64,000 bases of DNA from positions 257,245 to 321,244 of the forward strand of contig JBBPIQ010000001.1 of assembly GCA_038040345.1 (NCBI GenBank), in the 5' to 3' direction. Below the pieces are notes generated by a model. That model did no database searches. It saw only the letters and a program-made list of their open reading frames with translations, and had not been told where the DNA came from. Both the position numbers and the translations under genes were made by a program. Of the stretch, positions 1 through 64,000 are shown in pieces; position 1 is the first letter of the stretch; each line of letters starts with the position of its first letter. This DNA is from Chloroflexota bacterium. Its GTDB lineage: Bacteria > Chloroflexota > Limnocylindria > P2-11E.

Positions 1-357
1 GCTGTCGGGATCGTCCCGTTCCCGACTGCGCTCGTCGACCAGTACATCCTCTCGGAGCGAGGCGCCACGGCGGCGCTCGTGGTTTATGGGCTTGGCGCGG
101 TCCTCATCGCGATCGCCTTCACGGGAGTCTTCCTCTACGCGACCCACGACCACAGGCTCGTAGGCGACAAGACGGCCGCGCGACGGCTTCGCCAAGAAGG
201 CCGGTTGTTTCCAATAGGACTCGGGGCGTACAGCCTGGGCATTGCACTGGCTTTCGTGGCGCCGATCGCCAGCCTTGCGGTCTATGCGCTGACCGCGCTC
301 TTTTACGCGTTCCCGCTGTTGCCGCTTCCGACACGCGTGGGAAGACAACGCGAATGA
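1..357 (+). CDS. DUF1211/TMEM175-like membrane protein, C-terminal fragment (5' end lies outside the window)
   Basis: Open frame from base 1 with no upstream stop. Hydrophobic helices with an RxxxFxDGxxAIAxTLL-like second-repeat character; stop at 355-357. Confidence 0.45.
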   Translation, partial: AVGIVPFPTALVDQYILSERGATAALVVYGLGAVLIAIAFTGVFLYATHDHRLVGDKTAARRLRQEGRLFPIGLGAYSLGIALAFVAPIASLAVYALTALFYAFPLLPLPTRVGRQRE

Positions 358-375
358 TTCGGAAGCAGGGACTAA

Positions 376-759
376 TTGCCGCGCCAGTCCGCTAAGGTCG
401 AGCGCTGGTTCAAGACGACGAAGCCGCCATCAGAGAGCGCGATGCGACGCCTACGTGACGTCATCCTCGGCGCGGACGCGAGCATGAGCGAGCGCGTCCA
501 GTACGGAGTGACGTTCTCATCGAGCAAGAGCGGCGATTTCGCGGCGTTCGTCCGGTACAGCGAGCCGGGTGTGAATCTGAGGCTCATGCGCGGCGGCCGG
601 CTTCAAGGACGCTACCCACACCTGCAAGGGGGGACCGTGAAGCGCATGCGCATCAGCGACGAGAAAGAGGCGAGCGCGCGTGCCGCGGAACTCAGGGCGA
701 TGGTGAAAGAGTGGTGTTCCCTCGGCGCTGCCGCGAAACGCCCGAAGGCGAAGAGCTAA
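376..759 (+). CDS. DUF1801 (YdhG-like) domain protein
   Basis: 127-aa ORF whose composition and motifs are typical of the DUF1801 family. Convergent 4-nt overlap with the downstream minus-strand gene. Confidence 0.6.
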   Translation: MPRQSAKVERWFKTTKPPSESAMRRLRDVILGADASMSERVQYGVTFSSSKSGDFAAFVRYSEPGVNLRLMRGGRLQGRYPHLQGGTVKRMRISDEKEASARAAELRAMVKEWCSLGAAAKRPKAKS

Positions 760-2111
760 CGGGTCGACGCCGCGGTGAGTGCGGTCAGTGGGATGACCGT
801 GTCGCTGGTCCCGCAACACGCGCTGGTCGGTGAGCCGCAGTCGGTCGCCGCGTCGTCGCAGCAGTCGCTGCCGGGACCGCCTGAGCAGACGCCGGTCTGC
901 GGCAGCACCAGCTCAACTTTGGCGGCGCCGGCCGCGTCACCAACCAGCGCGCTCGCGATGGAGCGCGTCTGCTCGTATCCCGTGAGCATGAGAAAGGTCG
1001 GCGCGCGCCCGTAGCTCTTCATGCCCACGATGTAGAAGTCCTTCTCCGGATGCTCGAGCTCGCGCGCGCCATGCGGCGGGACAGTCCCGCAGCTGTGGAC
1101 GTTCGGGTCGATCAGCGGCGCCAGCGCCGGCGGCGCTTCCAGGATGTCATCGAGGCGCACTCGTAGCTCGCGCAGCGGCGCGAGGTCCGGACGGAAGCCG
1201 GTCGTCCCGATGATCTGGTCGAACGGACCCAGTTCGCGATCGCCGTCGCTGACGTAGACGCCATCCGGGGTCGAACGCAGCTCGGAGATCCGCAAGACCT
1301 GCTGGCGAACAACGCCACGCTCCACGAGCTCGCGCATGCGAGTGCCGAGCGCGCCGCGTGCCGGAAGCGCGTCGTTCGCGGCGCCGCCGTACTTCGAATC
1401 AGCGAATGGACGGCGAACGAGCCAGGTGATCGTGGTGCGCGGTTCGGCCTCAGCGAGTCGCGCGAGATCGATGAGCACATCGAATGCGGAGTGCCCGCTC
1501 CCGACGACGAGAACGCGGCGGCCGGCGTAGCGCGTTCGCTCGCGACCGAGTACATCCGCGATCCCGTAGAAGATCAGATCCGCCGCCTGCGCCTCACCTC
1601 GTGCTGGAGTTCCGCTCGCGCCCAAAGGGTTCGGAAGGGTGTACGTACCGGATGCGTCGATGACGGCGCGGGCGAGGATTTGCTGCTCACCGGACGGTGT
1701 CGCGACGGTGATCGCAAAGGGAGCGTCCTCGCGACCCGTGGTTTTCATTTTGTCGTAGCCCAGGCGTGTGATCGCGGTCACGCGGTGACGCAGACGGAGA
1801 TGAGGAGCAATCTCGGGAGTTGCCGCAAGCGGGCGGAGATAGGCGTCGACAAGTTCGCGTCCGGTCGGGTAGTCCTCACCATTCGGTGAGGTCCAACCTC
1901 CTCGATCGAGCAGCTCACGCGCGGCAGCATCCACGTTGTACTTCCACGGCGAGAAGATCCGAACTTGGCCCCAGCCGAGAACACTCGTGCCCACGGCAGG
2001 TCCCGCCTCGAGCACGAGCGGAGTCGCCCCTCGCTTTACCAGTTGCGCCGCGGCGGCAAGGCCGACCGGGCCGGCGCCGATGACCGCGATGGGATGCTCG
2101 CTCTTGTCCAC
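756..2111 (-). CDS. FAD-dependent flavin monooxygenase-like oxidoreductase (CzcO-like) with a Cys-rich C-terminal tail
   Basis: N-terminal GxGxxG (IAVIGAGPVGLAAA) and a second dinucleotide motif (VLVVGSGHSAFD). The C-terminal 40 aa hold 7 Cys (CSGGPGSDCCDDAATDCGSPTSACCG). Divergent from an ArsR regulator. Confidence 0.8.
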   Translation of the reverse strand: MDKSEHPIAVIGAGPVGLAAAAQLVKRGATPLVLEAGPAVGTSVLGWGQVRIFSPWKYNVDAAARELLDRGGWTSPNGEDYPTGRELVDAYLRPLAATPEIAPHLRLRHRVTAITRLGYDKMKTTGREDAPFAITVATPSGEQQILARAVIDASGTYTLPNPLGASGTPARGEAQAADLIFYGIADVLGRERTRYAGRRVLVVGSGHSAFDVLIDLARLAEAEPRTTITWLVRRPFADSKYGGAANDALPARGALGTRMRELVERGVVRQQVLRISELRSTPDGVYVSDGDRELGPFDQIIGTTGFRPDLAPLRELRVRLDDILEAPPALAPLIDPNVHSCGTVPPHGARELEHPEKDFYIVGMKSYGRAPTFLMLTGYEQTRSIASALVGDAAGAAKVELVLPQTGVCSGGPGSDCCDDAATDCGSPTSACCGTSDTVIPLTALTAASTR

Positions 2112-2156
2112 CTCGATGCTCCTGTGGCCTACCGCCAGCCGCAGGATGCGTCACGG

Positions 2157-2191
2157 TATTGATGCTTGTCAATATCCAAGTTGGTCGATAT
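2157..2191. promoter_or_regulatory. Overlapping imperfect palindromes (TATTGAtgcttgTCAATA; ATATCcaagttggtcGATAT) in the divergent FAD-monooxygenase/arsR intergenic region; candidate ArsR/SmtB operator
   Basis: Inverted repeats seen directly in the 89-bp divergent promoter region. Confidence 0.3.
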
Positions 2192-2200
2192 AGTGCCTGC

Positions 2201-2560
2201 ATGGACGACGTCAAGATCCTGCAAGCGCTCGCCGAGCCCACACGGCTCGCGATCGTTCAACAACTGGCTTCCGACGGCGAGGTCTGCGCGTGCGACTTCA
2301 CCGATTGTTGCGGGGTGAGCCAGCCCACCGTCTCGCATCACCTGAAGGTATTGCGCGAGGCCGGTGTGGTGAGCTCAGAGCGTCGCGGGACCTGGATTTA
2401 TTACCAGCTCGAGCCGAAGGCAGCCGCGCGGCTCGCGAACCTCGGGCATCTGCTCTCCGCCGGCGCGCAGCGAACCCAAGCGCGTGGCCACGAAACCCAT
2501 GCTCGCAGCAAGATGAGGCCAGTGACAGAGGTCACGCTCCGCTTACGCGGTCTGGCCTGA
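2201..2560 (+). CDS. ArsR/SmtB family metalloregulator
   Basis: HTH LAEPTRLAIVQQL...VSQPTVSHHLKVLREAGVV with a metal-site-like CACDFTDCC. An alternative upstream ATG exists at 2159. Confidence 0.8.
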   Translation: MDDVKILQALAEPTRLAIVQQLASDGEVCACDFTDCCGVSQPTVSHHLKVLREAGVVSSERRGTWIYYQLEPKAAARLANLGHLLSAGAQRTQARGHETHARSKMRPVTEVTLRLRGLA

Positions 2561-2602
2561 AGCGCCGCGCCGGGCCTCGGCTGAGGCTCTCGCATCGCGC
2601 CC

Positions 2603-3097
2603 GTGCTGGCGCGTGTTGAAGGTCTCGAGGGGGTCAACCACGCGGAGATCGATTACCGAGGCGACCTACTCCGACTCTCCCTGAGCTCCAACCTCGCGCT
2701 CCGGCTCGCTGCAGACTTGTTGAAGGGGCTTGGATATGAGTCAGAGCCGGCGAGTGATGCTGAAGTTCAGACGGTCACGAGGTGGTACGACATCGACTCA
2801 GTCGAAGATTTGTCCCGCGTTGAGGCGTCCGTGATCGCCGAGCGGACCGTGCCGCCTTTCGCGCTGACGCGAAAGCTGTCGCCCGATCAGACCGACCGAG
2901 TTCGCGGTGCGGTAGTCGATGCGCTCCACAATTGTTTCGTGAGCACCCCACTCGCGAGCGGGCCGAGCCTGGGTGCGTTTCGGCTTTCATGCGTTCGCAC
3001 CGTCGAAGAGAGCGTGCGTCCGATCGTCGGTCGCGCGTCCGCCAGAACCTTAGGCGCACTTCTCAACGCCGACCTGAACCAGGATCACCGCCGGTAG
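2603..3097 (+). CDS. Hypothetical protein whose N-terminus resembles the second half of an HMA (heavy-metal-associated) fold but lacks the CxxC motif
   Basis: GTG start. ARVEGLEGVNHAEIDYRGDLLRLSL...LKGLGYE resembles the beta-alpha-beta C-terminal half of an HMA domain. No cysteine-containing N-terminal half in any upstream frame. Confidence 0.35.
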   Translation: MLARVEGLEGVNHAEIDYRGDLLRLSLSSNLALRLAADLLKGLGYESEPASDAEVQTVTRWYDIDSVEDLSRVEASVIAERTVPPFALTRKLSPDQTDRVRGAVVDALHNCFVSTPLASGPSLGAFRLSCVRTVEESVRPIVGRASARTLGALLNADLNQDHRR

Positions 3098-3171
3098 TCC
3101 TCGAGCCCGCGTGATCTGTAGTCTCCGGTGCTCGGCGAGACGTTGATCGAATCTGACCGGGGGGTGCGCCC

Positions 3172-4083
3172 GTGACCGTTGTGGATTGGCTGCTTGACTC
3201 GGATCCTTCTATCCGTTGGCAGGTGATGCGCGACCTCACTCGCGAGCCTGCCGATGTCGTCGCCGCGGAGCGCTCGAAGGTCGCCTCGGAAGGATGGGGC
3301 GCGCGCCTTCTCGCCCTTCAGGGGCCGGATGGGCAGTGGGGAGGCACTCTTTTCCCCGAGTGGACCTCGACCACGCACACGTTGTTGCTGCTGCGATACA
3401 TGGGCCTCGACCCAATGAGCGCGCAGGCGCACCGCGCGGTGGCCCTGGTCCGTGACAACGCCAAATGGGAGCACGCCGGCCAGGCGTACTTCTCAGGAGA
3501 GGTCGAGCCGTGCATCAACGGGAAGGCCGTGGCGATAGGCTCGTACTTCGGCCAGGACGTGAGCGGCATCGTCGATCGGCTCCTCAGTGAACAGCTGAGT
3601 GATGGCGGATGGAACTGCGAAGCGGAGAGGGGCTCCACGCGGTCGTCGTTCCACAGCACGATCGACGTGCTTGAGGGCCTGCTGGAACACGAGCGAGCTG
3701 TGGGAGCCTCGCCCGGGCTGACGGCTGCACGCCGCAAGGGAGAGGCGTACCTCCTCGACCGTCGCATGTTCCGCCGGCTGTCGACCGGCGATGTGGTGGA
3801 TCCGGAGTGGCTCCGCTTCTCATTTCCGCCGCGCTACTTCTACGACGTTCTGCGTGGCCTCGACTACTTGCGGAGTGCCGGTGTCGAACCGGACGAGCGA
3901 TGGGGCGAGGCTATCGATCTCGTCAAGAGCAAACGCTCGGAAGACGGACGATGGCCCTTGGAGAATCCGCATCCCGGTGCGGTGTACTTCGACATCGACG
4001 AAGGAGAGGGCAAGCCCAGCCGCTGGAACACCCTTCGTGCCATGCGGGTACTGGACTTTTACGAGCACCGACCTGTCGGATGA
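3172..4083 (+). CDS. Prenyltransferase/squalene-oxidase repeat (terpenoid-cyclase-like alpha-alpha toroid) protein
   Basis: Repeated QxxDGGW-type motifs (LQGPDGQWGG, EQLSDGGWNCE, SEDGRWPLENPHPG). Confidence 0.6.
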   Translation: MTVVDWLLDSDPSIRWQVMRDLTREPADVVAAERSKVASEGWGARLLALQGPDGQWGGTLFPEWTSTTHTLLLLRYMGLDPMSAQAHRAVALVRDNAKWEHAGQAYFSGEVEPCINGKAVAIGSYFGQDVSGIVDRLLSEQLSDGGWNCEAERGSTRSSFHSTIDVLEGLLEHERAVGASPGLTAARRKGEAYLLDRRMFRRLSTGDVVDPEWLRFSFPPRYFYDVLRGLDYLRSAGVEPDERWGEAIDLVKSKRSEDGRWPLENPHPGAVYFDIDEGEGKPSRWNTLRAMRVLDFYEHRPVG

Positions 4084-4628
4084 GCGCTCGCGAAGAACTC
4101 ACGATCGCGGAGGTGCTCACACTGCTTGCAGAAACGCCAACACGCATCGGCGTGTTGACCACTCGTCTGACACCGGCTCAATTGCAGACGGCCCCCACCC
4201 GCGATGAGTGGTCTGCGAACGATGTGCTTGCCCATCTCCGCGCATGTGCAGATGTGTGGGGCAACTGCATCGCGGCGATCATGGCCGAGGACAGGCCGAC
4301 GCTCCAGGGTATGGATCCTCGCCGCTGGATGAAGAAGACGGACTATCCGCAACTGCAGTTCCGGCCGTCGTTCAATTCCTTTACCAGACAACGCGCCGAT
4401 CTATTGGCAGTCCTGGAGCCGTTGCCGCGCAAACGCTGGTCACGCACGGCAACGGTGATGGCATGGGGGCAGCCCTACGAGCGGACCGTCCTGTTCTATG
4501 GGCAGCGGATCGCGCGCCACGAACGCACGCACTTCAAGCAGATCGAGCGCATCGCTAGCTCAGTCGCGGCCCTTCGTGGTGGCGATGTCGGCCTCGTTGC
4601 CCGCCGCGTCGGCCAGCGTCCACCATGA
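4080..4628 (+). CDS. DinB family (DinB_2 / mycothiol-dependent-isomerase-like) protein
   Basis: WSANDVLAHL...H..W motif set. ATGA overlap with the upstream stop. Paralog of the gene at 5225-5737. Confidence 0.75.
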   Translation: MSAREELTIAEVLTLLAETPTRIGVLTTRLTPAQLQTAPTRDEWSANDVLAHLRACADVWGNCIAAIMAEDRPTLQGMDPRRWMKKTDYPQLQFRPSFNSFTRQRADLLAVLEPLPRKRWSRTATVMAWGQPYERTVLFYGQRIARHERTHFKQIERIASSVAALRGGDVGLVARRVGQRPP

Positions 4629-5228
4629 GGGCGCGAACTCGTCGCGCACCATCCGGCCACCAGCGGCGAGCGCCGCCGCGACGCGGGCCTCCGCCTGCTC
4701 GTACGGCACCCATACCGCGAGGTGGATCGCGCCGCCGCCGTCCGGGCGCGGCTTCTTCATTTGCTCGAACCAGAACGGCGTCCCACGGCCACGCGGATCG
4801 ACGATGTCTTCAGCGGGGCTGTCGCGGCGAGGCTCATACCCGAGCACAGCACGCCAGAACGGCATCACCTCAGCGATAGCGGGCGCGCCCGGGATGACAA
4901 GCAGACTCTGGACCGCCGACGGGTCGGCAGAGAGGCCCAACTTTCGGGCAGCTGCCGAGATCTGGCGTGCCAGCTCGACGTGGCTCCGGAGCATCCCGCC
5001 GTAGCCCTCGATGAACGCGACCATGCGCACGGTCACGCCGTCGTCACGCACGTCAACGTCCGGTCGAAGGTCGTCGATGCCCGGCAACTCGCTGATCGCC
5101 TGCACGAGCCGGGCGCCCGTCGCGAACGACCCGGTCCGGAAGTACGCGTTCGCGCCGTCGCCTAGTACGCGCCAGTCCTCGACGCCCTCAGACTCGCGGA
5201 ACTGCTTCGGGCTGATCTGGTCGGTCAT
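4560..5228 (-). CDS. Pterin-4a-carbinolamine dehydratase (PCD/DCoH)-like domain fused to a VOC/glyoxalase-like domain
   Basis: The N-terminus ISPKQFRESEGVEDWRVL...VTVRM is PCD-like and the C-terminal half is VOC-like. The start MTDQ was chosen because it gives an ATGA overlap with the upstream DinB stop. Confidence 0.6.
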   Translation of the reverse strand: MTDQISPKQFRESEGVEDWRVLGDGANAYFRTGSFATGARLVQAISELPGIDDLRPDVDVRDDGVTVRMVAFIEGYGGMLRSHVELARQISAAARKLGLSADPSAVQSLLVIPGAPAIAEVMPFWRAVLGYEPRRDSPAEDIVDPRGRGTPFWFEQMKKPRPDGGGAIHLAVWVPYEQAEARVAAALAAGGRMVRDEFAPSWWTLADAAGNEADIATTKGRD

Positions 5229-5737
5229 GCGGTCCTCCTCGCTGATCCATCGGCGATGCTCGCGATTTGTCTTAGGTGGGATCGCTCGTGATTGGCGAGC
5301 CACCGCGCGTATTCCAGCACCGTCCGTTCGCGTGGCGCTCCGGCGCCCGTCACCGTGGCACTACGTGACCAGCCGGCCTTTGGCAACGGTCGCAGGAGCG
5401 CTAACAGCTCGGCACGCTGCTTCGTAAATGCGCGGAACGAGGGCGCGAATTCCAGTTCGGGATAGTTCGTGCTCTTGATCCAGGTCGTGGGATTCATCGC
5501 TCGGATCGTCGGCCGGTCTTCGTCGATGATCGTCGCGATGTACTTGCCCCACATGTCGCCGCATGAACGGAGATGGGCAAGCACATCGTTGAGGGACCAC
5601 TCGCCGCGACTCGGTGAACGGTGCAATCGAGCTCGCGGCAGACCTTCGGTAAGCGCAGCGATAGCCTTCGGCTGGTCCGCGAGCTGGGTCAGGAGCTGGT
5701 CGATCGTGAGCGGTGTGTCGTACACGAGGACACGCAT
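5225..5737 (-). CDS. DinB family protein (paralog of 4080-4628)
   Basis: WSLNDVLAHLRSCGDMWGKYIATIIDEDRPT... aligns residue-for-residue with the 4080-4628 product. Start assumed at MRVLVYD. Confidence 0.7.
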   Translation of the reverse strand: MRVLVYDTPLTIDQLLTQLADQPKAIAALTEGLPRARLHRSPSRGEWSLNDVLAHLRSCGDMWGKYIATIIDEDRPTIRAMNPTTWIKSTNYPELEFAPSFRAFTKQRAELLALLRPLPKAGWSRSATVTGAGAPRERTVLEYARWLANHERSHLRQIASIADGSARRTA

Positions 5738-5798
5738 ATTGCATGACGACGACCGCCCTGATGCGCCGGGCCGAGAGCAGCGGAAAAATGCTTGCTGT

Positions 5799-5839
5799 CG
5801 CCCGGAGGGGATTCGAACCCCTGACCTCTTCCTTGAAAG
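5799..5839 (-). other. Orphan 3' half of tRNA-Glu (T-arm through anticodon loop): att-site-like direct repeat of the 3' end of the intact tRNA-Glu at 21124-21197
   Basis: A roughly 40-nt identical stretch gcccggaggggattcgaacccctgacctcttccttgaaag is shared with 21125-21165. Sequence 5' of the anticodon loop diverges completely. Confidence 0.75.
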
Positions 5840-5927
5840 CGATGGGGTCGAGAGAAGTGGCCTAGCGATTTGTTTACGCACCAACTGATACCGGTTCTGA
5901 GCGAAAATGCGCGTCAGAGAAGCGGCC
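5831..5927. repeat. 97-nt repeat copy A (conserved 36-nt and 27-nt termini, variable centre), abutting the tRNA-Glu fragment
   Basis: Same-length ungapped alignment with 9301-9397, about 64/97 identical, concentrated at both ends. Internal direct motif GTC(G/-)AGAGAAG at both ends. Confidence 0.6.
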
Positions 5928-5974
5928 TTGTGAAAACGATGCGGCGGGCAGCAGACCAGCCATTTCGTGCGGTG

Positions 5975-6595
5975 CTACACGCCGTCGACAGCCGGGCCGG
6001 GGCGAGCAGGCGCGCTCAGGCGATTCGACTGAAGAGCCGCGAGTATGTGCACGGCCGACGCGATGTCACTCGCGTCCTCGGACATGTGCGACCAGATGAT
6101 GGTGCCGTCGATATCGATGATCATCGCGCCGCCGAGCTGGGCGAAGTCACCGATCGTGCGGCCCTGAAACACGCCGTGTTTCGCGATGGCCATGACGCCC
6201 TTGGCGACGACGAGGGGCCCAAGCAGCTCGTCCATGGTTGCGACCTTCGCGCCTGCTGCCTTATAGGTCAGGCGCTCTGCGTCGGCGAGCACGGGCAGGT
6301 CGATCCCTTGGGTGCGGCGGAAATGCGCTGCGTGAGGCGGCGTGGCCTGGCCGATCAGGACCAGGCGCGCGCCTGCCTCCGCAAAGCTGGCGCGGTCACG
6401 GTGCAACTGCACCGCATGTGCACGGCAGAACGTTCAGCCGTAGTGGCGCAGCCAGACCAGCACCGCAGGGCGGTCGCGCCAGAGATCTCCAAGTCGCACC
6501 ACGCGTCCCTCGTGGTCTGGCAGCGTGATATCGACGAGCTCATCGGCACGCCGCGGTGGCGACGCGTGCTGACGTTCCGTCGCGGTGCCAAACAC
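5975..6595 (-). CDS. TlpA/AhpC-TSA (Prx-like) thiol:disulfide oxidoreductase; candidate selenoprotein with in-frame TGA (6434-6436) giving a UxxC motif (…VLVWLRHYG-U-TFCRAHA…)
   Basis: A single reading frame runs from GTG 6595 through TGA to the stop at 5975. The region around the TGA matches the TlpA-family FWASWCxPCR redox motif, with Sec in place of the first Cys. Downstream is a thioredoxin-fold region (DLPVLADAERL, IIDIDGTIIW). Hairpin 6397-6416. Confidence 0.6.
6397..6416 (-). promoter_or_regulatory. SECIS-like hairpin (mRNA UGCGGUGC-AGUU-GCACCGUG) 18-37 nt downstream of the in-frame UGA of the Prx-like gene
   Basis: 8-bp stem (with G-U pairs) and a GU-containing tetraloop, seen directly. 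Confidence 0.4.
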
Positions 6596-6605
6596 GATGC
6601 GACGC

Positions 6606-6998
6606 CTACCTCGCCGCGGTGGTCGCAGATTCGACCGGGCGCCCAGCTGCGACCCACGCCTTGAACCCGCCGTCGAGGTGAGCAACGTTCGTGTAGCCCA
6701 TGTCCGTGAGCGCGGCGGCCGCAAGCGCCGAGCGTCCCCCGGTCGCGCAGTGAAGGATGATGCGGCGCTCCGGCTCGAAGCCCTCCTGGTGGTACGGGCT
6801 CGTCGGATCGGCGCGGAACTCGAGCATGCCGCGTGGCACGTTGACCGAACCCGCGATGCGTCCCGACTCGGCGAGCTCAGCTGGTTCACGCAGATCGACG
6901 AGCAGCACGCCCGCAGCGCGCTCCTTGTCGACCCCAGCAACATCGAGGTTCTCGATCTTCGCCTTCGCCTCGGCGACCAACTCAACAGCCTTCTTCAT
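6606..6998 (-). CDS. Single-domain rhodanese (sulfurtransferase), Cys-containing active site HCATGGRS
   Basis: CxxGxR active-site loop. GGAG Shine-Dalgarno sequence 7 nt upstream of ATG 6998. Stop is 10 nt before the Prx-like start. Confidence 0.8.
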   Translation of the reverse strand: MKKAVELVAEAKAKIENLDVAGVDKERAAGVLLVDLREPAELAESGRIAGSVNVPRGMLEFRADPTSPYHQEGFEPERRIILHCATGGRSALAAAALTDMGYTNVAHLDGGFKAWVAAGRPVESATTAAR

Positions 6999-7073
6999 CG
7001 TCGTGCTCCTTTCGTTCCTGAGCGTGTGACGGACGGTAGTGACCGCCACCACGCCGGTCGTCAGGAGTTCGCC

Positions 7074-8648
7074 CTACAAATCGAGCGGCTCGAACGTGTC
7101 GAGGAGGCCGTGCTGCATCGCGAAAAGCGTCGCCGTGGACCGCGTCGACGCGCCGATCTTGCTGTAAATGCGCTCGATGTGGGTGCCCGCCGTCTTCGCA
7201 GAGATGCCGAGTGCCTGCGCCACCTGGCGGTTGGATGCACCGCGGGCAATCAGCGCCAGGACCTCGACCTCGCGAGGGGTCAGCCCGGCGGGTCCGCTTC
7301 GTCGCTTGCCCTGGCTTTGTCCCGCTGCCGCGAGGACGGCGTCGACACCGTCCACGTCGAAGCGCGCCGCACGCACGTCACGACGCAGTTCCGTCGCAGC
7401 CTGCTTCGGGGTCATCGCAGGTCGGTAGGAACGCGGCTCGATCATCGCGCGGTATGCGCACGCTGCGCCGAGTAGCCGACCCCCGACGGGAATCGCGGGC
7501 CGAGTGAGGGCGCGGTGATAACCCGAGCCGTCGCAGCGCTCATTGGTCAACGAGGCGATCGCGCCGAGCCGGGCAAGTACGGGTGGCCGCGACAGCACTC
7601 GCTCGGTGTAGTAGGCATGCATCCGCATGCGCTCCCATTCGGATCGCGAGAGCGGACCCGGCTTCTCGAGGATCGTTGCGGGGACACCGTGCAATCCGAT
7701 GTCGTGCAGCAGGCCCGCGCGCCGGAGTGCCACGACCTCAGCCTCGGGAAGCCCCACATAGGCTGCGGCTGTCGACACCAAGTCGGCGACCCCGCGCGAA
7801 TGACCGGCACGCGACGGCGAGCGTAGATCCGTGAAGTCGGCAACGGCCTCGAGCGCCACGTCGAACTCATCCTCGGAGAGGCGTTGCTGCAACGACGGCT
7901 CGTCTGCGATGAGCATCTGCCAGTCGGTGTCGATCACGGGATCACCGAGCACGTCATCCGCGACGGCGGCGAAGGCGGCAACGACCGCGGGATCGAACTG
8001 CGTTCCGCGCCGCTCGCGCGCGACAGTGACCGCAGCCCGCGTCCCCTCGACGCGCTGCACCACCTCCACGACATCGGCGAGCTGATACAGACGCATTGGC
8101 AGCGCGATCGCGTCGCCCGCAACGCCGAGCGGCACACCTTTGCCGTCCCACCGCGTGAAGAACTGGTTCAGCGGGTCGCGCACCTCAACGCCGAGCCCCA
8201 GCCGGTCGGCCATCGTTGCCGTGACGAGGCAGTGGGAGTGGATAACGGCTTCGATCGCACTCCGTCCGGCGGCCATGAGACTGGCGGCGACCCGAAGGCG
8301 TCGCAGAGATGGGCGGCCGGCTCCGGCGTGCCGGAGCATGAATCCGACGAGCGGCAGACCGGACTGGTCGAGCTCATAGCCGTCGTGCCGGTAGGCGATG
8401 TCGTCACCGAACCACGCGGACAGTTCAGGCGTGTCCGCGACGCAGCCGACCCACGCAAGAGTGGCGACATAGTAGAGCGCGCCGCGCTCGTCACGTTTGA
8501 TGCCGACGTGGTCCCCGAGACGAGCGGCAATGAGCCATGACCGCAGGACATGCTCCATCGGCTGACCGAGACCGAGGTCGACCGCCAGCGTGAACGCCGC
8601 GACGAGCTCTGCGAGCCGAAGGCCCGAATCGTCCGCAGCGCCCTTCAC
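7074..8648 (-). CDS. HD/HD-GYP-like domain protein with C-terminal LuxR-type HTH (transcriptional regulator)
   Basis: LLHDIGL HD motif, then C-terminal LTPREVEVLALIARGASNRQVAQALGISAKTAGTHIERIYSKIG. Confidence 0.7.
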   Translation of the reverse strand: MKGAADDSGLRLAELVAAFTLAVDLGLGQPMEHVLRSWLIAARLGDHVGIKRDERGALYYVATLAWVGCVADTPELSAWFGDDIAYRHDGYELDQSGLPLVGFMLRHAGAGRPSLRRLRVAASLMAAGRSAIEAVIHSHCLVTATMADRLGLGVEVRDPLNQFFTRWDGKGVPLGVAGDAIALPMRLYQLADVVEVVQRVEGTRAAVTVARERRGTQFDPAVVAAFAAVADDVLGDPVIDTDWQMLIADEPSLQQRLSEDEFDVALEAVADFTDLRSPSRAGHSRGVADLVSTAAAYVGLPEAEVVALRRAGLLHDIGLHGVPATILEKPGPLSRSEWERMRMHAYYTERVLSRPPVLARLGAIASLTNERCDGSGYHRALTRPAIPVGGRLLGAACAYRAMIEPRSYRPAMTPKQAATELRRDVRAARFDVDGVDAVLAAAGQSQGKRRSGPAGLTPREVEVLALIARGASNRQVAQALGISAKTAGTHIERIYSKIGASTRSTATLFAMQHGLLDTFEPLDL

Positions 8649-8675
8649 GTTCGTCAGCCTACTGGGCCGCCCGCC

Positions 8676-9221
8676 TTACGTTCGCCGGACCTCGGTCGTA
8701 TGCGCCACACGGTTGTCCATCGCCCAGATCGCGGGGCAACGCTCGTCCGCAAGTCGCTTCACCCGCGCGACCTCGTCCTCCGACGCGTCGGTCGCGACAT
8801 CGAGCTCGAACGCGAACGCATTGAGTGGGGGCACCTCGGCGACGCCGAGCGCGGGACGAAAGTCGACCTGGAGGCGAAGGCGTGCGCGCAGGCTCTTGAT
8901 CTTCATGCCGACCATCGCCGCCTGCATCGCATATGTCGACGCGTAGCAGGAGAGGGCACCCCAGAAGCAGTAGATGAGGGGGGACGGAGCGCGACCGTCT
9001 CCGCTCAGGAACGCAGGGAAGTCGGCCTCGAAAGTCGTCTCGCCCCTTGCGTACTTCACCGTTCCGCCGAACTGCGCCTTGGTCTCGTCGGTGCGCCAGT
9101 CGCCGACGAGATCCACACTCAACTGGGCCGCGCTTGGATCGGCCTTCGCCTTCTCCGCGGTCGCCCGCGCGTTGTCGACTCGCACGTTGTGCAGCGTCGC
9201 CATCGTCCCGTCCCTCATCAC
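8676..9221 (-). CDS. OsmC/Ohr family peroxiredoxin-like protein (Cys-containing)
   Basis: Conserved OsmC cysteines (LIYCFWGALSCY, ERCPA). Start uncertain (the alternative MATLHN start was not adopted). Confidence 0.75.
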   Translation of the reverse strand: MMRDGTMATLHNVRVDNARATAEKAKADPSAAQLSVDLVGDWRTDETKAQFGGTVKYARGETTFEADFPAFLSGDGRAPSPLIYCFWGALSCYASTYAMQAAMVGMKIKSLRARLRLQVDFRPALGVAEVPPLNAFAFELDVATDASEDEVARVKRLADERCPAIWAMDNRVAHTTEVRRT

Positions 9222-9300
9222 AATGATGTTCGCTCGCCCTCCGAGAGAGCAACGTGGCGGAGTCTAGGCGAGGTCGCTAGCAGCTCTTGATTCGCCGTTC

Positions 9301-9397
9301 CCTTGAAAGAGATGAGGTCGAGAGAAGCTGCCTAGCACGACTTCTGAGCACGACTCGGGCCGCTCATAACTCGAAAACACGCGTCAGAAAAGCGGCC
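9301..9397. repeat. 97-nt repeat copy B, preceded by a degenerate tRNA-Glu T-arm/anticodon remnant (gattcg…ccttgaaag)
   Basis: Alignment with 5831-5927. Lies between the OsmC start and the stop of the ArsM-like gene. Confidence 0.6.
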
Positions 9398-9441
9398 CAA
9401 GGAACGAAATGAAGGGGGGCGGCAGGCCGCCTTCGGTCAGC

Positions 9442-10230
9442 TCAAGCTGGTTTGCGCGCGTAAACGGTCACGCCGCGCGTCTCGAAGTCCTTGGCGTCAC
9501 TTTCGTGCTTGCTGCCGGCGAACACGTCGACCTCATTAGACATAACGATGTCCGTGAAGCCGGTCTGTTCGAGGAGCACGCGCCACTCTGCATCCAGCAG
9601 AGCCCCGGCAATTCAGCCGCTCCAGAGCGCGATGTCGTCCTTCGCATCCTGAGGAACTTCTTTATGCACGAGGATGTCTCCGATCTGGATCCGCCCGGTG
9701 GGCTTGAGGACACGGAGCATTTCGCCGAACACCGCGCGCTTATCGGGGCACAGGTTGACCACCCCGTTGCTGATGATGACGTCCGCGAAGCCGTCATCGA
9801 CGGGCAGCACTTCCGCGAAGCCTTCGCGGACGTCGACGTTGGAGAGTCCCATCTCGCGTGCGCCTTCTTGCGTCCTCTCCCGCATCTCCGCCGTCATATC
9901 GACGGCGACGACCCGACCGCTCGGCCCGACCTGCTGCGCGGCGATCAGGGTGTCAACGCCCGCGCCGCAGCCGACGTCGACCACGCGTTCGCCCGCGCTA
10001 AGATCGCCGAACAAGAAGGGGTTCCCCGTGCCGGCGAATGACGCGAGGTTTGTCGCCGGAACGCGGTCGATGAGTTCGCTGGGGTAGCCGAGCATTAGGG
10101 CCAAGGGTCGACCGGTGTGAAAGTGGAATCCGAGTTCGGGGTTGGTGGCGACTTCGCTGTACTTCTCGGAGATGAACCGACGAAGCTCATCGCGATCGAT
10201 CCGCGCCACTCCGATCTGTTGCGCAGTCAC
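9442..10230 (-). CDS. ArsM-like class I SAM-dependent methyltransferase; candidate selenoprotein with in-frame TGA (9613-9615) at the conserved catalytic Cys position (…DIALWSG-U-IAGALL…)
   Basis: SAM motif VVDVGCGAG. The conserved ArsM C-terminal domain (IAGALLDAEWRVLLEQTGFTDIV…GVTVYARKP) continues in frame for 56 codons after the TGA to the stop at 9442. Hairpin 9586-9602, exactly 11 nt after the UGA. Confidence 0.6.
9586..9602 (-). promoter_or_regulatory. SECIS-like 17-nt hairpin (mRNA CUCUGC-UGGAU-GCAGAG) starting 11 nt downstream of the in-frame UGA of the ArsM-like gene
   Basis: Perfect 6-bp stem (7 with a G-U pair) and a 5-nt loop. The spacing matches the canonical bacterial SECIS. 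Confidence 0.45.
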
Positions 10231-10316
10231 CCTAACGACCTCCGTTCGCGCTCGAATGAATGGCCCGGAGGATACTGCGCGTCTAGCGTTTTTCGATGAA
10301 CAGTGGGAGGAGTCTG

Positions 10317-10682
10317 ATGGCGAAACTACTGATCACGACCGTGGCTGGTCCCGATGATCCAACCCGCGCCAGCCTCGGTTTCCACATGGCCGTGAACGGC
10401 GCGGTCAAGAACGAGATCGATACGAGCATCGCGATGGCCGGCGATGCGATCGAGCTGCTCAAGCCCGGCGCGGCGGATCACGTCCGGGGCGTTGGCGTTC
10501 CGCCTCTAGTCGAGCTGCTTTCCGGCTGCGTCGCCGCCGGGGTCAAGATCTACGTCTGAAAGGGTTGCGCTGAGGCCCGTGGGGTCTCGCAGCCGGACCT
10601 CGCAGCGATCAAAGCCGAGTACATGACACCGCCGACCCACACGCGCATGGTGATGGAGGCTGACCGAAACATCAGCTTCTAG
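10317..10682 (+). CDS. DsrE/DsrF/YchN-like protein; candidate selenoprotein with in-frame TGA (10557-10559) giving a UxxC motif (…VKIYV-U-KGC-AEARGV…)
   Basis: GGGAGGAG Shine-Dalgarno sequence 4 nt upstream of ATG 10317 (an alternative ATG exists at 10296). The region around the TGA aligns with YchN VKLCKTCTDGRGI. The frame continues 41 codons to TAG 10680-10682. Hairpin 10571-10589. Confidence 0.6.
10571..10589 (+). promoter_or_regulatory. SECIS-like hairpin (UGAGGCCC-GUG-GGGUCUCG) starting 12 nt downstream of the in-frame UGA of the DsrE-like gene
   Basis: 7-8 bp stem with a G-U pair and a GUG loop. Confidence 0.4.
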
Positions 10683-10688
10683 CCGCGC

Positions 10689-11738
10689 CTACTTCTTCAG
10701 CTCGGTCGACAGCCCCTTGAAGATCGTGAGATCGATCGCCTTGAGCAAGTCGTCGGTGCTCGCTTTCAGAAGGCCGACGTCCGTGAGCAGCGGTGCGTAG
10801 AAGCGGACCGCCTTCTCGAGGTCGTACGTGCGCCAGTCGAGAGGCACCATGTTCGCCGCAACAGTTATGTTCGCGAGCGCCGCCGCGCCGCCAAAGAGTC
10901 CCTTATCCGCGGCGAGCTTCGCCGCATCGCTGCGATCGGCGGTGAGGGTGTCCGCGGTGCGATAGATCGCGCGCATCGCACGCTTCGCGGCGATCGGGTT
11001 CGCGCGATACCACGGCTCGCTCGCGATGATGAAGCAGCAGTTGGTGCTCTTCCAGGGCTCGTCCATAACCTGCGAGAAAATCACGTGTCCCTTATTCGCG
11101 GGGTTCGCCTTCAGCGCAGCGGCTGCCGTCGTGGCCACGTACATCACGTCGCTCTTGCCATCGAGGTAGAGCTTCAGCACGTCGGCGTCGGCCTGCACGA
11201 CGAAATTCACATCCTTCGGGTCGACTCCGGCCTGCTTGAGCGCCATCGCCATCCAGCTGTATGGCAGGTTGGTAAGAGCCTTGGAAGTTACGGAGATGGT
11301 GCGCCCCTTGAGATCCTTCAGCGAGGCAATGCCCGGCTGCGCCCAGATCTCATTGCATCCGGGGTGGAGCCCACCTAGCGCGACAACCTTCGGGCCGCTC
11401 TCGACCGAGTTGAAGACCGCCTGCGGGAATGCGTTGCCAATGTCGGCGTTACCTGCCGCGATCGCCGTGGTGGTGACCGCGTCAGTGAACTTCACGTCGG
11501 TGAAGCCTTCCTCGCGGAGATAGCGCTCGGCCCCAAAGATCGCGCTGTCGCATGCGCCAGCCGCAAGCCGGATCGAGGTCGTCTCCGGCGGCGCCAGCGT
11601 TGCCGTCGCAGTCGGGACCGGAGCCGTCGCCGTTGCGGCAGACGAGCCTGCGGGTGCGCACGAAGCGAGAAATGGTCCGGCGGTCAACGCGGCGGCGGCA
11701 CCCATGCCGCGGCGCAGCACCTCACGTCTCGTGACCAT
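10689..11738 (-). CDS. ABC transporter substrate-binding protein (NMT1/SsuA/TauA-like, NitT/TauT family) with Tat signal
   Basis: N-terminal RREVLRRGMGAAAALTAG twin-arginine motif. Periplasmic binding-protein fold signatures. Confidence 0.7.
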   Translation of the reverse strand: MVTRREVLRRGMGAAAALTAGPFLASCAPAGSSAATATAPVPTATATLAPPETTSIRLAAGACDSAIFGAERYLREEGFTDVKFTDAVTTTAIAAGNADIGNAFPQAVFNSVESGPKVVALGGLHPGCNEIWAQPGIASLKDLKGRTISVTSKALTNLPYSWMAMALKQAGVDPKDVNFVVQADADVLKLYLDGKSDVMYVATTAAAALKANPANKGHVIFSQVMDEPWKSTNCCFIIASEPWYRANPIAAKRAMRAIYRTADTLTADRSDAAKLAADKGLFGGAAALANITVAANMVPLDWRTYDLEKAVRFYAPLLTDVGLLKASTDDLLKAIDLTIFKGLSTELKK

Positions 11739-11930
11739 TGAAGATCCCCCCCTCCCGTCACCCGAGTCGAATCGAGCTGACGGCCGACCGGATACTAGGC
11801 GGGCCCCAGAGAAATAGCGATGGCTTGATCTCTGCGGCCATCGCAGTGCCTATCGGGCGAGCGGTCAGGCAGTCTTCCGCCCTGGAGCGCTCTCTTTCCC
11901 GATTCCGCGGGACGGATCGCGTCGCCCGCG

Positions 11931-13151
11931 TTAGCGCGCGGCGAGCACGAAGTAGGTGGTCAGCGGCCCACGGCCGCGAACATCGATCGCACCGCGCTCT
12001 TCGCAGACAAAGTCGTCCTTCACGAGCGCGTACGTCGTCTCGCTCACCTGAACGCGGCCGGCCATCCCCTGGGACTCCATGCGACTCGCCGTGTTCACGG
12101 TGTCGCTCCAGATGTCGTAAACGAACTTGTGCTTCCCGATGACGCCCGCGACCAGCGGTCCGGAGTTCAGGCCGATGCGCACCGCGAGGCTGCGCCTCTC
12201 AGGTGTGCGGTAGCGCTCGATGAAGTCCCGCACATCCAGCGCCATGCGGACCGCCGCGAGCGCATGATCCGCGCGTGAAAGCGGCACGCCGCTCACACCC
12301 ATCCAGTTGTCCCCGATGGTGCGGATCTTCTCGACGCCGTGGCGCTGGGCGAGGTCATCGATATGAGAGAAGACGTCGTTGAGGACGCCGATGAGCGCGT
12401 CCGGCGTGAGCTCTAAGGCGAGGGCGGTCGAGCCAACGAGGTCGGCGAAGAGTACGGTCGCATGTGCGTGCGAGTCGGCGATGCGACGTTCACCGGCCTT
12501 GAGGCGGTCCGCGATCTGCTTCGGAAGGATGTTGAGCAGCAGACCTTCCGAACGCTCCTGCTCCGCGGCCAGTAGGTGCATGGCTTGGTCGCGCTGGCGG
12601 TTGAAGACGGCCAGGAGCGTGACCGCGAGCGTGCTGATCGCGGCGATGTTGAGAACGAAGAAGGTCGTACGCAACCACTCCGGGAGTGCGTTCGTCCCGC
12701 GCAGGCTGCCCTCGAGAACACCGGCGGTCGCGACGAGGGCAAGAAATGCCAGCAGCCAGAGTGCCGCGCGTGGTGCGCCGAAGACGAGTGCGCCGATCGG
12801 TGCGAGCAGCGACCAGAGCACGACCCCGCTGGACGGCACGAACCCGCCCAGGGTGAGCTGCAAGGCGAAGGGCAGCGCTAGGATGAGCACGAGCTCGATC
12901 CATCGCAGGAGCGCGAACCAGCCCGTGATTAGGAAGGTCGCCAGCCCCAGCAAGCTGACGATGACATACGCGAACGGGATGGCAGCCGACAGCCGCTCGC
13001 CATAGATGAAGTAGATCGCCGACCACACCAGGCCCGGCGGGATAAACAGCAGCGCTGAGAGCACGAGCAAGGTCTTCTGCGTGCGGACCTCGCTCTCGTC
13101 GCCGGGCGGGCTGACCCGACCCGCGATCTGGTCGACGAACGGAAGGAGCAC
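11931..13151 (-). CDS. Membrane-anchored class III adenylate/guanylate cyclase
   Basis: Six hydrophobic N-terminal helices. The C-terminal cyclase domain has FADLVGST…GDNWMGVSGVP…NTASRMES motifs. Confidence 0.8.
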   Translation of the reverse strand: MLLPFVDQIAGRVSPPGDESEVRTQKTLLVLSALLFIPPGLVWSAIYFIYGERLSAAIPFAYVIVSLLGLATFLITGWFALLRWIELVLILALPFALQLTLGGFVPSSGVVLWSLLAPIGALVFGAPRAALWLLAFLALVATAGVLEGSLRGTNALPEWLRTTFFVLNIAAISTLAVTLLAVFNRQRDQAMHLLAAEQERSEGLLLNILPKQIADRLKAGERRIADSHAHATVLFADLVGSTALALELTPDALIGVLNDVFSHIDDLAQRHGVEKIRTIGDNWMGVSGVPLSRADHALAAVRMALDVRDFIERYRTPERRSLAVRIGLNSGPLVAGVIGKHKFVYDIWSDTVNTASRMESQGMAGRVQVSETTYALVKDDFVCEERGAIDVRGRGPLTTYFVLAAR

Positions 13152-13219
13152 CTCAGCCCTGCATCAGGCGGAGGGGACGATGGCGCTTACATCCGGATTC
13201 ATCGCGCGCGGGTCCGTCG

Positions 13220-13717
13220 TCACTCCACGAGGACGGCCGCGCGCATACGCTGATCAGCGTGCCCGGGCACGCTGCAGTACGCGTCGTAGCGTCCTGGGGG
13301 CAGCCCGCGAAGGCCAACTGTCTTGGTTTCGCCGGGGTTCGCCACGATGTGGATCCCGAGCGCCGGCACAGTGAGGTCGTGCATTACGCCGTTTGCTGCG
13401 GGGTTGCTTAGCGTCAGATTCACTTCCGTCGCGTGCGGGACGCGGATCTCGCTGGGCGTGAAGCTGAAGTTCAGGGCCACTACCCGCACCTCGGTTGCGC
13501 CGGGAATGGCGGACGCGGCGGGGCCGGCGTTGCCGAAGCCCATCATCCCGGGACCCATGGGCGCTTGGCCCATCATGCCGGGGCCTATCTGCCAAGACCC
13601 GTTCGGGAATGCGCTCGCACCACCGGCGGCTTGGCCGATCGCCAATGCGGCGATGCCGAGGAGCAGAAGGATGCCCGACACCACTGCCACCGAGCCGGCG
13701 ACCCGCTGGGCGGTCAT
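13220..13717 (-). CDS. Membrane-anchored cupredoxin (type-1 copper protein, plastocyanin/azurin-like)
   Basis: C-terminal YCSVPGHADQRM copper ligand set (H…C…H…M). N-terminal TM helix. Gly/Met/Pro-rich linker. Confidence 0.65.
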   Translation of the reverse strand: MTAQRVAGSVAVVSGILLLLGIAALAIGQAAGGASAFPNGSWQIGPGMMGQAPMGPGMMGFGNAGPAASAIPGATEVRVVALNFSFTPSEIRVPHATEVNLTLSNPAANGVMHDLTVPALGIHIVANPGETKTVGLRGLPPGRYDAYCSVPGHADQRMRAAVLVE

Positions 13718-13950
13718 CGCTTCGTCTCTTCGATCGCGGCGCGCCGAGTGCGGAACTCCTCCGTGTCGATCTCGCCACGCGCCAGTCGCTCTTCGAGGAT
13801 CCGAAGGGCACCGCTATCCCCTCCGCGGGCATGCTGTTGTCGCGAGAGCGTCAGGACTGCCCAGACGATTCCCGCGATCACGAAGACCCAAAAGAGCAGC
13901 ATCAAGAGTCCGCCGAAACCGAACCAATAGCCGTTCATATATGGCATCAC
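13714..13950 (-). CDS. SHOCT domain membrane protein
   Basis: N-terminal TM helix plus C-terminal LEERLARGEIDTEEF SHOCT motif. ATGA overlap with the cupredoxin gene. Confidence 0.65.
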   Translation of the reverse strand: MMPYMNGYWFGFGGLLMLLFWVFVIAGIVWAVLTLSRQQHARGGDSGALRILEERLARGEIDTEEFRTRRAAIEETKR

Positions 13951-14112
13951 ATGAAGACCTCCCTCAGAGACGGTACGCCGGATGCGAGCGTAGGAGATGC
14001 GTCCGTCGGACTCACGACCGGCGGGTCAAAGGTCCTCTCAACACGACGAGATAGAGCGACGAAGAGGGCGCTAGGTCTCGCGACGGACACTCCACAGATC
14101 ACGCTCTGTGCG

Positions 14113-15456
14113 TCACCAAGGCTCCGGGGCGAGCGCTCTCGATTCTCCAGGCGCACGCGTTTCGGGAAGTCGACCGAGCGTCACGAGACCCGAAGCCAGT
14201 GTCAGGGCGGCCACGACCCCGACGGCCCAATTCAGACCGAGCCGGTCCGCGACGATTCCGGCGACGAGCGCTCCGATCACGTAACCCGCGTCCCGCCAGA
14301 AGCGATACACGCCGGTCGCGGTCGCTCGCCATTGTGGGTGTGCGACATCGGAGACGACCGCGAGCAGCGTGGGATAGACCAAGGCCGTGCCCAGACCGAG
14401 AGCGGCCATGCCGACGAGCGCGAGCCAGAAATCGGGCGCGATCGCGAGCACACCCAGTGCGGCCGCCTGTACGAACATTCCACCGACGATCAGCCACCGC
14501 CTGCCAAATGCATCGGACATGGCTCCGGTCGCAAGTTGCGCCACGCCCCAAACGGCGGGGTACGCACCGGCCAGAACGCCGACCTGTTGGAGATCACGGC
14601 CCGAAGCGAGGAAGAGCAACGGCAGCAGACCCCACGCGACACCGTCGTTGAGGTTATTCACCAGACCGGCTTGGCTCGCAGCAGAGAGCGCACGGTCACG
14701 CCAGGTGGTCCGCGCGAAGATCTCGCCCAGCGATGGAAGGGGCTCCGACGGACGGTCCGTCGCTTCTGCGCGCGCGTGCTCGACGGACTCTCGGGTTGCG
14801 AGCGAAAGCCCCAGACCAAGGATGGCGAACGCAAGGCCGAGGAGAAAGGGCTGCGGTCGTAGGGCGGTGGCGGCCGCGAGCTCGCTCCCGGCGAAGGCGG
14901 CGAGACCGACTGCGAGGTAGCCAGCGAACTCGTTGATCCCAAGGGCCAGCCCGCGGCGGGCAGGCCCCACGAGATCAACCTTCATGATGATGGTCATCGA
15001 CCAGCAGAGGCCCTGATTCACGCCCAGGAAGAGATTCGCGGCGACGACCCAGCCCCAGTTGGGCGCGAGGATGATTAGCACGGGGACGGGTAGGCCGAAG
15101 AGCCAGCCTGCGATGAGCAGCCGCCTTCGACCCACCCGGTCCGCGAGTGCGCCGGCGGCCAGGTTGGTCACCGCCTTGGTTGCGCCGAAGCTGGCGATGA
15201 AGGTAAGGAGCGCGGCCCACGAGGCGACCCCGACTCCTGCTCGCCGAGGACCGGCAAGATCGCCCGCTCGAGCCCGACCATCGCTCCGACGAAGGCATTG
15301 ACGGCGACGAGCAACGCGAACTGCCTCCAGTTCGCGCGCAGACCCAGTCGGATCCCGACCACTGACGGGACTACGAGAGCGAACGCTCCAGCACTGCGAT
15401 TTGCCACACCCACCCGCGCCGCTGCATGACCGGACGCAAACCGGCGGACTCGGCAA
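14113..15456 (-). CDS. MFS transporter with an apparent single-base frameshift near 15228-15238; TM1 lies in the other frame (ORF 15168-15521)
   Basis: The 15168-15521 frame gives …FALLVAVNAFVGAMVGLERAILPVLGEQ. The long frame resumes at …VASWAALLTFIASFGATKAVTNLAAGALADRVGRRR, the MFS D/GRR motif. This is a pseudogene or a sequencing indel. Confidence 0.6.
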   Translation of the reverse strand: MPSPPVCVRSCSGAGGCGKSQCWSVRSRSPVSGRDPTGSARELEAVRVARRRQCLRRSDGRARAGDLAGPRRAGVGVASWAALLTFIASFGATKAVTNLAAGALADRVGRRRLLIAGWLFGLPVPVLIILAPNWGWVVAANLFLGVNQGLCWSMTIIMKVDLVGPARRGLALGINEFAGYLAVGLAAFAGSELAAATALRPQPFLLGLAFAILGLGLSLATRESVEHARAEATDRPSEPLPSLGEIFARTTWRDRALSAASQAGLVNNLNDGVAWGLLPLLFLASGRDLQQVGVLAGAYPAVWGVAQLATGAMSDAFGRRWLIVGGMFVQAAALGVLAIAPDFWLALVGMAALGLGTALVYPTLLAVVSDVAHPQWRATATGVYRFWRDAGYVIGALVAGIVADRLGLNWAVGVVAALTLASGLVTLGRLPETRAPGESRALAPEPW

Positions 15457-16021
15457 TCGCGAGGATCCGGCGCGGGTCGTGAATGTAGAGGCGGAAGGCG
15501 CAGCCGCGGAGCCGGAACCAAATGCGGCTAAGCAATTGCCCGACCCGCCACCACCAGCGGTCGGCAGGAAAGCTCAACGCCAGGACTCTTGCCGCGTGGT
15601 TGGCCGAGACGCCGACCAACGCTTCCATGTCTGGATAGCAGCAGATCACCCGATGAAGCAGCACGATGTCCGCGCGCGGTACCTGGTCACCATCCTGGGC
15701 GAAATCAAGGACGGTGCGATCGACACGGGCGGTGAGGCCGACGGTTTCCAACAGGTCACGGGCTGCCTGCTCGTACGTATCCACGAGCTCCACATTGGTC
15801 GCGCGCGTCGCCCCCGCACGGAGCAGCTCGATCTCGAGGGCGCCGATACCGCCGCCGACTTCCAACACGCTCGCCCCGGCGACACCTCGATTCACGATCT
15901 CATCGACCATCCGCTGACCGGTGGGATCCAATCCTTTCTTCAGATAGGTTTGCGCGTCGCTCCTCGCGTTCTTCTCGTCGAAGAGCTCCGCGTAACCATC
16001 CCTACCGCAGCACGCTGGCAT
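15371..16021 (-). CDS. Class I SAM-dependent methyltransferase with N-terminal Cys pair (MPACCGRDGY…)
   Basis: VLEVGGGIG SAM motif. N-terminal CC dyad. Sits within the metal ATPase operon. Confidence 0.7.
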   Translation of the reverse strand: MPACCGRDGYAELFDEKNARSDAQTYLKKGLDPTGQRMVDEIVNRGVAGASVLEVGGGIGALEIELLRAGATRATNVELVDTYEQAARDLLETVGLTARVDRTVLDFAQDGDQVPRADIVLLHRVICCYPDMEALVGVSANHAARVLALSFPADRWWWRVGQLLSRIWFRLRGCAFRLYIHDPRRILAIAESAGLRPVMQRRGWVWQIAVLERSLS

Positions 16022-16041
16022 CGCTCAACCCAAGCGCGTCG

Positions 16042-16335
16042 CTACGCCATTTCCGATCGGATGATCTCGCCGTCGTGCCACTCCGGATCCGCCGCGAGCA
16101 GTGCGCGCATCTTCTTGTAGCGCTCGTCCTGCTTGGGATCCCGCGCGTTCGCGACGTAGCTCTCCTTGTCCTTGAAGGCGACGGCCATGTAGATCTCGTT
16201 CGGGTCGCGATCCATGCGATACACGACCGTGCTGACAAACCCCGAGATCTTGAGCTGGTCGTACTGAGCCATGTCTTCCTTGAGCTTCGCCTCCATTCCT
16301 GGCTTAAGTCGCATCCGTGCAACCGTCCCGTACAT
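16042..16335 (-). CDS. ABM (antibiotic biosynthesis monooxygenase-like) dimeric alpha+beta barrel protein
   Basis: 97 aa. ABM-like pattern (…FVSTVVYRMDRDPNEIYMAVAFKDKESY…). Confidence 0.55.
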   Translation of the reverse strand: MYGTVARMRLKPGMEAKLKEDMAQYDQLKISGFVSTVVYRMDRDPNEIYMAVAFKDKESYVANARDPKQDERYKKMRALLAADPEWHDGEIIRSEMA

Positions 16336-16546
16336 CCAAGACTCCTTCCCGCGTTTGCTCGCATCCTATGCGCGCGCTGCGGTTGGTCCACGGCAGTCCC
16401 GCCGCAGCCGATGTGCGGTGTGGCGCCGAGCGCCGTACGCTCACGATCCGCAAGACGCAATTCGGGACGTGATCTGCGGATTCGCGGCTCTTTCTCGGTT
16501 CGGCGCGTCGACTCGCCCACCCGCGGGAGCAAGAAGGGGATTTCTC

Positions 16547-18958
16547 TTAGGTCGTCTGCGCGAGGCTGCGTTCGGATCGACGCAAGAGGAGCGCGTTGGT
16601 CACAACGGTGATGGAGCTAGCGCTCATAGCTAAGGCGCCGAACTCCGGGCGGAGCAGAAGCCCGAACGCGGGATATAGGACGCCGGCCGCCACCGGGATC
16701 GCGACCAGGTTGTACGCCGCGGCCCAGAACAGGTTCTGCTTCATCTTCCGGACGGTCGCCTTCGAAAGGCGGATCGCGGCGAGCACGTCGCGGGGATCCG
16801 AGCGCATGAGCACAATGTCCGCGGTCTCGATCGCCACATCAGTGCCCGCGCCGATCGCGATGCCAAGATCCGCCTGCGCGAGCGCCGGGGCGTCGTTGAT
16901 TCCGTCGCCCACCATCGCCACGAACTTCCCTTCCGAGTGCAGGCGCTTGACTTCCTCCGCCTTGTGCTCAGGCAACACCTCGGCGAGTACCCGTTCGATG
17001 CCGAGCTCGCCGGCGACTGCCTCTGCGGTCTGCCGGTTATCGCCGGTGAGCATGGCGACCTCGATCCCGATCGCCCGGAGTCCCGCGACGGCGGCACGGG
17101 CGGTGGGCCGCGGCGTGTCTCGCACGGCGACGAGGCCGGCTACTTCGCCGTCCACGGCGACGATCGTGATGGTCTTGCCGGCGCGCAGAAGGTCGTCGAG
17201 CGCCGCGCTGATCGCATCGAGGCGGATGCCGCTTTCCTCCATCAGCCGCCTGGTCCCGACCACCACGAGACGACCATCGACGCGGGCACGCACGCCACGT
17301 CCGCCCAGGGCCTCGAACTCGTCGATCCGAGTGGGCACCTCGATGCCGCGCCGGGTCGCTTCATCGAGGAGCGCCTTCGAGACCGGATGGCCCGAGCGCG
17401 ACTCCGCTCCCGCCTCCAGTCGGAGCAGCTCACGGTCGTCGAGCGGCGGCAGGGCGATTACGTCGGTGACGCGCGGCTTTCCTTCGGTGAGGGTGCCGGT
17501 CTTGTCGAAGACGACGACGTGGATCTTCGACGCAAGCTCGAGGCTCGTCGCCTGTTTGAAGAGGATGCCGTGCTTCGCGCCGATGTCCGTGGCGACCATG
17601 ATCGCGGTCGGCGTCGCGAGGCCGAGGGCGTCGGGACACGCGATGACGATGGCGGTGACCGCGAGCGTGAGCGCGAAGAGCACGGGTTCGCGCGCGATGA
17701 GCGTCCAGTACAGGAACGTGAGCACGCCGGAGGCGACCGCGACGATCACGAGGTAGTGCGCCGCGCGGTCGGCGAGGCGCTGCGCCGGCGGCTTCGAGGC
17801 CTGCGCGCGCTCGACCATCGCCGCGATGCGCGCGAGCGTCGTGTCGGAGCCGACCTGCGTCGCGCGGGTGCGGATCGACCCGCTCTGGTTGACGGTCCCG
17901 GCCACGACCTTCGCGCCCGCTTCCTTCTCGACCGGGATCGACTCTCCCGTCACCATCGACTCATCGATCGAGGTGTGCCCGTCGATCACCACGCCGTCGA
18001 CCGGCACGCGCTCGCCCGGGCGGAGCACGACGATGTCGCCCACGCGCACCTCAGACACCGGGACGCGGACGACCTTCCCGTCCCGCTCGACGTTGGCTTC
18101 TGCGGGCGCGAGCTCGAGGAGCTTGCGCACGGCATCCGATGAGCCCCGTCGGGCGCGCATCTCCATCCAGTGGCCGAAGAGGAGGAAGGTCGCGAGCATC
18201 ACCGCCGCTTCGTAGAAGGTCTCGCCGCCGACGGTGAACGTGAGCCCGACGCTGAAGAGGTAGCTGACGAGGATGCCGAGCGAGACGAGCACGCTCATGT
18301 TCAGCACGCCGGAGCGAATGGAGCGCCACGCACCGACGTGGAAGACGCTCGAGGCCCAGAGCGCGACCGGCGTGCTGAAGGCCAGGAGGATCCAGTTGCG
18401 ATCGACCGGCGCCGGGAGCTCACGGCCGCCCAGCAGGAGGGTGCCCAGCGGCGAGTAGGCGATCACCGGGAGCGAGAGCACGAGCGCGATGAAGAAGCGC
18501 CGGCGCATGTCGTCTTCCATCGCCGCGGCCATGCGCGGGTCGGACATGTCGTGGCCCATCGCCTCATGGCCGCCATGCGCGGCCGTCTTCGCGGCGGCGT
18601 GGTGCATCGCCTCGTGGGAGCTGACCTCCGCCTCCGGCAACGGCACCGGGTTGCGGAAGTTGCACTCCTCGATCTGCTTCCGAAGCGTCGCCACGTCGGT
18701 CACTCCTGTGTGAACGGTTACGTCCGCGATCTTCCGGGTCAGATCAACGTGCGCATCAACGACATGCGGGAGCTGCTTGATCGCGCTCGCGAGATCGTCC
18801 TGGCAGCAGGGGCAGAAGACGTGATCGAGCGGGAACTCCAACGTCTCCGTCGCGGGCACCGCCGGTGTGCGCTGTGCGGCCGTCACCGCAACGAAACGAG
18901 GGACTGCTGCACTAGGTCCAACCGAAGGCGCGGAAGGCTCCATACGTGGCGAGCGCAA
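16547..18958 (-). CDS. Heavy-metal-translocating P1B-type ATPase with atypical motifs: N-terminal CPCC metal-binding motif, His-rich stretch and a TM6 CPD motif in place of CPC
   Basis: DKTGTLT, GDGINDAP and TGES motifs. TM motif IACPDALGLATP (codons tgt ccc gac were read directly). N-terminal …DHVFCPCCQDDLASAIKQLPHVVDAHVDL and MHHAAAKTAAHGGHEAMGHDM. Confidence 0.85.
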   Translation of the reverse strand: MRSPRMEPSAPSVGPSAAVPRFVAVTAAQRTPAVPATETLEFPLDHVFCPCCQDDLASAIKQLPHVVDAHVDLTRKIADVTVHTGVTDVATLRKQIEECNFRNPVPLPEAEVSSHEAMHHAAAKTAAHGGHEAMGHDMSDPRMAAAMEDDMRRRFFIALVLSLPVIAYSPLGTLLLGGRELPAPVDRNWILLAFSTPVALWASSVFHVGAWRSIRSGVLNMSVLVSLGILVSYLFSVGLTFTVGGETFYEAAVMLATFLLFGHWMEMRARRGSSDAVRKLLELAPAEANVERDGKVVRVPVSEVRVGDIVVLRPGERVPVDGVVIDGHTSIDESMVTGESIPVEKEAGAKVVAGTVNQSGSIRTRATQVGSDTTLARIAAMVERAQASKPPAQRLADRAAHYLVIVAVASGVLTFLYWTLIAREPVLFALTLAVTAIVIACPDALGLATPTAIMVATDIGAKHGILFKQATSLELASKIHVVVFDKTGTLTEGKPRVTDVIALPPLDDRELLRLEAGAESRSGHPVSKALLDEATRRGIEVPTRIDEFEALGGRGVRARVDGRLVVVGTRRLMEESGIRLDAISAALDDLLRAGKTITIVAVDGEVAGLVAVRDTPRPTARAAVAGLRAIGIEVAMLTGDNRQTAEAVAGELGIERVLAEVLPEHKAEEVKRLHSEGKFVAMVGDGINDAPALAQADLGIAIGAGTDVAIETADIVLMRSDPRDVLAAIRLSKATVRKMKQNLFWAAAYNLVAIPVAAGVLYPAFGLLLRPEFGALAMSASSITVVTNALLLRRSERSLAQTT

Positions 18959-19079
18959 CGAGCGCGATCCAGCAGAACCAATACAACGCCGTCATCCACC
19001 ACGCGTTGCGCGTGCCGAGCTGCGCTTCGACGGCGTGTTCCTTGCCGGTGCCCACGCGGTTGTTATCGGGTACTTCGGC

Positions 19080-19302
19080 TCACGAATCGGAGAGCGTCGA
19101 CCGCAACTGCTCGAATTGTTCCTTCGTGATCTCCCCGCGGGCCAAACGACGCGCCGCGATCGCCACCGCGTTCTCAGTCTCGCGAGCGTTCGTACTGTAG
19201 CAACACGGCAAGCCCGACCAGCACGACCACGATCAGGAGAAGGGTTGGGAGCCACATCCACCCCGCCATCCAGCTGCTCATCGTCGATCCCCAGTCCATC
19301 AT
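19080..19302 (-). pseudogene. SHOCT domain membrane protein with an apparent -1/+1 frameshift (TM part and SHOCT motif in different frames)
   Basis: Frame A: MMDWGSTMSSWMAGWMWLPTLLLIVVVLVGLAVLLQYERSRD then stop. The adjacent frame continues …AVAIAARRLARGEITKEQFEQLRSTLSDS then stop. GAGGAG Shine-Dalgarno sequence before the ATG. Paralog of 13714-13950. Confidence 0.5.
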
Positions 19303-19732
19303 CGCGAGTCTCCTCTGTATTCATTCGTCGAACATATGCTGCATTCACGGATCGCCGACCGACAGGGCCGTCCGACCCGCCAAATACGTCCGAAGTGACC
19401 CATTTCGCCGGGCGGCACCCTCGACCTGTGAAACCACGTCGACGCAGCCGTCTCGTCGCTTCTCGGACCTGTCGCCACACACCCGCGCTCTGCCATGACC
19501 AGAGTTTGAGCCCCCGAACCAAACGGGCCCCGTCTCTGCGTGCCACGAGATCGGAAGAAAACTGTGGCGTCTTTTCGCAACGCCCTGCGCAAAGGAACGG
19601 AAACCTACACGACAGCCTCGTGTAGCCCGGAGGGGGGTCAAGCGCGCGGAAGTGATAACAGTTCAGCTCGTGGGGGACGCGCGCGGCTGGCTTCGATTGG
19701 CGAGCTGAGGTGCAAGTCCCGTCCAAGCACGG

Positions 19733-20284
19733 GTGCCCGATGACCGGGTCAGCCGCTGCCTGCACATTGACCTCGAAGGCTTCGTCAAAGGGCACAGATT
19801 CTCGTACCGCGCCCACATCGAGGTGTCCGGCGACGAGTCGCTCGACGAGACCGTGAATGACCTCATTGTCGAATTCCGCCAGAACGAGTCTTGGCCGCTC
19901 GCCAACCAGGTCTGGCAGCAGATGACCGCAGCCGAAGACCGGGCGCTCAATCAGATGTTCCGTAATGACGTCATGTCGGCCTACCTGATGAAGCGGGTCC
20001 GGGGCGAGTTGATTGACGAATCATTCGCCGGGCACCCTTGGAAATATGACGACGAGCGAATCGCGGAGCGAACGCCATGCTTAGCCTCTTCGGCGGCCTC
20101 GTTGCCTCGTCGGCTGCGTGACTCCGGTTCCGCAGCGTCGAGCGCCGGAGAGACGGGACACTATTTGAACGGCCGATCCGAATACGGATCGACGGTTCTT
20201 GAGCTCCTCCGAGGGTCGCAGACCCTAGAGCCCCCGATCTTGGGCGTGTTTAGCTGCGCCGACCCGAGGTCGCGTCGCGCATGA
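19733..20284 (+). CDS. Hypothetical protein
   Basis: ORF with reasonable codon usage in its first ~110 codons. No recognisable domain. Confidence 0.3.
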   Translation: MPDDRVSRCLHIDLEGFVKGHRFSYRAHIEVSGDESLDETVNDLIVEFRQNESWPLANQVWQQMTAAEDRALNQMFRNDVMSAYLMKRVRGELIDESFAGHPWKYDDERIAERTPCLASSAASLPRRLRDSGSAASSAGETGHYLNGRSEYGSTVLELLRGSQTLEPPILGVFSCADPRSRRA

Positions 20285-20909
20285 TGTGTTCGGGGTCGAC
20301 CGTGGACGTTGCGTACTCCGGGCGCCCAGCAGGCCGATAGGTCTGGATGGTTATGCCCCGGGAAGTGGTCCGCGAGTTGACCAGGTCGAGCGCCATGTCC
20401 GGACCGGAATCGGGGAACAGCCGTGTGCCCTGGCCGACGACGACGGGAAAGGTGATCAGGTTGAGCTGGTCGACCAGGTCGTTGGCGAGCAGCCATCGGA
20501 CGAGGACACCGCTGCCGGGCACCAGCAGTTCGCCGTCTTGATGCGTCTTTAGATCACGGACGGCCGCGGCCACGTCGCCGGTCAGGACAGTCGTGCCCGC
20601 CCACTTCGGGTTGGTGAGGCTGGTCGATGCCACGTACTTGGGCCGGCTGTTCAGCGCAACGCCGATCGGGTGCTTGCGCAGGTCGGTCATGGCTCCCCAG
20701 GAGCCGGCGAAGATCTCGTACGTCCGCCGGCCGAACAGGAACGCGGCCGCGCCGCCGTAGATCTGGTTGATATAGTCCCCGGTTTCGGTGTCGTTAAGCG
20801 GTATGACCCATCCGCCGCGCTCGAAGCCGCCGCGGCGGTCTTCGTCCCGGCCGCCCAACCCCTGCATCACGCCGTCCACCGTGACGTTGGTCGTGGTCGT
20901 CAACCTCAT
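20250..20909 (-). CDS. RibD C-terminal domain / dihydrofolate reductase family protein
   Basis: MRLTTTTNVTVDGVMQG…FLFGRRTYE…LLVPGSGVLVRWLL pattern of the DHFR-like family. Confidence 0.75.
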   Translation of the reverse strand: MRLTTTTNVTVDGVMQGLGGRDEDRRGGFERGGWVIPLNDTETGDYINQIYGGAAAFLFGRRTYEIFAGSWGAMTDLRKHPIGVALNSRPKYVASTSLTNPKWAGTTVLTGDVAAAVRDLKTHQDGELLVPGSGVLVRWLLANDLVDQLNLITFPVVVGQGTRLFPDSGPDMALDLVNSRTTSRGITIQTYRPAGRPEYATSTVDPEHIMRDATSGRRS

Positions 20910-21123
20910 GTCGTGTCACCTCCTCGAACTACGGCCGCGGACCCCTTCTGGATCCGCGCTACTTGCGACAGACAAACATACTTTGCGGAGATCCGAGCGG
21001 ACCACACAACTGACGGGCTGAAGGTGGAGTTCAGGGCGCGAGCCGCTTGGGAGCCATACATCGAAGCGGTCCTGGCGACGCAAGGGGAGGGCCCCAAAGA
21101 TCTCACGCCTGTTATCACATCGG

Positions 21124-21197
21124 TAGCCCGGAGGGGATTCGAACCCCTGACCTCTTCCTTGAAAGGGAAGCGCCCTGGACCACTAGGCGACCGGGCC
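21124..21197 (-). tRNA. tRNA-Glu (anticodon TTC)
   Basis: Manual fold: acceptor GGCCCGG/CCGGGCT, D-arm GCCT…GGGC, anticodon stem CTTCC/GGAAG with loop CTTTCAA, T-arm AGGGG-TTCGAAT-CCCCT, discriminator A. Confidence 0.85.
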
Positions 21198-21228
21198 GGG
21201 CTCTTGTGACTACAAGGATAGATGCGCG

Positions 21229-21738
21229 CTAACTGCTGACGCTCTGGATCCGGAAGATGAGCTCCCACGTGTTGAACACGCCCCAGATGAGACTGACGAC
21301 CGCGACCCCGGCCATGAGAAACAGCGCGCGGTTCTCTCCGACCGCGATGCCGATCGAGCCGGTCAATGCGAAGGCAAACAGCACGAAGCCGGCGATGAAC
21401 TGAACGAGGGTCACGCGACGGTCGTAGCCGACGCCCGTCGGCCGGAGACCGGGACGCGCGGCTGCGCCGAAGGGGATCAGCACCGCCAAATTGAGCGCGA
21501 TGAGCTCAACGCCGAAGGCCCAGAGCGACTGCGGCATCAGCGCGAGAAATCCGATCGCAAGTGCAACGACGTAGCCGAGGAATATGGTCCGGGCCACGGA
21601 GCGAAGCTCTTCGTTTCGACGATCGCTCAGCGCGCGGATGTGGATGGACAGCGCGACGAACAGAAGTCCGAGGAGACCCGCCGCGGCCGTGACGAGAGCG
21701 ACGTTGAAGTCGTGCCACAGGACGAGCTCTTCCGACAT
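21229..21738 (-). CDS. Hypothetical polytopic membrane protein
   Basis: Five predicted TM helices. Start assumed at MSEELVLW. Confidence 0.45.
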   Translation of the reverse strand: MSEELVLWHDFNVALVTAAAGLLGLLFVALSIHIRALSDRRNEELRSVARTIFLGYVVALAIGFLALMPQSLWAFGVELIALNLAVLIPFGAAARPGLRPTGVGYDRRVTLVQFIAGFVLFAFALTGSIGIAVGENRALFLMAGVAVVSLIWGVFNTWELIFRIQSVSS

Positions 21739-22397
21739 CACGCGATCTCCATCAACCACTCTTGGAGCGGCGTGAGGGTGCGGTAGTGCGTGAAGCAATG
21801 CCGGACGAAGTCGCCGCGTGGTAGCGGTGTCTCGATCCAGGCATAAATCCCGTCGTGCTTCAGATAGCGAGCTCGGGGATGATCGGCGGCGAACCCGCGC
21901 GGGACGCGCTTGCGCGTGCGGCCCTCGAGCTTGTAGCCCTTCCGCTCGAGGCCGCGGACGATCCGATCGAGCGCAGCGCCGCGGCGATCATCGACTACGG
22001 ACCCGCGATAGCGTTCGAGAAGTCCTGGCTGGGCCATGTACAGGCCGACCGCAAGCACGACGCTCTTCGGCGTGAGATTGAACCAGTAGCCCGGTGATCC
22101 CTCCTTCGCTCGGCCCTCCCACCACCAGAGCGTCTGATGGTCTTTGTACGGCTTCTTGTCCCGCGAGAAGCGGATGTCGCGGTTGATCCGCTTCACGCCG
22201 TAGTTCGTGCGCGGGTCGATCTGAAGCTTCGGGCGAAGCGTGCGGAGCTTCGCGCCCAGATCGATCACGAACTCCTTCGCCGGTTGGAGCAGGTCTTCCT
22301 CATAGTCGCCGCGGTGCTCGTCGAACCAGTCCTTGCGGTTGTTTCGGCGCATGGCGCCGAGAAATCGAGCTGCGTCGTGCGGGAAGCCGTGCGGCAT
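21738..22397 (-). CDS. DUF2461 (TIGR02453) family protein
   Basis: Characteristic DUF2461 residues (…DWFDEHRGDYEE…INRDIRFSRDKKPYKDH…). Confidence 0.7.
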   Translation of the reverse strand: MPHGFPHDAARFLGAMRRNNRKDWFDEHRGDYEEDLLQPAKEFVIDLGAKLRTLRPKLQIDPRTNYGVKRINRDIRFSRDKKPYKDHQTLWWWEGRAKEGSPGYWFNLTPKSVVLAVGLYMAQPGLLERYRGSVVDDRRGAALDRIVRGLERKGYKLEGRTRKRVPRGFAADHPRARYLKHDGIYAWIETPLPRGDFVRHCFTHYRTLTPLQEWLMEIA

Positions 22398-22414
22398 CGC
22401 GGCAAATCTAGCCG

Positions 22415-23581
22415 CTAGAGGATTCCGAGCACCTTCCGGGCGATCGTCCGGAGAGACGCCATGCTGTCGGGGGCGAGATCACGACGCGCGTGGCGCTCGA
22501 GCGCGCGGATCGCGCGTTCGGCGTGCAGGTCATCGTCGAGCCCGCCGAGGACGTCCTGGGTCGAGGCGTCGCGTTCGATAGGACCGAGTCTTCCGCGCCC
22601 GAGTGACTCAGCGAGCGCCGCCGCGCGCTTCCGCGCGCGTTCCAAGCGTTCCTCGTCGTGGTCGAACGGCCGGCGGTAATGGACGTCGAGCAGGTACAGG
22701 CGGAGCGCCTGCGGCGATGTGTTCTTGAGCACGTCGCGGACGAAGGTCATGTTGCCGTCCGACTTCGACATCTTCGCTCCGTCGAGTCGCATCGGCGCCA
22801 CGTGCACCCAGTGGCCGACGAATCGTTTCCGCAAACCATGCGCGGCCTCGCTTTGCGCGATCTCGCACTCGTGATGCGGGTAGATCAGATCGCTGCCACC
22901 GCCGTGAATGTCGATCGGAAACCCAAGATGCCGGTCGGACATCGCCGAACACTCGAGGTGCCATCCCGGGCGGCCGCGGCCGAACGGACTTGGCCACGTC
23001 GGCCCTTCACTCACGCGGCGCCAGAGGGCGAAGTCGATGGGTGAACGCCGGCTGGGATCGTCGAGCCGCGCGTCGTCCTGCGACGCCAGGATCCGCTTCA
23101 TCTTCGCCTTCGAGAAACGCGAGAGCTGGCCGAACCGGGGGAACTTCTTGACATCAAAATAAAGGCCCCCGGGAGTCTCGTACGCGAATCCGCGGCGGCG
23201 TAGGCGCTCCGCCAGCTTGATCATCGCGGGGATCTCTCGCGTGGCGTGCGGGATCGCGTCGGGCTTGCGCCAGTCAAGGCCTTTCATGTCCCGCAGGAAG
23301 GCGCGCTCCTCGCGGCGCCCCAGCGCTCGCCAGCTCACCTTGTCCCGCGCGGCGCGCTGCAGGATCGACTCGTCGATGTCGGTGATGTTCTGCGCGTACC
23401 GCAGGCTCTGTCCGCGCACTTCGAGGAGACGCGCGAGCACGTCGAAGACGAGAAAGGTGCGGGCGTGGCCGAGGTGGGTGGTGTCGTAGGGCGTAACGCC
23501 GCAGACGTACATCGTCGCGACACGGGATCGAGGCTGGAACGCAAAGGTGCCGCGCCGTCGCGTGTCGTAAAGCCATAGCAC
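22415..23581 (-). CDS. Class I aminoacyl-tRNA-synthetase-like cysteine ligase (CysS/MshC family, short form without an anticodon-binding domain)
   Basis: HIGH-type motif TTHLGHARTF, KMSKS motif and zinc-binding Cys residues. 388 aa, shorter than canonical CysRS, so MshC-like. Confidence 0.8.
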   Translation of the reverse strand: MLWLYDTRRRGTFAFQPRSRVATMYVCGVTPYDTTHLGHARTFLVFDVLARLLEVRGQSLRYAQNITDIDESILQRAARDKVSWRALGRREERAFLRDMKGLDWRKPDAIPHATREIPAMIKLAERLRRRGFAYETPGGLYFDVKKFPRFGQLSRFSKAKMKRILASQDDARLDDPSRRSPIDFALWRRVSEGPTWPSPFGRGRPGWHLECSAMSDRHLGFPIDIHGGGSDLIYPHHECEIAQSEAAHGLRKRFVGHWVHVAPMRLDGAKMSKSDGNMTFVRDVLKNTSPQALRLYLLDVHYRRPFDHDEERLERARKRAAALAESLGRGRLGPIERDASTQDVLGGLDDDLHAERAIRALERHARRDLAPDSMASLRTIARKVLGIL

Positions 23582-23608
23582 CTCTGTTGGACGATATCCT
23601 CGCGCGGG

Positions 23609-24727
23609 TTGCCGCGCTCACTCGATCCCGACGAGGTCCTCGCCGTCCTTCGGCGTATCGCGGCGTCTCCGACTGCCCCGTACCACGAATGGGCGGTGCT
23701 CGACGCGATCCGGGCCGAGCTCGAGGGGGGCGGTATCTCCACAAGGACCGACTCGTTCGGGCAGGTCCACGCGCGGGTCTCGGCCGGCACGGCGAAGCGC
23801 GCGCTCGTGTTCGCGGCGCACACCGATCACCCCGCGTTCGAGATCATCGAAGCATCGGGCAGAACGGGAAAAGCGCGGGTACTCGGCGGGTTCCGCCAGC
23901 GGGTATTCCCGTCCGACGTTGCCGTGACCGTCCATACGGATGTGGGCGGCGCTTCGTTCGCGGCGGTCCTGAGCGACCCGATCACCGAGATCGAGCCGGT
24001 GCACAACTCCACGACCGTGTGTCGCATCCGGGCGGACAGGCCGCTCGCCGTCGGGCAGTTCGCGATGCTCGACCTACCCGCTGCCGATGTCGCGGGCGAC
24101 GAGATCCGCATGCGCGCGGCTGACGACCTGGCCGGATGCGCTCTCATCGTCCTGGTGCTCCTCGGGCTCCGGGACGAGCGAGCGCCGCACGACGTTCACG
24201 CCATCTTCACGAGAGCCGAGGAAACGGGTCTGTACGGCGCGCGCCTCGCCGCCGAGGACGAGCTCCTGCCGCGCGACGCGTACGTCGTCTCCGTCGAGGC
24301 GAGCCGCGCGCTTCCCGGCGCCGAGGCCGGCCGAGGCATCGTCGTTCGCGCCGGCGACTTCCACAACACGTTCAGCAACGAGGCGGAGCGCTACCTGCGG
24401 GTCGCGCGCGAGCGGCTTGCCGAGCGGGGCATTCCGGCGCAGCGAGCATTGCTCGTCGGTGGCACGTGCGAGGCTTCGTCATTCGTTCGACTCGGCTGGA
24501 CCGCGACCGGCATCGCGCTCCCGAATGTCAATTACCACAACGCTGCGTCGGATGGTGGGTTCGCGCCCGAGATCGTCCGTCTCAGCGACCTGCTGAGCGG
24601 GATCTCGCTCGGCATCGAGGCCTCGCTCGCGGCCGGAAATGATGCGGATGAGTCATGGTGGCCTGACGTTCGTGTAACGCCGGCCGAGATCCGCGATCTT
24701 CTGATGCGCGAACGGCCGAAAAGCTGA
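23609..24727 (+). CDS. M42 family metallopeptidase (glutamyl aminopeptidase/FrvX-like)
   Basis: M42 signature His/Asp/Glu metal ligands (HTDHPAF, EETGLYGAR). Confidence 0.8.
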   Translation: MPRSLDPDEVLAVLRRIAASPTAPYHEWAVLDAIRAELEGGGISTRTDSFGQVHARVSAGTAKRALVFAAHTDHPAFEIIEASGRTGKARVLGGFRQRVFPSDVAVTVHTDVGGASFAAVLSDPITEIEPVHNSTTVCRIRADRPLAVGQFAMLDLPAADVAGDEIRMRAADDLAGCALIVLVLLGLRDERAPHDVHAIFTRAEETGLYGARLAAEDELLPRDAYVVSVEASRALPGAEAGRGIVVRAGDFHNTFSNEAERYLRVARERLAERGIPAQRALLVGGTCEASSFVRLGWTATGIALPNVNYHNAASDGGFAPEIVRLSDLLSGISLGIEASLAAGNDADESWWPDVRVTPAEIRDLLMRERPKS

Positions 24728-25017
24728 TTATCCATTTCTGGTAGCACTTGACTCGGCCCTCCCTGGCGGGTGTAGAACAAGGAGAAGCTCCGCACGGGCC
24801 CACGGAGCGACGAGCAAGACCGGTGGACGCCGAATCGGAGGTCACATGGTCAAGCTTCATAAACGACTCGGGGTGTTCCAAGTCGATCGATGACGCCCTC
24901 GACGGAAGGGGGCACTGCCGAGAGCGCGCTTTCGGTGGATTGAATGAATTCGGAGATCGCCTTTGCGCGATCTCCCTCATCGAGGCCAGATAATGAGGCC
25001 TGTAGCCGAAAGCGACG

Positions 25018-25047
25018 GCGACCCCCGGAAACGGGGGTCGCTTTTTT
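25018..25047 (+). terminator. Intrinsic terminator: 10-bp GC stem (GCGACCCCCG/CGGGGGTCGC) with a GAAA tetraloop followed by T6
   Basis: Read directly from sequence, about 290 nt downstream of the M42 peptidase stop. Confidence 0.75.
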
Positions 25048-25096
25048 GTGCCCTTTGTTGCGGAACGGCGGGCACCGCTTTCCGTAGTCTCGGCAG

Positions 25097-26164
25097 GTGG
25101 AATCCACGGGGGAGCTTGCCTGGTTCCGCGCTGAGGTCCTTCGCTCGATCGTTCGCCCACGTTCTTTCGCCAGATCGCTCGCCCGCGAGCACTTCGGCCT
25201 GGCCGGCGTGCTCGTCGTGGTCGGGGCCGGCATCGCGCTCTCCTTCACGATCGACATGTTGGTCCTCGCCGCAAAGAGCCTATCGCCCGGGCCCTTCGTC
25301 GCTCGACTGATCTTCGAGTCGCTCCTGCTCGGTTCGCGGCTCGCCATAAGCGTGGCCGTCGTCGCCCTCGTCGTCTTTCTCGGCACCCGCGTGACACGGC
25401 AGAAAGAACTGACGCTCGACCAGTGCTTCAACGCGGTTGCGTTCGCCGTCGCACCGCTCATCGTCGCGCCCCTTGTCGTACTCGTTGCGGTCTTCGCACC
25501 AGGTCTTCTGATCCCCGTCGGCGTCGTCGTGCTGGTCATCGGACTGCGAGCCCTCGGGGGCCTAGCCCTGAACCTGCGCGCGATGCTGCCGTTGCCGGTC
25601 GCGGCTCTGGCGCTCGTCCTCGCGCTCGCGAGCGGGGCCATCGTGCTCGGCGATCAGGTTTCGAGAGTTCGAATGACCGCGTACGCGATCGCGCCACAGC
25701 TCGCGCCCCCTTTGGCCGCGACGCCCGCACAGGGAAAGCGCTACGACCTCCAGAACGGCACGCTCACCGTCCCGGAAGAGTGGGCGTTTTCGGTGCGAGG
25801 AGTGCCGGGGGAGATCGCGCATTTCGAGACGGCGAGCGCAACGCTCAACGTGGTGAGCTCGCGTCCCGAGGATCTCACGACGATGGACGCGTTCGCAGAC
25901 ACGGTCGCTCGTGGAGAGCGCCTCGGCTTCTCGGCGACACGTAGCGAGCGATCGATCGAGAGCATTAACGGGAATGTGGCGGTCGACGATCGCGCCGATG
26001 GCGCGTACGAGGGTCGACACATCGCCATTCGCCAATTCACGATCGCGATCCGAACGAGCGGCGGCGCACTGCAGTTCCGTTTCTTCGATCCGCCCGACGT
26101 CGACGCCGCATTCGCTCAGGCCGCGGCGATCGCCGCCACCTGGCAGATCGCCTCGCGGCCCTAG
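25097..26164 (+). CDS. Yip1 domain membrane protein
   Basis: Five TM helices in the N-terminal half (Yip1-like) and a C-terminal soluble domain. Confidence 0.65.
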   Translation: MESTGELAWFRAEVLRSIVRPRSFARSLAREHFGLAGVLVVVGAGIALSFTIDMLVLAAKSLSPGPFVARLIFESLLLGSRLAISVAVVALVVFLGTRVTRQKELTLDQCFNAVAFAVAPLIVAPLVVLVAVFAPGLLIPVGVVVLVIGLRALGGLALNLRAMLPLPVAALALVLALASGAIVLGDQVSRVRMTAYAIAPQLAPPLAATPAQGKRYDLQNGTLTVPEEWAFSVRGVPGEIAHFETASATLNVVSSRPEDLTTMDAFADTVARGERLGFSATRSERSIESINGNVAVDDRADGAYEGRHIAIRQFTIAIRTSGGALQFRFFDPPDVDAAFAQAAAIAATWQIASRP

Positions 26165-26520
26165 CTCTCGACGATCGGGATTACCCTCGCCGCGCCGTCC
26201 GTGATGCGGTAGGCGAACATCTCCGGCGGTTCCGAACGCAGGGAGACCAGGACGTATGCGGCCTCAGGCCAGTACGCCTCGGCTCGATCCGTGGCTGACG
26301 GATGCGCGGGCGAGCGAGGATGACTGTGGTAGATCGCGACGAGCTCGCGATCGAAGTCCGTCGACGCCTTGAACGCCTCAAATAACTGCGCTCGATCGAC
26401 TAGATAGCGCGTCTCGGGAGTCGGATGCACGTTGCGGCAGCGGAGGACGCGCCTCGCGGTCTCATCCTCGCCGAGCAAGAGGCCGCAACACTCCTGCGGG
26501 GCCGACTCACGCGCGTGCAC
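26161..26520 (-). CDS. mec: Mov34/MPN (JAMM) metalloprotease, Mec+-like
   Basis: JAMM motif HSHPRSPAHPSATD. ATGA overlap with the upstream gene. Genomic context with cysO and cysM. Confidence 0.75.
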   Translation of the reverse strand: MHARESAPQECCGLLLGEDETARRVLRCRNVHPTPETRYLVDRAQLFEAFKASTDFDRELVAIYHSHPRSPAHPSATDRAEAYWPEAAYVLVSLRSEPPEMFAYRITDGAARVIPIVES

Positions 26521-26570
26521 GAGGATCTCCTCGCGAAGCCTGCGCGGCAGGACGAGCTGAGCTCGTTCGA

Positions 26571-26849
26571 TCAGCGGCCGCCGGCCATCGCCGGGATGAC
26601 CATGACCTCGCTACCGTCGGGGACCGCCGCACCGCTTCCACCGCGAGTGCGTGCGTCTTCGTCGCCGATGTACACGTTGACGTAGGAGCGAAGAGTGCCC
26701 GCCTCGTCGAGCACGCGCGAGGCGAAGCCGGGATGACGCCGATCGATGTCCGCGATCACGTCGCGGAGGGTTCCGCCGGCCGCCGTGAGCTTCGTCTCGC
26801 CGCCCGCGGCGTCGCGAAGCGCGCCGGGTAAGCGAACGATCACGGCCAT
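26571..26849 (-). CDS. cysO: MoaD/ThiS-family sulfur carrier protein (CysO-like), Gly-Gly near the C-terminus followed by Arg
   Basis: Beta-grasp-like sequence ending …VIPAMAGGR. Lies between cysM and the JAMM protease. Confidence 0.6.
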   Translation of the reverse strand: MAVIVRLPGALRDAAGGETKLTAAGGTLRDVIADIDRRHPGFASRVLDEAGTLRSYVNVYIGDEDARTRGGSGAAVPDGSEVMVIPAMAGGR

Positions 26850-26853
26850 GATT

Positions 26854-27774
26854 TCACTCCCAAAGTGGGGTACTGAGATATCGCTCTCCCCCATCAGCTA
26901 TCAACACGACGATACGGCCTGCTTCTTCCCGCGCGACAGCGATCGCGGCGGCGACGGCCGCACCGCCGGATGGTCCGGTGAAGATGCCTTCCTCGCGCGC
27001 GAGACGCTTCGTCATCGCAAGCGCCTCCTCCGTCCCCATTACGAGATGCACGTCGGCGACTCGTTCGTCCCAGATCGCCGGACGGAGTGCTGTCGGCATG
27101 TGCTTCCACCCTTCGATGCCGTGCATGGCGTCGTCCGGCTGCACCGCAACGATGCGAACGCGTTTCGGACGAAGCGCCCGCGAGACGCCGACGACGGTCC
27201 CCGACGTCCCGACCCCGGCCACGAAGTGAGTCACGCGTCCGCCGGTTTGCTTCCAAATCTCGGCGGCGGTGCCGAGCTCGTGCGAGAGCGGGTTCGCAGG
27301 GTTCGAGTACTGATCGACGTAGACGTAGCGGTCCGGGTCCGCGGCGGCACGCCGCTGCGCTTCGCGGATCGCGCCGTCCGTGCCCTCGAGCGGATCGGTG
27401 AGGATGAGCTGTGCGCCGAACGCGCGCGCGATCCGCTTGCGCTCGAGCGAGACCTTGTCTGGAATGCACAGCTCGAGGGCGTGGCCGCGCACGGCGCAGA
27501 CCATCGCGAGCGCGACACCTGTGTTCCCGCTGGTCGCGTCGAGCACGACGCGTCGGCGACCCAGCCAACCTTCCTCCTCCGCGTCGAGCACCATCCAGAG
27601 TCCCGGCCGATCCTTCACGCTGCCGCCCGGATTGGCGCTCTCGATCTTCACCCAGAGATCTCCGCGCAGGCCCGCGCCGACGCGATGCAGCGGGATGAGT
27701 GGCGTATCGCCGACGCGCTCGAGGATCGTTCCGCGCACGCGCTCGCGAACGAGGTCGGCGGTGAGGCGGGACAT
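26854..27774 (-). CDS. cysM: PLP-dependent cysteine synthase (CysM/CysK family; CysO-thiocarboxylate-dependent type by context)
   Basis: PLP lysine motif NPGGSVKDR and the Gly-rich loop GVGTSGT. Confidence 0.85.
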   Translation of the reverse strand: MSRLTADLVRERVRGTILERVGDTPLIPLHRVGAGLRGDLWVKIESANPGGSVKDRPGLWMVLDAEEEGWLGRRRVVLDATSGNTGVALAMVCAVRGHALELCIPDKVSLERKRIARAFGAQLILTDPLEGTDGAIREAQRRAAADPDRYVYVDQYSNPANPLSHELGTAAEIWKQTGGRVTHFVAGVGTSGTVVGVSRALRPKRVRIVAVQPDDAMHGIEGWKHMPTALRPAIWDERVADVHLVMGTEEALAMTKRLAREEGIFTGPSGGAAVAAAIAVAREEAGRIVVLIADGGERYLSTPLWE

Positions 27775-27798
27775 TCAGAGAGGCTAGTGGAGCGCGCG

Positions 27799-29079
27799 CT
27801 AGACCCGGACGGTCTCCAGCGCGCGTCGTGCGAGACGAAGCGCTTCGTCGGGATCGCCAGTCGCTTCCGCCGCACGCGACCAGCGATCAAAGATGACGCG
27901 GAGGAGATGTGGAGCGCGCTCCTCCGCGAGCTGCCGCGCTTCCTGGAACGAGCGACGTGCCGCCGCACCGTTGGCCTTCATGCGTAGCTCGCCGGTAAGC
28001 ACCAGCATTCGGATCTCCGCGTCGACCTGGTCGACCTTGCGCGCGAACTTGAGAGCGGCCTGTGCCGCTTCGAGAGCCTCCGTCGCGTCTCCCTTGGCGA
28101 GAACCTCGGCCTCAGAGGCCTTGATCGATGCCAGCGTGCCATCACGTTTCGCCTGTTCGGCCAGTCCCGCCGCGCGCGCGAGACACTCACGAGCACGGGT
28201 GACGTTCCCGTAATCGACATAGAGGGCCGCCGCGTTATCGAGAGCGCAGGCCATTTGGTCGATGAGCCCCAACTGCTCATAGATGTCGAGGCTCTTTTGG
28301 TTGTTCATGATCGCGGCCTCGACGTCGCCGGCGTCGTGATACGCCTTCGCTATGCCCGCGTACAGGGCTGCGACCGACGGCAGATCCTCGAACTGGGTGG
28401 CAAGGACGAACGCCTGCTCATAGACAACGAGCGCCTGTTTCGATTGACGCTGGTTCCCTAGCGCAAGGGCGAGATCCACGAGCCGGCGGTAATGGAAGGT
28501 CACATCTTTGACGGTTCCGTCGTCGCAGGCCTTGACGCACTCGCGAAGAAGCCGGACCTCCTCTTCGTACGAGTACGTTCGTGCGTACGCGGCGGCGAGA
28601 ACGGCCTTGATGCGGACCTGTTCTTCGGGATCGTTCAGGAGATCGGCCATTCGCTGCGCGCGCTCGATCACGGGAAATGCCTGCTTGGGTTGAGAGGTCG
28701 CGTTGTACGCGACGGCTAAGTAACGCAGCCGGACGAGCTGGTCCTGAGGCGTCAATCCTTCTTCCAACCCCTCCAGGAGAGGTATTGCCCCCTCCGCCTG
28801 GCGCTGCTCGATGAGCCGGCGAGCCTCCAGCAGCGTGTATTGCGGAGTCGCGGGTGAGGCAGCGCCGCCGAGTAAGTCCGCGGGCTGGACGCCCAGGACT
28901 CCGGCGATGTGCTCAAGTGCTTTCATCGACGCACGCGTACGACCTGACTCGAGCATCGAGATGTAAGCCTTCGTGTATTGAGGTTCCGCTACTTGAGCTT
29001 GGGTAAGGCCTTTCGCGGTCCGAAGTGAACGGATTCGCGCCCCCACGTCGGCCACCATCGGTGACCGGACCTCAGCCAC
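27799..29079 (-). CDS. XRE-family HTH + TPR-repeat transcriptional regulator
   Basis: N-terminal LTQAQVAE…ISMLESGRT HTH. Long C-terminal TPR-like helical repeats. Confidence 0.7.
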   Translation of the reverse strand: MAEVRSPMVADVGARIRSLRTAKGLTQAQVAEPQYTKAYISMLESGRTRASMKALEHIAGVLGVQPADLLGGAASPATPQYTLLEARRLIEQRQAEGAIPLLEGLEEGLTPQDQLVRLRYLAVAYNATSQPKQAFPVIERAQRMADLLNDPEEQVRIKAVLAAAYARTYSYEEEVRLLRECVKACDDGTVKDVTFHYRRLVDLALALGNQRQSKQALVVYEQAFVLATQFEDLPSVAALYAGIAKAYHDAGDVEAAIMNNQKSLDIYEQLGLIDQMACALDNAAALYVDYGNVTRARECLARAAGLAEQAKRDGTLASIKASEAEVLAKGDATEALEAAQAALKFARKVDQVDAEIRMLVLTGELRMKANGAAARRSFQEARQLAEERAPHLLRVIFDRWSRAAEATGDPDEALRLARRALETVRV

Positions 29080-29237
29080 AGCGAGGGCACTTTACGGTGG
29101 AGAAGTAGACCCGTCAAACCGGTCTTTACCCAATTGTTATGGACCGAGACCGGGGTATTGCCGGTCGGGGTCCTGCGGGCCCAGTTGGCCCGTATCTCGG
29201 TCGGCCAACGCCTGCGCGTGGCCGTGGGTCAGCTCAG

Positions 29238-29363
29238 CTAGCAGAGGCCGCCGCCACCGGAATTCACGCCGCATGCGTAAGCGGTGGCCGCCAGGGAACC
29301 TGCGAGCGAGAAGGCGAGAGCGCTGACAAAAGCGACGATCTTGGCGATGCGCATAGAAGACAT
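29238..29363 (-). CDS. Small (41 aa) secreted peptide precursor: Sec-type signal peptide ending AYA, predicted 11-aa mature peptide CGVNSGGGGLC
   Basis: Strong GGAGG Shine-Dalgarno sequence 9 nt upstream of the ATG. n/h/c signal-peptide architecture. Two Cys flank a Gly-rich loop. Confidence 0.4.
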   Translation of the reverse strand: MSSMRIAKIVAFVSALAFSLAGSLAATAYACGVNSGGGGLC

Positions 29364-29448
29364 TCGGTGGGTCCTCCCCGACCCCACCGGCGATTTACTG
29401 GACCCGGGCGCAACTCTGCGACCGCGCGCTCATGAAGTAAAGACCGAC

Positions 29449-30387
29449 TTATGTGGATAAGTTGAACAGGCGCTGGGTCAGCGGTCGGAGCTGGTGCAGG
29501 CCGCCATCGACGGCTGCCGCGAAAAGCAGGCTCGCAGGACCTACGAGTAGGCCGGGGACGGCATAGAGCGGGGGCAGGGTCTCGAAGCCGACGCTCGCGC
29601 CGCCCTTCACAGCCACGAGCACGCCCGCGGCGATCAAGGCGCCGCACGAAAGCACGACTGAAAGCGGCGACAGCGCTACCGAGACGGGCCGCCCGGCGAC
29701 GAGCTGATCGATGCGCGCCTCGGTCACCGACAGGGAGCTGACGGGCACGAGGAGGCCGAGTGAGACCTCGTCCGCGTCCGGCAGGAGTTTGTAGAGGGCG
29801 CTCGCGAGCGACCGCACGTCACCGGACGCGCGCACTGCCTCCTGGTCGGCCTCGATCTCCTTCTGCAGCGTGTGGAAAGACAGAAGCTCGTCGACGACCG
29901 GCACGACATACAGGCCGGCCGCGAAGTAGCGCGCCACGATCTGGCGAAGTGGATCCCTCTGCCGGAGGTGATAGCGCTCGTGATAGAGCACGGCACGGAG
30001 CTCGTCCGGGTCGAGCCGTGCCACAAGCGCGGTCGAGAGGCAGATACGCGGCCGAAGGAACCAGTAGCAGAACGAGAACGGCCGCTCGTCGGTGACGACG
30101 TCGATGCGGCCATCGAGGTCGAGACCGCGCCCCGCAACGAGCACGGATGAAGGCAACGCGATCTTCTCCGCGACGAGCCTGCGGATGAGCATCGCGGTCG
30201 CGACGAGCTGGCGGAAGAGCGCGACGAGGCCGAGCGAGATACCACACACGGCGAGCAGAAGCACGAGTGCCGCCACCACGTCCGCGGTGTCCTCGGCGCC
30301 TCGAGCGGCGAGCTGCTCGACACGAGGTGCGAGCGTGAGAAGGAGCGCCAGCAGGATCGCGCTCGAAGCGAGCGCGAGCCCGAGCAT
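29449..30387 (-). CDS. M56 family metallopeptidase (BlaR1/MecR1-like, sensor-domain-less)
   Basis: HEXXH (HERYH). Four TM helices. Lies downstream of a BlaI-like gene. Confidence 0.7.
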   Translation of the reverse strand: MLGLALASSAILLALLLTLAPRVEQLAARGAEDTADVVAALVLLLAVCGISLGLVALFRQLVATAMLIRRLVAEKIALPSSVLVAGRGLDLDGRIDVVTDERPFSFCYWFLRPRICLSTALVARLDPDELRAVLYHERYHLRQRDPLRQIVARYFAAGLYVVPVVDELLSFHTLQKEIEADQEAVRASGDVRSLASALYKLLPDADEVSLGLLVPVSSLSVTEARIDQLVAGRPVSVALSPLSVVLSCGALIAAGVLVAVKGGASVGFETLPPLYAVPGLLVGPASLLFAAAVDGGLHQLRPLTQRLFNLST

Positions 30388-30403
30388 GATGGTGAAGACG
30401 CGA

Positions 30404-30823
30404 TCAGCGCGGTTCACGAGCGTCCTTCTGCGCAAGACGGCGGAGCGCCGCGCGGTGCGTTGAGTCGACCGTGTCGAGCTCAGCACTGAACGCCGCGAGG
30501 GCCGCATCGCCGAACTCGGCCACGAGCCCGCGGACGAGGTCGCGGGAAAGCCGCGCGCGGTGCTCGTCGCGGGTGTGCGACGGACGGTAGACGTAGGTCT
30601 TGCCCTCGCGAGTGCGTTCCAACAGACCCTTCTCGTGGAGGCGGACCATGATCGTCATCACCGTCGTGTAGGCGAGCTCGCGAGTCTTCGCGAGGTCTTC
30701 GACGATGTCGCGCACGGTCGCGGAACGGCGCTTCCAAAGGCGCGCCATGACCTCGGTCTCGAGCGGTCCGAGGAACTTCTCCTCGGCCTTCTCGGGTCTG
30801 CGCAGGCGGCGAAGGTCGGGCCG
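30404..30823 (-). CDS. BlaI/MecI/CopY family transcriptional repressor
   Basis: Winged-helix LGPLETEVMARLW…TVRDIVEDLA…AYTTVMTIMVRLHEKGLL. Start approximate (non-ATG). Confidence 0.65.
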   Translation of the reverse strand, partial: RPDLRRLRRPEKAEEKFLGPLETEVMARLWKRRSATVRDIVEDLAKTRELAYTTVMTIMVRLHEKGLLERTREGKTYVYRPSHTRDEHRARLSRDLVRGLVAEFGDAALAAFSAELDTVDSTHRAALRRLAQKDAREPR

Positions 30824-30836
30824 GCTCACGCCCGAA

Positions 30837-31250
30837 TTATCCCGCGCGCCGGCCACGAACGGTGACCCGTTGCCGCCGCCGCAGGAAACGCGGGTGGCGT
30901 TCGGCGAGGCCCTCGCGTCCGTGCGCGAGTGCGACATGGAGCTCGACGACCAGGTGCCCATCCCGCGGCTGGTAGAGGGGTCCGCGCGGGCTTTCGCGTC
31001 GCTCGACGACTCCCAGGAGCGCGAGCGCGGCGAGCTCCCGTTCCGCGTAGCTCTGCTCGACGTCAGCCCACACCGCCGCGCGCTGCGCGGTGTCCTCGCC
31101 TAGTGAAAGCGCGTGGAGGAGGCGGAGCCTGCGCGGATCGGCGAGCCGCTCCAGCGCCGCCGCGGCGCGTTCGTACTCCTCGTCGCTCGCGCGCTCGAGC
31201 ATGGTGGGATCGCTCGTGAAGAGGTTCAGGTCCCAGTCTTCGATCGCCAT
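30837..31250 (-). CDS. Hypothetical protein (weak ArsR-like HTH similarity)
   Basis: ORF from MAIEDWDL. The upstream part of the long ORF is Arg-rich junk. Confidence 0.3.
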   Translation of the reverse strand: MAIEDWDLNLFTSDPTMLERASDEEYERAAAALERLADPRRLRLLHALSLGEDTAQRAAVWADVEQSYAERELAALALLGVVERRESPRGPLYQPRDGHLVVELHVALAHGREGLAERHPRFLRRRQRVTVRGRRAG

Positions 31251-31497
31251 TCCGCTACCGCCCAAACCCGGCCTACGACAGCGCTGTCGTAGCTCTGCTC
31301 CACATACTACGCCGGTGTCGTATGTGTTCGAAGGTCGGCACCGGGCATTTCGGCGGCACGGGGGCGGGGGGTGAGCAGCGCCGGGGTCTTCTTCGCTCGG
31401 CCCCTCGTGGGATCGCGATGGACGGCCGGCCAGAAGCCGCTCGCTCAGAAGACCCCGACGCTGCTCGAGCGGTCCCCGTGCCACCCGCCAGCCCGGC

Positions 31498-32421
31498 TTA
31501 TTGAGCCGCGGCCGAAGTAGCCGTCAGACGCTCCTCGGTGGGCGGCGTTCCTCCGCCAGCGATCGCGTTCAGGGCGACTGCGGCAACGACAAGTGCGGCC
31601 CCGCCGAGAACCCGAATGGTCACCGATTCGCCCAGCCAAAGCGTTCCGATCAGGATCGCCTCGGCCGGGACGACGACCTGGATCAGCGTGATCGTCGTCG
31701 GCCGCAGTTTCCGATAGAGCCACATCTGTACGACCATCGCGAAGCACGTGCCGAACAGGACGAGCCACACGAAAGCGAGAACGCTCGCGAGCGTCCAGTG
31801 CTCGCCCTGCGGGAGCTGGACAAGGGCGAGCGGAGCCAGCAGCAGCGCCGACGCCCACGTGCCGACCGCGACCGTCGGGATCGGCGCGACCTTCGTGAGG
31901 AAACGGGACTGCAGGATCGCGGCGATCGCCCAGGTGATGGGCATAAGAGCGAGCAGACCCGTCGCTACGAGTCCGGCCGTTCCGTCCGCCTTGTCCGGGG
32001 CGCCGATGAGGAGGACGGTGCCACCGAGACCAAGGACAAGCCCGAAGATCTTCAGCGCCGAGAGGCGGTCGCCTTTGACCATGAAATGTGCGAGCAGGGC
32101 CGTCCAGACGGGCGCGGCGGAGCCGAAGACGGCAACGAGGCCGCTCGGGACGAACTGCTCGGACCAAAAGATGATCGCCCAGGTCAACCCGATGTTGATG
32201 ACCCCGACGATGGTGGCGACGACCAGCGGCCGCCTACCGCGGGGGAAGGGCTGCCGGAGCGCGAGGGCGATGATCGTAAGGACGCTCGCGACCGCGACCG
32301 CCCTGGCGAAGGCGAAAACGAAGGGAGGGACGTCAGTCACACCGATCTTGATCGCACCCCACGTCGACCCCCAGATCAGAGCGACGCTCACGTACGCGGC
32401 GACGACTCGAAGCGGCGGCAT
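31498..32421 (-). CDS. EamA/DMT superfamily transporter
   Basis: Ten TM helices. Two EamA repeats. Confidence 0.8.
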   Translation of the reverse strand: MPPLRVVAAYVSVALIWGSTWGAIKIGVTDVPPFVFAFARAVAVASVLTIIALALRQPFPRGRRPLVVATIVGVINIGLTWAIIFWSEQFVPSGLVAVFGSAAPVWTALLAHFMVKGDRLSALKIFGLVLGLGGTVLLIGAPDKADGTAGLVATGLLALMPITWAIAAILQSRFLTKVAPIPTVAVGTWASALLLAPLALVQLPQGEHWTLASVLAFVWLVLFGTCFAMVVQMWLYRKLRPTTITLIQVVVPAEAILIGTLWLGESVTIRVLGGAALVVAAVALNAIAGGGTPPTEERLTATSAAAQ

Positions 32422-32429
32422 GCGCGACG

Positions 32430-33023
32430 ATGATGCTTGATGCGCAGATCGTGGTCTCGATGAGACGCGTCCTTCGATACGTTTGGCTCGCCGCTCTGGT
32501 GCTCGGCGCGTGCGCGCCGCCGACGCTCGCGGGGACCGACCTCGGAGCGACCGACGCTCCCGACTTCACCCTCACCGACGGAGTGAACGGCCACGCGGTG
32601 ACCCTCTCGGCGCAGCGCGGGCAGGTCGTCGCGCTGACGTTCCTGTACACGACCTGCCCCGACGTGTGCCCGCTCACGGCCACGCGTTTCCGCGCGGCTC
32701 AGACGGAGCTACAGGGCGACTCGAGCCGGGTGACCTTCATCGCGGTCTCGGTCGATCCCGATCGCGATACGCCGACGGCCGTGCAGGTCTTCTCCGCCGC
32801 GCACGGGCTCGCCTCGCATTGGTACTACCTCGTTGGCGGCCGCGCGCAGCTTTCGCCGGTCTGGGCCGCGTACGGGATCGGCGTCCAGCCAGGGAGCAGC
32901 ACAGTGACGCACAACGATGCCGTGTATCTCATTGACGCGCGCGGGCGCGAGCGCGCGCTGCTGCACTCGGAGGATCTCGCAAGGCACCTGACGAACGACC
33001 TGCGCGCGCTGCTTAAGAGCTAA
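32430..33023 (+). CDS. SCO1/SenC family copper chaperone (thioredoxin-like, CxxxC)
   Basis: LYTTCPDVCP motif plus a conserved His. Signal/anchor helix at the N-terminus. Confidence 0.8.
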   Translation: MMLDAQIVVSMRRVLRYVWLAALVLGACAPPTLAGTDLGATDAPDFTLTDGVNGHAVTLSAQRGQVVALTFLYTTCPDVCPLTATRFRAAQTELQGDSSRVTFIAVSVDPDRDTPTAVQVFSAAHGLASHWYYLVGGRAQLSPVWAAYGIGVQPGSSTVTHNDAVYLIDARGRERALLHSEDLARHLTNDLRALLKS

Positions 33024-33027
33024 CGGC

Positions 33028-33696
33028 TCAACCGATGATATAGATCGTCGTGAAGAGGCCGATCCAAACAACGTCGACGAAGTGCCAGTAGATCGACGCA
33101 GCCTCGACCGCGAGATGCCGCCGCGCGGTGAACTGGCCCTTGAGCGTGCGGTAGAAGACGATCGTGTTGAAGATGACGCCGCCGGTCACGTGCGCGCCGT
33201 GGAATCCGGTCAGGGTGAAGAAGACGCCGGCGAAGATCCCGTCGCGCGGCAGGAATCCGAGCTTCGTGTACTCGTAGCCCTGGCCGACGAGGAAGAGAAC
33301 GCCCAGCACGATCGTCGGGATGAGCCAGTTGCGGAGACCTCGGCGGTCGCCACGCTTGATGGCGTTCACGGCGAGCTGCATGGTCACGCTCGAGACGAGC
33401 AGCTCGATCGTGTTGAGCGTCGGAAGGCCGATGCCGAGGATCGGGTCGACCTGCCACGTCGGCTTCTCGCCGAACACGGGCTCCCAGTCGGGGATGCGAG
33501 CCCGGAGGAAGAAGTACGTGGTGAAGAGCGCGCCGAAGAAGAACGCCTCGCTGGAGACGAACAGGATGACGGCCCACATGCCCGCGGAGAATCGGGATGG
33601 CTGCGCCTCGAGGCCGGTCTCGTTCGGCGGAAGGCGGTCGGCAGGGTCCCCACGGCGGCCACGCACGACCGTCCGGTCCTCGAGCGTGGTCCTCAT
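33028..33696 (-). CDS. ctaE: Cytochrome c oxidase subunit III
   Basis: COX3 helices and conserved motifs (…GFHGAHVTGG…). Confidence 0.85.
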   Translation of the reverse strand: MRTTLEDRTVVRGRRGDPADRLPPNETGLEAQPSRFSAGMWAVILFVSSEAFFFGALFTTYFFLRARIPDWEPVFGEKPTWQVDPILGIGLPTLNTIELLVSSVTMQLAVNAIKRGDRRGLRNWLIPTIVLGVLFLVGQGYEYTKLGFLPRDGIFAGVFFTLTGFHGAHVTGGVIFNTIVFYRTLKGQFTARRHLAVEAASIYWHFVDVVWIGLFTTIYIIG

Positions 33697-33699
33697 CGC

Positions 33700-33927
33700 C
33701 TAGTGGTGTGCTCCGTCAGTAGGCTCGGGAGCGGTCGAGTAGGCGCGCGCGTCGTCGATCAGCCACGTCGCGATGCCGATCACCATGATGACCGCGCCGA
33801 GCACGAGAAAGACAGGACCGAGCAGGACCCCGAACGCGAGCAGCATCACGCCGAATCCGAGGAGCGGCGGGGAGAAGCTCGGTTGCGGAAGATGGATGGG
33901 GTGGTCGTCCTCGTGATGCGATGACAT
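33700..33927 (-). CDS. ctaF: Cytochrome c oxidase subunit IV (CtaF-like small subunit)
   Basis: 75 aa with two TM helices, immediately upstream of ctaE. Confidence 0.55.
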   Translation of the reverse strand: MSSHHEDDHPIHLPQPSFSPPLLGFGVMLLAFGVLLGPVFLVLGAVIMVIGIATWLIDDARAYSTAPEPTDGAHH

Positions 33928-33988
33928 CGCGACGCAGATTAGCGCCGCGATTGGCGCGTGTCGAAATCTCGCCCTAGTCTCTCTCGCG

Positions 33989-34948
33989 ATGGGTCCTTGG
34001 CCGCTCGACCCGCGCGGGCCGCTGGCCGAATCGATCAGCTTTCTCTACTGGATCATGTTCGCCGCCGCAGTGGTCGTGCTGGCGATCGTGGTCGGTGCTC
34101 TCACGTACTCCGGCATCAAGTTCCGCGACCGGCCCGGCCGCGTAGCGCAACAAATCCACGGCCAGAACACGCTCGAGCTGATCTGGACGGTCGTTCCCAC
34201 CCTTATGGTCATCTCGTTCACGGTGGCCTCCTGGGACCGGCTCAACTTCATCAACGACGTGAACTCGAACGTGGCGATGACCGTGAAGGTCGAGGGCCGG
34301 CAATGGGCGTGGGGCTTTACCTATCCCGACCAGGCCATGTTCAAGCTGCCCGACGGGACGCTGCTTCAATCCGGAGAGCAGCTCGATATCCCGGTCGGCC
34401 AGAAGATCAAGCTCGAGCTGACCTCGAAGGACGTCATCCACTCGTTCTGGGTGCCGAACCTCGGTGGGAAGAAGGACGCCGTGCCGGGCCACACCACCAC
34501 GATGTGGATCCAGGCCGACCAGCCCGGAACGTACAAGGGACAGTGCTTCGAATTCTGCGGCGATGGCCACGCCGACATGCTCATCACGCTCGTCGCGCAC
34601 CCGCAGAGCGAGTACGGGGCCTGGGCGAAGACGGCCGTCGCGGACGCAGCGCGAGCGACCTCGCCCGAGACCAAGGCCGGCCGCGACGCATTCGTTTCGG
34701 GCCCCTGCGCCGGATGCCACACCGTGAAGGGCACGACGGCGGCCGGCAAGGTCGGCCCGGACCTCTCACATATCGCGAGCAAGCCGAACATCGCCGGCGT
34801 GCTCTCGCCGGTGAACCAGGAGAACCTCACGAAGTGGATTCACAACGCGCCCTCATTCAAGCCGGGGATCCTCATGCCGAAGTTCGATGGAGTCCTCCCC
34901 GACAAGACGATCGATGACATCGTCCAGTGGCTGCTCACGCTGAAATAA
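33989..34948 (+). CDS. ctaC: Cytochrome c oxidase subunit II, caa3-type (CuA cupredoxin + C-terminal cytochrome c domain)
   Basis: CuA site H…CFEFCGDGHADM plus heme-c CAGCH. Confidence 0.85.
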   Translation: MGPWPLDPRGPLAESISFLYWIMFAAAVVVLAIVVGALTYSGIKFRDRPGRVAQQIHGQNTLELIWTVVPTLMVISFTVASWDRLNFINDVNSNVAMTVKVEGRQWAWGFTYPDQAMFKLPDGTLLQSGEQLDIPVGQKIKLELTSKDVIHSFWVPNLGGKKDAVPGHTTTMWIQADQPGTYKGQCFEFCGDGHADMLITLVAHPQSEYGAWAKTAVADAARATSPETKAGRDAFVSGPCAGCHTVKGTTAAGKVGPDLSHIASKPNIAGVLSPVNQENLTKWIHNAPSFKPGILMPKFDGVLPDKTIDDIVQWLLTLK

Positions 34949-34958
34949 CGAGACCGGC

Positions 34959-35735
34959 GTGAGCGACTCCGATCTTCCCGACTACGTCAAGGCCAATCGC
35001 GACCACTGGACCAAGAACAATGCCGCGTACACCGATGGCCGCGCCGAGCACGCCTGGAACGAGCAGGAGATCTCGTGGGGCGTCTGGAACACACCCGAAA
35101 GCGAGATCAACGTCCTTCCGGACGTCCGCGGCAAGGACGTCGTCGAGCTCGGCTGCGGCACCGCCTACGTCTCGGCCTGGCTGAAACGAGGCGGCGCGCG
35201 GCGTGTCGTCGGCGTCGACATCACGCCCGCGCAGCTCGACTCGGCACGGCGACTGAACACGAAGTACGGACTGGGCCTCGAGCTCATTGAGGCAAACGCG
35301 GAGGCGACCGGCCTACCCGGCGCGTCGTTCGATCTCGCGATCTCCGAATACGGCGCCTCGATCTGGTGCGATCCCTACAAGTGGATCCCCGAGGCCGCGC
35401 GGCTGCTTCGACCGGAAGGCGAGCTGGTGTTCCTTCGCAACTCGACGCTCTCCGTCCTGTGCATGCCCGAACACGGCAAGGTGCAGGAGCGTCTGCAAAG
35501 GCCGCAGCGGGGCCTGAACCGCCTCGACTGGCTCGACACTCAGGAGACTGAGTTCCAGCTGGGCAACGGCGATCTCATCCGGCTGCTGCGCAAATCGGGG
35601 TTCGAGGTGCTCGACATGGTCGAGATCTTCGCGTCGGCCGACGCGGTCAACCACCCGTTCTACGGCGAGTACATGTCGGTTGAGTGGGCGCAGAAATGGC
35701 CGTCCGAGGAGATGTGGCGCGCTCGGAAGCGCTAG
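34959..35735 (+). CDS. Class I SAM-dependent methyltransferase
   Basis: VVELGCGTAY SAM-binding motif. Confidence 0.7.
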   Translation: MSDSDLPDYVKANRDHWTKNNAAYTDGRAEHAWNEQEISWGVWNTPESEINVLPDVRGKDVVELGCGTAYVSAWLKRGGARRVVGVDITPAQLDSARRLNTKYGLGLELIEANAEATGLPGASFDLAISEYGASIWCDPYKWIPEAARLLRPEGELVFLRNSTLSVLCMPEHGKVQERLQRPQRGLNRLDWLDTQETEFQLGNGDLIRLLRKSGFEVLDMVEIFASADAVNHPFYGEYMSVEWAQKWPSEEMWRARKR

Positions 35736-36157
35736 GGCGCCTCTACCGTGAAGCCGGTGTGCATCCCGAGCTGGTAGTGGCCCGCGATGTTGCAGATGAA
35801 GACGTACTTCCCCGGTGTGAGGTCGAGAGTCACGGCCGCCGACTTCCCCGCGGGAATGCTGGGGATGTCACCGATCTTGCCGTCCTCTTTTGCTTTCGCC
35901 GACGGGCCGTCGACGGGAAGCTTGTCCGGAGCGAGGTCCGTCTTCAGCACTACAAAGCTGTGCTCCATCGTCCCGAGGTTGCGCACGCCGATCTTGATCT
36001 TGCCGGCCTTCACGCTCGGCACGTTCACCGTGATCTTGGAGTCCGCGAGCTCGGCAACGACCTGCGAGCCGGCGGGCGCGTCCGCGGTGGGGGTCGTGCA
36101 CGCCGCGACCAGAAGGGCAAGCGCCATCAGCGCTGGGACGAGTCGGCTGAACATCAT
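35732..36157 (-). CDS. Cupredoxin-like lipoprotein (plastocyanin/amicyanin-like)
   Basis: Lipobox LLVAAC. Copper ligands H…C…H…M (FICNIAGHYQLGM). Confidence 0.7.
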   Translation of the reverse strand: MMFSRLVPALMALALLVAACTTPTADAPAGSQVVAELADSKITVNVPSVKAGKIKIGVRNLGTMEHSFVVLKTDLAPDKLPVDGPSAKAKEDGKIGDIPSIPAGKSAAVTLDLTPGKYVFICNIAGHYQLGMHTGFTVEAP

Positions 36158-36969
36158 CTAGAGGCTATACGCTCGCGACGCTTCTGCATTTCCTCCTCCT
36201 CCGCGAGCCAGAGGAAGAACGCGACCGAGGCGGCCGCGAGGAAGACGAAGTCGCCGACGACCCACATGATCGCGCCGCCGACGCGCTGATCGGTCACGCG
36301 ATCCATATCGAAGATCGTCGTGTCGGAGACGCCTGCGTACGCCGTGTACAGGAGGCGCGACGAGAACGAGAGGATTCCGCCGAGCACCGTGTTCTGCGCC
36401 GCGCCGAGGACGAGGAGGTACGGCAGCCGTGCCCCGTAACCAAGCGTCGCGCGAAATGGCTCGGGATCGATGACCACGCTCCAGAAGACGAGCGCCGAGA
36501 GAAAGAACCACGCGTGCTCGACGACGTGGACGCGCGCATCGAGAAGCGCCGCGTCGTAGAGATTCGGCAGGTGCCAGGCGTAGAGGCCGCCGACGTAGAG
36601 AGCCGCCGCGACCAGCGGGTGCCGCACGAGATGCACGAACGTTCGGACCGCATGCGCGCGCGCGAGCGGGCGCACGACAGCGGCACGCACCCACGCGGGA
36701 AGCCCGCGTAGGAGCGGTCGGATCGGCGCGCCGAGCATGAGCAGCGGCGCCGCGGCGACGGTGAGGAGCATGTGCTGGACCATGTGCACCGCGAACGAGA
36801 CCGCCGCGTAGCTGTCGATCGGAGAGGCGAGCGCCGCGAGCAGCGCGGCAAGACCGAGGAGGAAGAGCGTCGTGCGCCACAGCGGCCAGCGCCGCCGCAT
36901 CCGCGCCACGCCGACCACGTAGACGATGGCGGCGAGCGCGGTCGCGATGGAGACGACTAAAGGCGCAAT
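36154..36969 (-). CDS. ctaG: Cytochrome c oxidase caa3 assembly factor CtaG (Bacillus-type)
   Basis: Multi-TM protein with the HMVQHMLL motif. Start approximate (overlaps the ctaAB stop; non-ATG). Confidence 0.55.
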   Translation of the reverse strand: MAPLVVSIATALAAIVYVVGVARMRRRWPLWRTTLFLLGLAALLAALASPIDSYAAVSFAVHMVQHMLLTVAAAPLLMLGAPIRPLLRGLPAWVRAAVVRPLARAHAVRTFVHLVRHPLVAAALYVGGLYAWHLPNLYDAALLDARVHVVEHAWFFLSALVFWSVVIDPEPFRATLGYGARLPYLLVLGAAQNTVLGGILSFSSRLLYTAYAGVSDTTIFDMDRVTDQRVGGAIMWVVGDFVFLAAASVAFFLWLAEEEEMQKRRERIASR

Positions 36970-38750
36970 GTGCTGTCCACCATGATCGCGACGAAGAGAA
37001 GCGCGAGGTACAGGAGCGAATACAGGTAGACCGAGCGGGCCATCGCACGCCGGCGGATCGCACCGCTGCGAAGGAGACGGAAGGCGTATCCGATGAAGAG
37101 AGCTCCGAGGATGATCGCGGCAGCGAGGTAAACGTAGCCGAGCCCACCGATGATGAAGAGCAGGAGCGTGAGCGGGAGCAGGCTCGCCGCGTACGCAAGG
37201 ATGTTCCAAGTGGTCGCCTCGTCGCCGCGGACCACCGGCAGCATCGGGACTCCGGCGCGCTCGTAGTCATCGCGGATCAGGAGAGCGAGCGCCCAGAAGT
37301 GGGCGGGCGTCCAGAAAAAGATGATCGCGAAGAGGAGCCAGGCCGCGAGATCGAGCGAGCCGGTGACCGCAGCCCAGCCGACGAGCGGCGGGATCGCGCC
37401 GGCCGCCCCGCCGATGACGATGTTCTGCGTGGTCGAGCGCTTGAGCCAGATCGTGTACACGAGGATGTAGAAGACCGTTCCGCCGATCGCGAGCGCCGCC
37501 GCGAGTAAGTTCGTGAAGACCGCGAGTACAACGAACGCGATCGCGTTGAGGGCGATCCCCCACCAGATCGCGACGCTCCCGGAGATGCGATGGGCCGGGA
37601 GGGGTCGTTTGCGCGTACGCCGCATGCGCTCGTCGATGTCGCGATCGAAATAGTGATTCAGGCTCGCCGCTCCGCCACTCGCCGCCGCGCCGCCGATGAG
37701 CGTCGCCGCGAGCAGGCCGAACGGCGGGACCCCGCGTTCCGCGAGGAACATCCCGCCGAGCGCGGTCAGGAGAAGGAGCGACATGATCGCGGGCTTGGTC
37801 AGCGCGATGAGATCGCGCACCAGCGCTCCCTGGCGCGAGGCAGGGCGCCACGCGACCGCGGCCAGCCCCACGACGCTGCACCACAGAAGGCTCGCGACTG
37901 CGGGATGCGCGCCGACGGCCCACGGTGCCCACCCGGTGAGCGGGTTCGCCGCGCCGATCGCTACCTGCGCGACGAAGATCACGGCAGTCGCGATAGCCAG
38001 TGGACCGAGTCCCGGCGCGTCGCGCCGATGCCGCCACGCATCGATGCAGGCAAGCACAACGACGACTCCGACGCCTGCTGCGATGTAGCGGTGGAGCATC
38101 GCGATCGCGGGAAGCCCCTCCGTCGGAAAGTCGATTCTCGTTGCTAAGAGGATGGGCACATTGACCTGGGCGATAGCTCCGCAAAGTGGCCAGCTGAAAC
38201 ATGCCATCGTCGCGTTCGCGCCCCGCAGGTAGGCTCCACTGAGCAGGAGCACGAAGGTGCCGACGGCTGCCGCGACGGCAAGCCACGTCCATCCGGCGCT
38301 CTCGGTGCGCCCGACATTCGGCCAGCGCACCACGACGGCGAGGATCGTGAGCGTCGCGAGCAGGAGCTCCGCGTTCGCGAGGTGCACGGTCACCCATTCC
38401 GGAGGCAGCTCGAGGACCACCGTGATCGCGCCGAGGACGGCCTGCAGCGGATAGAGGATCGCCGCGACGATCGCGAGGGTGAGGATCCGTCGATCGGCGC
38501 GATAGAAGACGAGCGACCAGAGCACCACGGCCGCAACGGCCACGCCGCCGGCGATCGCGAGAAAGCGGTGAAACCACTCGATCCGCGTCGCAGTGTCGAG
38601 CGACGGTAGGAACTGCCCGTGGCACAGGGGCCAGTCGGGACAACCGAGGCCGGATCCGGTCACGCGTACGACGCCGCCCCAGACGACGACGAGAAATGAC
38701 GCAGCGAGGCTCGCGTACACGAGAGCGCGATAGCGGGGTGAGAAGCTCAC
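36957..38750 (-). CDS. ctaA-ctaB: Fused heme A synthase (CtaA) and protoheme IX farnesyltransferase (CtaB)
   Basis: N-terminal half: CtaA GCPDWPLCHG and a second SWPLCG Cys loop. C-terminal half: UbiA-family prenyltransferase motifs (…NHYFDRDIDERMRRTRKRPL…). Confidence 0.8.
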   Translation of the reverse strand: MSFSPRYRALVYASLAASFLVVVWGGVVRVTGSGLGCPDWPLCHGQFLPSLDTATRIEWFHRFLAIAGGVAVAAVVLWSLVFYRADRRILTLAIVAAILYPLQAVLGAITVVLELPPEWVTVHLANAELLLATLTILAVVVRWPNVGRTESAGWTWLAVAAAVGTFVLLLSGAYLRGANATMACFSWPLCGAIAQVNVPILLATRIDFPTEGLPAIAMLHRYIAAGVGVVVVLACIDAWRHRRDAPGLGPLAIATAVIFVAQVAIGAANPLTGWAPWAVGAHPAVASLLWCSVVGLAAVAWRPASRQGALVRDLIALTKPAIMSLLLLTALGGMFLAERGVPPFGLLAATLIGGAAASGGAASLNHYFDRDIDERMRRTRKRPLPAHRISGSVAIWWGIALNAIAFVVLAVFTNLLAAALAIGGTVFYILVYTIWLKRSTTQNIVIGGAAGAIPPLVGWAAVTGSLDLAAWLLFAIIFFWTPAHFWALALLIRDDYERAGVPMLPVVRGDEATTWNILAYAASLLPLTLLLFIIGGLGYVYLAAAIILGALFIGYAFRLLRSGAIRRRAMARSVYLYSLLYLALLFVAIMVDSTLRL

Positions 38751-38863
38751 GCGTTCAGACTAAGCGCGAGCGAGGAGCGATTCACTCGCGACGAGCGAGA
38801 TCGACGAGCGGTGTCGAGGCGGCGAGGCTCAGGCAGCAGCGCTGCCTGAGCTGAGCGCGACGA

Positions 38864-40540
38864 TCAGTGCGCGACGTCTTCCTTCAGCGGACGGGCGCTG
38901 TGGACCACAGGGATCCGCGCGAAGTTGTACGGCTGCGGCGGCGACGTCGTCGCCCACTCGAGCGTGTCGGCCTCCCACGGGTCGTCGCCGGCGGGCCGGC
39001 CGTGGCCGAGAACGATGCTGTGGAAAAAGTTGAACAGGAACACGGCGATCGAGATGGCGATGATGTAGGCACCGATCGTCGAGACCAAGTTCAAGCTCGC
39101 CCACTCCGGCGACTGCGGGTAGTGGAACGTGCGCCGGGGCATGCCGTCGAGTCCGAGTTGGTGCATCGGGAAGAACGCGAGGTTTACGCCGATGAAGAAC
39201 AGGAAGAAGTGGATTCTGCCGATCCGCTCGCTGAGCATCCGGCCACTGATCTTCGGCATCCAGTAGTAGAACGCCGCGAACGCGCAGAAGAGCGCGCCCT
39301 GTACGAGGACGTAGTGGATGTGCGCCACGACGAAGTACGTATCCGAGAGCTGCACGTCGACCGGCACGGAACCGAGGAAGACGCCCGAGATGCCGCCGAT
39401 CGTGAACACCACGATGAACGCCATCGCGAAAAGCATCGCCGTGCTGAAGCGGAGCGCCCCGCCCCAGAGCGTCCCGAGCCAGGAGAAGATCTTCACGCCG
39501 GTCGGGACCGCGATGAGCATCGTCGACGCCATGAAGAAGATCTGCAGCGCCGGGTCGATGCCCGCGACGAACATGTGATGCACGAACACGCCGAACGAGA
39601 GGAAGCCGATCGCGGCGGACGAGTACGCGATCATCCGGTACCCGAAGATCGGCTTGCGTGAGAAGACCGGCAGCACTTCGCTGATCACGCCGAAGCCCGG
39701 CAAAATCATGATGTAGACCTCGGGGTGCCCGAAGAACCAAAAGAGGTACTGCCAGAGGAGCGGATCGGCGCCCTGCCCCACCGCGAAGAAGTTCGTCCCG
39801 GCCATCCGGTCGAAGAGCAGGAGAACGCCGGCCACCGTGAGGAACGGCATCGCGAGCACGAGCAGGAAGCTCGTGACGAGGACGCTCCAGCAGAAGAGCG
39901 TGATGCGCATGAACGTCATGCCCGGCGCGCGCAGCGAGAAGATCGTCACGATCATGTTCAGCGCGCCGAAGATCGACGAGAAGCCGAGGACCGTGAGCCC
40001 GAGGATGACGAGATCCATGCCGTTCCCCGGCATGAATTCCCTCGTCGAGAGCGGGACGTACATCGTCCAGCCGGTCATGGGCGGGCCGACGATGAACGCG
40101 GAATACAGGATGATCCCGCCGAACAGCAGGAGCCAGTACGAGAGCGCATTGAGCCGCGGGAAGGCCATGTCTCGCGCCCCGAGCTGCAGCGGAACGATGT
40201 AGTTCGCGAATCCGGTCCACACCGGCACGACGAAGAGGAACACCATCGTGAGCCCGTGCATCGTGAACGCGGCGTTGTACTGCTGCGCGGTCAGGAAGGT
40301 GCCGTCCGGCGTCGCGAGCTGGGTGCGGATCCCTAAGGCGAGCAGGCCACCGGCGAGGAAGAAGCAGAACGTCGTGACGAGGTACATGACGCCGATCTTC
40401 TTGTGATCGGTCGTCGTGATCCACTCGAGAAGCCCGGTGTAACGGGGACGTGCGAGCGGGAAGGTCCGCTCGAGGGTGGCCATGCGGGGTCCATTCCATC
40501 GTGCGGGAATGGGAGTGTCAAATGACGAGGAGCTCCCCAC
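38864..40540 (-). CDS. ctaD: Cytochrome c oxidase subunit I
   Basis: Canonical COX1 His ligands and motifs (…WFFGHPEVYI…HHMF…). An alternative start exists at the internal MATLERTF. Confidence 0.85.
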   Translation of the reverse strand: MGSSSSFDTPIPARWNGPRMATLERTFPLARPRYTGLLEWITTTDHKKIGVMYLVTTFCFFLAGGLLALGIRTQLATPDGTFLTAQQYNAAFTMHGLTMVFLFVVPVWTGFANYIVPLQLGARDMAFPRLNALSYWLLLFGGIILYSAFIVGPPMTGWTMYVPLSTREFMPGNGMDLVILGLTVLGFSSIFGALNMIVTIFSLRAPGMTFMRITLFCWSVLVTSFLLVLAMPFLTVAGVLLLFDRMAGTNFFAVGQGADPLLWQYLFWFFGHPEVYIMILPGFGVISEVLPVFSRKPIFGYRMIAYSSAAIGFLSFGVFVHHMFVAGIDPALQIFFMASTMLIAVPTGVKIFSWLGTLWGGALRFSTAMLFAMAFIVVFTIGGISGVFLGSVPVDVQLSDTYFVVAHIHYVLVQGALFCAFAAFYYWMPKISGRMLSERIGRIHFFLFFIGVNLAFFPMHQLGLDGMPRRTFHYPQSPEWASLNLVSTIGAYIIAISIAVFLFNFFHSIVLGHGRPAGDDPWEADTLEWATTSPPQPYNFARIPVVHSARPLKEDVAH

Positions 40541-40583
40541 CTGGGGAGCCCCTCATCGCCATGCGCCTGTTTGTTGAGCTCGG

Positions 40584-41324
40584 CTACTTGCCGGTGTTCA
40601 CGTACTGGATGCAGTCGCCCTGGTTCTTGAAGGACGAGCCGTCCGTGCGCTCGAGGTCCTTCCAGCCACCGGACTTGCAGTTGTTCTTGTCGCTTGTCGC
40701 GGCTGCCTCGCCGAGGTGGACGTTGAAGACGGTCCAGAGTCCAGCGTCGTCAGCGATCACGAACGGGATCGCGCCTATCTCCCAGGTCGGGTGCGCTGCG
40801 ACGAAGGCCGCCCAATTCGGGAAGCTCTCAGACCCGACGAAGATCGTGCACGTCGGGTCATTGATCGCGTCCACGAGGCCTGCGCCGTCGTTGCAATAGA
40901 ACGCGCCGATGAACGCGTAGAAGTCGGTTGTCCCGTTGCCGTCCGTGTCGATCGGCAGGCTGATGCGTGGCGAGCCGGCCGTCGCGACGCCCGTGTAGTT
41001 GAACGAAAGCTGTGTGACCTGGCCGAGCGTCATGCCGCTCAGGCTCGAGGTCTGGTAGTAGACGCCCGAGTAGTCGCCGGATCCGACCGGGACCGAGTTG
41101 TTGAGCGTCGCGCCGTTCGAGGTACGGGTGCAGACTCCGCCGTAGACGACGCCGCCCGTGTCACCGTTCGCGGTGTCCGTCGTGCCGTCGAAGCACAGCA
41201 GCTGGCTGGACGCGTTGGCCGCCGCGGCCGCGCCGGCGTTGCCGAGCAAGACCGCTGCGGAGAACACGGCGAGGATTCCGAGCGTGCGCGTAAGCGCTTT
41301 GACTAGATGCACTGATTTCTCCAC
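40584..41324 (-). CDS. Secreted Cys-rich hypothetical protein
   Basis: Signal peptide. Eight Cys. Gly/Thr/Asp-rich. No recognised domain. Confidence 0.45.
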   Translation of the reverse strand: MEKSVHLVKALTRTLGILAVFSAAVLLGNAGAAAAANASSQLLCFDGTTDTANGDTGGVVYGGVCTRTSNGATLNNSVPVGSGDYSGVYYQTSSLSGMTLGQVTQLSFNYTGVATAGSPRISLPIDTDGNGTTDFYAFIGAFYCNDGAGLVDAINDPTCTIFVGSESFPNWAAFVAAHPTWEIGAIPFVIADDAGLWTVFNVHLGEAAATSDKNNCKSGGWKDLERTDGSSFKNQGDCIQYVNTGK

Positions 41325-41438
41325 TCCCGATAAGGGGTCGACCGCTTAACGCGGTTAAGAGGAAAACGTCAGTCAGTTTGCGGGCCCTCGGACGCCCGTG
41401 GACCGAGAGGGCGAGCCAGCCCTGCATGCCTCGCGAAA

Positions 41439-42485
41439 TCAGCCTGCGGGCCGAGCCACCACGAGCTTGTCCTGGCCTGACATCGCGCCCCAGACCTCGC
41501 CGTGACGGCCGAGGAGTTGGCGCACGTTGGCGTTGCGCGACACGTGGGCGCGTACCGAGAAGGTCTCGGTGACCGGGTCAAAGCGCGCGAACCCATTTGC
41601 GCCCCAGTCGGTGACCCAGACGACGTCGGCGTCGTCCACGAACACCGCGTAGGCCATCGGGTTGTCGCCTGGGAGCTTCCACTCCTTCCACGACGCGCCG
41701 TCGTAGCGGGCGATTCGCCCGGCGTTCCACTCGCTCACCCAGACGCGGCTTTTCGAGTCACACCACACGCGGCGCGCGCCCTGGCCCGCGGTGGGCGGGA
41801 CGAGGACGGTCGCTCCGCCGGTCTCCTTCACGATTCGCCCGACGTAGCTGCCGGCCAGCGACGCGTAATAGATCTCACCATCAGGGCAGCTCGCGATCCC
41901 GTACGGTCCCGCGCCGCGCGGCGCGTCGAACACCGCCATCGCGCCGCTCTGCGTGTCGAGACGACCGAATACGCCGCTCTGGCCCGTGAACCAAAGCGTG
42001 CGGCCATCGCGATCGAACACCGCCGTGTTCAGGTTCGCGTTCGGGCGATCCACCGGCAGCGGGAAGCGCTTGACCTCGTTCGTCACGGGATCGACGCGAA
42101 CGATCGCATTGAGGCCGCCGTCCGTCACCCACGGCGCACCGTCGGGTCCGACGATCACGCCATGCGGCGCGGACCCCGCGCCGAGCTTGACCGCCTTCGT
42201 CAGGCCGAACTTCGGATCGAGCCAACCGAGCTCGCCAGTGAGCTGCGCCGTGTACCAGACACCTCCGTCACGCGCCGGCGCGACGTCGTGCGGTCCCTGC
42301 CCGCGCGCGACCGGGTACTCCTGCAGGACGAACGGGGTGTCTGTTGGCGGTGAGATCGGTGGACTGGTCGGGCTGGCCTGTTGCTGGCTCGGCGGGGGCT
42401 CGTCACTCCGGACGACGACGTCGTTTCCGTACGGTCGACAAGCGACCACGGTCAGGACCAGGGCCAGCCAGACCGCGCGGATCAC
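41439..42485 (-). CDS. Vgb/SMP-30-like beta-propeller lipoprotein (virginiamycin B lyase family)
   Basis: Repeated …GxWxTxxxGxxIxRxD… blades. GTG start chosen for the GTGA overlap with the copA stop. Lipobox TVVAC. Confidence 0.6.
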   Translation of the reverse strand: MIRAVWLALVLTVVACRPYGNDVVVRSDEPPPSQQQASPTSPPISPPTDTPFVLQEYPVARGQGPHDVAPARDGGVWYTAQLTGELGWLDPKFGLTKAVKLGAGSAPHGVIVGPDGAPWVTDGGLNAIVRVDPVTNEVKRFPLPVDRPNANLNTAVFDRDGRTLWFTGQSGVFGRLDTQSGAMAVFDAPRGAGPYGIASCPDGEIYYASLAGSYVGRIVKETGGATVLVPPTAGQGARRVWCDSKSRVWVSEWNAGRIARYDGASWKEWKLPGDNPMAYAVFVDDADVVWVTDWGANGFARFDPVTETFSVRAHVSRNANVRQLLGRHGEVWGAMSGQDKLVVARPAG

Positions 42486-44800
42486 TCGAGCGATACGCCG
42501 CGCAGACGCAAAGAGTTCGAGACGACGGTCACGGACGAGAGCGCCATCGCAGCCGCGGCGAGGACCGGAGAGAGCAGCCACCCGGTGAAGGGATAGAGAA
42601 CGCCAGCGGCGACCGGGATGAGCGCGACGTTGTAGAAGAACGCCCAGAACAGGTTCTGGCGGATCGTCGCGACCGTCGCGCGTGCGAGACGCAGCGCACG
42701 CGAAACCCCGCGCGGGTCACCGCCGACGAGAACGACATCGGCCGTCGCGATCGCGACGTCCGTGCCCGATCCGATCGCGATCCCGAGATTCGCGCGAGCG
42801 AGCGCCGGCGCGTCGTTCACGCCGTCGCCGACCATCGCGACGCGGTGTCCTGCCGACTGCAGCCCCGCCACGATCTCGGCCTTCCCGTCCGGCCGGATCT
42901 CGGCGCGGACTTCGTCGATCCCGAGCGCGCGCGCGACGGCCTCGGCGACGCGGCGCGCGTCGCCGGAGACCAGCAGCGTGCGCAGGCCCATTCGCCGCAG
43001 CTCAGCGATCGCATCCCGGGCCGCGGCCTTGGGCGTGTCGGCCAGCGCGAGGATGCCAGCGGGTTCGCCGTCGATCGTTCCGACGAGCACCGTTCGTCCC
43101 TTCTCCTGGTGGTGCGCGAGGACGTCGTCGCCGAGCTCCGCGAAACCGTGCGCTCGGGCGAGAGCCGCGTTGCCGATCCAGACATCGTGACCATCGACTG
43201 TCGCGTGAATGCCTTGACCGGGCAGCGCCTCGAACGCGGTGGGCTCGGACAATGCGAGGCCCTTTGTAGTCGCGAGCTCGACGACCGCGGCCGCGAGCGG
43301 GTGCTCCGATCGCGATTCCGCGCTCGCGAGAATGCGGATCACCTCGTCTTCGCCGATGCCGGCGCAGTTCATGTACTCGACGACCTCGGGCCGACCGACC
43401 GTAAGGGTGCCGGTCTTGTCGAATGCGACCACGTCGATCGCGCGCGCCGCTTCGAGCGCCTGGGCGCTCTTGATGAGGATCCCGCGAGAGGCACCGCGAC
43501 CCGTTCCGACGATGATCGCGGTCGGCGTCGCGAGCCCGAGCGCGCAGGGGCACGCGATGATGAGGACCGCGACGAACGCGCTCAACGCATAGCCGAGGCG
43601 AGGTTCGGGCCCGAACGCGAGCCATGCGAGGGCGCTCGCGAACGCGATCGCGAAGACGATCGGCACGAAGATCGACGCGATCCGGTCGACGAGGCGCTGG
43701 ATCGGCGCCTTAGAGCCCTGCGCCTCTTCGACGAGACGAATGATCTGGGCGACGAGCGTGTCGCCGCCGACGCGCGTGACGCGAAAGCGGAAGGTGCCCG
43801 TGCCGTTCTGCGTTCCGCCCGTGACCTCGTCGCCGGGGCCCTTCTCCACCGGGATGGATTCGCCCGTGATCATCGCTTCATCGACCGCGGACGATCCCGC
43901 GAGAACGAGCCCGTCTGCCGCGACGACCTCGCCGGGACGGACGATGACGACATCGCCGACGGCCAGACGGTCGATCGGGACGTCCTCCTCCACGCCGCCG
44001 GGACGCCGCACGCGCGCGCTCTTCGCGCCGAGGGCTGCGAGAGCGCGCACCTCGTCGGCGGTACGGGCCCGGGCGCGCGCCTCGAGATAGCGGCCCGCGA
44101 GCACGAGAGTGACGATCACCGTGGCGGTGTCGTAGTACAGGAACCGGCCCGGCTCGAGACCGGCGCCGATGAATGCCGAGCCGAAGAACGTCGCGAGCAC
44201 GGACACGGCGTACGCGGTGGACGTCCCGACCACGACGAGCGTGTTCATGTCGGTGCGCCGATGGCGTGCCGCCGATAGGGCGCCGCGGTAGAACGGCAGC
44301 GCCGACCACACCTGGACCGGCGTGGCAAGCGCGAACAGCAGGTATGGGCGCCACGCCGCCTCCATCAGCGCCGGATACAGGAGATCGGCCATGGAGAGGA
44401 GCATCGTCGGGACCGCCAAAGCCGCCGCGACGATGAGCCGCCGGCGCAGCCCCCGGACGTATGTGGCGCGGAGCGCACGTTCGCGCACCTCAATCTCGGC
44501 CCGCTCGGCGCGATCCGCCGAGAGCACTAGCGCACCGTAGCCCGCGCGCTCGATGGCGCGCACGAGAGCGGCATCGTCGGCGCGAGACGGATCGACTTCG
44601 ACTCGTGCGCGTTCGGTCGCGAGGTTGACGTCCGCTTCGCGCACGCCGACGACCCCTCGGAGCGCGTCCTCCACGCTCGCGACGCACGACGCGCACGTCA
44701 TCCCCGTGACGACCAGCTCGCGCCGCTCGTGGTCGCTGGCCTGCGGCTCAGTATTCGCGGAAAGTGTCGGCGTCGGCTCGCTTTGGAGGCCGGCGCTCAT
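42482..44800 (-). CDS. copA: Copper(I)-translocating P1B-1-type ATPase
   Basis: N-terminal GMTCASCV HMA domain. CPC in TM6 (IIACPCALGLATP). DKTGTLT and GDGVNDAP motifs. Confidence 0.9.
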   Translation of the reverse strand: MSAGLQSEPTPTLSANTEPQASDHERRELVVTGMTCASCVASVEDALRGVVGVREADVNLATERARVEVDPSRADDAALVRAIERAGYGALVLSADRAERAEIEVRERALRATYVRGLRRRLIVAAALAVPTMLLSMADLLYPALMEAAWRPYLLFALATPVQVWSALPFYRGALSAARHRRTDMNTLVVVGTSTAYAVSVLATFFGSAFIGAGLEPGRFLYYDTATVIVTLVLAGRYLEARARARTADEVRALAALGAKSARVRRPGGVEEDVPIDRLAVGDVVIVRPGEVVAADGLVLAGSSAVDEAMITGESIPVEKGPGDEVTGGTQNGTGTFRFRVTRVGGDTLVAQIIRLVEEAQGSKAPIQRLVDRIASIFVPIVFAIAFASALAWLAFGPEPRLGYALSAFVAVLIIACPCALGLATPTAIIVGTGRGASRGILIKSAQALEAARAIDVVAFDKTGTLTVGRPEVVEYMNCAGIGEDEVIRILASAESRSEHPLAAAVVELATTKGLALSEPTAFEALPGQGIHATVDGHDVWIGNAALARAHGFAELGDDVLAHHQEKGRTVLVGTIDGEPAGILALADTPKAAARDAIAELRRMGLRTLLVSGDARRVAEAVARALGIDEVRAEIRPDGKAEIVAGLQSAGHRVAMVGDGVNDAPALARANLGIAIGSGTDVAIATADVVLVGGDPRGVSRALRLARATVATIRQNLFWAFFYNVALIPVAAGVLYPFTGWLLSPVLAAAAMALSSVTVVSNSLRLRGVSLE

Positions 44801-45216
44801 GTGGTCTTGGTTTCGCTAGCCTCGGCGGTCTCGCATATTCCACTGTCAGCAGGCGCCACCTGCGCGGTCGCGCGTTCCTTGTCCAGCGCCTCGACGACGC
44901 TGGGATGGGCGTCGGACAGGCAGCACCGACACGACGAATACCAGGCGCGCATGCCGGCGTCGATGGTCGGGACCTCGCCGCTCGTCACGGTCGGGTGCGC
45001 GTCGTCTTGCGTTGCGTGCGCGTGGCCTGCCGTCGCGAGCCAGGCCTCGACCTTCGGGATGTAGACGTTGGGGTTCTTGGCAAACTTCGTCTGACAGGCC
45101 GCCGAGCAAAAGCCGTACTCGCGCTCCGGGTACTCCATCGTGAGGCCGTGCTCACGCGCGTCGGCGAGGTCCACGATCATGTCGCAGATCGGGTCGAGGA
45201 TCTTTCCGCTCGTCAT
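44797..45216 (-). CDS. YHS/TRASH domain copper-binding protein
   Basis: DPICDMIVD…EYGFCSAACQTKF YHS motif. C-terminal CRCC. ATGA overlap with copA. Confidence 0.7.
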   Translation of the reverse strand: MTSGKILDPICDMIVDLADAREHGLTMEYPEREYGFCSAACQTKFAKNPNVYIPKVEAWLATAGHAHATQDDAHPTVTSGEVPTIDAGMRAWYSSCRCCLSDAHPSVVEALDKERATAQVAPADSGICETAEASETKTT

Positions 45217-45238
45217 CGTCGCTCTCCTTACCTTTGCT

Positions 45239-45538
45239 CTAGCGGCGTGCGAGCTCGAACACGTCGCCGAGCTCCGTCAGAATTTCGTTCTTCCGGCCGT
45301 CTCGGAGTGCCGTCGGTACGCAGCTCGCAAGATGACCGCGGAGTAGTTCACCCTCAAAACGCTTCAGCGCCCGCTCGACGGCATAGGTCTGCTTGAGCAC
45401 GTCGATGCAGTACGCGTCCTCGTCCACCATGCGCTTGATCGCCTTGACGTGGCCTTCGATGCTCGCGAGGCGCGCCGCGAGCGCGTGCTGCTCTTTCACG
45501 TGGTCTATTGTACCCCTCCCCAGGGGGGAGGGGGCCAC
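45239..45538 (-). CDS. csoR: CsoR/RcnR family copper-sensing transcriptional repressor
   Basis: Conserved …C(44)…H…C… ligand pattern (DAYCIDVLKQ…RGHLASC). GTG start. Confidence 0.85.
   Translation of the reverse strand: MAPSPLGRGTIDHVKEQHALAARLASIEGHVKAIKRMVDEDAYCIDVLKQTYAVERALKRFEGELLRGHLASCVPTALRDGRKNEILTELGDVFELARR
45513..45533. promoter_or_regulatory. Perfect 9-3-9 GC palindrome CCCCTCCCC-agg-GGGGAGGGG, preceded by GTA, overlapping csoR codons 2-8; candidate CsoR operator
   Basis: Read directly. Resembles the G/C-rich CsoR operator class (TACCCC…GGGGTA). Confidence 0.4.
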
Positions 45539-45539
45539 C

Positions 45540-45776
45540 CTAAATACCTGCCCCGCAGGACGGGCAGCGGCCCGCGCGCTCCGACGCCGACGCGCCGCAG
45601 TGGCGGCACATCAATACGCCGGTCGCGTCGGTGTGGACCTCTTTGTGGGACTCGGCGTAGAAGGCCGATTCCCAGCGACGGTGATTGCGCAATTCGTCAC
45701 GCGGGCGTCCGGCGCCCGCGACCAGCCCGAAGCCGAGAAGGCCGACCGCGATGAAAATGAACATCACCGGATCCAT
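45540..45776 (-). CDS. Small membrane protein with C-terminal zinc-ribbon (CRHCG…CPSCG)
   Basis: One TM helix plus a CxxC…CxxC motif. Confidence 0.45.
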   Translation of the reverse strand: MDPVMFIFIAVGLLGFGLVAGAGRPRDELRNHRRWESAFYAESHKEVHTDATGVLMCRHCGASASERAGRCPSCGAGI

Positions 45777-46552
45777 TAGCGGCGCGTCTCCGCCGTCGCG
45801 CGAAGCGAACGCGCGATCGCATGTATGAGTTCGATGTCGCCGAGCGGTCCCAGGTCCTCGATCGTGTAGGTCCGCAGCTTCGCCGCGATGACCGCCGCGA
45901 TCCGCGCGCGCTCGGTCGGCGCGAGCTGCGACTCGCGCGCGACGAACTCGCGGACCAGGCGCTGCGCCTCGCCGGGCATACGTCGCGTCTCCGCTGTCAG
46001 ACCGGCGCCCAATGGCGTGACCGTGCGCAGCGAGAACCAGTCGACCTGCGGCCGCGGAGCGCGGACCACATACGTGCCGGCGGCGAGGTCACCCAGACGC
46101 TGCGACTTCGGGCTGAGGACGATGACGAGGACGCCGAGGCCGTAGAACGCCGGCAGGAAATCGACGAGCCGGAGCAGGTTGCGGATGAGGACCGCGGTGA
46201 ACTGCGCGGGTGAGCCATCCTCGTTGATGACGCGCAACCGGAACGCGCGCTTCCCGATGGTCTGCCCGTTCCAGAGCCACTCGAGCAGGATGAAATACGC
46301 CCAGATCAGGACGAGCGTCCCGATCAGCGTGAGGCCACCGAATAGGAAGAAGCTGGCCTCGCTCAACGCGCCTGCGATCCCGAGCAGCGCGCCTCCGATC
46401 CCGAGCAACACGAAGGCGGTGAAGGCGATCACCAACGCAACAAGGAAATCCACTACCGCCGCGAAGCCACGATTTCCCGCGCCCGCCAGGTCGTAGCGGA
46501 GGACGACGTGATCCGGGGTCTCGACTTCGAGTCGACCGGCAGCAACCGTCAT
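45776..46552 (-). CDS. RDD family membrane protein
   Basis: RDD-like TM architecture. Partner of the SpoIIM-like gene. Confidence 0.7.
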   Translation of the reverse strand: MTVAAGRLEVETPDHVVLRYDLAGAGNRGFAAVVDFLVALVIAFTAFVLLGIGGALLGIAGALSEASFFLFGGLTLIGTLVLIWAYFILLEWLWNGQTIGKRAFRLRVINEDGSPAQFTAVLIRNLLRLVDFLPAFYGLGVLVIVLSPKSQRLGDLAAGTYVVRAPRPQVDWFSLRTVTPLGAGLTAETRRMPGEAQRLVREFVARESQLAPTERARIAAVIAAKLRTYTIEDLGPLGDIELIHAIARSLRATAETRR

Positions 46553-46584
46553 AGGTCAATGCTACGGAGTGATACGTTCCGGCC

Positions 46585-47550
46585 GTGATGACCGTCGACC
46601 GTTTCGTCGAGGACCGCCGCGCGCGGTGGGGGCGCCTGGGCAACCTGATCCTGGAGGCGAACGGGCGGGTAGAGCGCCTCGCTCCCGATGACGTGCTCGA
46701 GCTCGGCCGCCTATACCGGAGCGCCAGCAGCGACCTTGCCGTCGCGCGCCGCGATTTCGCGCTGGACGCGGCGACCGAACGCTTGAACGATCTGGTCGCC
46801 GCGGGCCATGCCCTCGTGTACAGCGAGGCGCCGACGAGCGGCCGCCGCCTTCGGAGATTCGTCCTGCACGAGCTTCCGGCGAGCGTCCGCGCCAACTCCC
46901 GATTCACCGCGGTCTCGTTCGCGGCGTTCGCCATTCCGCTGCTCGCGACGTTCGCGATCGGTCTTCTGCTGCCCGAGATCGCGGCGACCGCGCTGCCGGC
47001 CGAGACCCGCCAGCACCTCGCCGAGCGTCGCCTCTGGACGGACATCCCCGAGGGGTACCGGCCGCTCATGGGCCCGCTCATCATCGTGAACAACGTGCGC
47101 GTTGCGGTCGTCGCATTCGCCGGCGGTCTCACCGGCGGCGCGCTGACGCTGTACCTGCTGGTCGCGAACGGCGCCTTCCTCGGCACCGTGCTCGCGGTGG
47201 TGCAGGGCTACGGCCTCTCGGGCGGGCTCCTCACGTTCACCGCCGCGCACGGCCCTCTCGAGATATCGTGCATCGTCCTCTCCGGCCGCGCCGGCCTCCG
47301 TCTCGCGTGGGCGCTCCTCCGGCCGGGCGACCGCAGCCGCCGCGACGCGCTGCGCCTCGCGGGCGCGCAGGCGATCCGGGTGATGCTCCTCGTCGTTCCC
47401 GCGCTCGGGGTCGCCGGGATCATCGAAGCGTTCCTCTCGCCGACCGACGCGCCGATCGCGATGAAGGTCAGCGTGGGCCTCATCGCAAGCGGGATGCTCT
47501 GGGGCTATATCGGGCTCGTCGGTCGCTCCTTTAGAAGAACCGCTTCTTGA
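46585..47550 (+). CDS. Stage II sporulation protein M-like (DUF95) membrane protein
   Basis: DUF95 topology. Confidence 0.7.
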   Translation: MMTVDRFVEDRRARWGRLGNLILEANGRVERLAPDDVLELGRLYRSASSDLAVARRDFALDAATERLNDLVAAGHALVYSEAPTSGRRLRRFVLHELPASVRANSRFTAVSFAAFAIPLLATFAIGLLLPEIAATALPAETRQHLAERRLWTDIPEGYRPLMGPLIIVNNVRVAVVAFAGGLTGGALTLYLLVANGAFLGTVLAVVQGYGLSGGLLTFTAAHGPLEISCIVLSGRAGLRLAWALLRPGDRSRRDALRLAGAQAIRVMLLVVPALGVAGIIEAFLSPTDAPIAMKVSVGLIASGMLWGYIGLVGRSFRRTAS

Positions 47551-48859
47551 GCTCGAGGTAGCGCTGGATCGTCGCGACCGAAAGGCGCTCCGCAGGGACA
47601 TCGATGGAATGGACACCGTGACGCCGCAACACGGCGAGCGCGCGCCGTCGCGCATCGAGGACCTCTGACGCGACCACGCGCTCGTAGAGCTCGCCCGACG
47701 AGCTCGGGTCGCGCGCCGCGGCCTCGGCGAGCAGCGGATCCTGCAGGACGCAGCAGAGCACGAGGTTGTTGCCGGCGAGCTGAGTGACCGCCGCGACGAG
47801 ACCCCGCGAAGCCTCCTCGTCGACGAGGTCGGTGAATACGATCGCGAACGCGCGCCGCGCCGTTTTCTGTCGCAGGAACTCGAACGCGGCGCGGTAATCG
47901 GGCTCGGTCGTGGTCACCTCGAGACGGCGGAGGCTTTCGGTGAGGCGGAGGAACTGCCGGTGTCCGCGGCGCGGCGGATCGTATGCGCGCACCGCGTCGG
48001 CGAATCCGAGGAGGCCGACTTCGTCGCCCTTCGCGATCGCGACGTAGCTGAGCATCAGCGCGGTGTTCACCGCGTGATCGAGTTTGGTCAAACGACCGAG
48101 GGTGCTCGACATCATCCGCCCGGCATCGAGCAGGATGAGCACGCGCTGCTGGCGTTCGGTCTCGTACTCGACGCTCATCGGCCGGCCGCGGCGCGCGGTC
48201 GCGGTCCACGAGATCGAGCGCGGGTCGTCGTCCGGCTGGTACTCGCGCAACCGTTCGAACAAGGAGCCAGCGCCGGGGATGCGCGCGCGGCGCTGACCCG
48301 CGTCATATGCGAGCCCGTGCCGAAGACTCACCTCATAGCGGCGGATCTCCTGGAGATCCGGGTATACGTTCGCGGGCGCGTCCGCGGGCACGCGGCCCTG
48401 TCGCTGCAAAAGGTCGAGCGGGCCGCGCAGACGGACGTGGACGTCGCCGAAGCGGAAGCTGCCGCGGTGTCGCGGCCGGGCCGCGTACGTCGTCTCGGCG
48501 ACAAGACCGGGACCCACGACGAGCTCGGCCATGCGCCGGTCGACGTCGAAGGACGCAGGCACGGTATCGCGCACCGTCGCGCGCAGCGGCAAGGCGAACG
48601 GATTTCGCAGACGCACCGCGACGCGGTTGCCCACGCCGATCGAGAGCTGCGGCTGCGCGACACGCTCGATGGGCACGCTCGATGGCGACGGCGTCGCCCG
48701 GAAGTCGACGATCGCGAGGACGAGCGCCGCCACGAGGACGAGCGCGGCGAGCGTCACGAAAATCGGGCTGATCGTTGCGAGCCCGAGCGGAAGCGCCGCG
48801 ATGAGGACAAGCGCGAGGAGGCGCGGGCGAGGCAGCGGGACCGAGGCGAGACGACTCAG
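47531..48859 (-). CDS. DUF58 domain protein (VWA-like, MoxR partner)
   Basis: C-terminal DUF58 motifs. N-terminal TM helices. Start uncertain (a possible CTG overlapping the MoxR stop). Confidence 0.65.
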
Positions 48860-49794
48860 CGCGGCACGTCGAGACGCGCGAGGACGCGCTTGCACACGGC
48901 GTCCGCGTCCAGACCCTCGATCTCGGCCTCGGCCTTCAGCACGAGGCGATGGCGCAGCGTAGGCGTCGCGAGCGACTTCACGTCGTCGGGCGTGACGAAG
49001 TCGCGGCCATCGATCGCGGCGGCGGCCTTGGCCGCGCGCAGGAGATGCACCGCCGCGCGCGGGCTCGCGCCCAGGATGAGATCGGGCGAGCGTCGCGACT
49101 CGGCCGCGATGCGGACGACGTAGTCGAGGACAGAGTCCTCGACCGTCACGCTCTCGACCTCGGCACGGCATTCCTCGAGCGTGCCGTGCGCGAACGGCTC
49201 GACCTCGCCGATCCTCGCGGACGGCTGTCCGCGGTCGTGCGCTCGCAAGATGGCGCGCTCGTCGTCGGCGCTGGGATAGCGGACGATCGCCTTGAAGACG
49301 AAGCGGTCGAGCTCGGCCTCGGGAAGCGGATACGTGCCCTCGTACTCGACCGGGTTCTGCGTCGCTAGGACAAGGAACGGGTCGGGCAGCGCCAGCGAGT
49401 CTCCTTCGAGGGTCACCTGCCGCTCCTCCATCGCCTCGAGGAGCGCGCTCTGCGTCTTCGCGGGCGCGCGGTTGATCTCGTCGGCGAGAACGACGTTCGC
49501 GAAGACCGGGCCGGTCCGCGTGCGGAACGAGCTCGTCGAGATCTCGTAGACGGTCGTGCCCACGACGTCGCTCGGCATGAGGTCGGGAGTGAACTGGATG
49601 CGCTTGAACGTTCCGCCGATGAGGCGCGCCACGGTTCGGGCGAGAAGCGTTTTCGCGGTACCGGGTACGCCTTCGATGAGAAGGTGGCCGCGAAGGAGCA
49701 GCGCGATGAACGAGAGGTTGACGGTCTCGTCCTGGCCCACGACCACGCGATGAATCTCGATCGCGTAGCGGGCTGCGATCTCTTTGGTGCTCAC
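48856..49794 (-). CDS. moxR: MoxR family AAA+ ATPase
   Basis: Walker A GVPGTAKT and Walker B LADEINRA. Confidence 0.9.
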
Positions 49795-50948
49795 GCCGTT
49801 CCTCCTGTTTTGCCCCCGGTACCGATTACGAGGCCGATCTCGTGGACGGTACGAAGGAGCGCGTCGTCACGCAATGGCCGCGCGAGGGCCTCGTCGAGCG
49901 TGCGCACGTGTGCGGCGCGCTCGCGGTCGGTCGTCGCGATCTCGGCGACGACGTCGCCGATGGATGTTTCCGGATCGAGCCCGCGCTCCTTCGCGAGCGC
50001 GGTCCGGAGCTCGCGCCGGAACCTGCGGCGCGCGATCTCGCCGTGACCGGATCGTCTGACCAGACCCGCGAAGCCGCGGATGTACTCGAGGCTCGAGCGC
50101 GGCGGACGCGGGTCCAACGGTATCGATGGCCCGAGCCGGCGGCCGCTCGCGACGAGGTAGAGGAAGAACGCCACGCCCGCGAACACGAGCGCCCGGCCCG
50201 GCCAGGTCCGCGTGAGCAGCACGAGCACGTCCGTCGTCGGATGGACGCCGTGGTGGTACTCGTCGAAGGCGACCGCGCGGCGGCTCGCGATCGCGGGCGC
50301 CGCCAGCGCGAGAGCGAAGCGCCCGTTGTCCGACTCGCCGAGCTCCGCCGTCAGGAACGGCGCGACGGCGCCGACCACGATGAGCGACCCCGACCCCTCG
50401 CGGGCGAGGGCCACGATCGGACGCCCGAACGTCGATACGAGCGGAACGCGCCCCGCGCCGAACGAAAGGGTGACACCGCGATCGAGCGCGATCGCGTGCG
50501 CCGGCGGATCGGCGAAGGCGATGCCGCCGACCGGATACTGGCCCGGACCGAGCGCGCCGGCAATGTGGACGTCGAACGCGTCCAACAGCGGGCGCTCGAA
50601 AACGCCCGCATCGGTTGCGAGGACTGCCGTGCCGCCCCCGGTAACGAACCGGCGGACCGCGACCACGTCGAGCGGGGTGAACGCTTCGCTCGGCCCGAGC
50701 ATGAAGAGCACGCCGACCTCCGAGGGATCGGCCGCGAACGTGTCGCCCTGTACGGTCGTGGTCGACGCGCCCATCGCGTCGAGGTACTTGCGGAGCGCCG
50801 CCGTCCCGCCCGGTCCGGCGTCGTAGACGGACGCGGACCGCGAGACGCCGCCCGAGGTGTCCGCGGTGAGCGCGCTCGCGACGAGCGCGGCGATGAAAAG
50901 AAGGAGCGCGAGGTAGTAGAGCGGGTGGACGCGCCGCAGCTGTTTCAC
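49791..50948 (-). CDS. DUF4350 domain protein
   Basis: N-terminal TM helix. GTG start with a GTGA overlap onto the upstream stop. ATGA overlap with moxR. Confidence 0.6.
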   Translation of the reverse strand: MKQLRRVHPLYYLALLLFIAALVASALTADTSGGVSRSASVYDAGPGGTAALRKYLDAMGASTTTVQGDTFAADPSEVGVLFMLGPSEAFTPLDVVAVRRFVTGGGTAVLATDAGVFERPLLDAFDVHIAGALGPGQYPVGGIAFADPPAHAIALDRGVTLSFGAGRVPLVSTFGRPIVALAREGSGSLIVVGAVAPFLTAELGESDNGRFALALAAPAIASRRAVAFDEYHHGVHPTTDVLVLLTRTWPGRALVFAGVAFFLYLVASGRRLGPSIPLDPRPPRSSLEYIRGFAGLVRRSGHGEIARRRFRRELRTALAKERGLDPETSIGDVVAEIATTDRERAAHVRTLDEALARPLRDDALLRTVHEIGLVIGTGGKTGGTA

Positions 50949-51868
50949 CCGGCGACTCGGGTTGCGAGCGATCGTGCCCGCTCGGCCTCGGCCGCGTCTG
51001 GCTCGCGCAGACCGAACCACGCGCGCTCGTAGAGCGCGACGAGATCGCGGAGCGCGTCGGCATTCGGGATGGCCGCGGCGCGGAGGAGCAGCTCGTGATC
51101 GGTGAGCGCGGGATCGTAGCGAATGAGCTCGCGCGCCGCGAGCGACTTGAGCACGAACAGGTAGAGCTCGTGGATGGCCTCGCGGGCATGCCCGCCCGCG
51201 AGCGCGGCCTCGGCGGCGCGTCGGTGCGCGGCGGGGTCCAGAGCAGGCGCGAGCGCGCGGTCCGGCAATAGCACCTCGCGGCGAACGCGCTCGCGGACTC
51301 CGCGCCCAAGCGTCGCGATGATGAAGAGCACCAGACCGATCCCCAGAGCAGCGACGATCCAGGGAATGAAGCTCAGATCGGGGATCCCACGGAGGCCGCT
51401 GAAGAACGCGGCGAGGCGTGACGAGATCCAGTCCAGAAGGGCGGCGACCCCCGAGACCGAGGTTCCCGCGCTGTCGGCATTCCCAAGCACCTCACGGAGG
51501 CGGGCGTCGGCGGTCGCGGGATCGATGCCCCTGTCGACCGCGCGATCGGCGGTGGTGATGTACGCATCGAGTATGGCCAGGGCGCTGTTCGCGCCGTTCG
51601 ATCCCGCGAGGACATCGGCGATCGGCCCGTCGTCGACGGGCACGGTCTCGCCATGGCTTTGTATCGCGGTGGTCTGCCGGAGAAGCGCCGCCGCCTGCGC
51701 GAGCATGCGCTCGCGATCGGCGGTCCCGCTGGCGCGCGATCGGTCCACGAGAGCGCGGACCTGCAGAAGCCGCGCGCGGTACGCATCGAGCGCGAGCGTG
51801 TCGGCGTCAACAACGCTGGACGGGACGGTTATCCAGAGAACGAGGCCCAGAACGAGGGCGCGCCTCAG
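50945..51868 (-). CDS. DUF4129 domain membrane protein
   Basis: C-terminal DUF4129-like region. Start uncertain. Confidence 0.5.
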   Translation of the reverse strand: MRRALVLGLVLWITVPSSVVDADTLALDAYRARLLQVRALVDRSRASGTADRERMLAQAAALLRQTTAIQSHGETVPVDDGPIADVLAGSNGANSALAILDAYITTADRAVDRGIDPATADARLREVLGNADSAGTSVSGVAALLDWISSRLAAFFSGLRGIPDLSFIPWIVAALGIGLVLFIIATLGRGVRERVRREVLLPDRALAPALDPAAHRRAAEAALAGGHAREAIHELYLFVLKSLAARELIRYDPALTDHELLLRAAAIPNADALRDLVALYERAWFGLREPDAAEAERARSLATRVAG

Positions 51869-52755
51869 GACTGCGGCAAGGCCTCCGCGGCGAGCTGGAG
51901 GTCGAACGCCTCTTTGCGGACTCGTAGGTCGTAGTAGAGCACGGTGAAGGCGATCCACTCGACCGGAGCCCAGACGATCGTCGAGGCGAGGTTGACGAGG
52001 GTCGAGACCACGTTGGTAAGGCCGAGCTGGCCGGGCGTGCCGCTCTGGCCCCCAAACGCCGCGAGCCCGCCGAAGAGGCCACCGATGAGCAGCGACAGGA
52101 CAAGGTTGAGGATGAACAAGAGGACCTGGATGCCGAAGATCCGCCAGCGATTGCCGCCGGAAAGCCGCCACGCGCGGCCGAGCGCGGAGATCGGCCCCAT
52201 CTTCTCGACGACGACGATCACCGGCGCGACGAGCCAGGAGCAGCCGAGGTACGCGGTCGCGACGATCGCGGCAGGGACCGCGAGAACAAACGCGAGACCC
52301 TGGTTGGTGAGGGCGGCGAGGATGAGCAGCACGGCCCATACACCAAGGATCGCGAGGAAAACGAGAACGCCGGCGAGGAAGAGCCGCCCGGACGCGGACA
52401 GGCCGGCCCGGAACGACTCGCCGATGGCCACGTCCTTCGCGAGATAGCGCCGCGATGCCACGTGCACGAGGGACGCGCTCTGCGCCGAGAACGCGAGGAT
52501 CGCGACGATCACGACGACGATGACGAAGCCGATGATGCCGACCGCGGCGCCGGCGATCTGCTCGGGGCTCGGAGTCGTGGCCTGTCTCGAGAACGCCGCG
52601 AGGGCGCCCGCGAAGATCGCCACTGCGAGCACGATGAACACCAGGAAGAGGACGAGGTACCAGATCGCTGCGAGGCCCATGAAGACGAGCGGCTTCGACC
52701 GGTAGACCGTGAACGTCCGGTCAAGGACGTCTCCGACACCGAGAGGACGCAGCAT
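51865..52755 (-). CDS. Polytopic membrane protein of the MoxR cluster
   Basis: Six or more TM helices. Start assumed at MLRPLGVGD. Confidence 0.5.
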   Translation of the reverse strand: MLRPLGVGDVLDRTFTVYRSKPLVFMGLAAIWYLVLFLVFIVLAVAIFAGALAAFSRQATTPSPEQIAGAAVGIIGFVIVVVIVAILAFSAQSASLVHVASRRYLAKDVAIGESFRAGLSASGRLFLAGVLVFLAILGVWAVLLILAALTNQGLAFVLAVPAAIVATAYLGCSWLVAPVIVVVEKMGPISALGRAWRLSGGNRWRIFGIQVLLFILNLVLSLLIGGLFGGLAAFGGQSGTPGQLGLTNVVSTLVNLASTIVWAPVEWIAFTVLYYDLRVRKEAFDLQLAAEALPQS

Positions 52756-52816
52756 GGGTACCTGCGCCGCTTGCACGAGCGCCCATCCTACCGACGCGCT
52801 CCAAATGGCTTGGGTG

Positions 52817-55051
52817 CTAGGCCGCTGACTCCGAGAGGCCGATTCGTCGCTGGAGCCGCGCAAGCGGCCCCGGCGCCCACCAGTTGAGATCGCCGAGGAG
52901 ACGCATCGTCGCGGGCACGACGAGGGCACGCACGAGCGTCGCGTCGATGGCCACGGCGAGTGCCATTCCGAGCCCGATCGCCTTTATGAGCACGATGTCC
53001 GCGAGTGCAAACGCGGCGAAGACACCGACCATGATCGCCGCCGCGCCGGTGATGAGGCGACCGCTCTTCTCGAGGCCCATCGCGACGGCACTCGTGTTGT
53101 CGTGCGTCTTCAAATATTCCTCCTGCATCCGCGAGAGCAGGAGCACCTCGTAGTCCATCGAGAGCCCGAAGACGGTGCAGAACATGATCACCGGCAGTGT
53201 CGGGTCGATCGAACCGGGTGTGAATCCGAGTTGCGCCGCGAGGTGGCCGTCCTGGAAGATCCACACAATCGCGCCGAACGACGCGGAGATCGAGAGCAGG
53301 TTCATGACGACCGCCTTGAGCGGGAGGATCACCGACCCGAGAAGGAAGAACAGCACGAGCATCGTCGCGGCCACGATGTAGGCGAGCGCGGCGGGCGTGT
53401 GGCTCGCGATGAAGTCGACGGTGTCGAGGTCGATCGCCGTGAATCCGGTGACCGCGATCGCGGCATCGGGCGGGGCGGGGAGCGTGCGGATCGAGCGGAC
53501 GAGCTGCCGTGACTCGTCGCTGTAGATGCCCTTTTGTGTGACCACGTCGAACACGACGATGTGCTCTCCGACCGTGCCGCGGACGAGTGCCTGGAGCTGT
53601 GGTGGGAGCTGCGACCGGAGCGACGAATAAATCACGGCGTATTCCGCGGGGCCGAGGCGTGGATCGACGGTCACTGGGCTCGTAATCGTGTCGACATTCG
53701 GGAGCGCGGCGATGTTCTTGGCTAGATCGACCAGGCCGGGAACGTGTTCCGATAAAAGCGGGTCGCCGCTCGTGTACTCGACCACAACGCTGATGTGCGT
53801 CTGGTTACCGCCGGGGAATTCGTCGACGAGTCGGTCGAACGCGGCGCGCGACTCCTCGTGCTTGGGCAGCGCCGTCACGTCGTTGTTCGCGAGACGGAGG
53901 TGAAGGAACGGTGAACCCAGGACGAGGATGACCGCGACGACCGGGACCAGGACGAGGAGCGGCCGACGCATGACCGTCGTGGCGATGGTGTGCCACCAAC
54001 CGGTCCCGGCCGAATCCGGCTGCAGGAACGGAACGCGACCGCGCCCGAGATTGCGCCCGATGATCGCCAGCAGTGCCGGTAAGAACGTCAGGCCGTAGAA
54101 GACCGCGCTCGCGACGACGATCGCACCGGAAATACCCATCGATGAGAGGAACGTCCCCTGAAAGAAGAGCATCCCGGAGAGGCCGATCGCCACCGTCAGC
54201 CCTGAGAACGTGATCGCGCGTCCGGATGTCGCCATCGCGATCGCGAGCGCGTTGTTGCCGCTGTGACCTCGCCGCATCTCCTCGCGGAACCGATTCGTGA
54301 TGAAGAGCGAGTAGTCGATCGCGACACCGAGGCCGATGAGCGTGACGACGTTCAGCGCGTAAACCGACACGTCGGTGACGTGCGCGACCAGGAACATGCC
54401 GGCGATACCGCCGACGACCGCGAGCACGCCGACGCCGAGCGGTACGAGTGCCGCGACGATGGACCCGAACACGACGAGAAGGAGGACCAGCGCGAGCGGC
54501 AATGAGACGGTCTCGGCCCGGCGCAGGTCCGCCTGGAGGACCTCGTTGAATCCGTTGTTGATCGCGAGGAGCCCGGTGGCCTGGATGGTCAGGGTGTCGG
54601 ACCGCACCAGGGCGCGCAGCTCCGGGTAGTAATCGCGAGCCGTCGCGAGGTCGTCCTTCGCGGCAACGTCGACGGCGACCGCGTGTCCGTCCTTCGAGAT
54701 GAGCCGGGTGGGGTCGAGAGCCGTGCCGTCGAACGGTGTGACGATCGAGGCCTTGCGCGGGTCGCTACGGAGTGGCGTGAGCGCCGCGTCGAGCGCCTTC
54801 TGGAACTCGGGGCTGGTCGCGGTCAACGTGTCGCTCGAAAAGATGAGCGTGAAGGTCGCGGCGCCGGCGCGCGGGAGCTCTCGCTCGATGAGCCGCGAAG
54901 CGCGCCCGGACTCGGAGGTCTCGATGAAACCGCCGGATTGCAGCTTGCCGCCCTGAATGACGATGAAGATCGAGGCAAGGAGGAGAACGCCCGAGACCGC
55001 GAGGACCGGCCAGCGCCGCCGGTACACGAACCGCCCCCAGGCCGCGAACAT
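52817..55051 (-). CDS. MMPL family (RND superfamily) transporter
   Basis: Two 6-TM bundles and two periplasmic domains. Start at MFAAWGRFVYRRRWPV. Confidence 0.8.
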   Translation of the reverse strand: MFAAWGRFVYRRRWPVLAVSGVLLLASIFIVIQGGKLQSGGFIETSESGRASRLIERELPRAGAATFTLIFSSDTLTATSPEFQKALDAALTPLRSDPRKASIVTPFDGTALDPTRLISKDGHAVAVDVAAKDDLATARDYYPELRALVRSDTLTIQATGLLAINNGFNEVLQADLRRAETVSLPLALVLLLVVFGSIVAALVPLGVGVLAVVGGIAGMFLVAHVTDVSVYALNVVTLIGLGVAIDYSLFITNRFREEMRRGHSGNNALAIAMATSGRAITFSGLTVAIGLSGMLFFQGTFLSSMGISGAIVVASAVFYGLTFLPALLAIIGRNLGRGRVPFLQPDSAGTGWWHTIATTVMRRPLLVLVPVVAVILVLGSPFLHLRLANNDVTALPKHEESRAAFDRLVDEFPGGNQTHISVVVEYTSGDPLLSEHVPGLVDLAKNIAALPNVDTITSPVTVDPRLGPAEYAVIYSSLRSQLPPQLQALVRGTVGEHIVVFDVVTQKGIYSDESRQLVRSIRTLPAPPDAAIAVTGFTAIDLDTVDFIASHTPAALAYIVAATMLVLFFLLGSVILPLKAVVMNLLSISASFGAIVWIFQDGHLAAQLGFTPGSIDPTLPVIMFCTVFGLSMDYEVLLLSRMQEEYLKTHDNTSAVAMGLEKSGRLITGAAAIMVGVFAAFALADIVLIKAIGLGMALAVAIDATLVRALVVPATMRLLGDLNWWAPGPLARLQRRIGLSESAA

Positions 55052-55131
55052 GGACTCCCACCCCTTCAGAACTTCGCCGCCTAAGCCTACGTGGCCGGGG
55101 GGCGCTCTTTTTTTCGCAGCCGCGACAAGGT

Positions 55132-55746
55132 CTAGACCGCGGCGAGCTCGCTCATCAGATGGTCGAAAAGCTCGAGGCCCGACCGCCTTGCGCGCTTGCC
55201 TTTCGCGATCAGGTCCGGCGTGATGCCGGCGGCCGGAAGATCGAAGACGACGCGGCCCGGCTCGAGCCGATCGATCGCCGAATACCAGCGAAGCAGCGAA
55301 TCGCGCAACAGGACGTGGCGCTCGAAGTTGCGCCGGGTGCGCGACGGGTCCGTCTCGCGTCGCGCGCGGAGTGTCCCATCGTCGATGTTTGACACGAGAA
55401 ACAGGTCGGCAAGGGCGTAGCGCTCGGACGCGAAGGCATCGCGCGCTACGTCGCGCTGCGTCGTCCACTCGACCTCGCTGACCTGTCCGGTCCGAAAGAG
55501 CGTCCAGACAAAATGGAGCTTGAACGGGTCGGTGTCGACGACGACGAGTCCGTCGCGAGCCTCCCGCGCGAGAACTTCTTGCCACCGTGCGACGTTTCGC
55601 TCGACCCAGAACCGCGCGGCGGCCTCAGGTTCGGTCGGCACGGTGGAGTGATCCGGCAGCGCTTCGAGGAGCGCGTTCGCGCCCGCGTGCGTTCGGCACC
55701 ACGTGGTCTTGCCGGCTCCGCTCGGACCCTCGACGACGACGATCAC
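55132..55746 (-). CDS. P-loop NTPase / nucleotide-kinase-like protein
   Basis: Walker A VVEGPSGAGKTT. GTGA overlap with the MFS stop. Confidence 0.55.
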   Translation of the reverse strand: MIVVVEGPSGAGKTTWCRTHAGANALLEALPDHSTVPTEPEAAARFWVERNVARWQEVLAREARDGLVVVDTDPFKLHFVWTLFRTGQVSEVEWTTQRDVARDAFASERYALADLFLVSNIDDGTLRARRETDPSRTRRNFERHVLLRDSLLRWYSAIDRLEPGRVVFDLPAAGITPDLIAKGKRARRSGLELFDHLMSELAAV

Positions 55747-56936
55747 GTCCGATCGAAAGTGATGAGCGGCCGTTCGCGGAAGGCGACCGCGAGCGGGAGC
55801 GCGGTCGCGATCCCAACGACGCCCGCGACGAGGAATGGTCCGATCCATCCCGAGCCGAGGTCGAGCGCGATGCCTGCGACGACCGGGCCGAGCGAGCCAA
55901 TACCGAACCCGGCGACGGCCTGCAGCGCCTGCGCCGATCCGATCCGCGCGGCCGGCGCGAGCTCGGTCACAGCGGTCGAGTACACAGCGGAATCCGCCGC
56001 GACGAGCGCACCGTAGATGCCGCCGATCGCCACGATCGCGAGCCACGGCGCGGCGAGCAGCGTCCCGAAGCCGATCGAGATGGCGCCGCTGCCCACCGCA
56101 TAGAGAAGTGCGGCGCGCGTGCGACCAACGCGATCGGAGAGCCAGCCGCCGATGAACACTCCGGGTACGCCCAGGGCGAGGATGATCGCGGCCCACTGGC
56201 TCGCGGTCGCAGAGGCGTCGGTCGGCGAGAGACCGCGTAGCGCGAAAGCCGCGGCGAGGAACGCGGCGAGCCACGCGCGCACGATGAAGAGCTCCCACGA
56301 GTGCCCGACGTACGCGGTGATCGTGCGGACGAGCGGCGCGTTGCGGAGCACGCGCAGATCGAGGTGCGCGCGCTCGCCGCGCGAGTCCGGCATTCCGCGC
56401 GAGCTGATCGCCGCGATCGGCAGCGCCGCAAGGCCGATCGCGCCGAGGATGAGGGCCGCGCCGCGCCACCCGAACGGTTCGAGCAGCAGCCCGGTCGCGA
56501 GGAACGAGAGCGAGCCCCCGAGGTAGAACGCGGCGACGTAGAGGCCGACGGCGCTGCCGCGACGCGCCGGGTCGGAGCTCTGCGCAACGAGGCGCACGCC
56601 AGGCATGTACACGCCGGCGAGTCCGAATCCGGAGAGCACTCGGAGCGCCGACGCGGTGACGACGTCGTGCGCTGTGAACGCGAACCCAAGGTTCGCGATC
56701 GCGGTGACGAGCGCGCCGATCGCGATGACGCGCGACGGCCGCACGCGATCGGTGAGTGGGAGCACGACGAGCACCGCGGCCGCGTAGCCGAGGAGATACG
56801 CCGATACGACCCATCCGAGCTCCGCGCTCGATGCGTTCCATTCGGTGCGCAGGAGCGGGAGCGCCGCCGCCGGCAGCTGCGACGGCAGAAGGACGAGCGC
56901 GAGAGTCGCCGACAGCGCTAGAGAGCGGGACCTCAC
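55743..56936 (-). CDS. MFS transporter
   Basis: Twelve TM helices and MFS motifs. Confidence 0.8.
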   Translation of the reverse strand: MRSRSLALSATLALVLLPSQLPAAALPLLRTEWNASSAELGWVVSAYLLGYAAAVLVVLPLTDRVRPSRVIAIGALVTAIANLGFAFTAHDVVTASALRVLSGFGLAGVYMPGVRLVAQSSDPARRGSAVGLYVAAFYLGGSLSFLATGLLLEPFGWRGAALILGAIGLAALPIAAISSRGMPDSRGERAHLDLRVLRNAPLVRTITAYVGHSWELFIVRAWLAAFLAAAFALRGLSPTDASATASQWAAIILALGVPGVFIGGWLSDRVGRTRAALLYAVGSGAISIGFGTLLAAPWLAIVAIGGIYGALVAADSAVYSTAVTELAPAARIGSAQALQAVAGFGIGSLGPVVAGIALDLGSGWIGPFLVAGVVGIATALPLAVAFRERPLITFDRT

Positions 56937-56986
56937 GCGGGCATGGTGACGGAACGCGGAACTGAGCCGTCGCGCGCAAGGCCTTG

Positions 56987-57008
56987 TCGATATCTATGTT
57001 GATATCGA
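56987..57008. promoter_or_regulatory. Perfect 8-6-8 palindrome TCGATATC-tatgtt-GATATCGA in the divergent MFS/HNH intergenic region
   Basis: Read directly. Confidence 0.3.
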
Positions 57009-57026
57009 ACGGATGGGCTAACGCTG

Positions 57027-57458
57027 GTGAAACGTTGCGCGCGCTGCGGCGAGACGAAGCCGCTTTCCGACTTTCACACCAACAAGAGCCGCCGCGATCG
57101 AGTGCAGACCTACTGCAAGCCGTGCCGAGCGTTGATCGACCACGATCGGTACGAGCGGATGCGCGGCACGCGCGTGCCTACTCGCGTGTGGGAGCGACGC
57201 CGCACCGAGTGGCTGCTCAGCCTGAAGGACGGCAGACCGTGCACCGACTGCGGGCGAGTATTTCCGCCCGAAGTCATGCAGTGGGATCACCTGCCCGGTG
57301 TTCTCAAGCTCGGCAACATCAGTACAGACTTGAGAGGGCGATCGCGCGACGAGGTCGTCAAAGAAATAGCCAAGTGCGAGCTGGTCTGCGCGAATTGCCA
57401 CGCGATCCGGACATTCGCGCGAGCCGGCTGGGGTAATTGGTCAGTTTCCGGTGGATGA
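57027..57458 (+). CDS. HNH endonuclease family protein with N-terminal Cys4 zinc ribbon (tandem paralog 1)
   Basis: CARCG…CKPCRA zinc ribbon. HNH core WDHLPG…KLGNIS…CELVCANCHAIRT. Confidence 0.6.
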   Translation: MKRCARCGETKPLSDFHTNKSRRDRVQTYCKPCRALIDHDRYERMRGTRVPTRVWERRRTEWLLSLKDGRPCTDCGRVFPPEVMQWDHLPGVLKLGNISTDLRGRSRDEVVKEIAKCELVCANCHAIRTFARAGWGNWSVSGG

Positions 57459-57915
57459 GAAAAGCCAGGACGACGCCACTGTCCCTGAGGGGGTGGCTTT
57501 CCGGCGCTGCGCGATGTGCGGAATGTGGAAAGCGACGAGCGAATTTCACGATTCGCGCACCGGGCAGTTTTCCTATTGCCGTGAATGTCGCCGCGCCTAC
57601 GACCGTCGCTACTACCACGAGCGTGGAAAGGAAGCGCGGCTAGCCCGGCGACGTAAACATCTGATGAAGGCGCGCGCGTGGATGGCCGCGCTCAAGGAAG
57701 GTGTGCCATGCGCGGATTGCGGTCAGTTATTCCCAGTGTTTGTCATGCACTGGGATCATCTTCCGGGCTACGAGAAACTCGGATCCATCAGCGGGATGGT
57801 GGGGAGTCGCTCGCGTACAATAACGATCGCTGAGCTCAAGAAATGCGAGCTCGTGTGCGCCAACTGTCACGTGGTGCGCACCATCAGTCGTTCGGGGCGT
57901 GGCGCAGCCCGGTAG
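57451..57915 (+). CDS. HNH endonuclease family protein (tandem paralog 2); its 3' end overlaps the first 23 nt of tRNA-Pro
   Basis: CAMCG…CRECRRA; WDHLPG…KLGSIS…CELVCANCHVVRT. Collinear with paralog 1. Confidence 0.6.
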   Translation: MDEKSQDDATVPEGVAFRRCAMCGMWKATSEFHDSRTGQFSYCRECRRAYDRRYYHERGKEARLARRRKHLMKARAWMAALKEGVPCADCGQLFPVFVMHWDHLPGYEKLGSISGMVGSRSRTITIAELKKCELVCANCHVVRTISRSGRGAAR

Positions 57916-57966
57916 CGCGCTTGGTCTGGGACCAAGAAGTCGAGAGTTCAAATCTCTCCGCCCCGA
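57893..57966 (+). tRNA. tRNA-Pro (anticodon TGG)
   Basis: Manual fold: acceptor CGGGGCG/CGCCCCG, D-arm GCGC…GCGC, anticodon arm CTTGG-TCTGGGA-CCAAG, T-arm GAGAG-TTCAAAT-CTCTC, discriminator A. Confidence 0.8.
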
Positions 57967-57982
57967 CCGCACAATTCACTAG

Positions 57983-58615
57983 ATGCTGATCCACAGACAC
58001 GACGAACCGCTCACCGACGCCGAGTGGCGCGACTTCCTCAAGACCCACGACTTCGGCGACTTCATCGTCCCCGGTGCGCCGACGCGCGACCTTCCCGTCG
58101 TCGTGCCGACGCATTTCATCTGGGACGGCGACAAGACCGTGCTGCTCCATCTCGCGCGCGCCAACCCCGTCTGGCAGGCCATCGAGGAGCGGCCGCGCGC
58201 GCTGCTATCGGTCTTCGGCGCGTACGCCTACATCCCCGGCCACTGGAATCAGGACGAGTACGGCGTGCCGACGAGCTACTACGCGGCGGTGCAGCTCGCG
58301 TGCGACATCGAGCCGATCGACGACGACGCTGCTCTCGCGAAGATCCTCGACCGACAGCTCGCGCACTTTCAGCCGGAAGGAAAGCACGCGCCGGTCGAGC
58401 CAGGCGACAACAGATATGCGAAGCAGTTCGGCGCGATCCGCGGGCTGCGCCTCACGGTCACGGACGTGCGCGCGAAATTCAAGTTCGGGGGCAACCGGAC
58501 GCAGCAGCATCGCGACGTTGTCGCGAAGAATCTCGGCGACCGCGGATCGTCGCTCGACCGCGAGGCGCGCGCCTACACGCTCACGCGCGGAGGAAAGCCC
58601 GGCCCGAACCTCTAG
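57983..58615 (+). CDS. FMN-binding negative transcriptional regulator (PaiB family)
   Basis: PaiB-like sequence throughout. Confidence 0.7.
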   Translation: MLIHRHDEPLTDAEWRDFLKTHDFGDFIVPGAPTRDLPVVVPTHFIWDGDKTVLLHLARANPVWQAIEERPRALLSVFGAYAYIPGHWNQDEYGVPTSYYAAVQLACDIEPIDDDAALAKILDRQLAHFQPEGKHAPVEPGDNRYAKQFGAIRGLRLTVTDVRAKFKFGGNRTQQHRDVVAKNLGDRGSSLDREARAYTLTRGGKPGPNL

Positions 58616-58634
58616 CGGACCGGGCCTCCCTGAG

Positions 58635-59708
58635 TCACGGACACGCCGAGCTCAAAAGGTCGTTCGGGTTAGAGCCGCTGGCCGCCTGCGCAATCCTCGC
58701 GGACTGGATGCCGAGCGGTTGGAACGGCGGTGTTGCCTGGATGTTCGGGCTCCCGAGATGCAGCTTGTAGCAGCCCGAGAAGATCGTCGTGCTGCCATCG
58801 GCGTTCGAGGCGGTCACCACAGCCGGCACGCTGTAGTAGAGCTGGCCGGCGCCGGCATCGGTGGTGCCTGGTTTCGTCAGGAGCGTGACGGATTTCGTGT
58901 TCGCGTATCCCGCGGCGAAGATCTCGAATGGGGCAAGGCCCGCCGCACCAGACTCCCAGTATCCGTACGCGCGCGTGTATTCCTTGCGATTGACGGCGTT
59001 GTAGAGCGAGCGGATGACCACCTCGCCCACGCTGCGATCGTCGATGTACTGCGCGGCATCGATGCTTGTGCCACCCGCAGCCCACGGCAGGGGCTGGGCG
59101 TTCGCGGTTCCGCACGCGCTGGCCAGCCCACTCCGTGCTGCCGCGGCGCTCGCGACGGCCGATACCTGGCCCCCCTGTATCGCCATCGGTTTGAACGGCG
59201 GGGCGGCCTGAATCTCGGGCCGTGCAAGATGAACCGTGTAGCAGCCCACGAAGTTCTGCGCCCCGCCGCTCGTCGTCGAGAAGACGGCTGCGGGAACGCT
59301 CCAGTAGAGCTGCCCCGCCCCCGGGCTGCCGCCGACGGTTCCGAGCTCGACCTGCACCGCAGTCGTGTCAGCGAAGCCCTTGGCGAATACGTCGTAGGTC
59401 GCGAGCGTCGTGCTCGGCTCCCAGTACCCATACGCGCGCAGGTACTGGCGTTTTCCGATCGCGTCGTAGTAGGAGCGGATGAGCTGCTCAGCGCTGCTCC
59501 GGTCATCGAGGTACGCAGCCTCGGGCGCCGCCGTCGGAGATGCGGTCGGAGCCGCGGTCGGCTGCGTGGACGCACTCGGGACCGGCGATGCCGTCGGCGA
59601 TGCGCTCCCGCCCGTGCCGGCGTTTGGCCCCGTCGCGCACGCGATCGTGAGCGAGGCGACGAGAGCCGCGACGAGTAAAGCGATCTTCCGGTTTGTCATC
59701 GGAACCAC
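58635..59708 (-). CDS. Lipoprotein with an internal tandem duplication (two ~140-aa repeats)
   Basis: Lipobox LTIAC. Repeat 1 YLDDRSSAEQLIRSYYDAIGKRQYLRAYGYWE…GCYTVHL… against repeat 2 YIDDRSVGEVVIRSLYNAVNRKEYTRAYGYWE…GCYKLHL…. Confidence 0.55.
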   Translation of the reverse strand: MVPMTNRKIALLVAALVASLTIACATGPNAGTGGSASPTASPVPSASTQPTAAPTASPTAAPEAAYLDDRSSAEQLIRSYYDAIGKRQYLRAYGYWEPSTTLATYDVFAKGFADTTAVQVELGTVGGSPGAGQLYWSVPAAVFSTTSGGAQNFVGCYTVHLARPEIQAAPPFKPMAIQGGQVSAVASAAAARSGLASACGTANAQPLPWAAGGTSIDAAQYIDDRSVGEVVIRSLYNAVNRKEYTRAYGYWESGAAGLAPFEIFAAGYANTKSVTLLTKPGTTDAGAGQLYYSVPAVVTASNADGSTTIFSGCYKLHLGSPNIQATPPFQPLGIQSARIAQAASGSNPNDLLSSACP

Positions 59709-60914
59709 GCCTCCTCGAGCACGCGCATCACGTTGCCGCCGATCGCCTTCGCGATGTCCCCGTCGGAGTAGTCGTGCTTCACCATCCAGCGAACGATGTT
59801 CGGGAATGCCTCCGCCGGGTTCTCGATGCCGTCGACGTATGCGACCTCCTCGTACTGGACACCACGATTGACCGCACCGATCGACAGCTGCTTCGCGTAG
59901 TAGTGGTGGAGCCCGACGTGGTCACCGAAGAGCGTGTCCGGCCCGAACGCGACGTGATCGATCCCCATCAGATCCGCGCAGTACTCGAAGTGCTCCATGA
60001 AGCTTTCGATGTTGTGCTTCGGGTGCTTCTTGGTGAGCGTCGTGTGTGGCGCGGCTTCGATGCCGATGACGCCGCCCTTCGCCGCGAGCGCCTTCAGCAG
60101 TTCATCGGGCTTCATCCGCTTCGTGTTCCAAAGCCCTCGCGCGCCGGCGTGCGTGGCGAAGATCGGCTTCTCGCTCGCCTCGATGGTGTCGAGCGAGGTC
60201 TGATCGCCGGAGTGCGATACGTCGATCGCGATGCCCAGCTTGTTCATGCGCCTGACCGCCAAGCGGCCAAAGTCCGTAAGCCCGCCGTCGCGCGCCTCGC
60301 GCAGCCCGCCGCCTAGCGTGTTCGCCTCGCTGTACGCGATGCCCGACGAGCGAATCCCGAGTCCGTAGAGGATGTCGAGGCGATCAACCTCGTTCTCGAT
60401 CGGGGTCGCAGCCTCGAGGGACGCGATGAACGCGATCTGGCCGTTCGCCTTGGCACGCTTCACATCGTCGAGGTCCTCGCCGCGGATGACGAATTCCTGA
60501 TGCGCGAGATCCGACAAACGCATGCCGAGGTCGTAGATCACGTCGTCCCATTTCCAAGCAGCCTTCGACGTGATCGTCCCGGTGCCGTCCAAGAGGTTGT
60601 CGAAGACCGCGTCTAGGCCGGAGATGGCGAGGCCCGCATATCCGGTGAAGTCGTCCCTGTCGCCGGTGTTCGGCTAGCTCGCTGGGATCCTCGGGGATCA
60701 TGACGCAGTGATCGTGAAGCGAGACCACGAGGTTCTGGTCCAGCAAACGCCACACGCGCTCTTCCTGTGCGTCGCTGACTTCGACCTTGCGCGAGGGCAC
60801 GCGGTCGAGCTCCTTGGCGAGCTTGAACTCCCGGTAATCCGTCCCTGGCTCGAGATAGTCGAAGCTCTTGTAACCTTCGTATTTCGTGCGCTTCCCGACG
60901 CCGGCTGTCTTCAT
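59696..60914 (-). CDS. M19 family membrane dipeptidase with an apparent single-base frameshift near 60630-60650
   Basis: N-terminus (…VVSLHDHCVMIPEDPSELAEHRRQG) in ORF 60384-60914. Remainder (…DDFTGYAGLAISGLDAVFDNLLDGTGT…) in ORF 59696-60592, one frame apart. Confidence 0.55.
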
Positions 60915-60938
60915 CGGTTGCCTCCCCTGCGCGTGGCG

Positions 60939-62501
60939 CTAGTCCGGCGGGTTGAACCGCCCGCGGTAATTCACGTCAAGGATCGTGAGCCGTTCGAGGT
61001 GCGTCGCGAGCCGCTGCTGAAAGTCAGCCCAGTTTCGCGTCTCGCCCGGCGACCACAGCACGTCGGCGAGCGCGATGAGGCGCGGCCAGGCCATGTACTC
61101 GACGCGCTTCGGATCGGGCATGTACTCCGTCCAGATCTGTCCCTGCCCGCCGAGGACGTGCTTCGCCTCGTCGGCGGAGAGCTCCTTTGGCACCGGCTGG
61201 TACGCGTACACGGCCTCGAGCGAGTTGTGATTGCCGATCCCCGGCGGCTCCGTCGGGAGCTCCGTCTGCGAGTAGTCCATGTATGTGGGTTTGTTCGGCG
61301 CCATGACCACGTCGTGTCCAGCCTTCGCGGCCGCGATGCCGCCCTCCTCGCCGCGCCAGCTCATCACCGTCGCGCCGGGAGCGAGACCGCCTTCGAGGAT
61401 TTCGTCCCAGCCGACGAGGCGCCGCCCGCGCTTCGCAAGCCATGAATCGAAGTGGCCGATGAACCAGGACTGGAGCTCGTCCTCGTTCTTGAGCCCCTCC
61501 TTCTTCATGCGCTCCTGGGCGGAGGGGGTGTTGCGCCACTCGGTCTTCGGGCACTCGTCACCGCCAACGTGAATGAACTTCGACGGGAAGAGCTCGAGCA
61601 CTTCGTCAAAGACATCCTCAAAAAAGCGCAGCACCTTGTCGGTCACGCCGAGCACATGGTCGGTGATGCCCCAGTACGTCAGGACCTCGATCTGCTTTCC
61701 GGTATTTCCAAGCTCCGGATATGCCGCGATCGCGGCCATCGCGTGCCCCGGCATCTCGATCTCCGGCACCACATTGATCCCGCGCTCCGCGGCGTAGCGC
61801 ACGACCTCGCGCACGTCGTCCTGCGTGTAGAAGCCGCCGTGCGGCCTGCCCGCGAACTTGCGAGCCGCCGGGTCCTTCGTTCGCGGCGCCGTCATCGAAT
61901 CCTTGCGGAACGCGCCCACGCTGGTGAGCTTCGGGTACTTCTTGATCTCGATGCGCCAGCCCTGGTCCTCGGTGAGATGCCAGTGGAAGACGTTGAACTT
62001 ATGGAGTGCCAGGAGATCGATGTGCTTGAGCACGAACTCCTTCGGCATGAAATGGCGACCGACGTCGAGGTGACTCCCGCGCCACCCGAAACGCGGACGG
62101 TCCTCGATCTCGACAGCCGGGATAGCCCACGACGCGCCGGCGACCGGAGCGCGCCGGAAGATATCGGGCGGGAGCAGCTGCCGCAGCGTTTGCGAGCCGT
62201 AGAGGATGCCGGCCGGTTTGGGCGCGCGAATGGCGACCTCGTCGGCGGTCACGGTCAGGCGATAGCCCTCGTCGCCCAGAGTGGCGAGCGACGGGTCGAG
62301 CGCGAGCGCGATGCGCGACCCTGTTCCCGACGACGCGACCGACAGGGGCAGACCGGTCGCGGGGCGCAGCTGGTCGCGGAGCAGCTCGGCCTGGGCGCGC
62401 AGATCGTTGCCCGCAACGATCGATGTCGTCGCGCCGAGCGGGAACGAGCCTGAGCGCGGCGTGAGCTTCACAGGGATGGGGATGAGGCTCATGGGGGGCA
62501 C
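60939..62501 (-). CDS. Glycoside hydrolase family 20 beta-N-acetylhexosaminidase
   Basis: GH20 catalytic region HLTEDQGWRIEI with the catalytic D-E pair. Confidence 0.85.
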   Translation of the reverse strand: MPPMSLIPIPVKLTPRSGSFPLGATTSIVAGNDLRAQAELLRDQLRPATGLPLSVASSGTGSRIALALDPSLATLGDEGYRLTVTADEVAIRAPKPAGILYGSQTLRQLLPPDIFRRAPVAGASWAIPAVEIEDRPRFGWRGSHLDVGRHFMPKEFVLKHIDLLALHKFNVFHWHLTEDQGWRIEIKKYPKLTSVGAFRKDSMTAPRTKDPAARKFAGRPHGGFYTQDDVREVVRYAAERGINVVPEIEMPGHAMAAIAAYPELGNTGKQIEVLTYWGITDHVLGVTDKVLRFFEDVFDEVLELFPSKFIHVGGDECPKTEWRNTPSAQERMKKEGLKNEDELQSWFIGHFDSWLAKRGRRLVGWDEILEGGLAPGATVMSWRGEEGGIAAAKAGHDVVMAPNKPTYMDYSQTELPTEPPGIGNHNSLEAVYAYQPVPKELSADEAKHVLGGQGQIWTEYMPDPKRVEYMAWPRLIALADVLWSPGETRNWADFQQRLATHLERLTILDVNYRGRFNPPD

Positions 62502-62526
62502 CAGGGGATGCTAGCCGCGCGAAGGT

Positions 62527-63672
62527 CTAGGCCGCTGCGACCTCTGCTCGCCTGTTGCCGACGACCGCCATCGTCGTCGCGCCCATGCCGAAGAGGAGCG
62601 CGCAGAAGATGACGAGCCCGCCAAGTATTGGGATGAGCGCAACGAGGAGCAGCACGATGAGCCCGATGATGAGCGCAAGCCAGACCGGCACGGGCCGGTG
62701 CGCGATACGCAGGAGCGCTCCGCCGACGCCGACTGCCGCGACCGGAATGCCCAGCGCGAGAACGACGCCGAACATCGCGAGCACGACGAACCCGATCCAC
62801 CACCCGCCGATCAACGCGCCGACCGCGAAGAACAGGATCGAGAGGATCGGAAGGCCGATGAGCACGAGCGCTCCAATACCAAGAGTCAGCCACGGCGATC
62901 GGACGAGGGCCTCGCCCGCTCGGCGTGAGAAGCCCGGGAAGAAGAACACAACGAGGATCCCAAGGATCAGCAGGCCGATCAGGCCCTTTAGCCATTCGAT
63001 GACGAGCGCAGCTGGGCCCGTCACGAGGGGTGCGCGATCGTTAGCGGGGGTCTGCCGTTCGATCGAGCCCTTCACCGAAGACGCATTCGCGATCTGCGCG
63101 TCGTTCTTGCTCGTGTACTTGACGTTGCCGCCGATGGTCGCGCGGTCGGTGAGCTGAAGCTTGTCGACGGTCGCGAGCACATTGCCGCCCACGCCGCCAT
63201 CGATCTTCACGTTCGTGCCGCCTGCCTGAAGGTCGCGGCCGATCTGACCGGTGACCGTCGCGTTCGTCGCGCCGACGATGACGTCCCGTCCCACGCGACC
63301 GTTGCTCAGGATGGTCAGCTCGTTCCCGCCGAAGAGAAAATCGTTCGCCACCTTTCCATCGAGGACGATGGTGTTTCCCGCGGCGCGCACGCTCCCTCCG
63401 ACCTGGCCGCGGATCGTGACGCTCTGGCCGCCCGCGATCACATCACCGGTGACGGTGCCATCGATGGTGATGAAATTGCCGGCCGCGATCAGATCCCCGT
63501 GGATCGTTCCGTTGATCGCGACGTTCGTGCCGAAGGCATAGAGGTCATCTTCGATCGTCTCGGTGGTGCCGATCGTGATGTCCTGACCCTGGCGGATGTC
63601 CGCCGCGGCGGCCGGAGTGGGGGTCATTGCGAGGATCAGGACAACCAGAGCCAGAAGACGGAGGGGGCGCAT
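62527..63672 (-). CDS. Secreted beta-helix repeat (bactofilin-like / polymer-forming) protein with C-terminal multi-TM anchor
   Basis: Signal peptide. Repeated GxxVxIxGxVxGDV units. Four C-terminal TM helices. Confidence 0.55.
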   Translation of the reverse strand: MRPLRLLALVVLILAMTPTPAAAADIRQGQDITIGTTETIEDDLYAFGTNVAINGTIHGDLIAAGNFITIDGTVTGDVIAGGQSVTIRGQVGGSVRAAGNTIVLDGKVANDFLFGGNELTILSNGRVGRDVIVGATNATVTGQIGRDLQAGGTNVKIDGGVGGNVLATVDKLQLTDRATIGGNVKYTSKNDAQIANASSVKGSIERQTPANDRAPLVTGPAALVIEWLKGLIGLLILGILVVFFFPGFSRRAGEALVRSPWLTLGIGALVLIGLPILSILFFAVGALIGGWWIGFVVLAMFGVVLALGIPVAAVGVGGALLRIAHRPVPVWLALIIGLIVLLLVALIPILGGLVIFCALLFGMGATTMAVVGNRRAEVAAA

Positions 63673-63683
63673 CGCTGCGGATA

Positions 63684-64000
63684 CTAACCAACCGCCAGCG
63701 CGACCACCCCCACGACCATGGCGGCCGCCCCGATACCGCGACGCATAACGTGCCCCTCTGCGAGCACGCGCGCGCCAAGGATCGCGCCGATCAGGATGCC
63801 GATCTCGCGCGCCGGGGCAACGTACGACACCGGACTCACCACGAGCGCGGTGAGCACGAGGATGTACGCGAGCCGGCTCAGCACCCCGACGCCGATCACG
63901 GCGCCCCGGTGGCGCGCCCAGGCCTCACGCACCGCGTCGCGCCGGCGAAGCGCGATGGGAGTGACCACCAGGGCTTGGCCGACGACGGTCGTCCAGTCAT
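63684..64000 (-). CDS. Membrane protein, C-terminal fragment (EamA-like); 5' end lies beyond the window
   Basis: Stop at 63684-63686. The open frame runs past the window end. Hydrophobic. Confidence 0.35.
   Translation of the reverse strand, partial: DWTTVVGQALVVTPIALRRRDAVREAWARHRGAVIGVGVLSRLAYILVLTALVVSPVSYVAPAREIGILIGAILGARVLAEGHVMRRGIGAAAMVVGVVALAVG

Follow-up and report, generated by a model that had tools for sequence, protein, structure and literature searches.

A selenocysteine-containing methyltransferase of the ArsM structural family in Chloroflexota, probably not acting on inorganic arsenite

A gene for an ArsM-like SAM methyltransferase in a Chloroflexota bacterium, probably a member of the Limnocylindria, is interrupted by an in-frame UGA codon. 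Is this codon a stop or is it read through, and, if it is read through, what does the product methylate? The gene lies in a stretch of 64,000 nucleotides, which was analysed as a whole and is called the window here. The reading favoured, with a probability of roughly 0.85, is that the gene encodes a 262-residue selenoprotein of the ArsM structural family, in which UGA206 is recoded and which probably does not methylate inorganic arsenite. The features of the locus are the following:

10230..9442, minus strand: complete coding sequence of the ArsM-like SAM methyltransferase selenoprotein, 262 residues by translation, GTG start at 10230
9613..9615, minus strand: in-frame UGA, predicted to be read as selenocysteine (U206), in the motif LWSG-U-IAG (UxxG)
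9585..9603, minus strand: SECIS-like hairpin, from the centroid fold
9445..9612, minus strand: C-terminal part, 56 codons 3' of the UGA (IAGALLDAEW...TRGVTVYARKPA)
10239..10243, minus strand: Shine-Dalgarno-like GGAGG, 8 nt 5' of the GTG start, from direct reading of the sequence
10231..10316, no strand: intergenic region of 86 nt between the divergent ArsM-like and DsrE-like genes
10317..10682, plus strand: DsrE-like selenoprotein gene, 121 residues, with a TGA at 10557-10559 (V-U-K-G-C, UxxC) and a hairpin at 10572-10588

The translation runs ...DIALWSG, stop, IAGALLDAEWRVLLEQTGFTDIVM...GVTVYARKPA, stop, as reported earlier; the internal stop is the TGA at 9613-9615. The terminal stop of the gene (9442-9444) is TGA too. 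The product carries motif I of the class I SAM-binding fold (VVDVGCGAG) and matches the Pfam families Methyltransf_31 (8.9e-29), Methyltransf_25 and Methyltransf_11. A consensus scan of positions 8500-10900 found no promoter or terminator. The divergent arrangement of the ArsM-like and DsrE-like genes, separated by a gap of 73-87 nt, recurs in five related loci (L001, L004, L005, L006 and L078).

The position of codon 206 is occupied by TGA in 77 of 80 Chloroflexota species loci found in a genome scan, and also in at least 120 metagenome contigs; the protein motif flanking it is invariant across orthologues. In about 70 of 78 orthologues, the reading frame after the UGA remains open over 55-58 codons. 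Within this tail, orthologues differ pairwise by 0.246/0.215/0.497 at codon positions 1/2/3, as against 0.202/0.179/0.502 in the upstream part, and the mean amino-acid identity of the tail among orthologues is 74%. On this comparative evidence, the reading frame continues beyond UGA206 under purifying selection. The earlier note held that the case would fall if the 56 codons 3' of the UGA were not conserved or not translated; they are conserved, with a substitution pattern of the coding type. Cysteine-containing counterparts of the UGA position do exist: full-length homologues have Cys in place of Sec206, in the motif LWS(G/N)C-IAG.

A perfect 17-nt hairpin, CUCUGC-UGGAU-GCAGAG, occupies 9602-9586 and begins with the 11th nucleotide after the UGA; both hairpin and spacing are as first described. 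A closing G.U pair lengthens it to 19 nt (9603-9585, GCUCUGC-UGGAU-GCAGAGU); this form has a 7-bp stem (GCUCUGC/GCAGAGU, nucleotides 13-19 and 25-31 counted from the U of the UGA) and a 5-nt loop (UGGAU), and its stem is separated from the UGA by 9 nt. Taken alone, the hairpin stands out from chance only weakly (z = -1.79): among 200 shuffled sequences, 12 fold equally well. Comparison between species raises it far above chance, because pairing is complete and synonymous sites are frozen. Pairing in the stem is 100% across 78 sequences, in which the sole two stem substitutions give G.U wobbles. Third-position entropy at codons 210-215 is close to 0, versus a mean of 1.18 at 115 other conserved degenerate codons (p = 1.2e-4), none of which has a value of 0.15 or lower. 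The hairpin codons end in A or T although the genome is GC3-rich.

Since the stem never varies, save for the two wobble changes, it offers no covariation. The loop is UGGAW, and in every sequence one or both of its positions 2-3 are G. The hairpin is missing from the Cys (TGC) forms L043 and P0001/L082. In the sequences compared, the nucleotides of the predicted hairpin are thus themselves conserved, and the hairpin accompanies UGA codons only. The earlier assignment of this element as a SECIS is supported by the paired stem, the frozen sites and the linkage to UGA. At both gathering and permissive thresholds, Rfam returned no SECIS or other relevant family and only chance-level miRNA and snoRNA matches.

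UGA-bearing genes are also found nearby: the window has two more within 4.7 kb, one of them DsrE-like and the other related to SelL. The Pfam DsrE domain spans the whole read-through product of 10317..10682, and related loci contain 12 further Sec forms and two Cys forms of this gene. Its hairpin is 98.8% paired and includes two compensatory pairs. The SelL-related gene, 3 kb away, has an in-frame UGA at a UxxC motif and exceeds its NCBIfam cut-off when read through.

A genuine stop at the UGA would leave a 205-residue truncated methyltransferase or a pseudogene, with a hairpin that is incidental or serves as a regulatory element or terminator. Gene callers do end the gene there, so that about 95 protein clusters are 203-205 aa long, and Sec machinery was not found in the window. 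This reading is nevertheless very improbable: the 55-58 open codons show evolution of the coding type across 78 species, Cys homologues continue past this position and the hairpin is lost where the codon is TGC. The truncated product would also lack the residue aligned with the catalytic Cys, together with two strands of the fold.

Reassignment of UGA to Trp or Gly (genetic code 4 or 25) is hardly conceivable. It would agree with one JGI gene call (P0004), which gives Trp at this codon, but the aligned residue in homologues is Cys rather than Trp or Gly, and TGA terminates both this gene and about 40% of the likely genes in the window. It is also the terminal stop of 30 of the 78 orthologues; UGA therefore remains a stop elsewhere. 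The Trp in P0004 was rejected as a gene-calling artefact, the codon being TGA translated with code 4.

Selenocysteine is, given the comparative data, the only reasonable reading of the in-frame TGA. This follows from the conserved TGA, the coding-like tail, the frozen hairpin, the Cys relatives that lack the hairpin and the UGA-bearing neighbour genes. SelB carrying Sec-tRNA(Sec) would bind the hairpin on the translating mRNA and insert Sec at the UGA, as in the established bacterial mechanism. ARAGORN found no tRNA-Sec in the window or in 60 related loci, and Pfam found no SelA, SelB or SelD among the 30 window proteins scanned. The Sec decoding machinery of the host is therefore assumed here; Sec decoding is documented in Chloroflexi (PMC1794560, PMC5389517).

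The closest family to the product is ArsM, by profile, by sequence and by fold. Its best NCBIfam matches are ArsM-type models; the score against NF008823 is 215.7 bits, which is below the cut-off of 263. The best PDB match by sequence (phmmer) is 5evj (4.8e-25), and the top five are all ArsM or AS3MT. For the fold search, an AlphaFold2 model (pLDDT 91.6) of P0001, a Cys homologue 71% identical to the window protein, was used. The 13 top Foldseek matches of this model in the PDB are ArsM/AS3MT chains with TM scores of 0.61-0.70, representing five or so distinct proteins or variants. The ArsM-like identity proposed from the letters alone is thereby borne out.

Residue-level alignment with the solved ArsMs (5evj, 4fr0/4kw7) places Sec206 on Cys224 of CmArsM, so the UGA does sit at an As(III)-binding cysteine, as claimed. 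The other three cysteines are absent. The equivalents of CmArsM Cys44, Cys72 and Cys174 are His38, Thr67 and Gly156 in 79 of 79 members; His38 lies within an invariant GFHFHTG and Thr67 within AGTGNP. A cysteine five residues downstream of the Gly156 position, Cys161, is found in 62 of the 79 members, and the remaining 17 have no second Cys near the site. The displaced cysteine (ISNGVVNLC) and the missing N-terminal Cys pair that the earlier note described are both visible in this alignment.

In solved ArsMs, the position of Sec206 is that of the As(III)-ligating Cys beside the SAM methyl; Sec206 would be the single nucleophile that holds the substrate. Since arsenite needs two or three thiolate ligands, the substrate is probably not inorganic arsenite. 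This had been suggested before, and the gene neighbourhoods strengthen the suggestion. Neighbourhood ORFs were filtered by GC3>GC1>GC2 and checked with Pfam and independent gene calls. In the window, the neighbourhood is limited to DsrE-like, rhodanese, OsmC-like and SelL-like genes. Across the family, an ArsR-rhodanese regulator, MBL-rhodanese, DsrE-like, rhodanese or SQR-like gene is present within 5 kb in 35 of 80 loci, and in 20 of the 42 loci that have at least 3 kb of flank on both sides.

The sulfur-type neighbours are often within 150 bp and on the same strand. Operon partners in about half of the well-flanked loci are ArsR-rhodanese regulator, MBL-rhodanese, MFS, DsrE and DinB genes; a DinB-like domain is fused to one orthologue. 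According to independent gene calls, Cys-type orthologues occupy the same operons. No ArsB-, ACR3- or ArsC-type gene was recognised in the 22 largest neighbour clusters (each from at least three loci; six were checked with Pfam). ArsR-type regulators and MFS pumps are found in arsenic clusters too.

It is unlikely that the protein is an ordinary ArsM, in which Sec stands in for one As(III)-binding Cys and which detoxifies As(III) as the catalogued name implies. ArsM is the nearest family by all three measures, JGI labels truncated orthologues 'arsenite methyltransferase', Sec is exactly at the As-binding Cys224 position, and Cys161, where it is present (62 members), could provide another As ligand. 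Three of the CmArsM cysteines are, however, replaced by His, Thr and Gly in every member, the NF008823 cut-off is not reached and 17 members lack a second Cys near the site. Recurrent arsenic-resistance neighbours were not seen, whereas sulfur-trafficking neighbours recur.

The substrate might instead be an already methylated trivalent arsenical or another soft metalloid, for instance DMAs(III), MAs(III), Sb or Te, for which one or two chalcogen ligands are enough. One thiol is bound by DMAs(III) and two by MAs(III); these counts fit an ArsM fold in which one Sec is conserved and Cys161 is optional. This, too, is improbable, as the neighbourhoods showed no arsenic genes and the operons are shared with rhodanese, DsrE and MBL-rhodanese genes.

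A tentative proposal is that the substrate is a sulfane-sulfur or selenium species, delivered by a carrier and held on Sec206 as a Se-S or Se-Se adduct. It is prompted by the gene neighbourhood, which is of this type in about half of the loci. Sulfane sulfur or selenium would reach the enzyme from rhodanese and DsrE-like carriers, whose genes are neighbours of its own. The Sec-bound sulfur or selenium would then be methylated by SAM, and the product might leave as a volatile or exportable methyl chalcogenide. That these proteins form a distinct, Sec-dominated family unrelated to arsenic, in which Sec takes sulfur or selenium from a carrier within a BigR/Blh-like sulfide-stress operon for methylation by SAM, is rather doubtful. 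If true, Chloroflexota that abound in soil and groundwater would make methanethiol, methyl persulfide or methylselenol by an enzymatic route not known before.

Whatever the substrate, annotation of this gene is affected. About 95 of the best 120 matching protein clusters are this gene, and nearly all of these models end at codon 203-205. Because the models stop there, and one reads the UGA as Trp, databases miss the active-site residue and the 56 C-terminal residues of these proteins. At least one pipeline labels the truncated products 'arsenite methyltransferase'. Soil arsM surveys may consequently count genes that do not methylate arsenite. Throughout the phylum the Sec form prevails, not the Cys form; it comes with a nucleotide-invariant SECIS-like hairpin and is paired with a second selenoprotein, which is DsrE-like. 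The family is a clean case for studying why Sec is retained, and possibly for Sec-dependent methylation of sulfur or selenium.

Several known systems resemble parts of this locus. The minimal SECIS of the E. coli fdhF type is a 17-nt upper stem-loop located 11 nt 3' of the UGA, with G/U in the loop, and is bound by SelB. Like it, the predicted element described here lies within the coding sequence, starts 10-11 nt after the UGA, is 17-19 nt long and has a small apical loop. Unlike it, the element has no bulged U, has the loop UGGAW and finds no match in Rfam.

Among operons, the closest parallels are those of the BigR-Blh (Xylella, Agrobacterium) and cst types, which detoxify sulfide and persulfide. 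BigR regulates Blh (PMC5823870). As in the loci described here, an ArsR-type regulator is found beside a bifunctional MBL-fold dioxygenase/rhodanese and membrane transporters. The neighbourhoods differ in that the regulator has a rhodanese domain of its own, and in that they additionally encode a methyltransferase, a DsrE-like (seleno)protein and a DinB-like protein. None of these three additions is known from operons of the BigR or cst type.

SAM-dependent methylation of toxic sulfide species is carried out for detoxification by MddA, MddH, MddM1/2 and TMT1A/B (PMC11445057, PMC12904073). These H2S and methanethiol S-methyltransferases would be functional analogues of the activity proposed for the window enzyme. 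They differ from it in being UbiE/UbiG-type or membrane proteins, for which a catalytic Cys or Sec is not described. Mdd-type H2S methyltransferases were considered as relatives and rejected, being UbiE/UbiG-type and not ArsM-like.

ArsM and AS3MT proteins (CmArsM, 4FR0/4KW7; CrArsM, 5EVJ; human AS3MT, 8XT7) share with the window protein the class I fold and the ArsM-type substrate domain. The motif (L/W)xG(C/U)xxGAL is common to the solved ArsMs and the window protein. In contrast to ArsM, the window family has the invariant GFHFHTG in place of the TSAC region and a gene context that is not arsenic-related, and the window protein, with 262 aa against about 370, has no C-terminal third domain.

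Sec-containing proteins of the ArsM type have been recorded before, and to call such a methyltransferase unusual, as was done at first, is an overstatement: 'arsenite S-adenosylmethyltransferase' is already catalogued with the same UxxG motif. In PMC9312934 and PMC13188914, 'arsenite (S-adenosyl)methyltransferase' is listed as a bacterial selenoprotein family with UxxG and the example WP_011987699.1, catalogued since 2007 (Fomenko et al. 2007, as cited there); the UxxG motif for the ArsM-type selenoprotein is listed in PMC13188914. A 2016 survey found a Sec arsenite methyltransferase family in 39 organisms (PMC5029168). Three models of ArsM-type selenoproteins are available in NCBIfam, namely NF041537, NF041536 and NF047649; with its methyltransferase domain, the window protein scores 221, 216 and 197 bits against them, below the cut-offs of 510, 575 and 460.

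The window protein resembles the catalogued Sec-ArsMs in having Sec at the same position and the same UxxG motif (U-I-A-G). The NCBIfam selenoprotein models, unlike the window protein, describe fusion or multi-Sec proteins, with AhpD, DUF2284 or UXPK-star tails. The comparison with catalogued Sec-ArsMs was made by motif and NCBIfam scores; the contrast in missing cysteines is with the solved ArsMs. The Chloroflexota branch, one of soil bacteria, is dominated by Sec (77 of 80 species), which is unusual among selenoprotein families. The kind of protein is thus already known; what is distinct here is that three Cys are replaced, that the ArsM cut-offs are not reached and that about half of the well-flanked loci have operons of the sulfur type.

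The ArsM-like methyltransferase gene has an in-frame UGA at codon 206, the proposed Sec206. Its GTG start is preceded at 8 nt by GGAGG, as read from the sequence. The features of the gene are:

10230..9442 (-): ArsM-like methyltransferase gene; 262-codon frame, translated as ...VPQDAKDDIALWSG*IAGALLDAEWRVLLEQTGFTDIVMSNEVDVFAGSKHESDAKDFETRGVTVYARKPA*
9613-9615 (-): internal stop, TGA (translation)
9442-9444 (-): terminal stop, likewise TGA (translation)
9602-9586 (-): perfect 17-nt hairpin, whose first base is the 11th nt after the UGA
9603-9585 (-): the same hairpin extended by a closing G.U pair (folding)

The gene very probably (about 0.9) encodes a genuine selenoprotein of the ArsM structural family, decoded in a SECIS-dependent way. 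An earlier note had proposed a Sec-containing methyltransferase with the hairpin as its SECIS element, and this interpretation is supported overall; translation of 10230..9442 confirms the frame with its internal TGA, and the hairpin and its spacing are as it described.

In the protein search, about 95 clusters of 203-205 residues (78-98% identity) end exactly at the UGA site; full-length homologues (63-72% identity) read LWS(G/N)C-IAG across it. One JGI gene model, P0004 (L081 367-1149), has Trp at the Sec codon; the codon is TGA, and the Trp comes from gene calling on that contig under code 4 (UGA=Trp). Most other gene models end at residue 203-205, some of them labelled 'arsenite methyltransferase'. 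A genome scan with one genome per species gave 80 loci, all in Chloroflexota (Limnocylindria, Dehalococcoidia, Anaerolineae, Tepidiformaceae, Thermoflexaceae and Thermomicrobiales), with a best match of 97% identity. The codon at the Sec site is TGA in 77/80 and TGC in 1/80; the remaining two, L078 (which ends before the site) and L024, gave no match in the motif search. Two MAGs carry two copies of the gene: both have TGA in UCB2 (L026, L046), while in SOY_30_metabat_212 L050 has TGA and L078 runs off the contig before reaching it.

The earlier note's reading hung on the 56 codons at the 3' end, and these are conserved with coding-type substitutions. The frame remains open for 55-58 codons past the UGA in approximately 70 of the 78 orthologues. 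Pairwise differences at codon positions 1/2/3 are 0.246/0.215/0.497 in the tail and 0.202/0.179/0.502 upstream, an essentially equal pattern; compared with the window, the tail averages 74% amino-acid identity and the body 72%. TGA is also the true terminal stop in 30/78 orthologues and terminates about 40% of the likely window genes. Taken together, these data show that translation continues past the UGA and that there is no global reassignment of UGA.

Taken as a single sequence, the hairpin is unconvincing, since its fold outdoes shuffled sequences by a modest margin only (z = -1.79; 12/200 shuffles equally good, 38-nt context) and an Rfam search returned no family matching it. Across 78 sequences, all seven stem pairs are 100% paired; the stem has two substitutions in all, both giving G.U wobbles. 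Most of these sequences have the loop UGGAW, and all of them retain a G at loop position 2 or 3. Codons 210-215 (GCT CTG CTG nnn GCA GAG) are fixed despite the degeneracy of Ala, Leu and Glu and the strong preference of the genome for G/C-ending codons. Their third-position entropy is ~0. The comparison set, 115 conserved degenerate codons from the rest of the gene, averages 1.18, with 0/115 as low as 0.15 (for codons 207-217, Mann-Whitney p = 1.2e-4). Two Cys forms can be read as DNA, L043 and P0001/L082 (71% identical to the window protein); both use other codons, and the hairpin cannot form. At least 120 metagenome contigs carry the combination of UGA and hairpin. Judged by sequence comparison, the hairpin behaves as expected of a bacterial SECIS. 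The minimal SECIS element of E. coli is a 17-nt stem-loop 11 nt after the UGA, and the geometry of the present hairpin matches it.

Three selenoprotein genes, the methyltransferase gene and two further candidates, lie together on a 4.7-kb stretch inside the window. The region 5975-10682 holds five co-directional minus-strand genes, in the order ArsM-like (Sec), OsmC-like, HD-domain/LuxR regulator, rhodanese and SelL-related (Sec), with the DsrE-like (Sec) gene divergent:

10317..10682 (+): DsrE-family gene, divergent neighbour (Pfam/translation)
10557-10559 (+): its in-frame TGA, read V-U-K-G-C (UxxC), then 40 more codons with a conserved tail
10572-10588 (+): its hairpin, 98.8% paired, with two compensatory base-pair changes
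8676-9221 (-): OsmC-like gene, Cys form; matches 'OsmC-related (seleno)protein' NF041052 below cut-off
7074-8648 (-): HD-domain/LuxR regulator
6606-7052 (-): rhodanese gene
5975..6595 (-): SelL-related gene, third candidate selenoprotein, WLRHYG-U-TFC across TGA 6434-6436

In related loci the DsrE-like gene has the same TGA in twelve cases and Cys in two (L052, L056). The SelL-related gene begins 10 nt past the stop of the rhodanese gene; its read-through product reaches 133.5 bits with NF040769 'SelL-related redox protein' (cut-off 120). In the window sequence, an 8-bp hairpin with loop AGUU is predicted to start 17 nt after its UGA (first paired base the 18th). DsrE-like and Prx/SelL-like proteins with the motif UxxC are catalogued selenoprotein families (PMC9312934, PMC13188914), and because the two UGA genes belong to them, the organism almost certainly decodes Sec. 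Neither the window nor 60 related loci yielded a selA, selB, selD or tRNA-Sec gene; Sec use and tRNA-Sec are reported for Chloroflexi (PMC1794560, PMC5389517).

Pfam assigns the methyltransferase to generic class I methyltransferase domains. In NCBIfam it scores best with ArsM-type models, each time below the curated cut-off: two are named 'arsenite methyltransferase/... selenoprotein', one is NF008823 for ArsM in general, and one is a 'methyltransferase/UXPK-star double selenoprotein' model. The closest solved relatives by sequence are ArsM/AS3MT structures (top 5evj, 4.8e-25); the best 13 Foldseek PDB matches of an AlphaFold2 model of P0001 (pLDDT 91.6) are likewise ArsM/AS3MT chains. A second, unrelated small SAM methyltransferase-like ORF with a weak Methyltransf_23 match lies 5 kb away (15371-16024, -).

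Residue-level alignment with CmArsM places the UGA on Cys224. The other ArsM cysteines are replaced: Cys72 (GCG) by Thr67 (AGTGNP), Cys174 (ISNC) by Gly156 (ISNG) and the Cys44 region (TSAC) by an HFH motif; Cys161 (NLC) sits on a Ser of ArsM. In the 79-sequence family alignment, residue 206 is Sec in 78 and Cys in one, residue 161 is Cys in 62 and Thr in 17, and Cys88 is within the SAM motif. Invariant motifs are GFHFHTG.PLA.MLGY, SFAGTGNPF, ISNGV.NL, VPQ.AKDDI.LWSGUIAGALL.AEW and DVFSGS.HESDA..F.TRG. By this conservation, no chalcogen residue near the substrate site other than Sec206 is universally conserved. In work from the Rosen laboratory, every methylation step of CmArsM reportedly depends on Cys174 and Cys224, and the first step on Cys44 and Cys72 as well; going by the aligned residues, ArsM chemistry as described for CmArsM cannot operate in the predicted enzyme.

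Neighbouring genes were filtered by GC3 and then verified with Pfam. Six types recur: an ArsR-HTH/rhodanese fusion regulator, an MFS transporter, an MBL-fold protein with rhodanese domains, a DsrE-like (seleno)protein, an SQR-like flavoprotein, and DUF4395 and DinB-like proteins. A sulfur-trafficking gene lies within 5 kb in 35/80 loci, and in 20 of the 42 whose flanks each extend for 3 kb or more; such neighbours are frequently <150 bp away on the same strand. A recurrent operon (L016, L018, L019, L023, L025, L026, L030, L037, L203, L204) is shared by Sec-type and Cys-type orthologues: ArsR-HTH+rhodanese regulator (divergent), DUF4395(-rhodanese), MFS, MBL-fold+rhodanese, DsrE-like (Sec)/DUF5680/peroxiredoxin, methyltransferase, DinB-like. 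Independent gene calls give the same operons for two Cys-type orthologues, with genes overlapping or near-abutting. In a Dehalococcoidia MAG (L020 6001-7335), the Sec methyltransferase frame runs stop-free into a DinB-like domain, with a 220-residue tail after Sec; other loci encode the two as separate neighbours, which makes this a gene fusion. Elsewhere in the window are two heavy-metal P-type ATPases with HMA domains (16547-18991 and 42482-44815, both -), a cupredoxin-like protein (13220-13813, -) and a cytochrome c oxidase cluster (COX2, COX1, CtaA/CtaB fusion; 33917-40552), with no evident link to the methyltransferase.

Sec at this ArsM-like position is of a known kind: 'Arsenite (S-adenosyl)methyltransferase' with motif UxxG is among the listed bacterial selenoprotein families, citing Fomenko et al. 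2007 (PMC9312934, PMC13188914, PMC2398784), a 2016 survey counted 41 such ArsM-type selenoproteins in 39 organisms (PMC5029168), and NCBIfam holds three models for selenoproteins of the ArsM type. The earlier description of such an enzyme as unusual was thus overstated. Compared with catalogued Sec-ArsMs by description only, four features appear undescribed: a Chloroflexota branch with an HFH motif and without the other three ArsM cysteines, the predominance of the Sec form across a phylum, a nucleotide-invariant SECIS, and operonic linkage to rhodanese, MBL-rhodanese, DsrE(Sec) and DinB genes.

The enzyme is probably not a canonical arsenite methyltransferase. Residue conservation and gene neighbourhoods suggest, tentatively, that it methylates sulfur or selenium species, which would be bound to Sec206. 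Another possible substrate class comprises methylated arsenicals and other soft metalloids. Among the 22 largest neighbour clusters (six of them Pfam-checked), none had the look of an arsenic-resistance gene. With regard to sulfur or selenium species, the neighbourhood genes are similar to those of the BigR-Blh operon for sulfide detoxification, where a sulfide sensor of the ArsR type regulates a bifunctional sulfurtransferase/dioxygenase (PMC5823870). The H2S/MeSH methyltransferases MddA, MddH, MddM and TMT1 are UbiE/UbiG-type or membrane enzymes (PMC11445057, PMC12904073) and would be functional analogues only.
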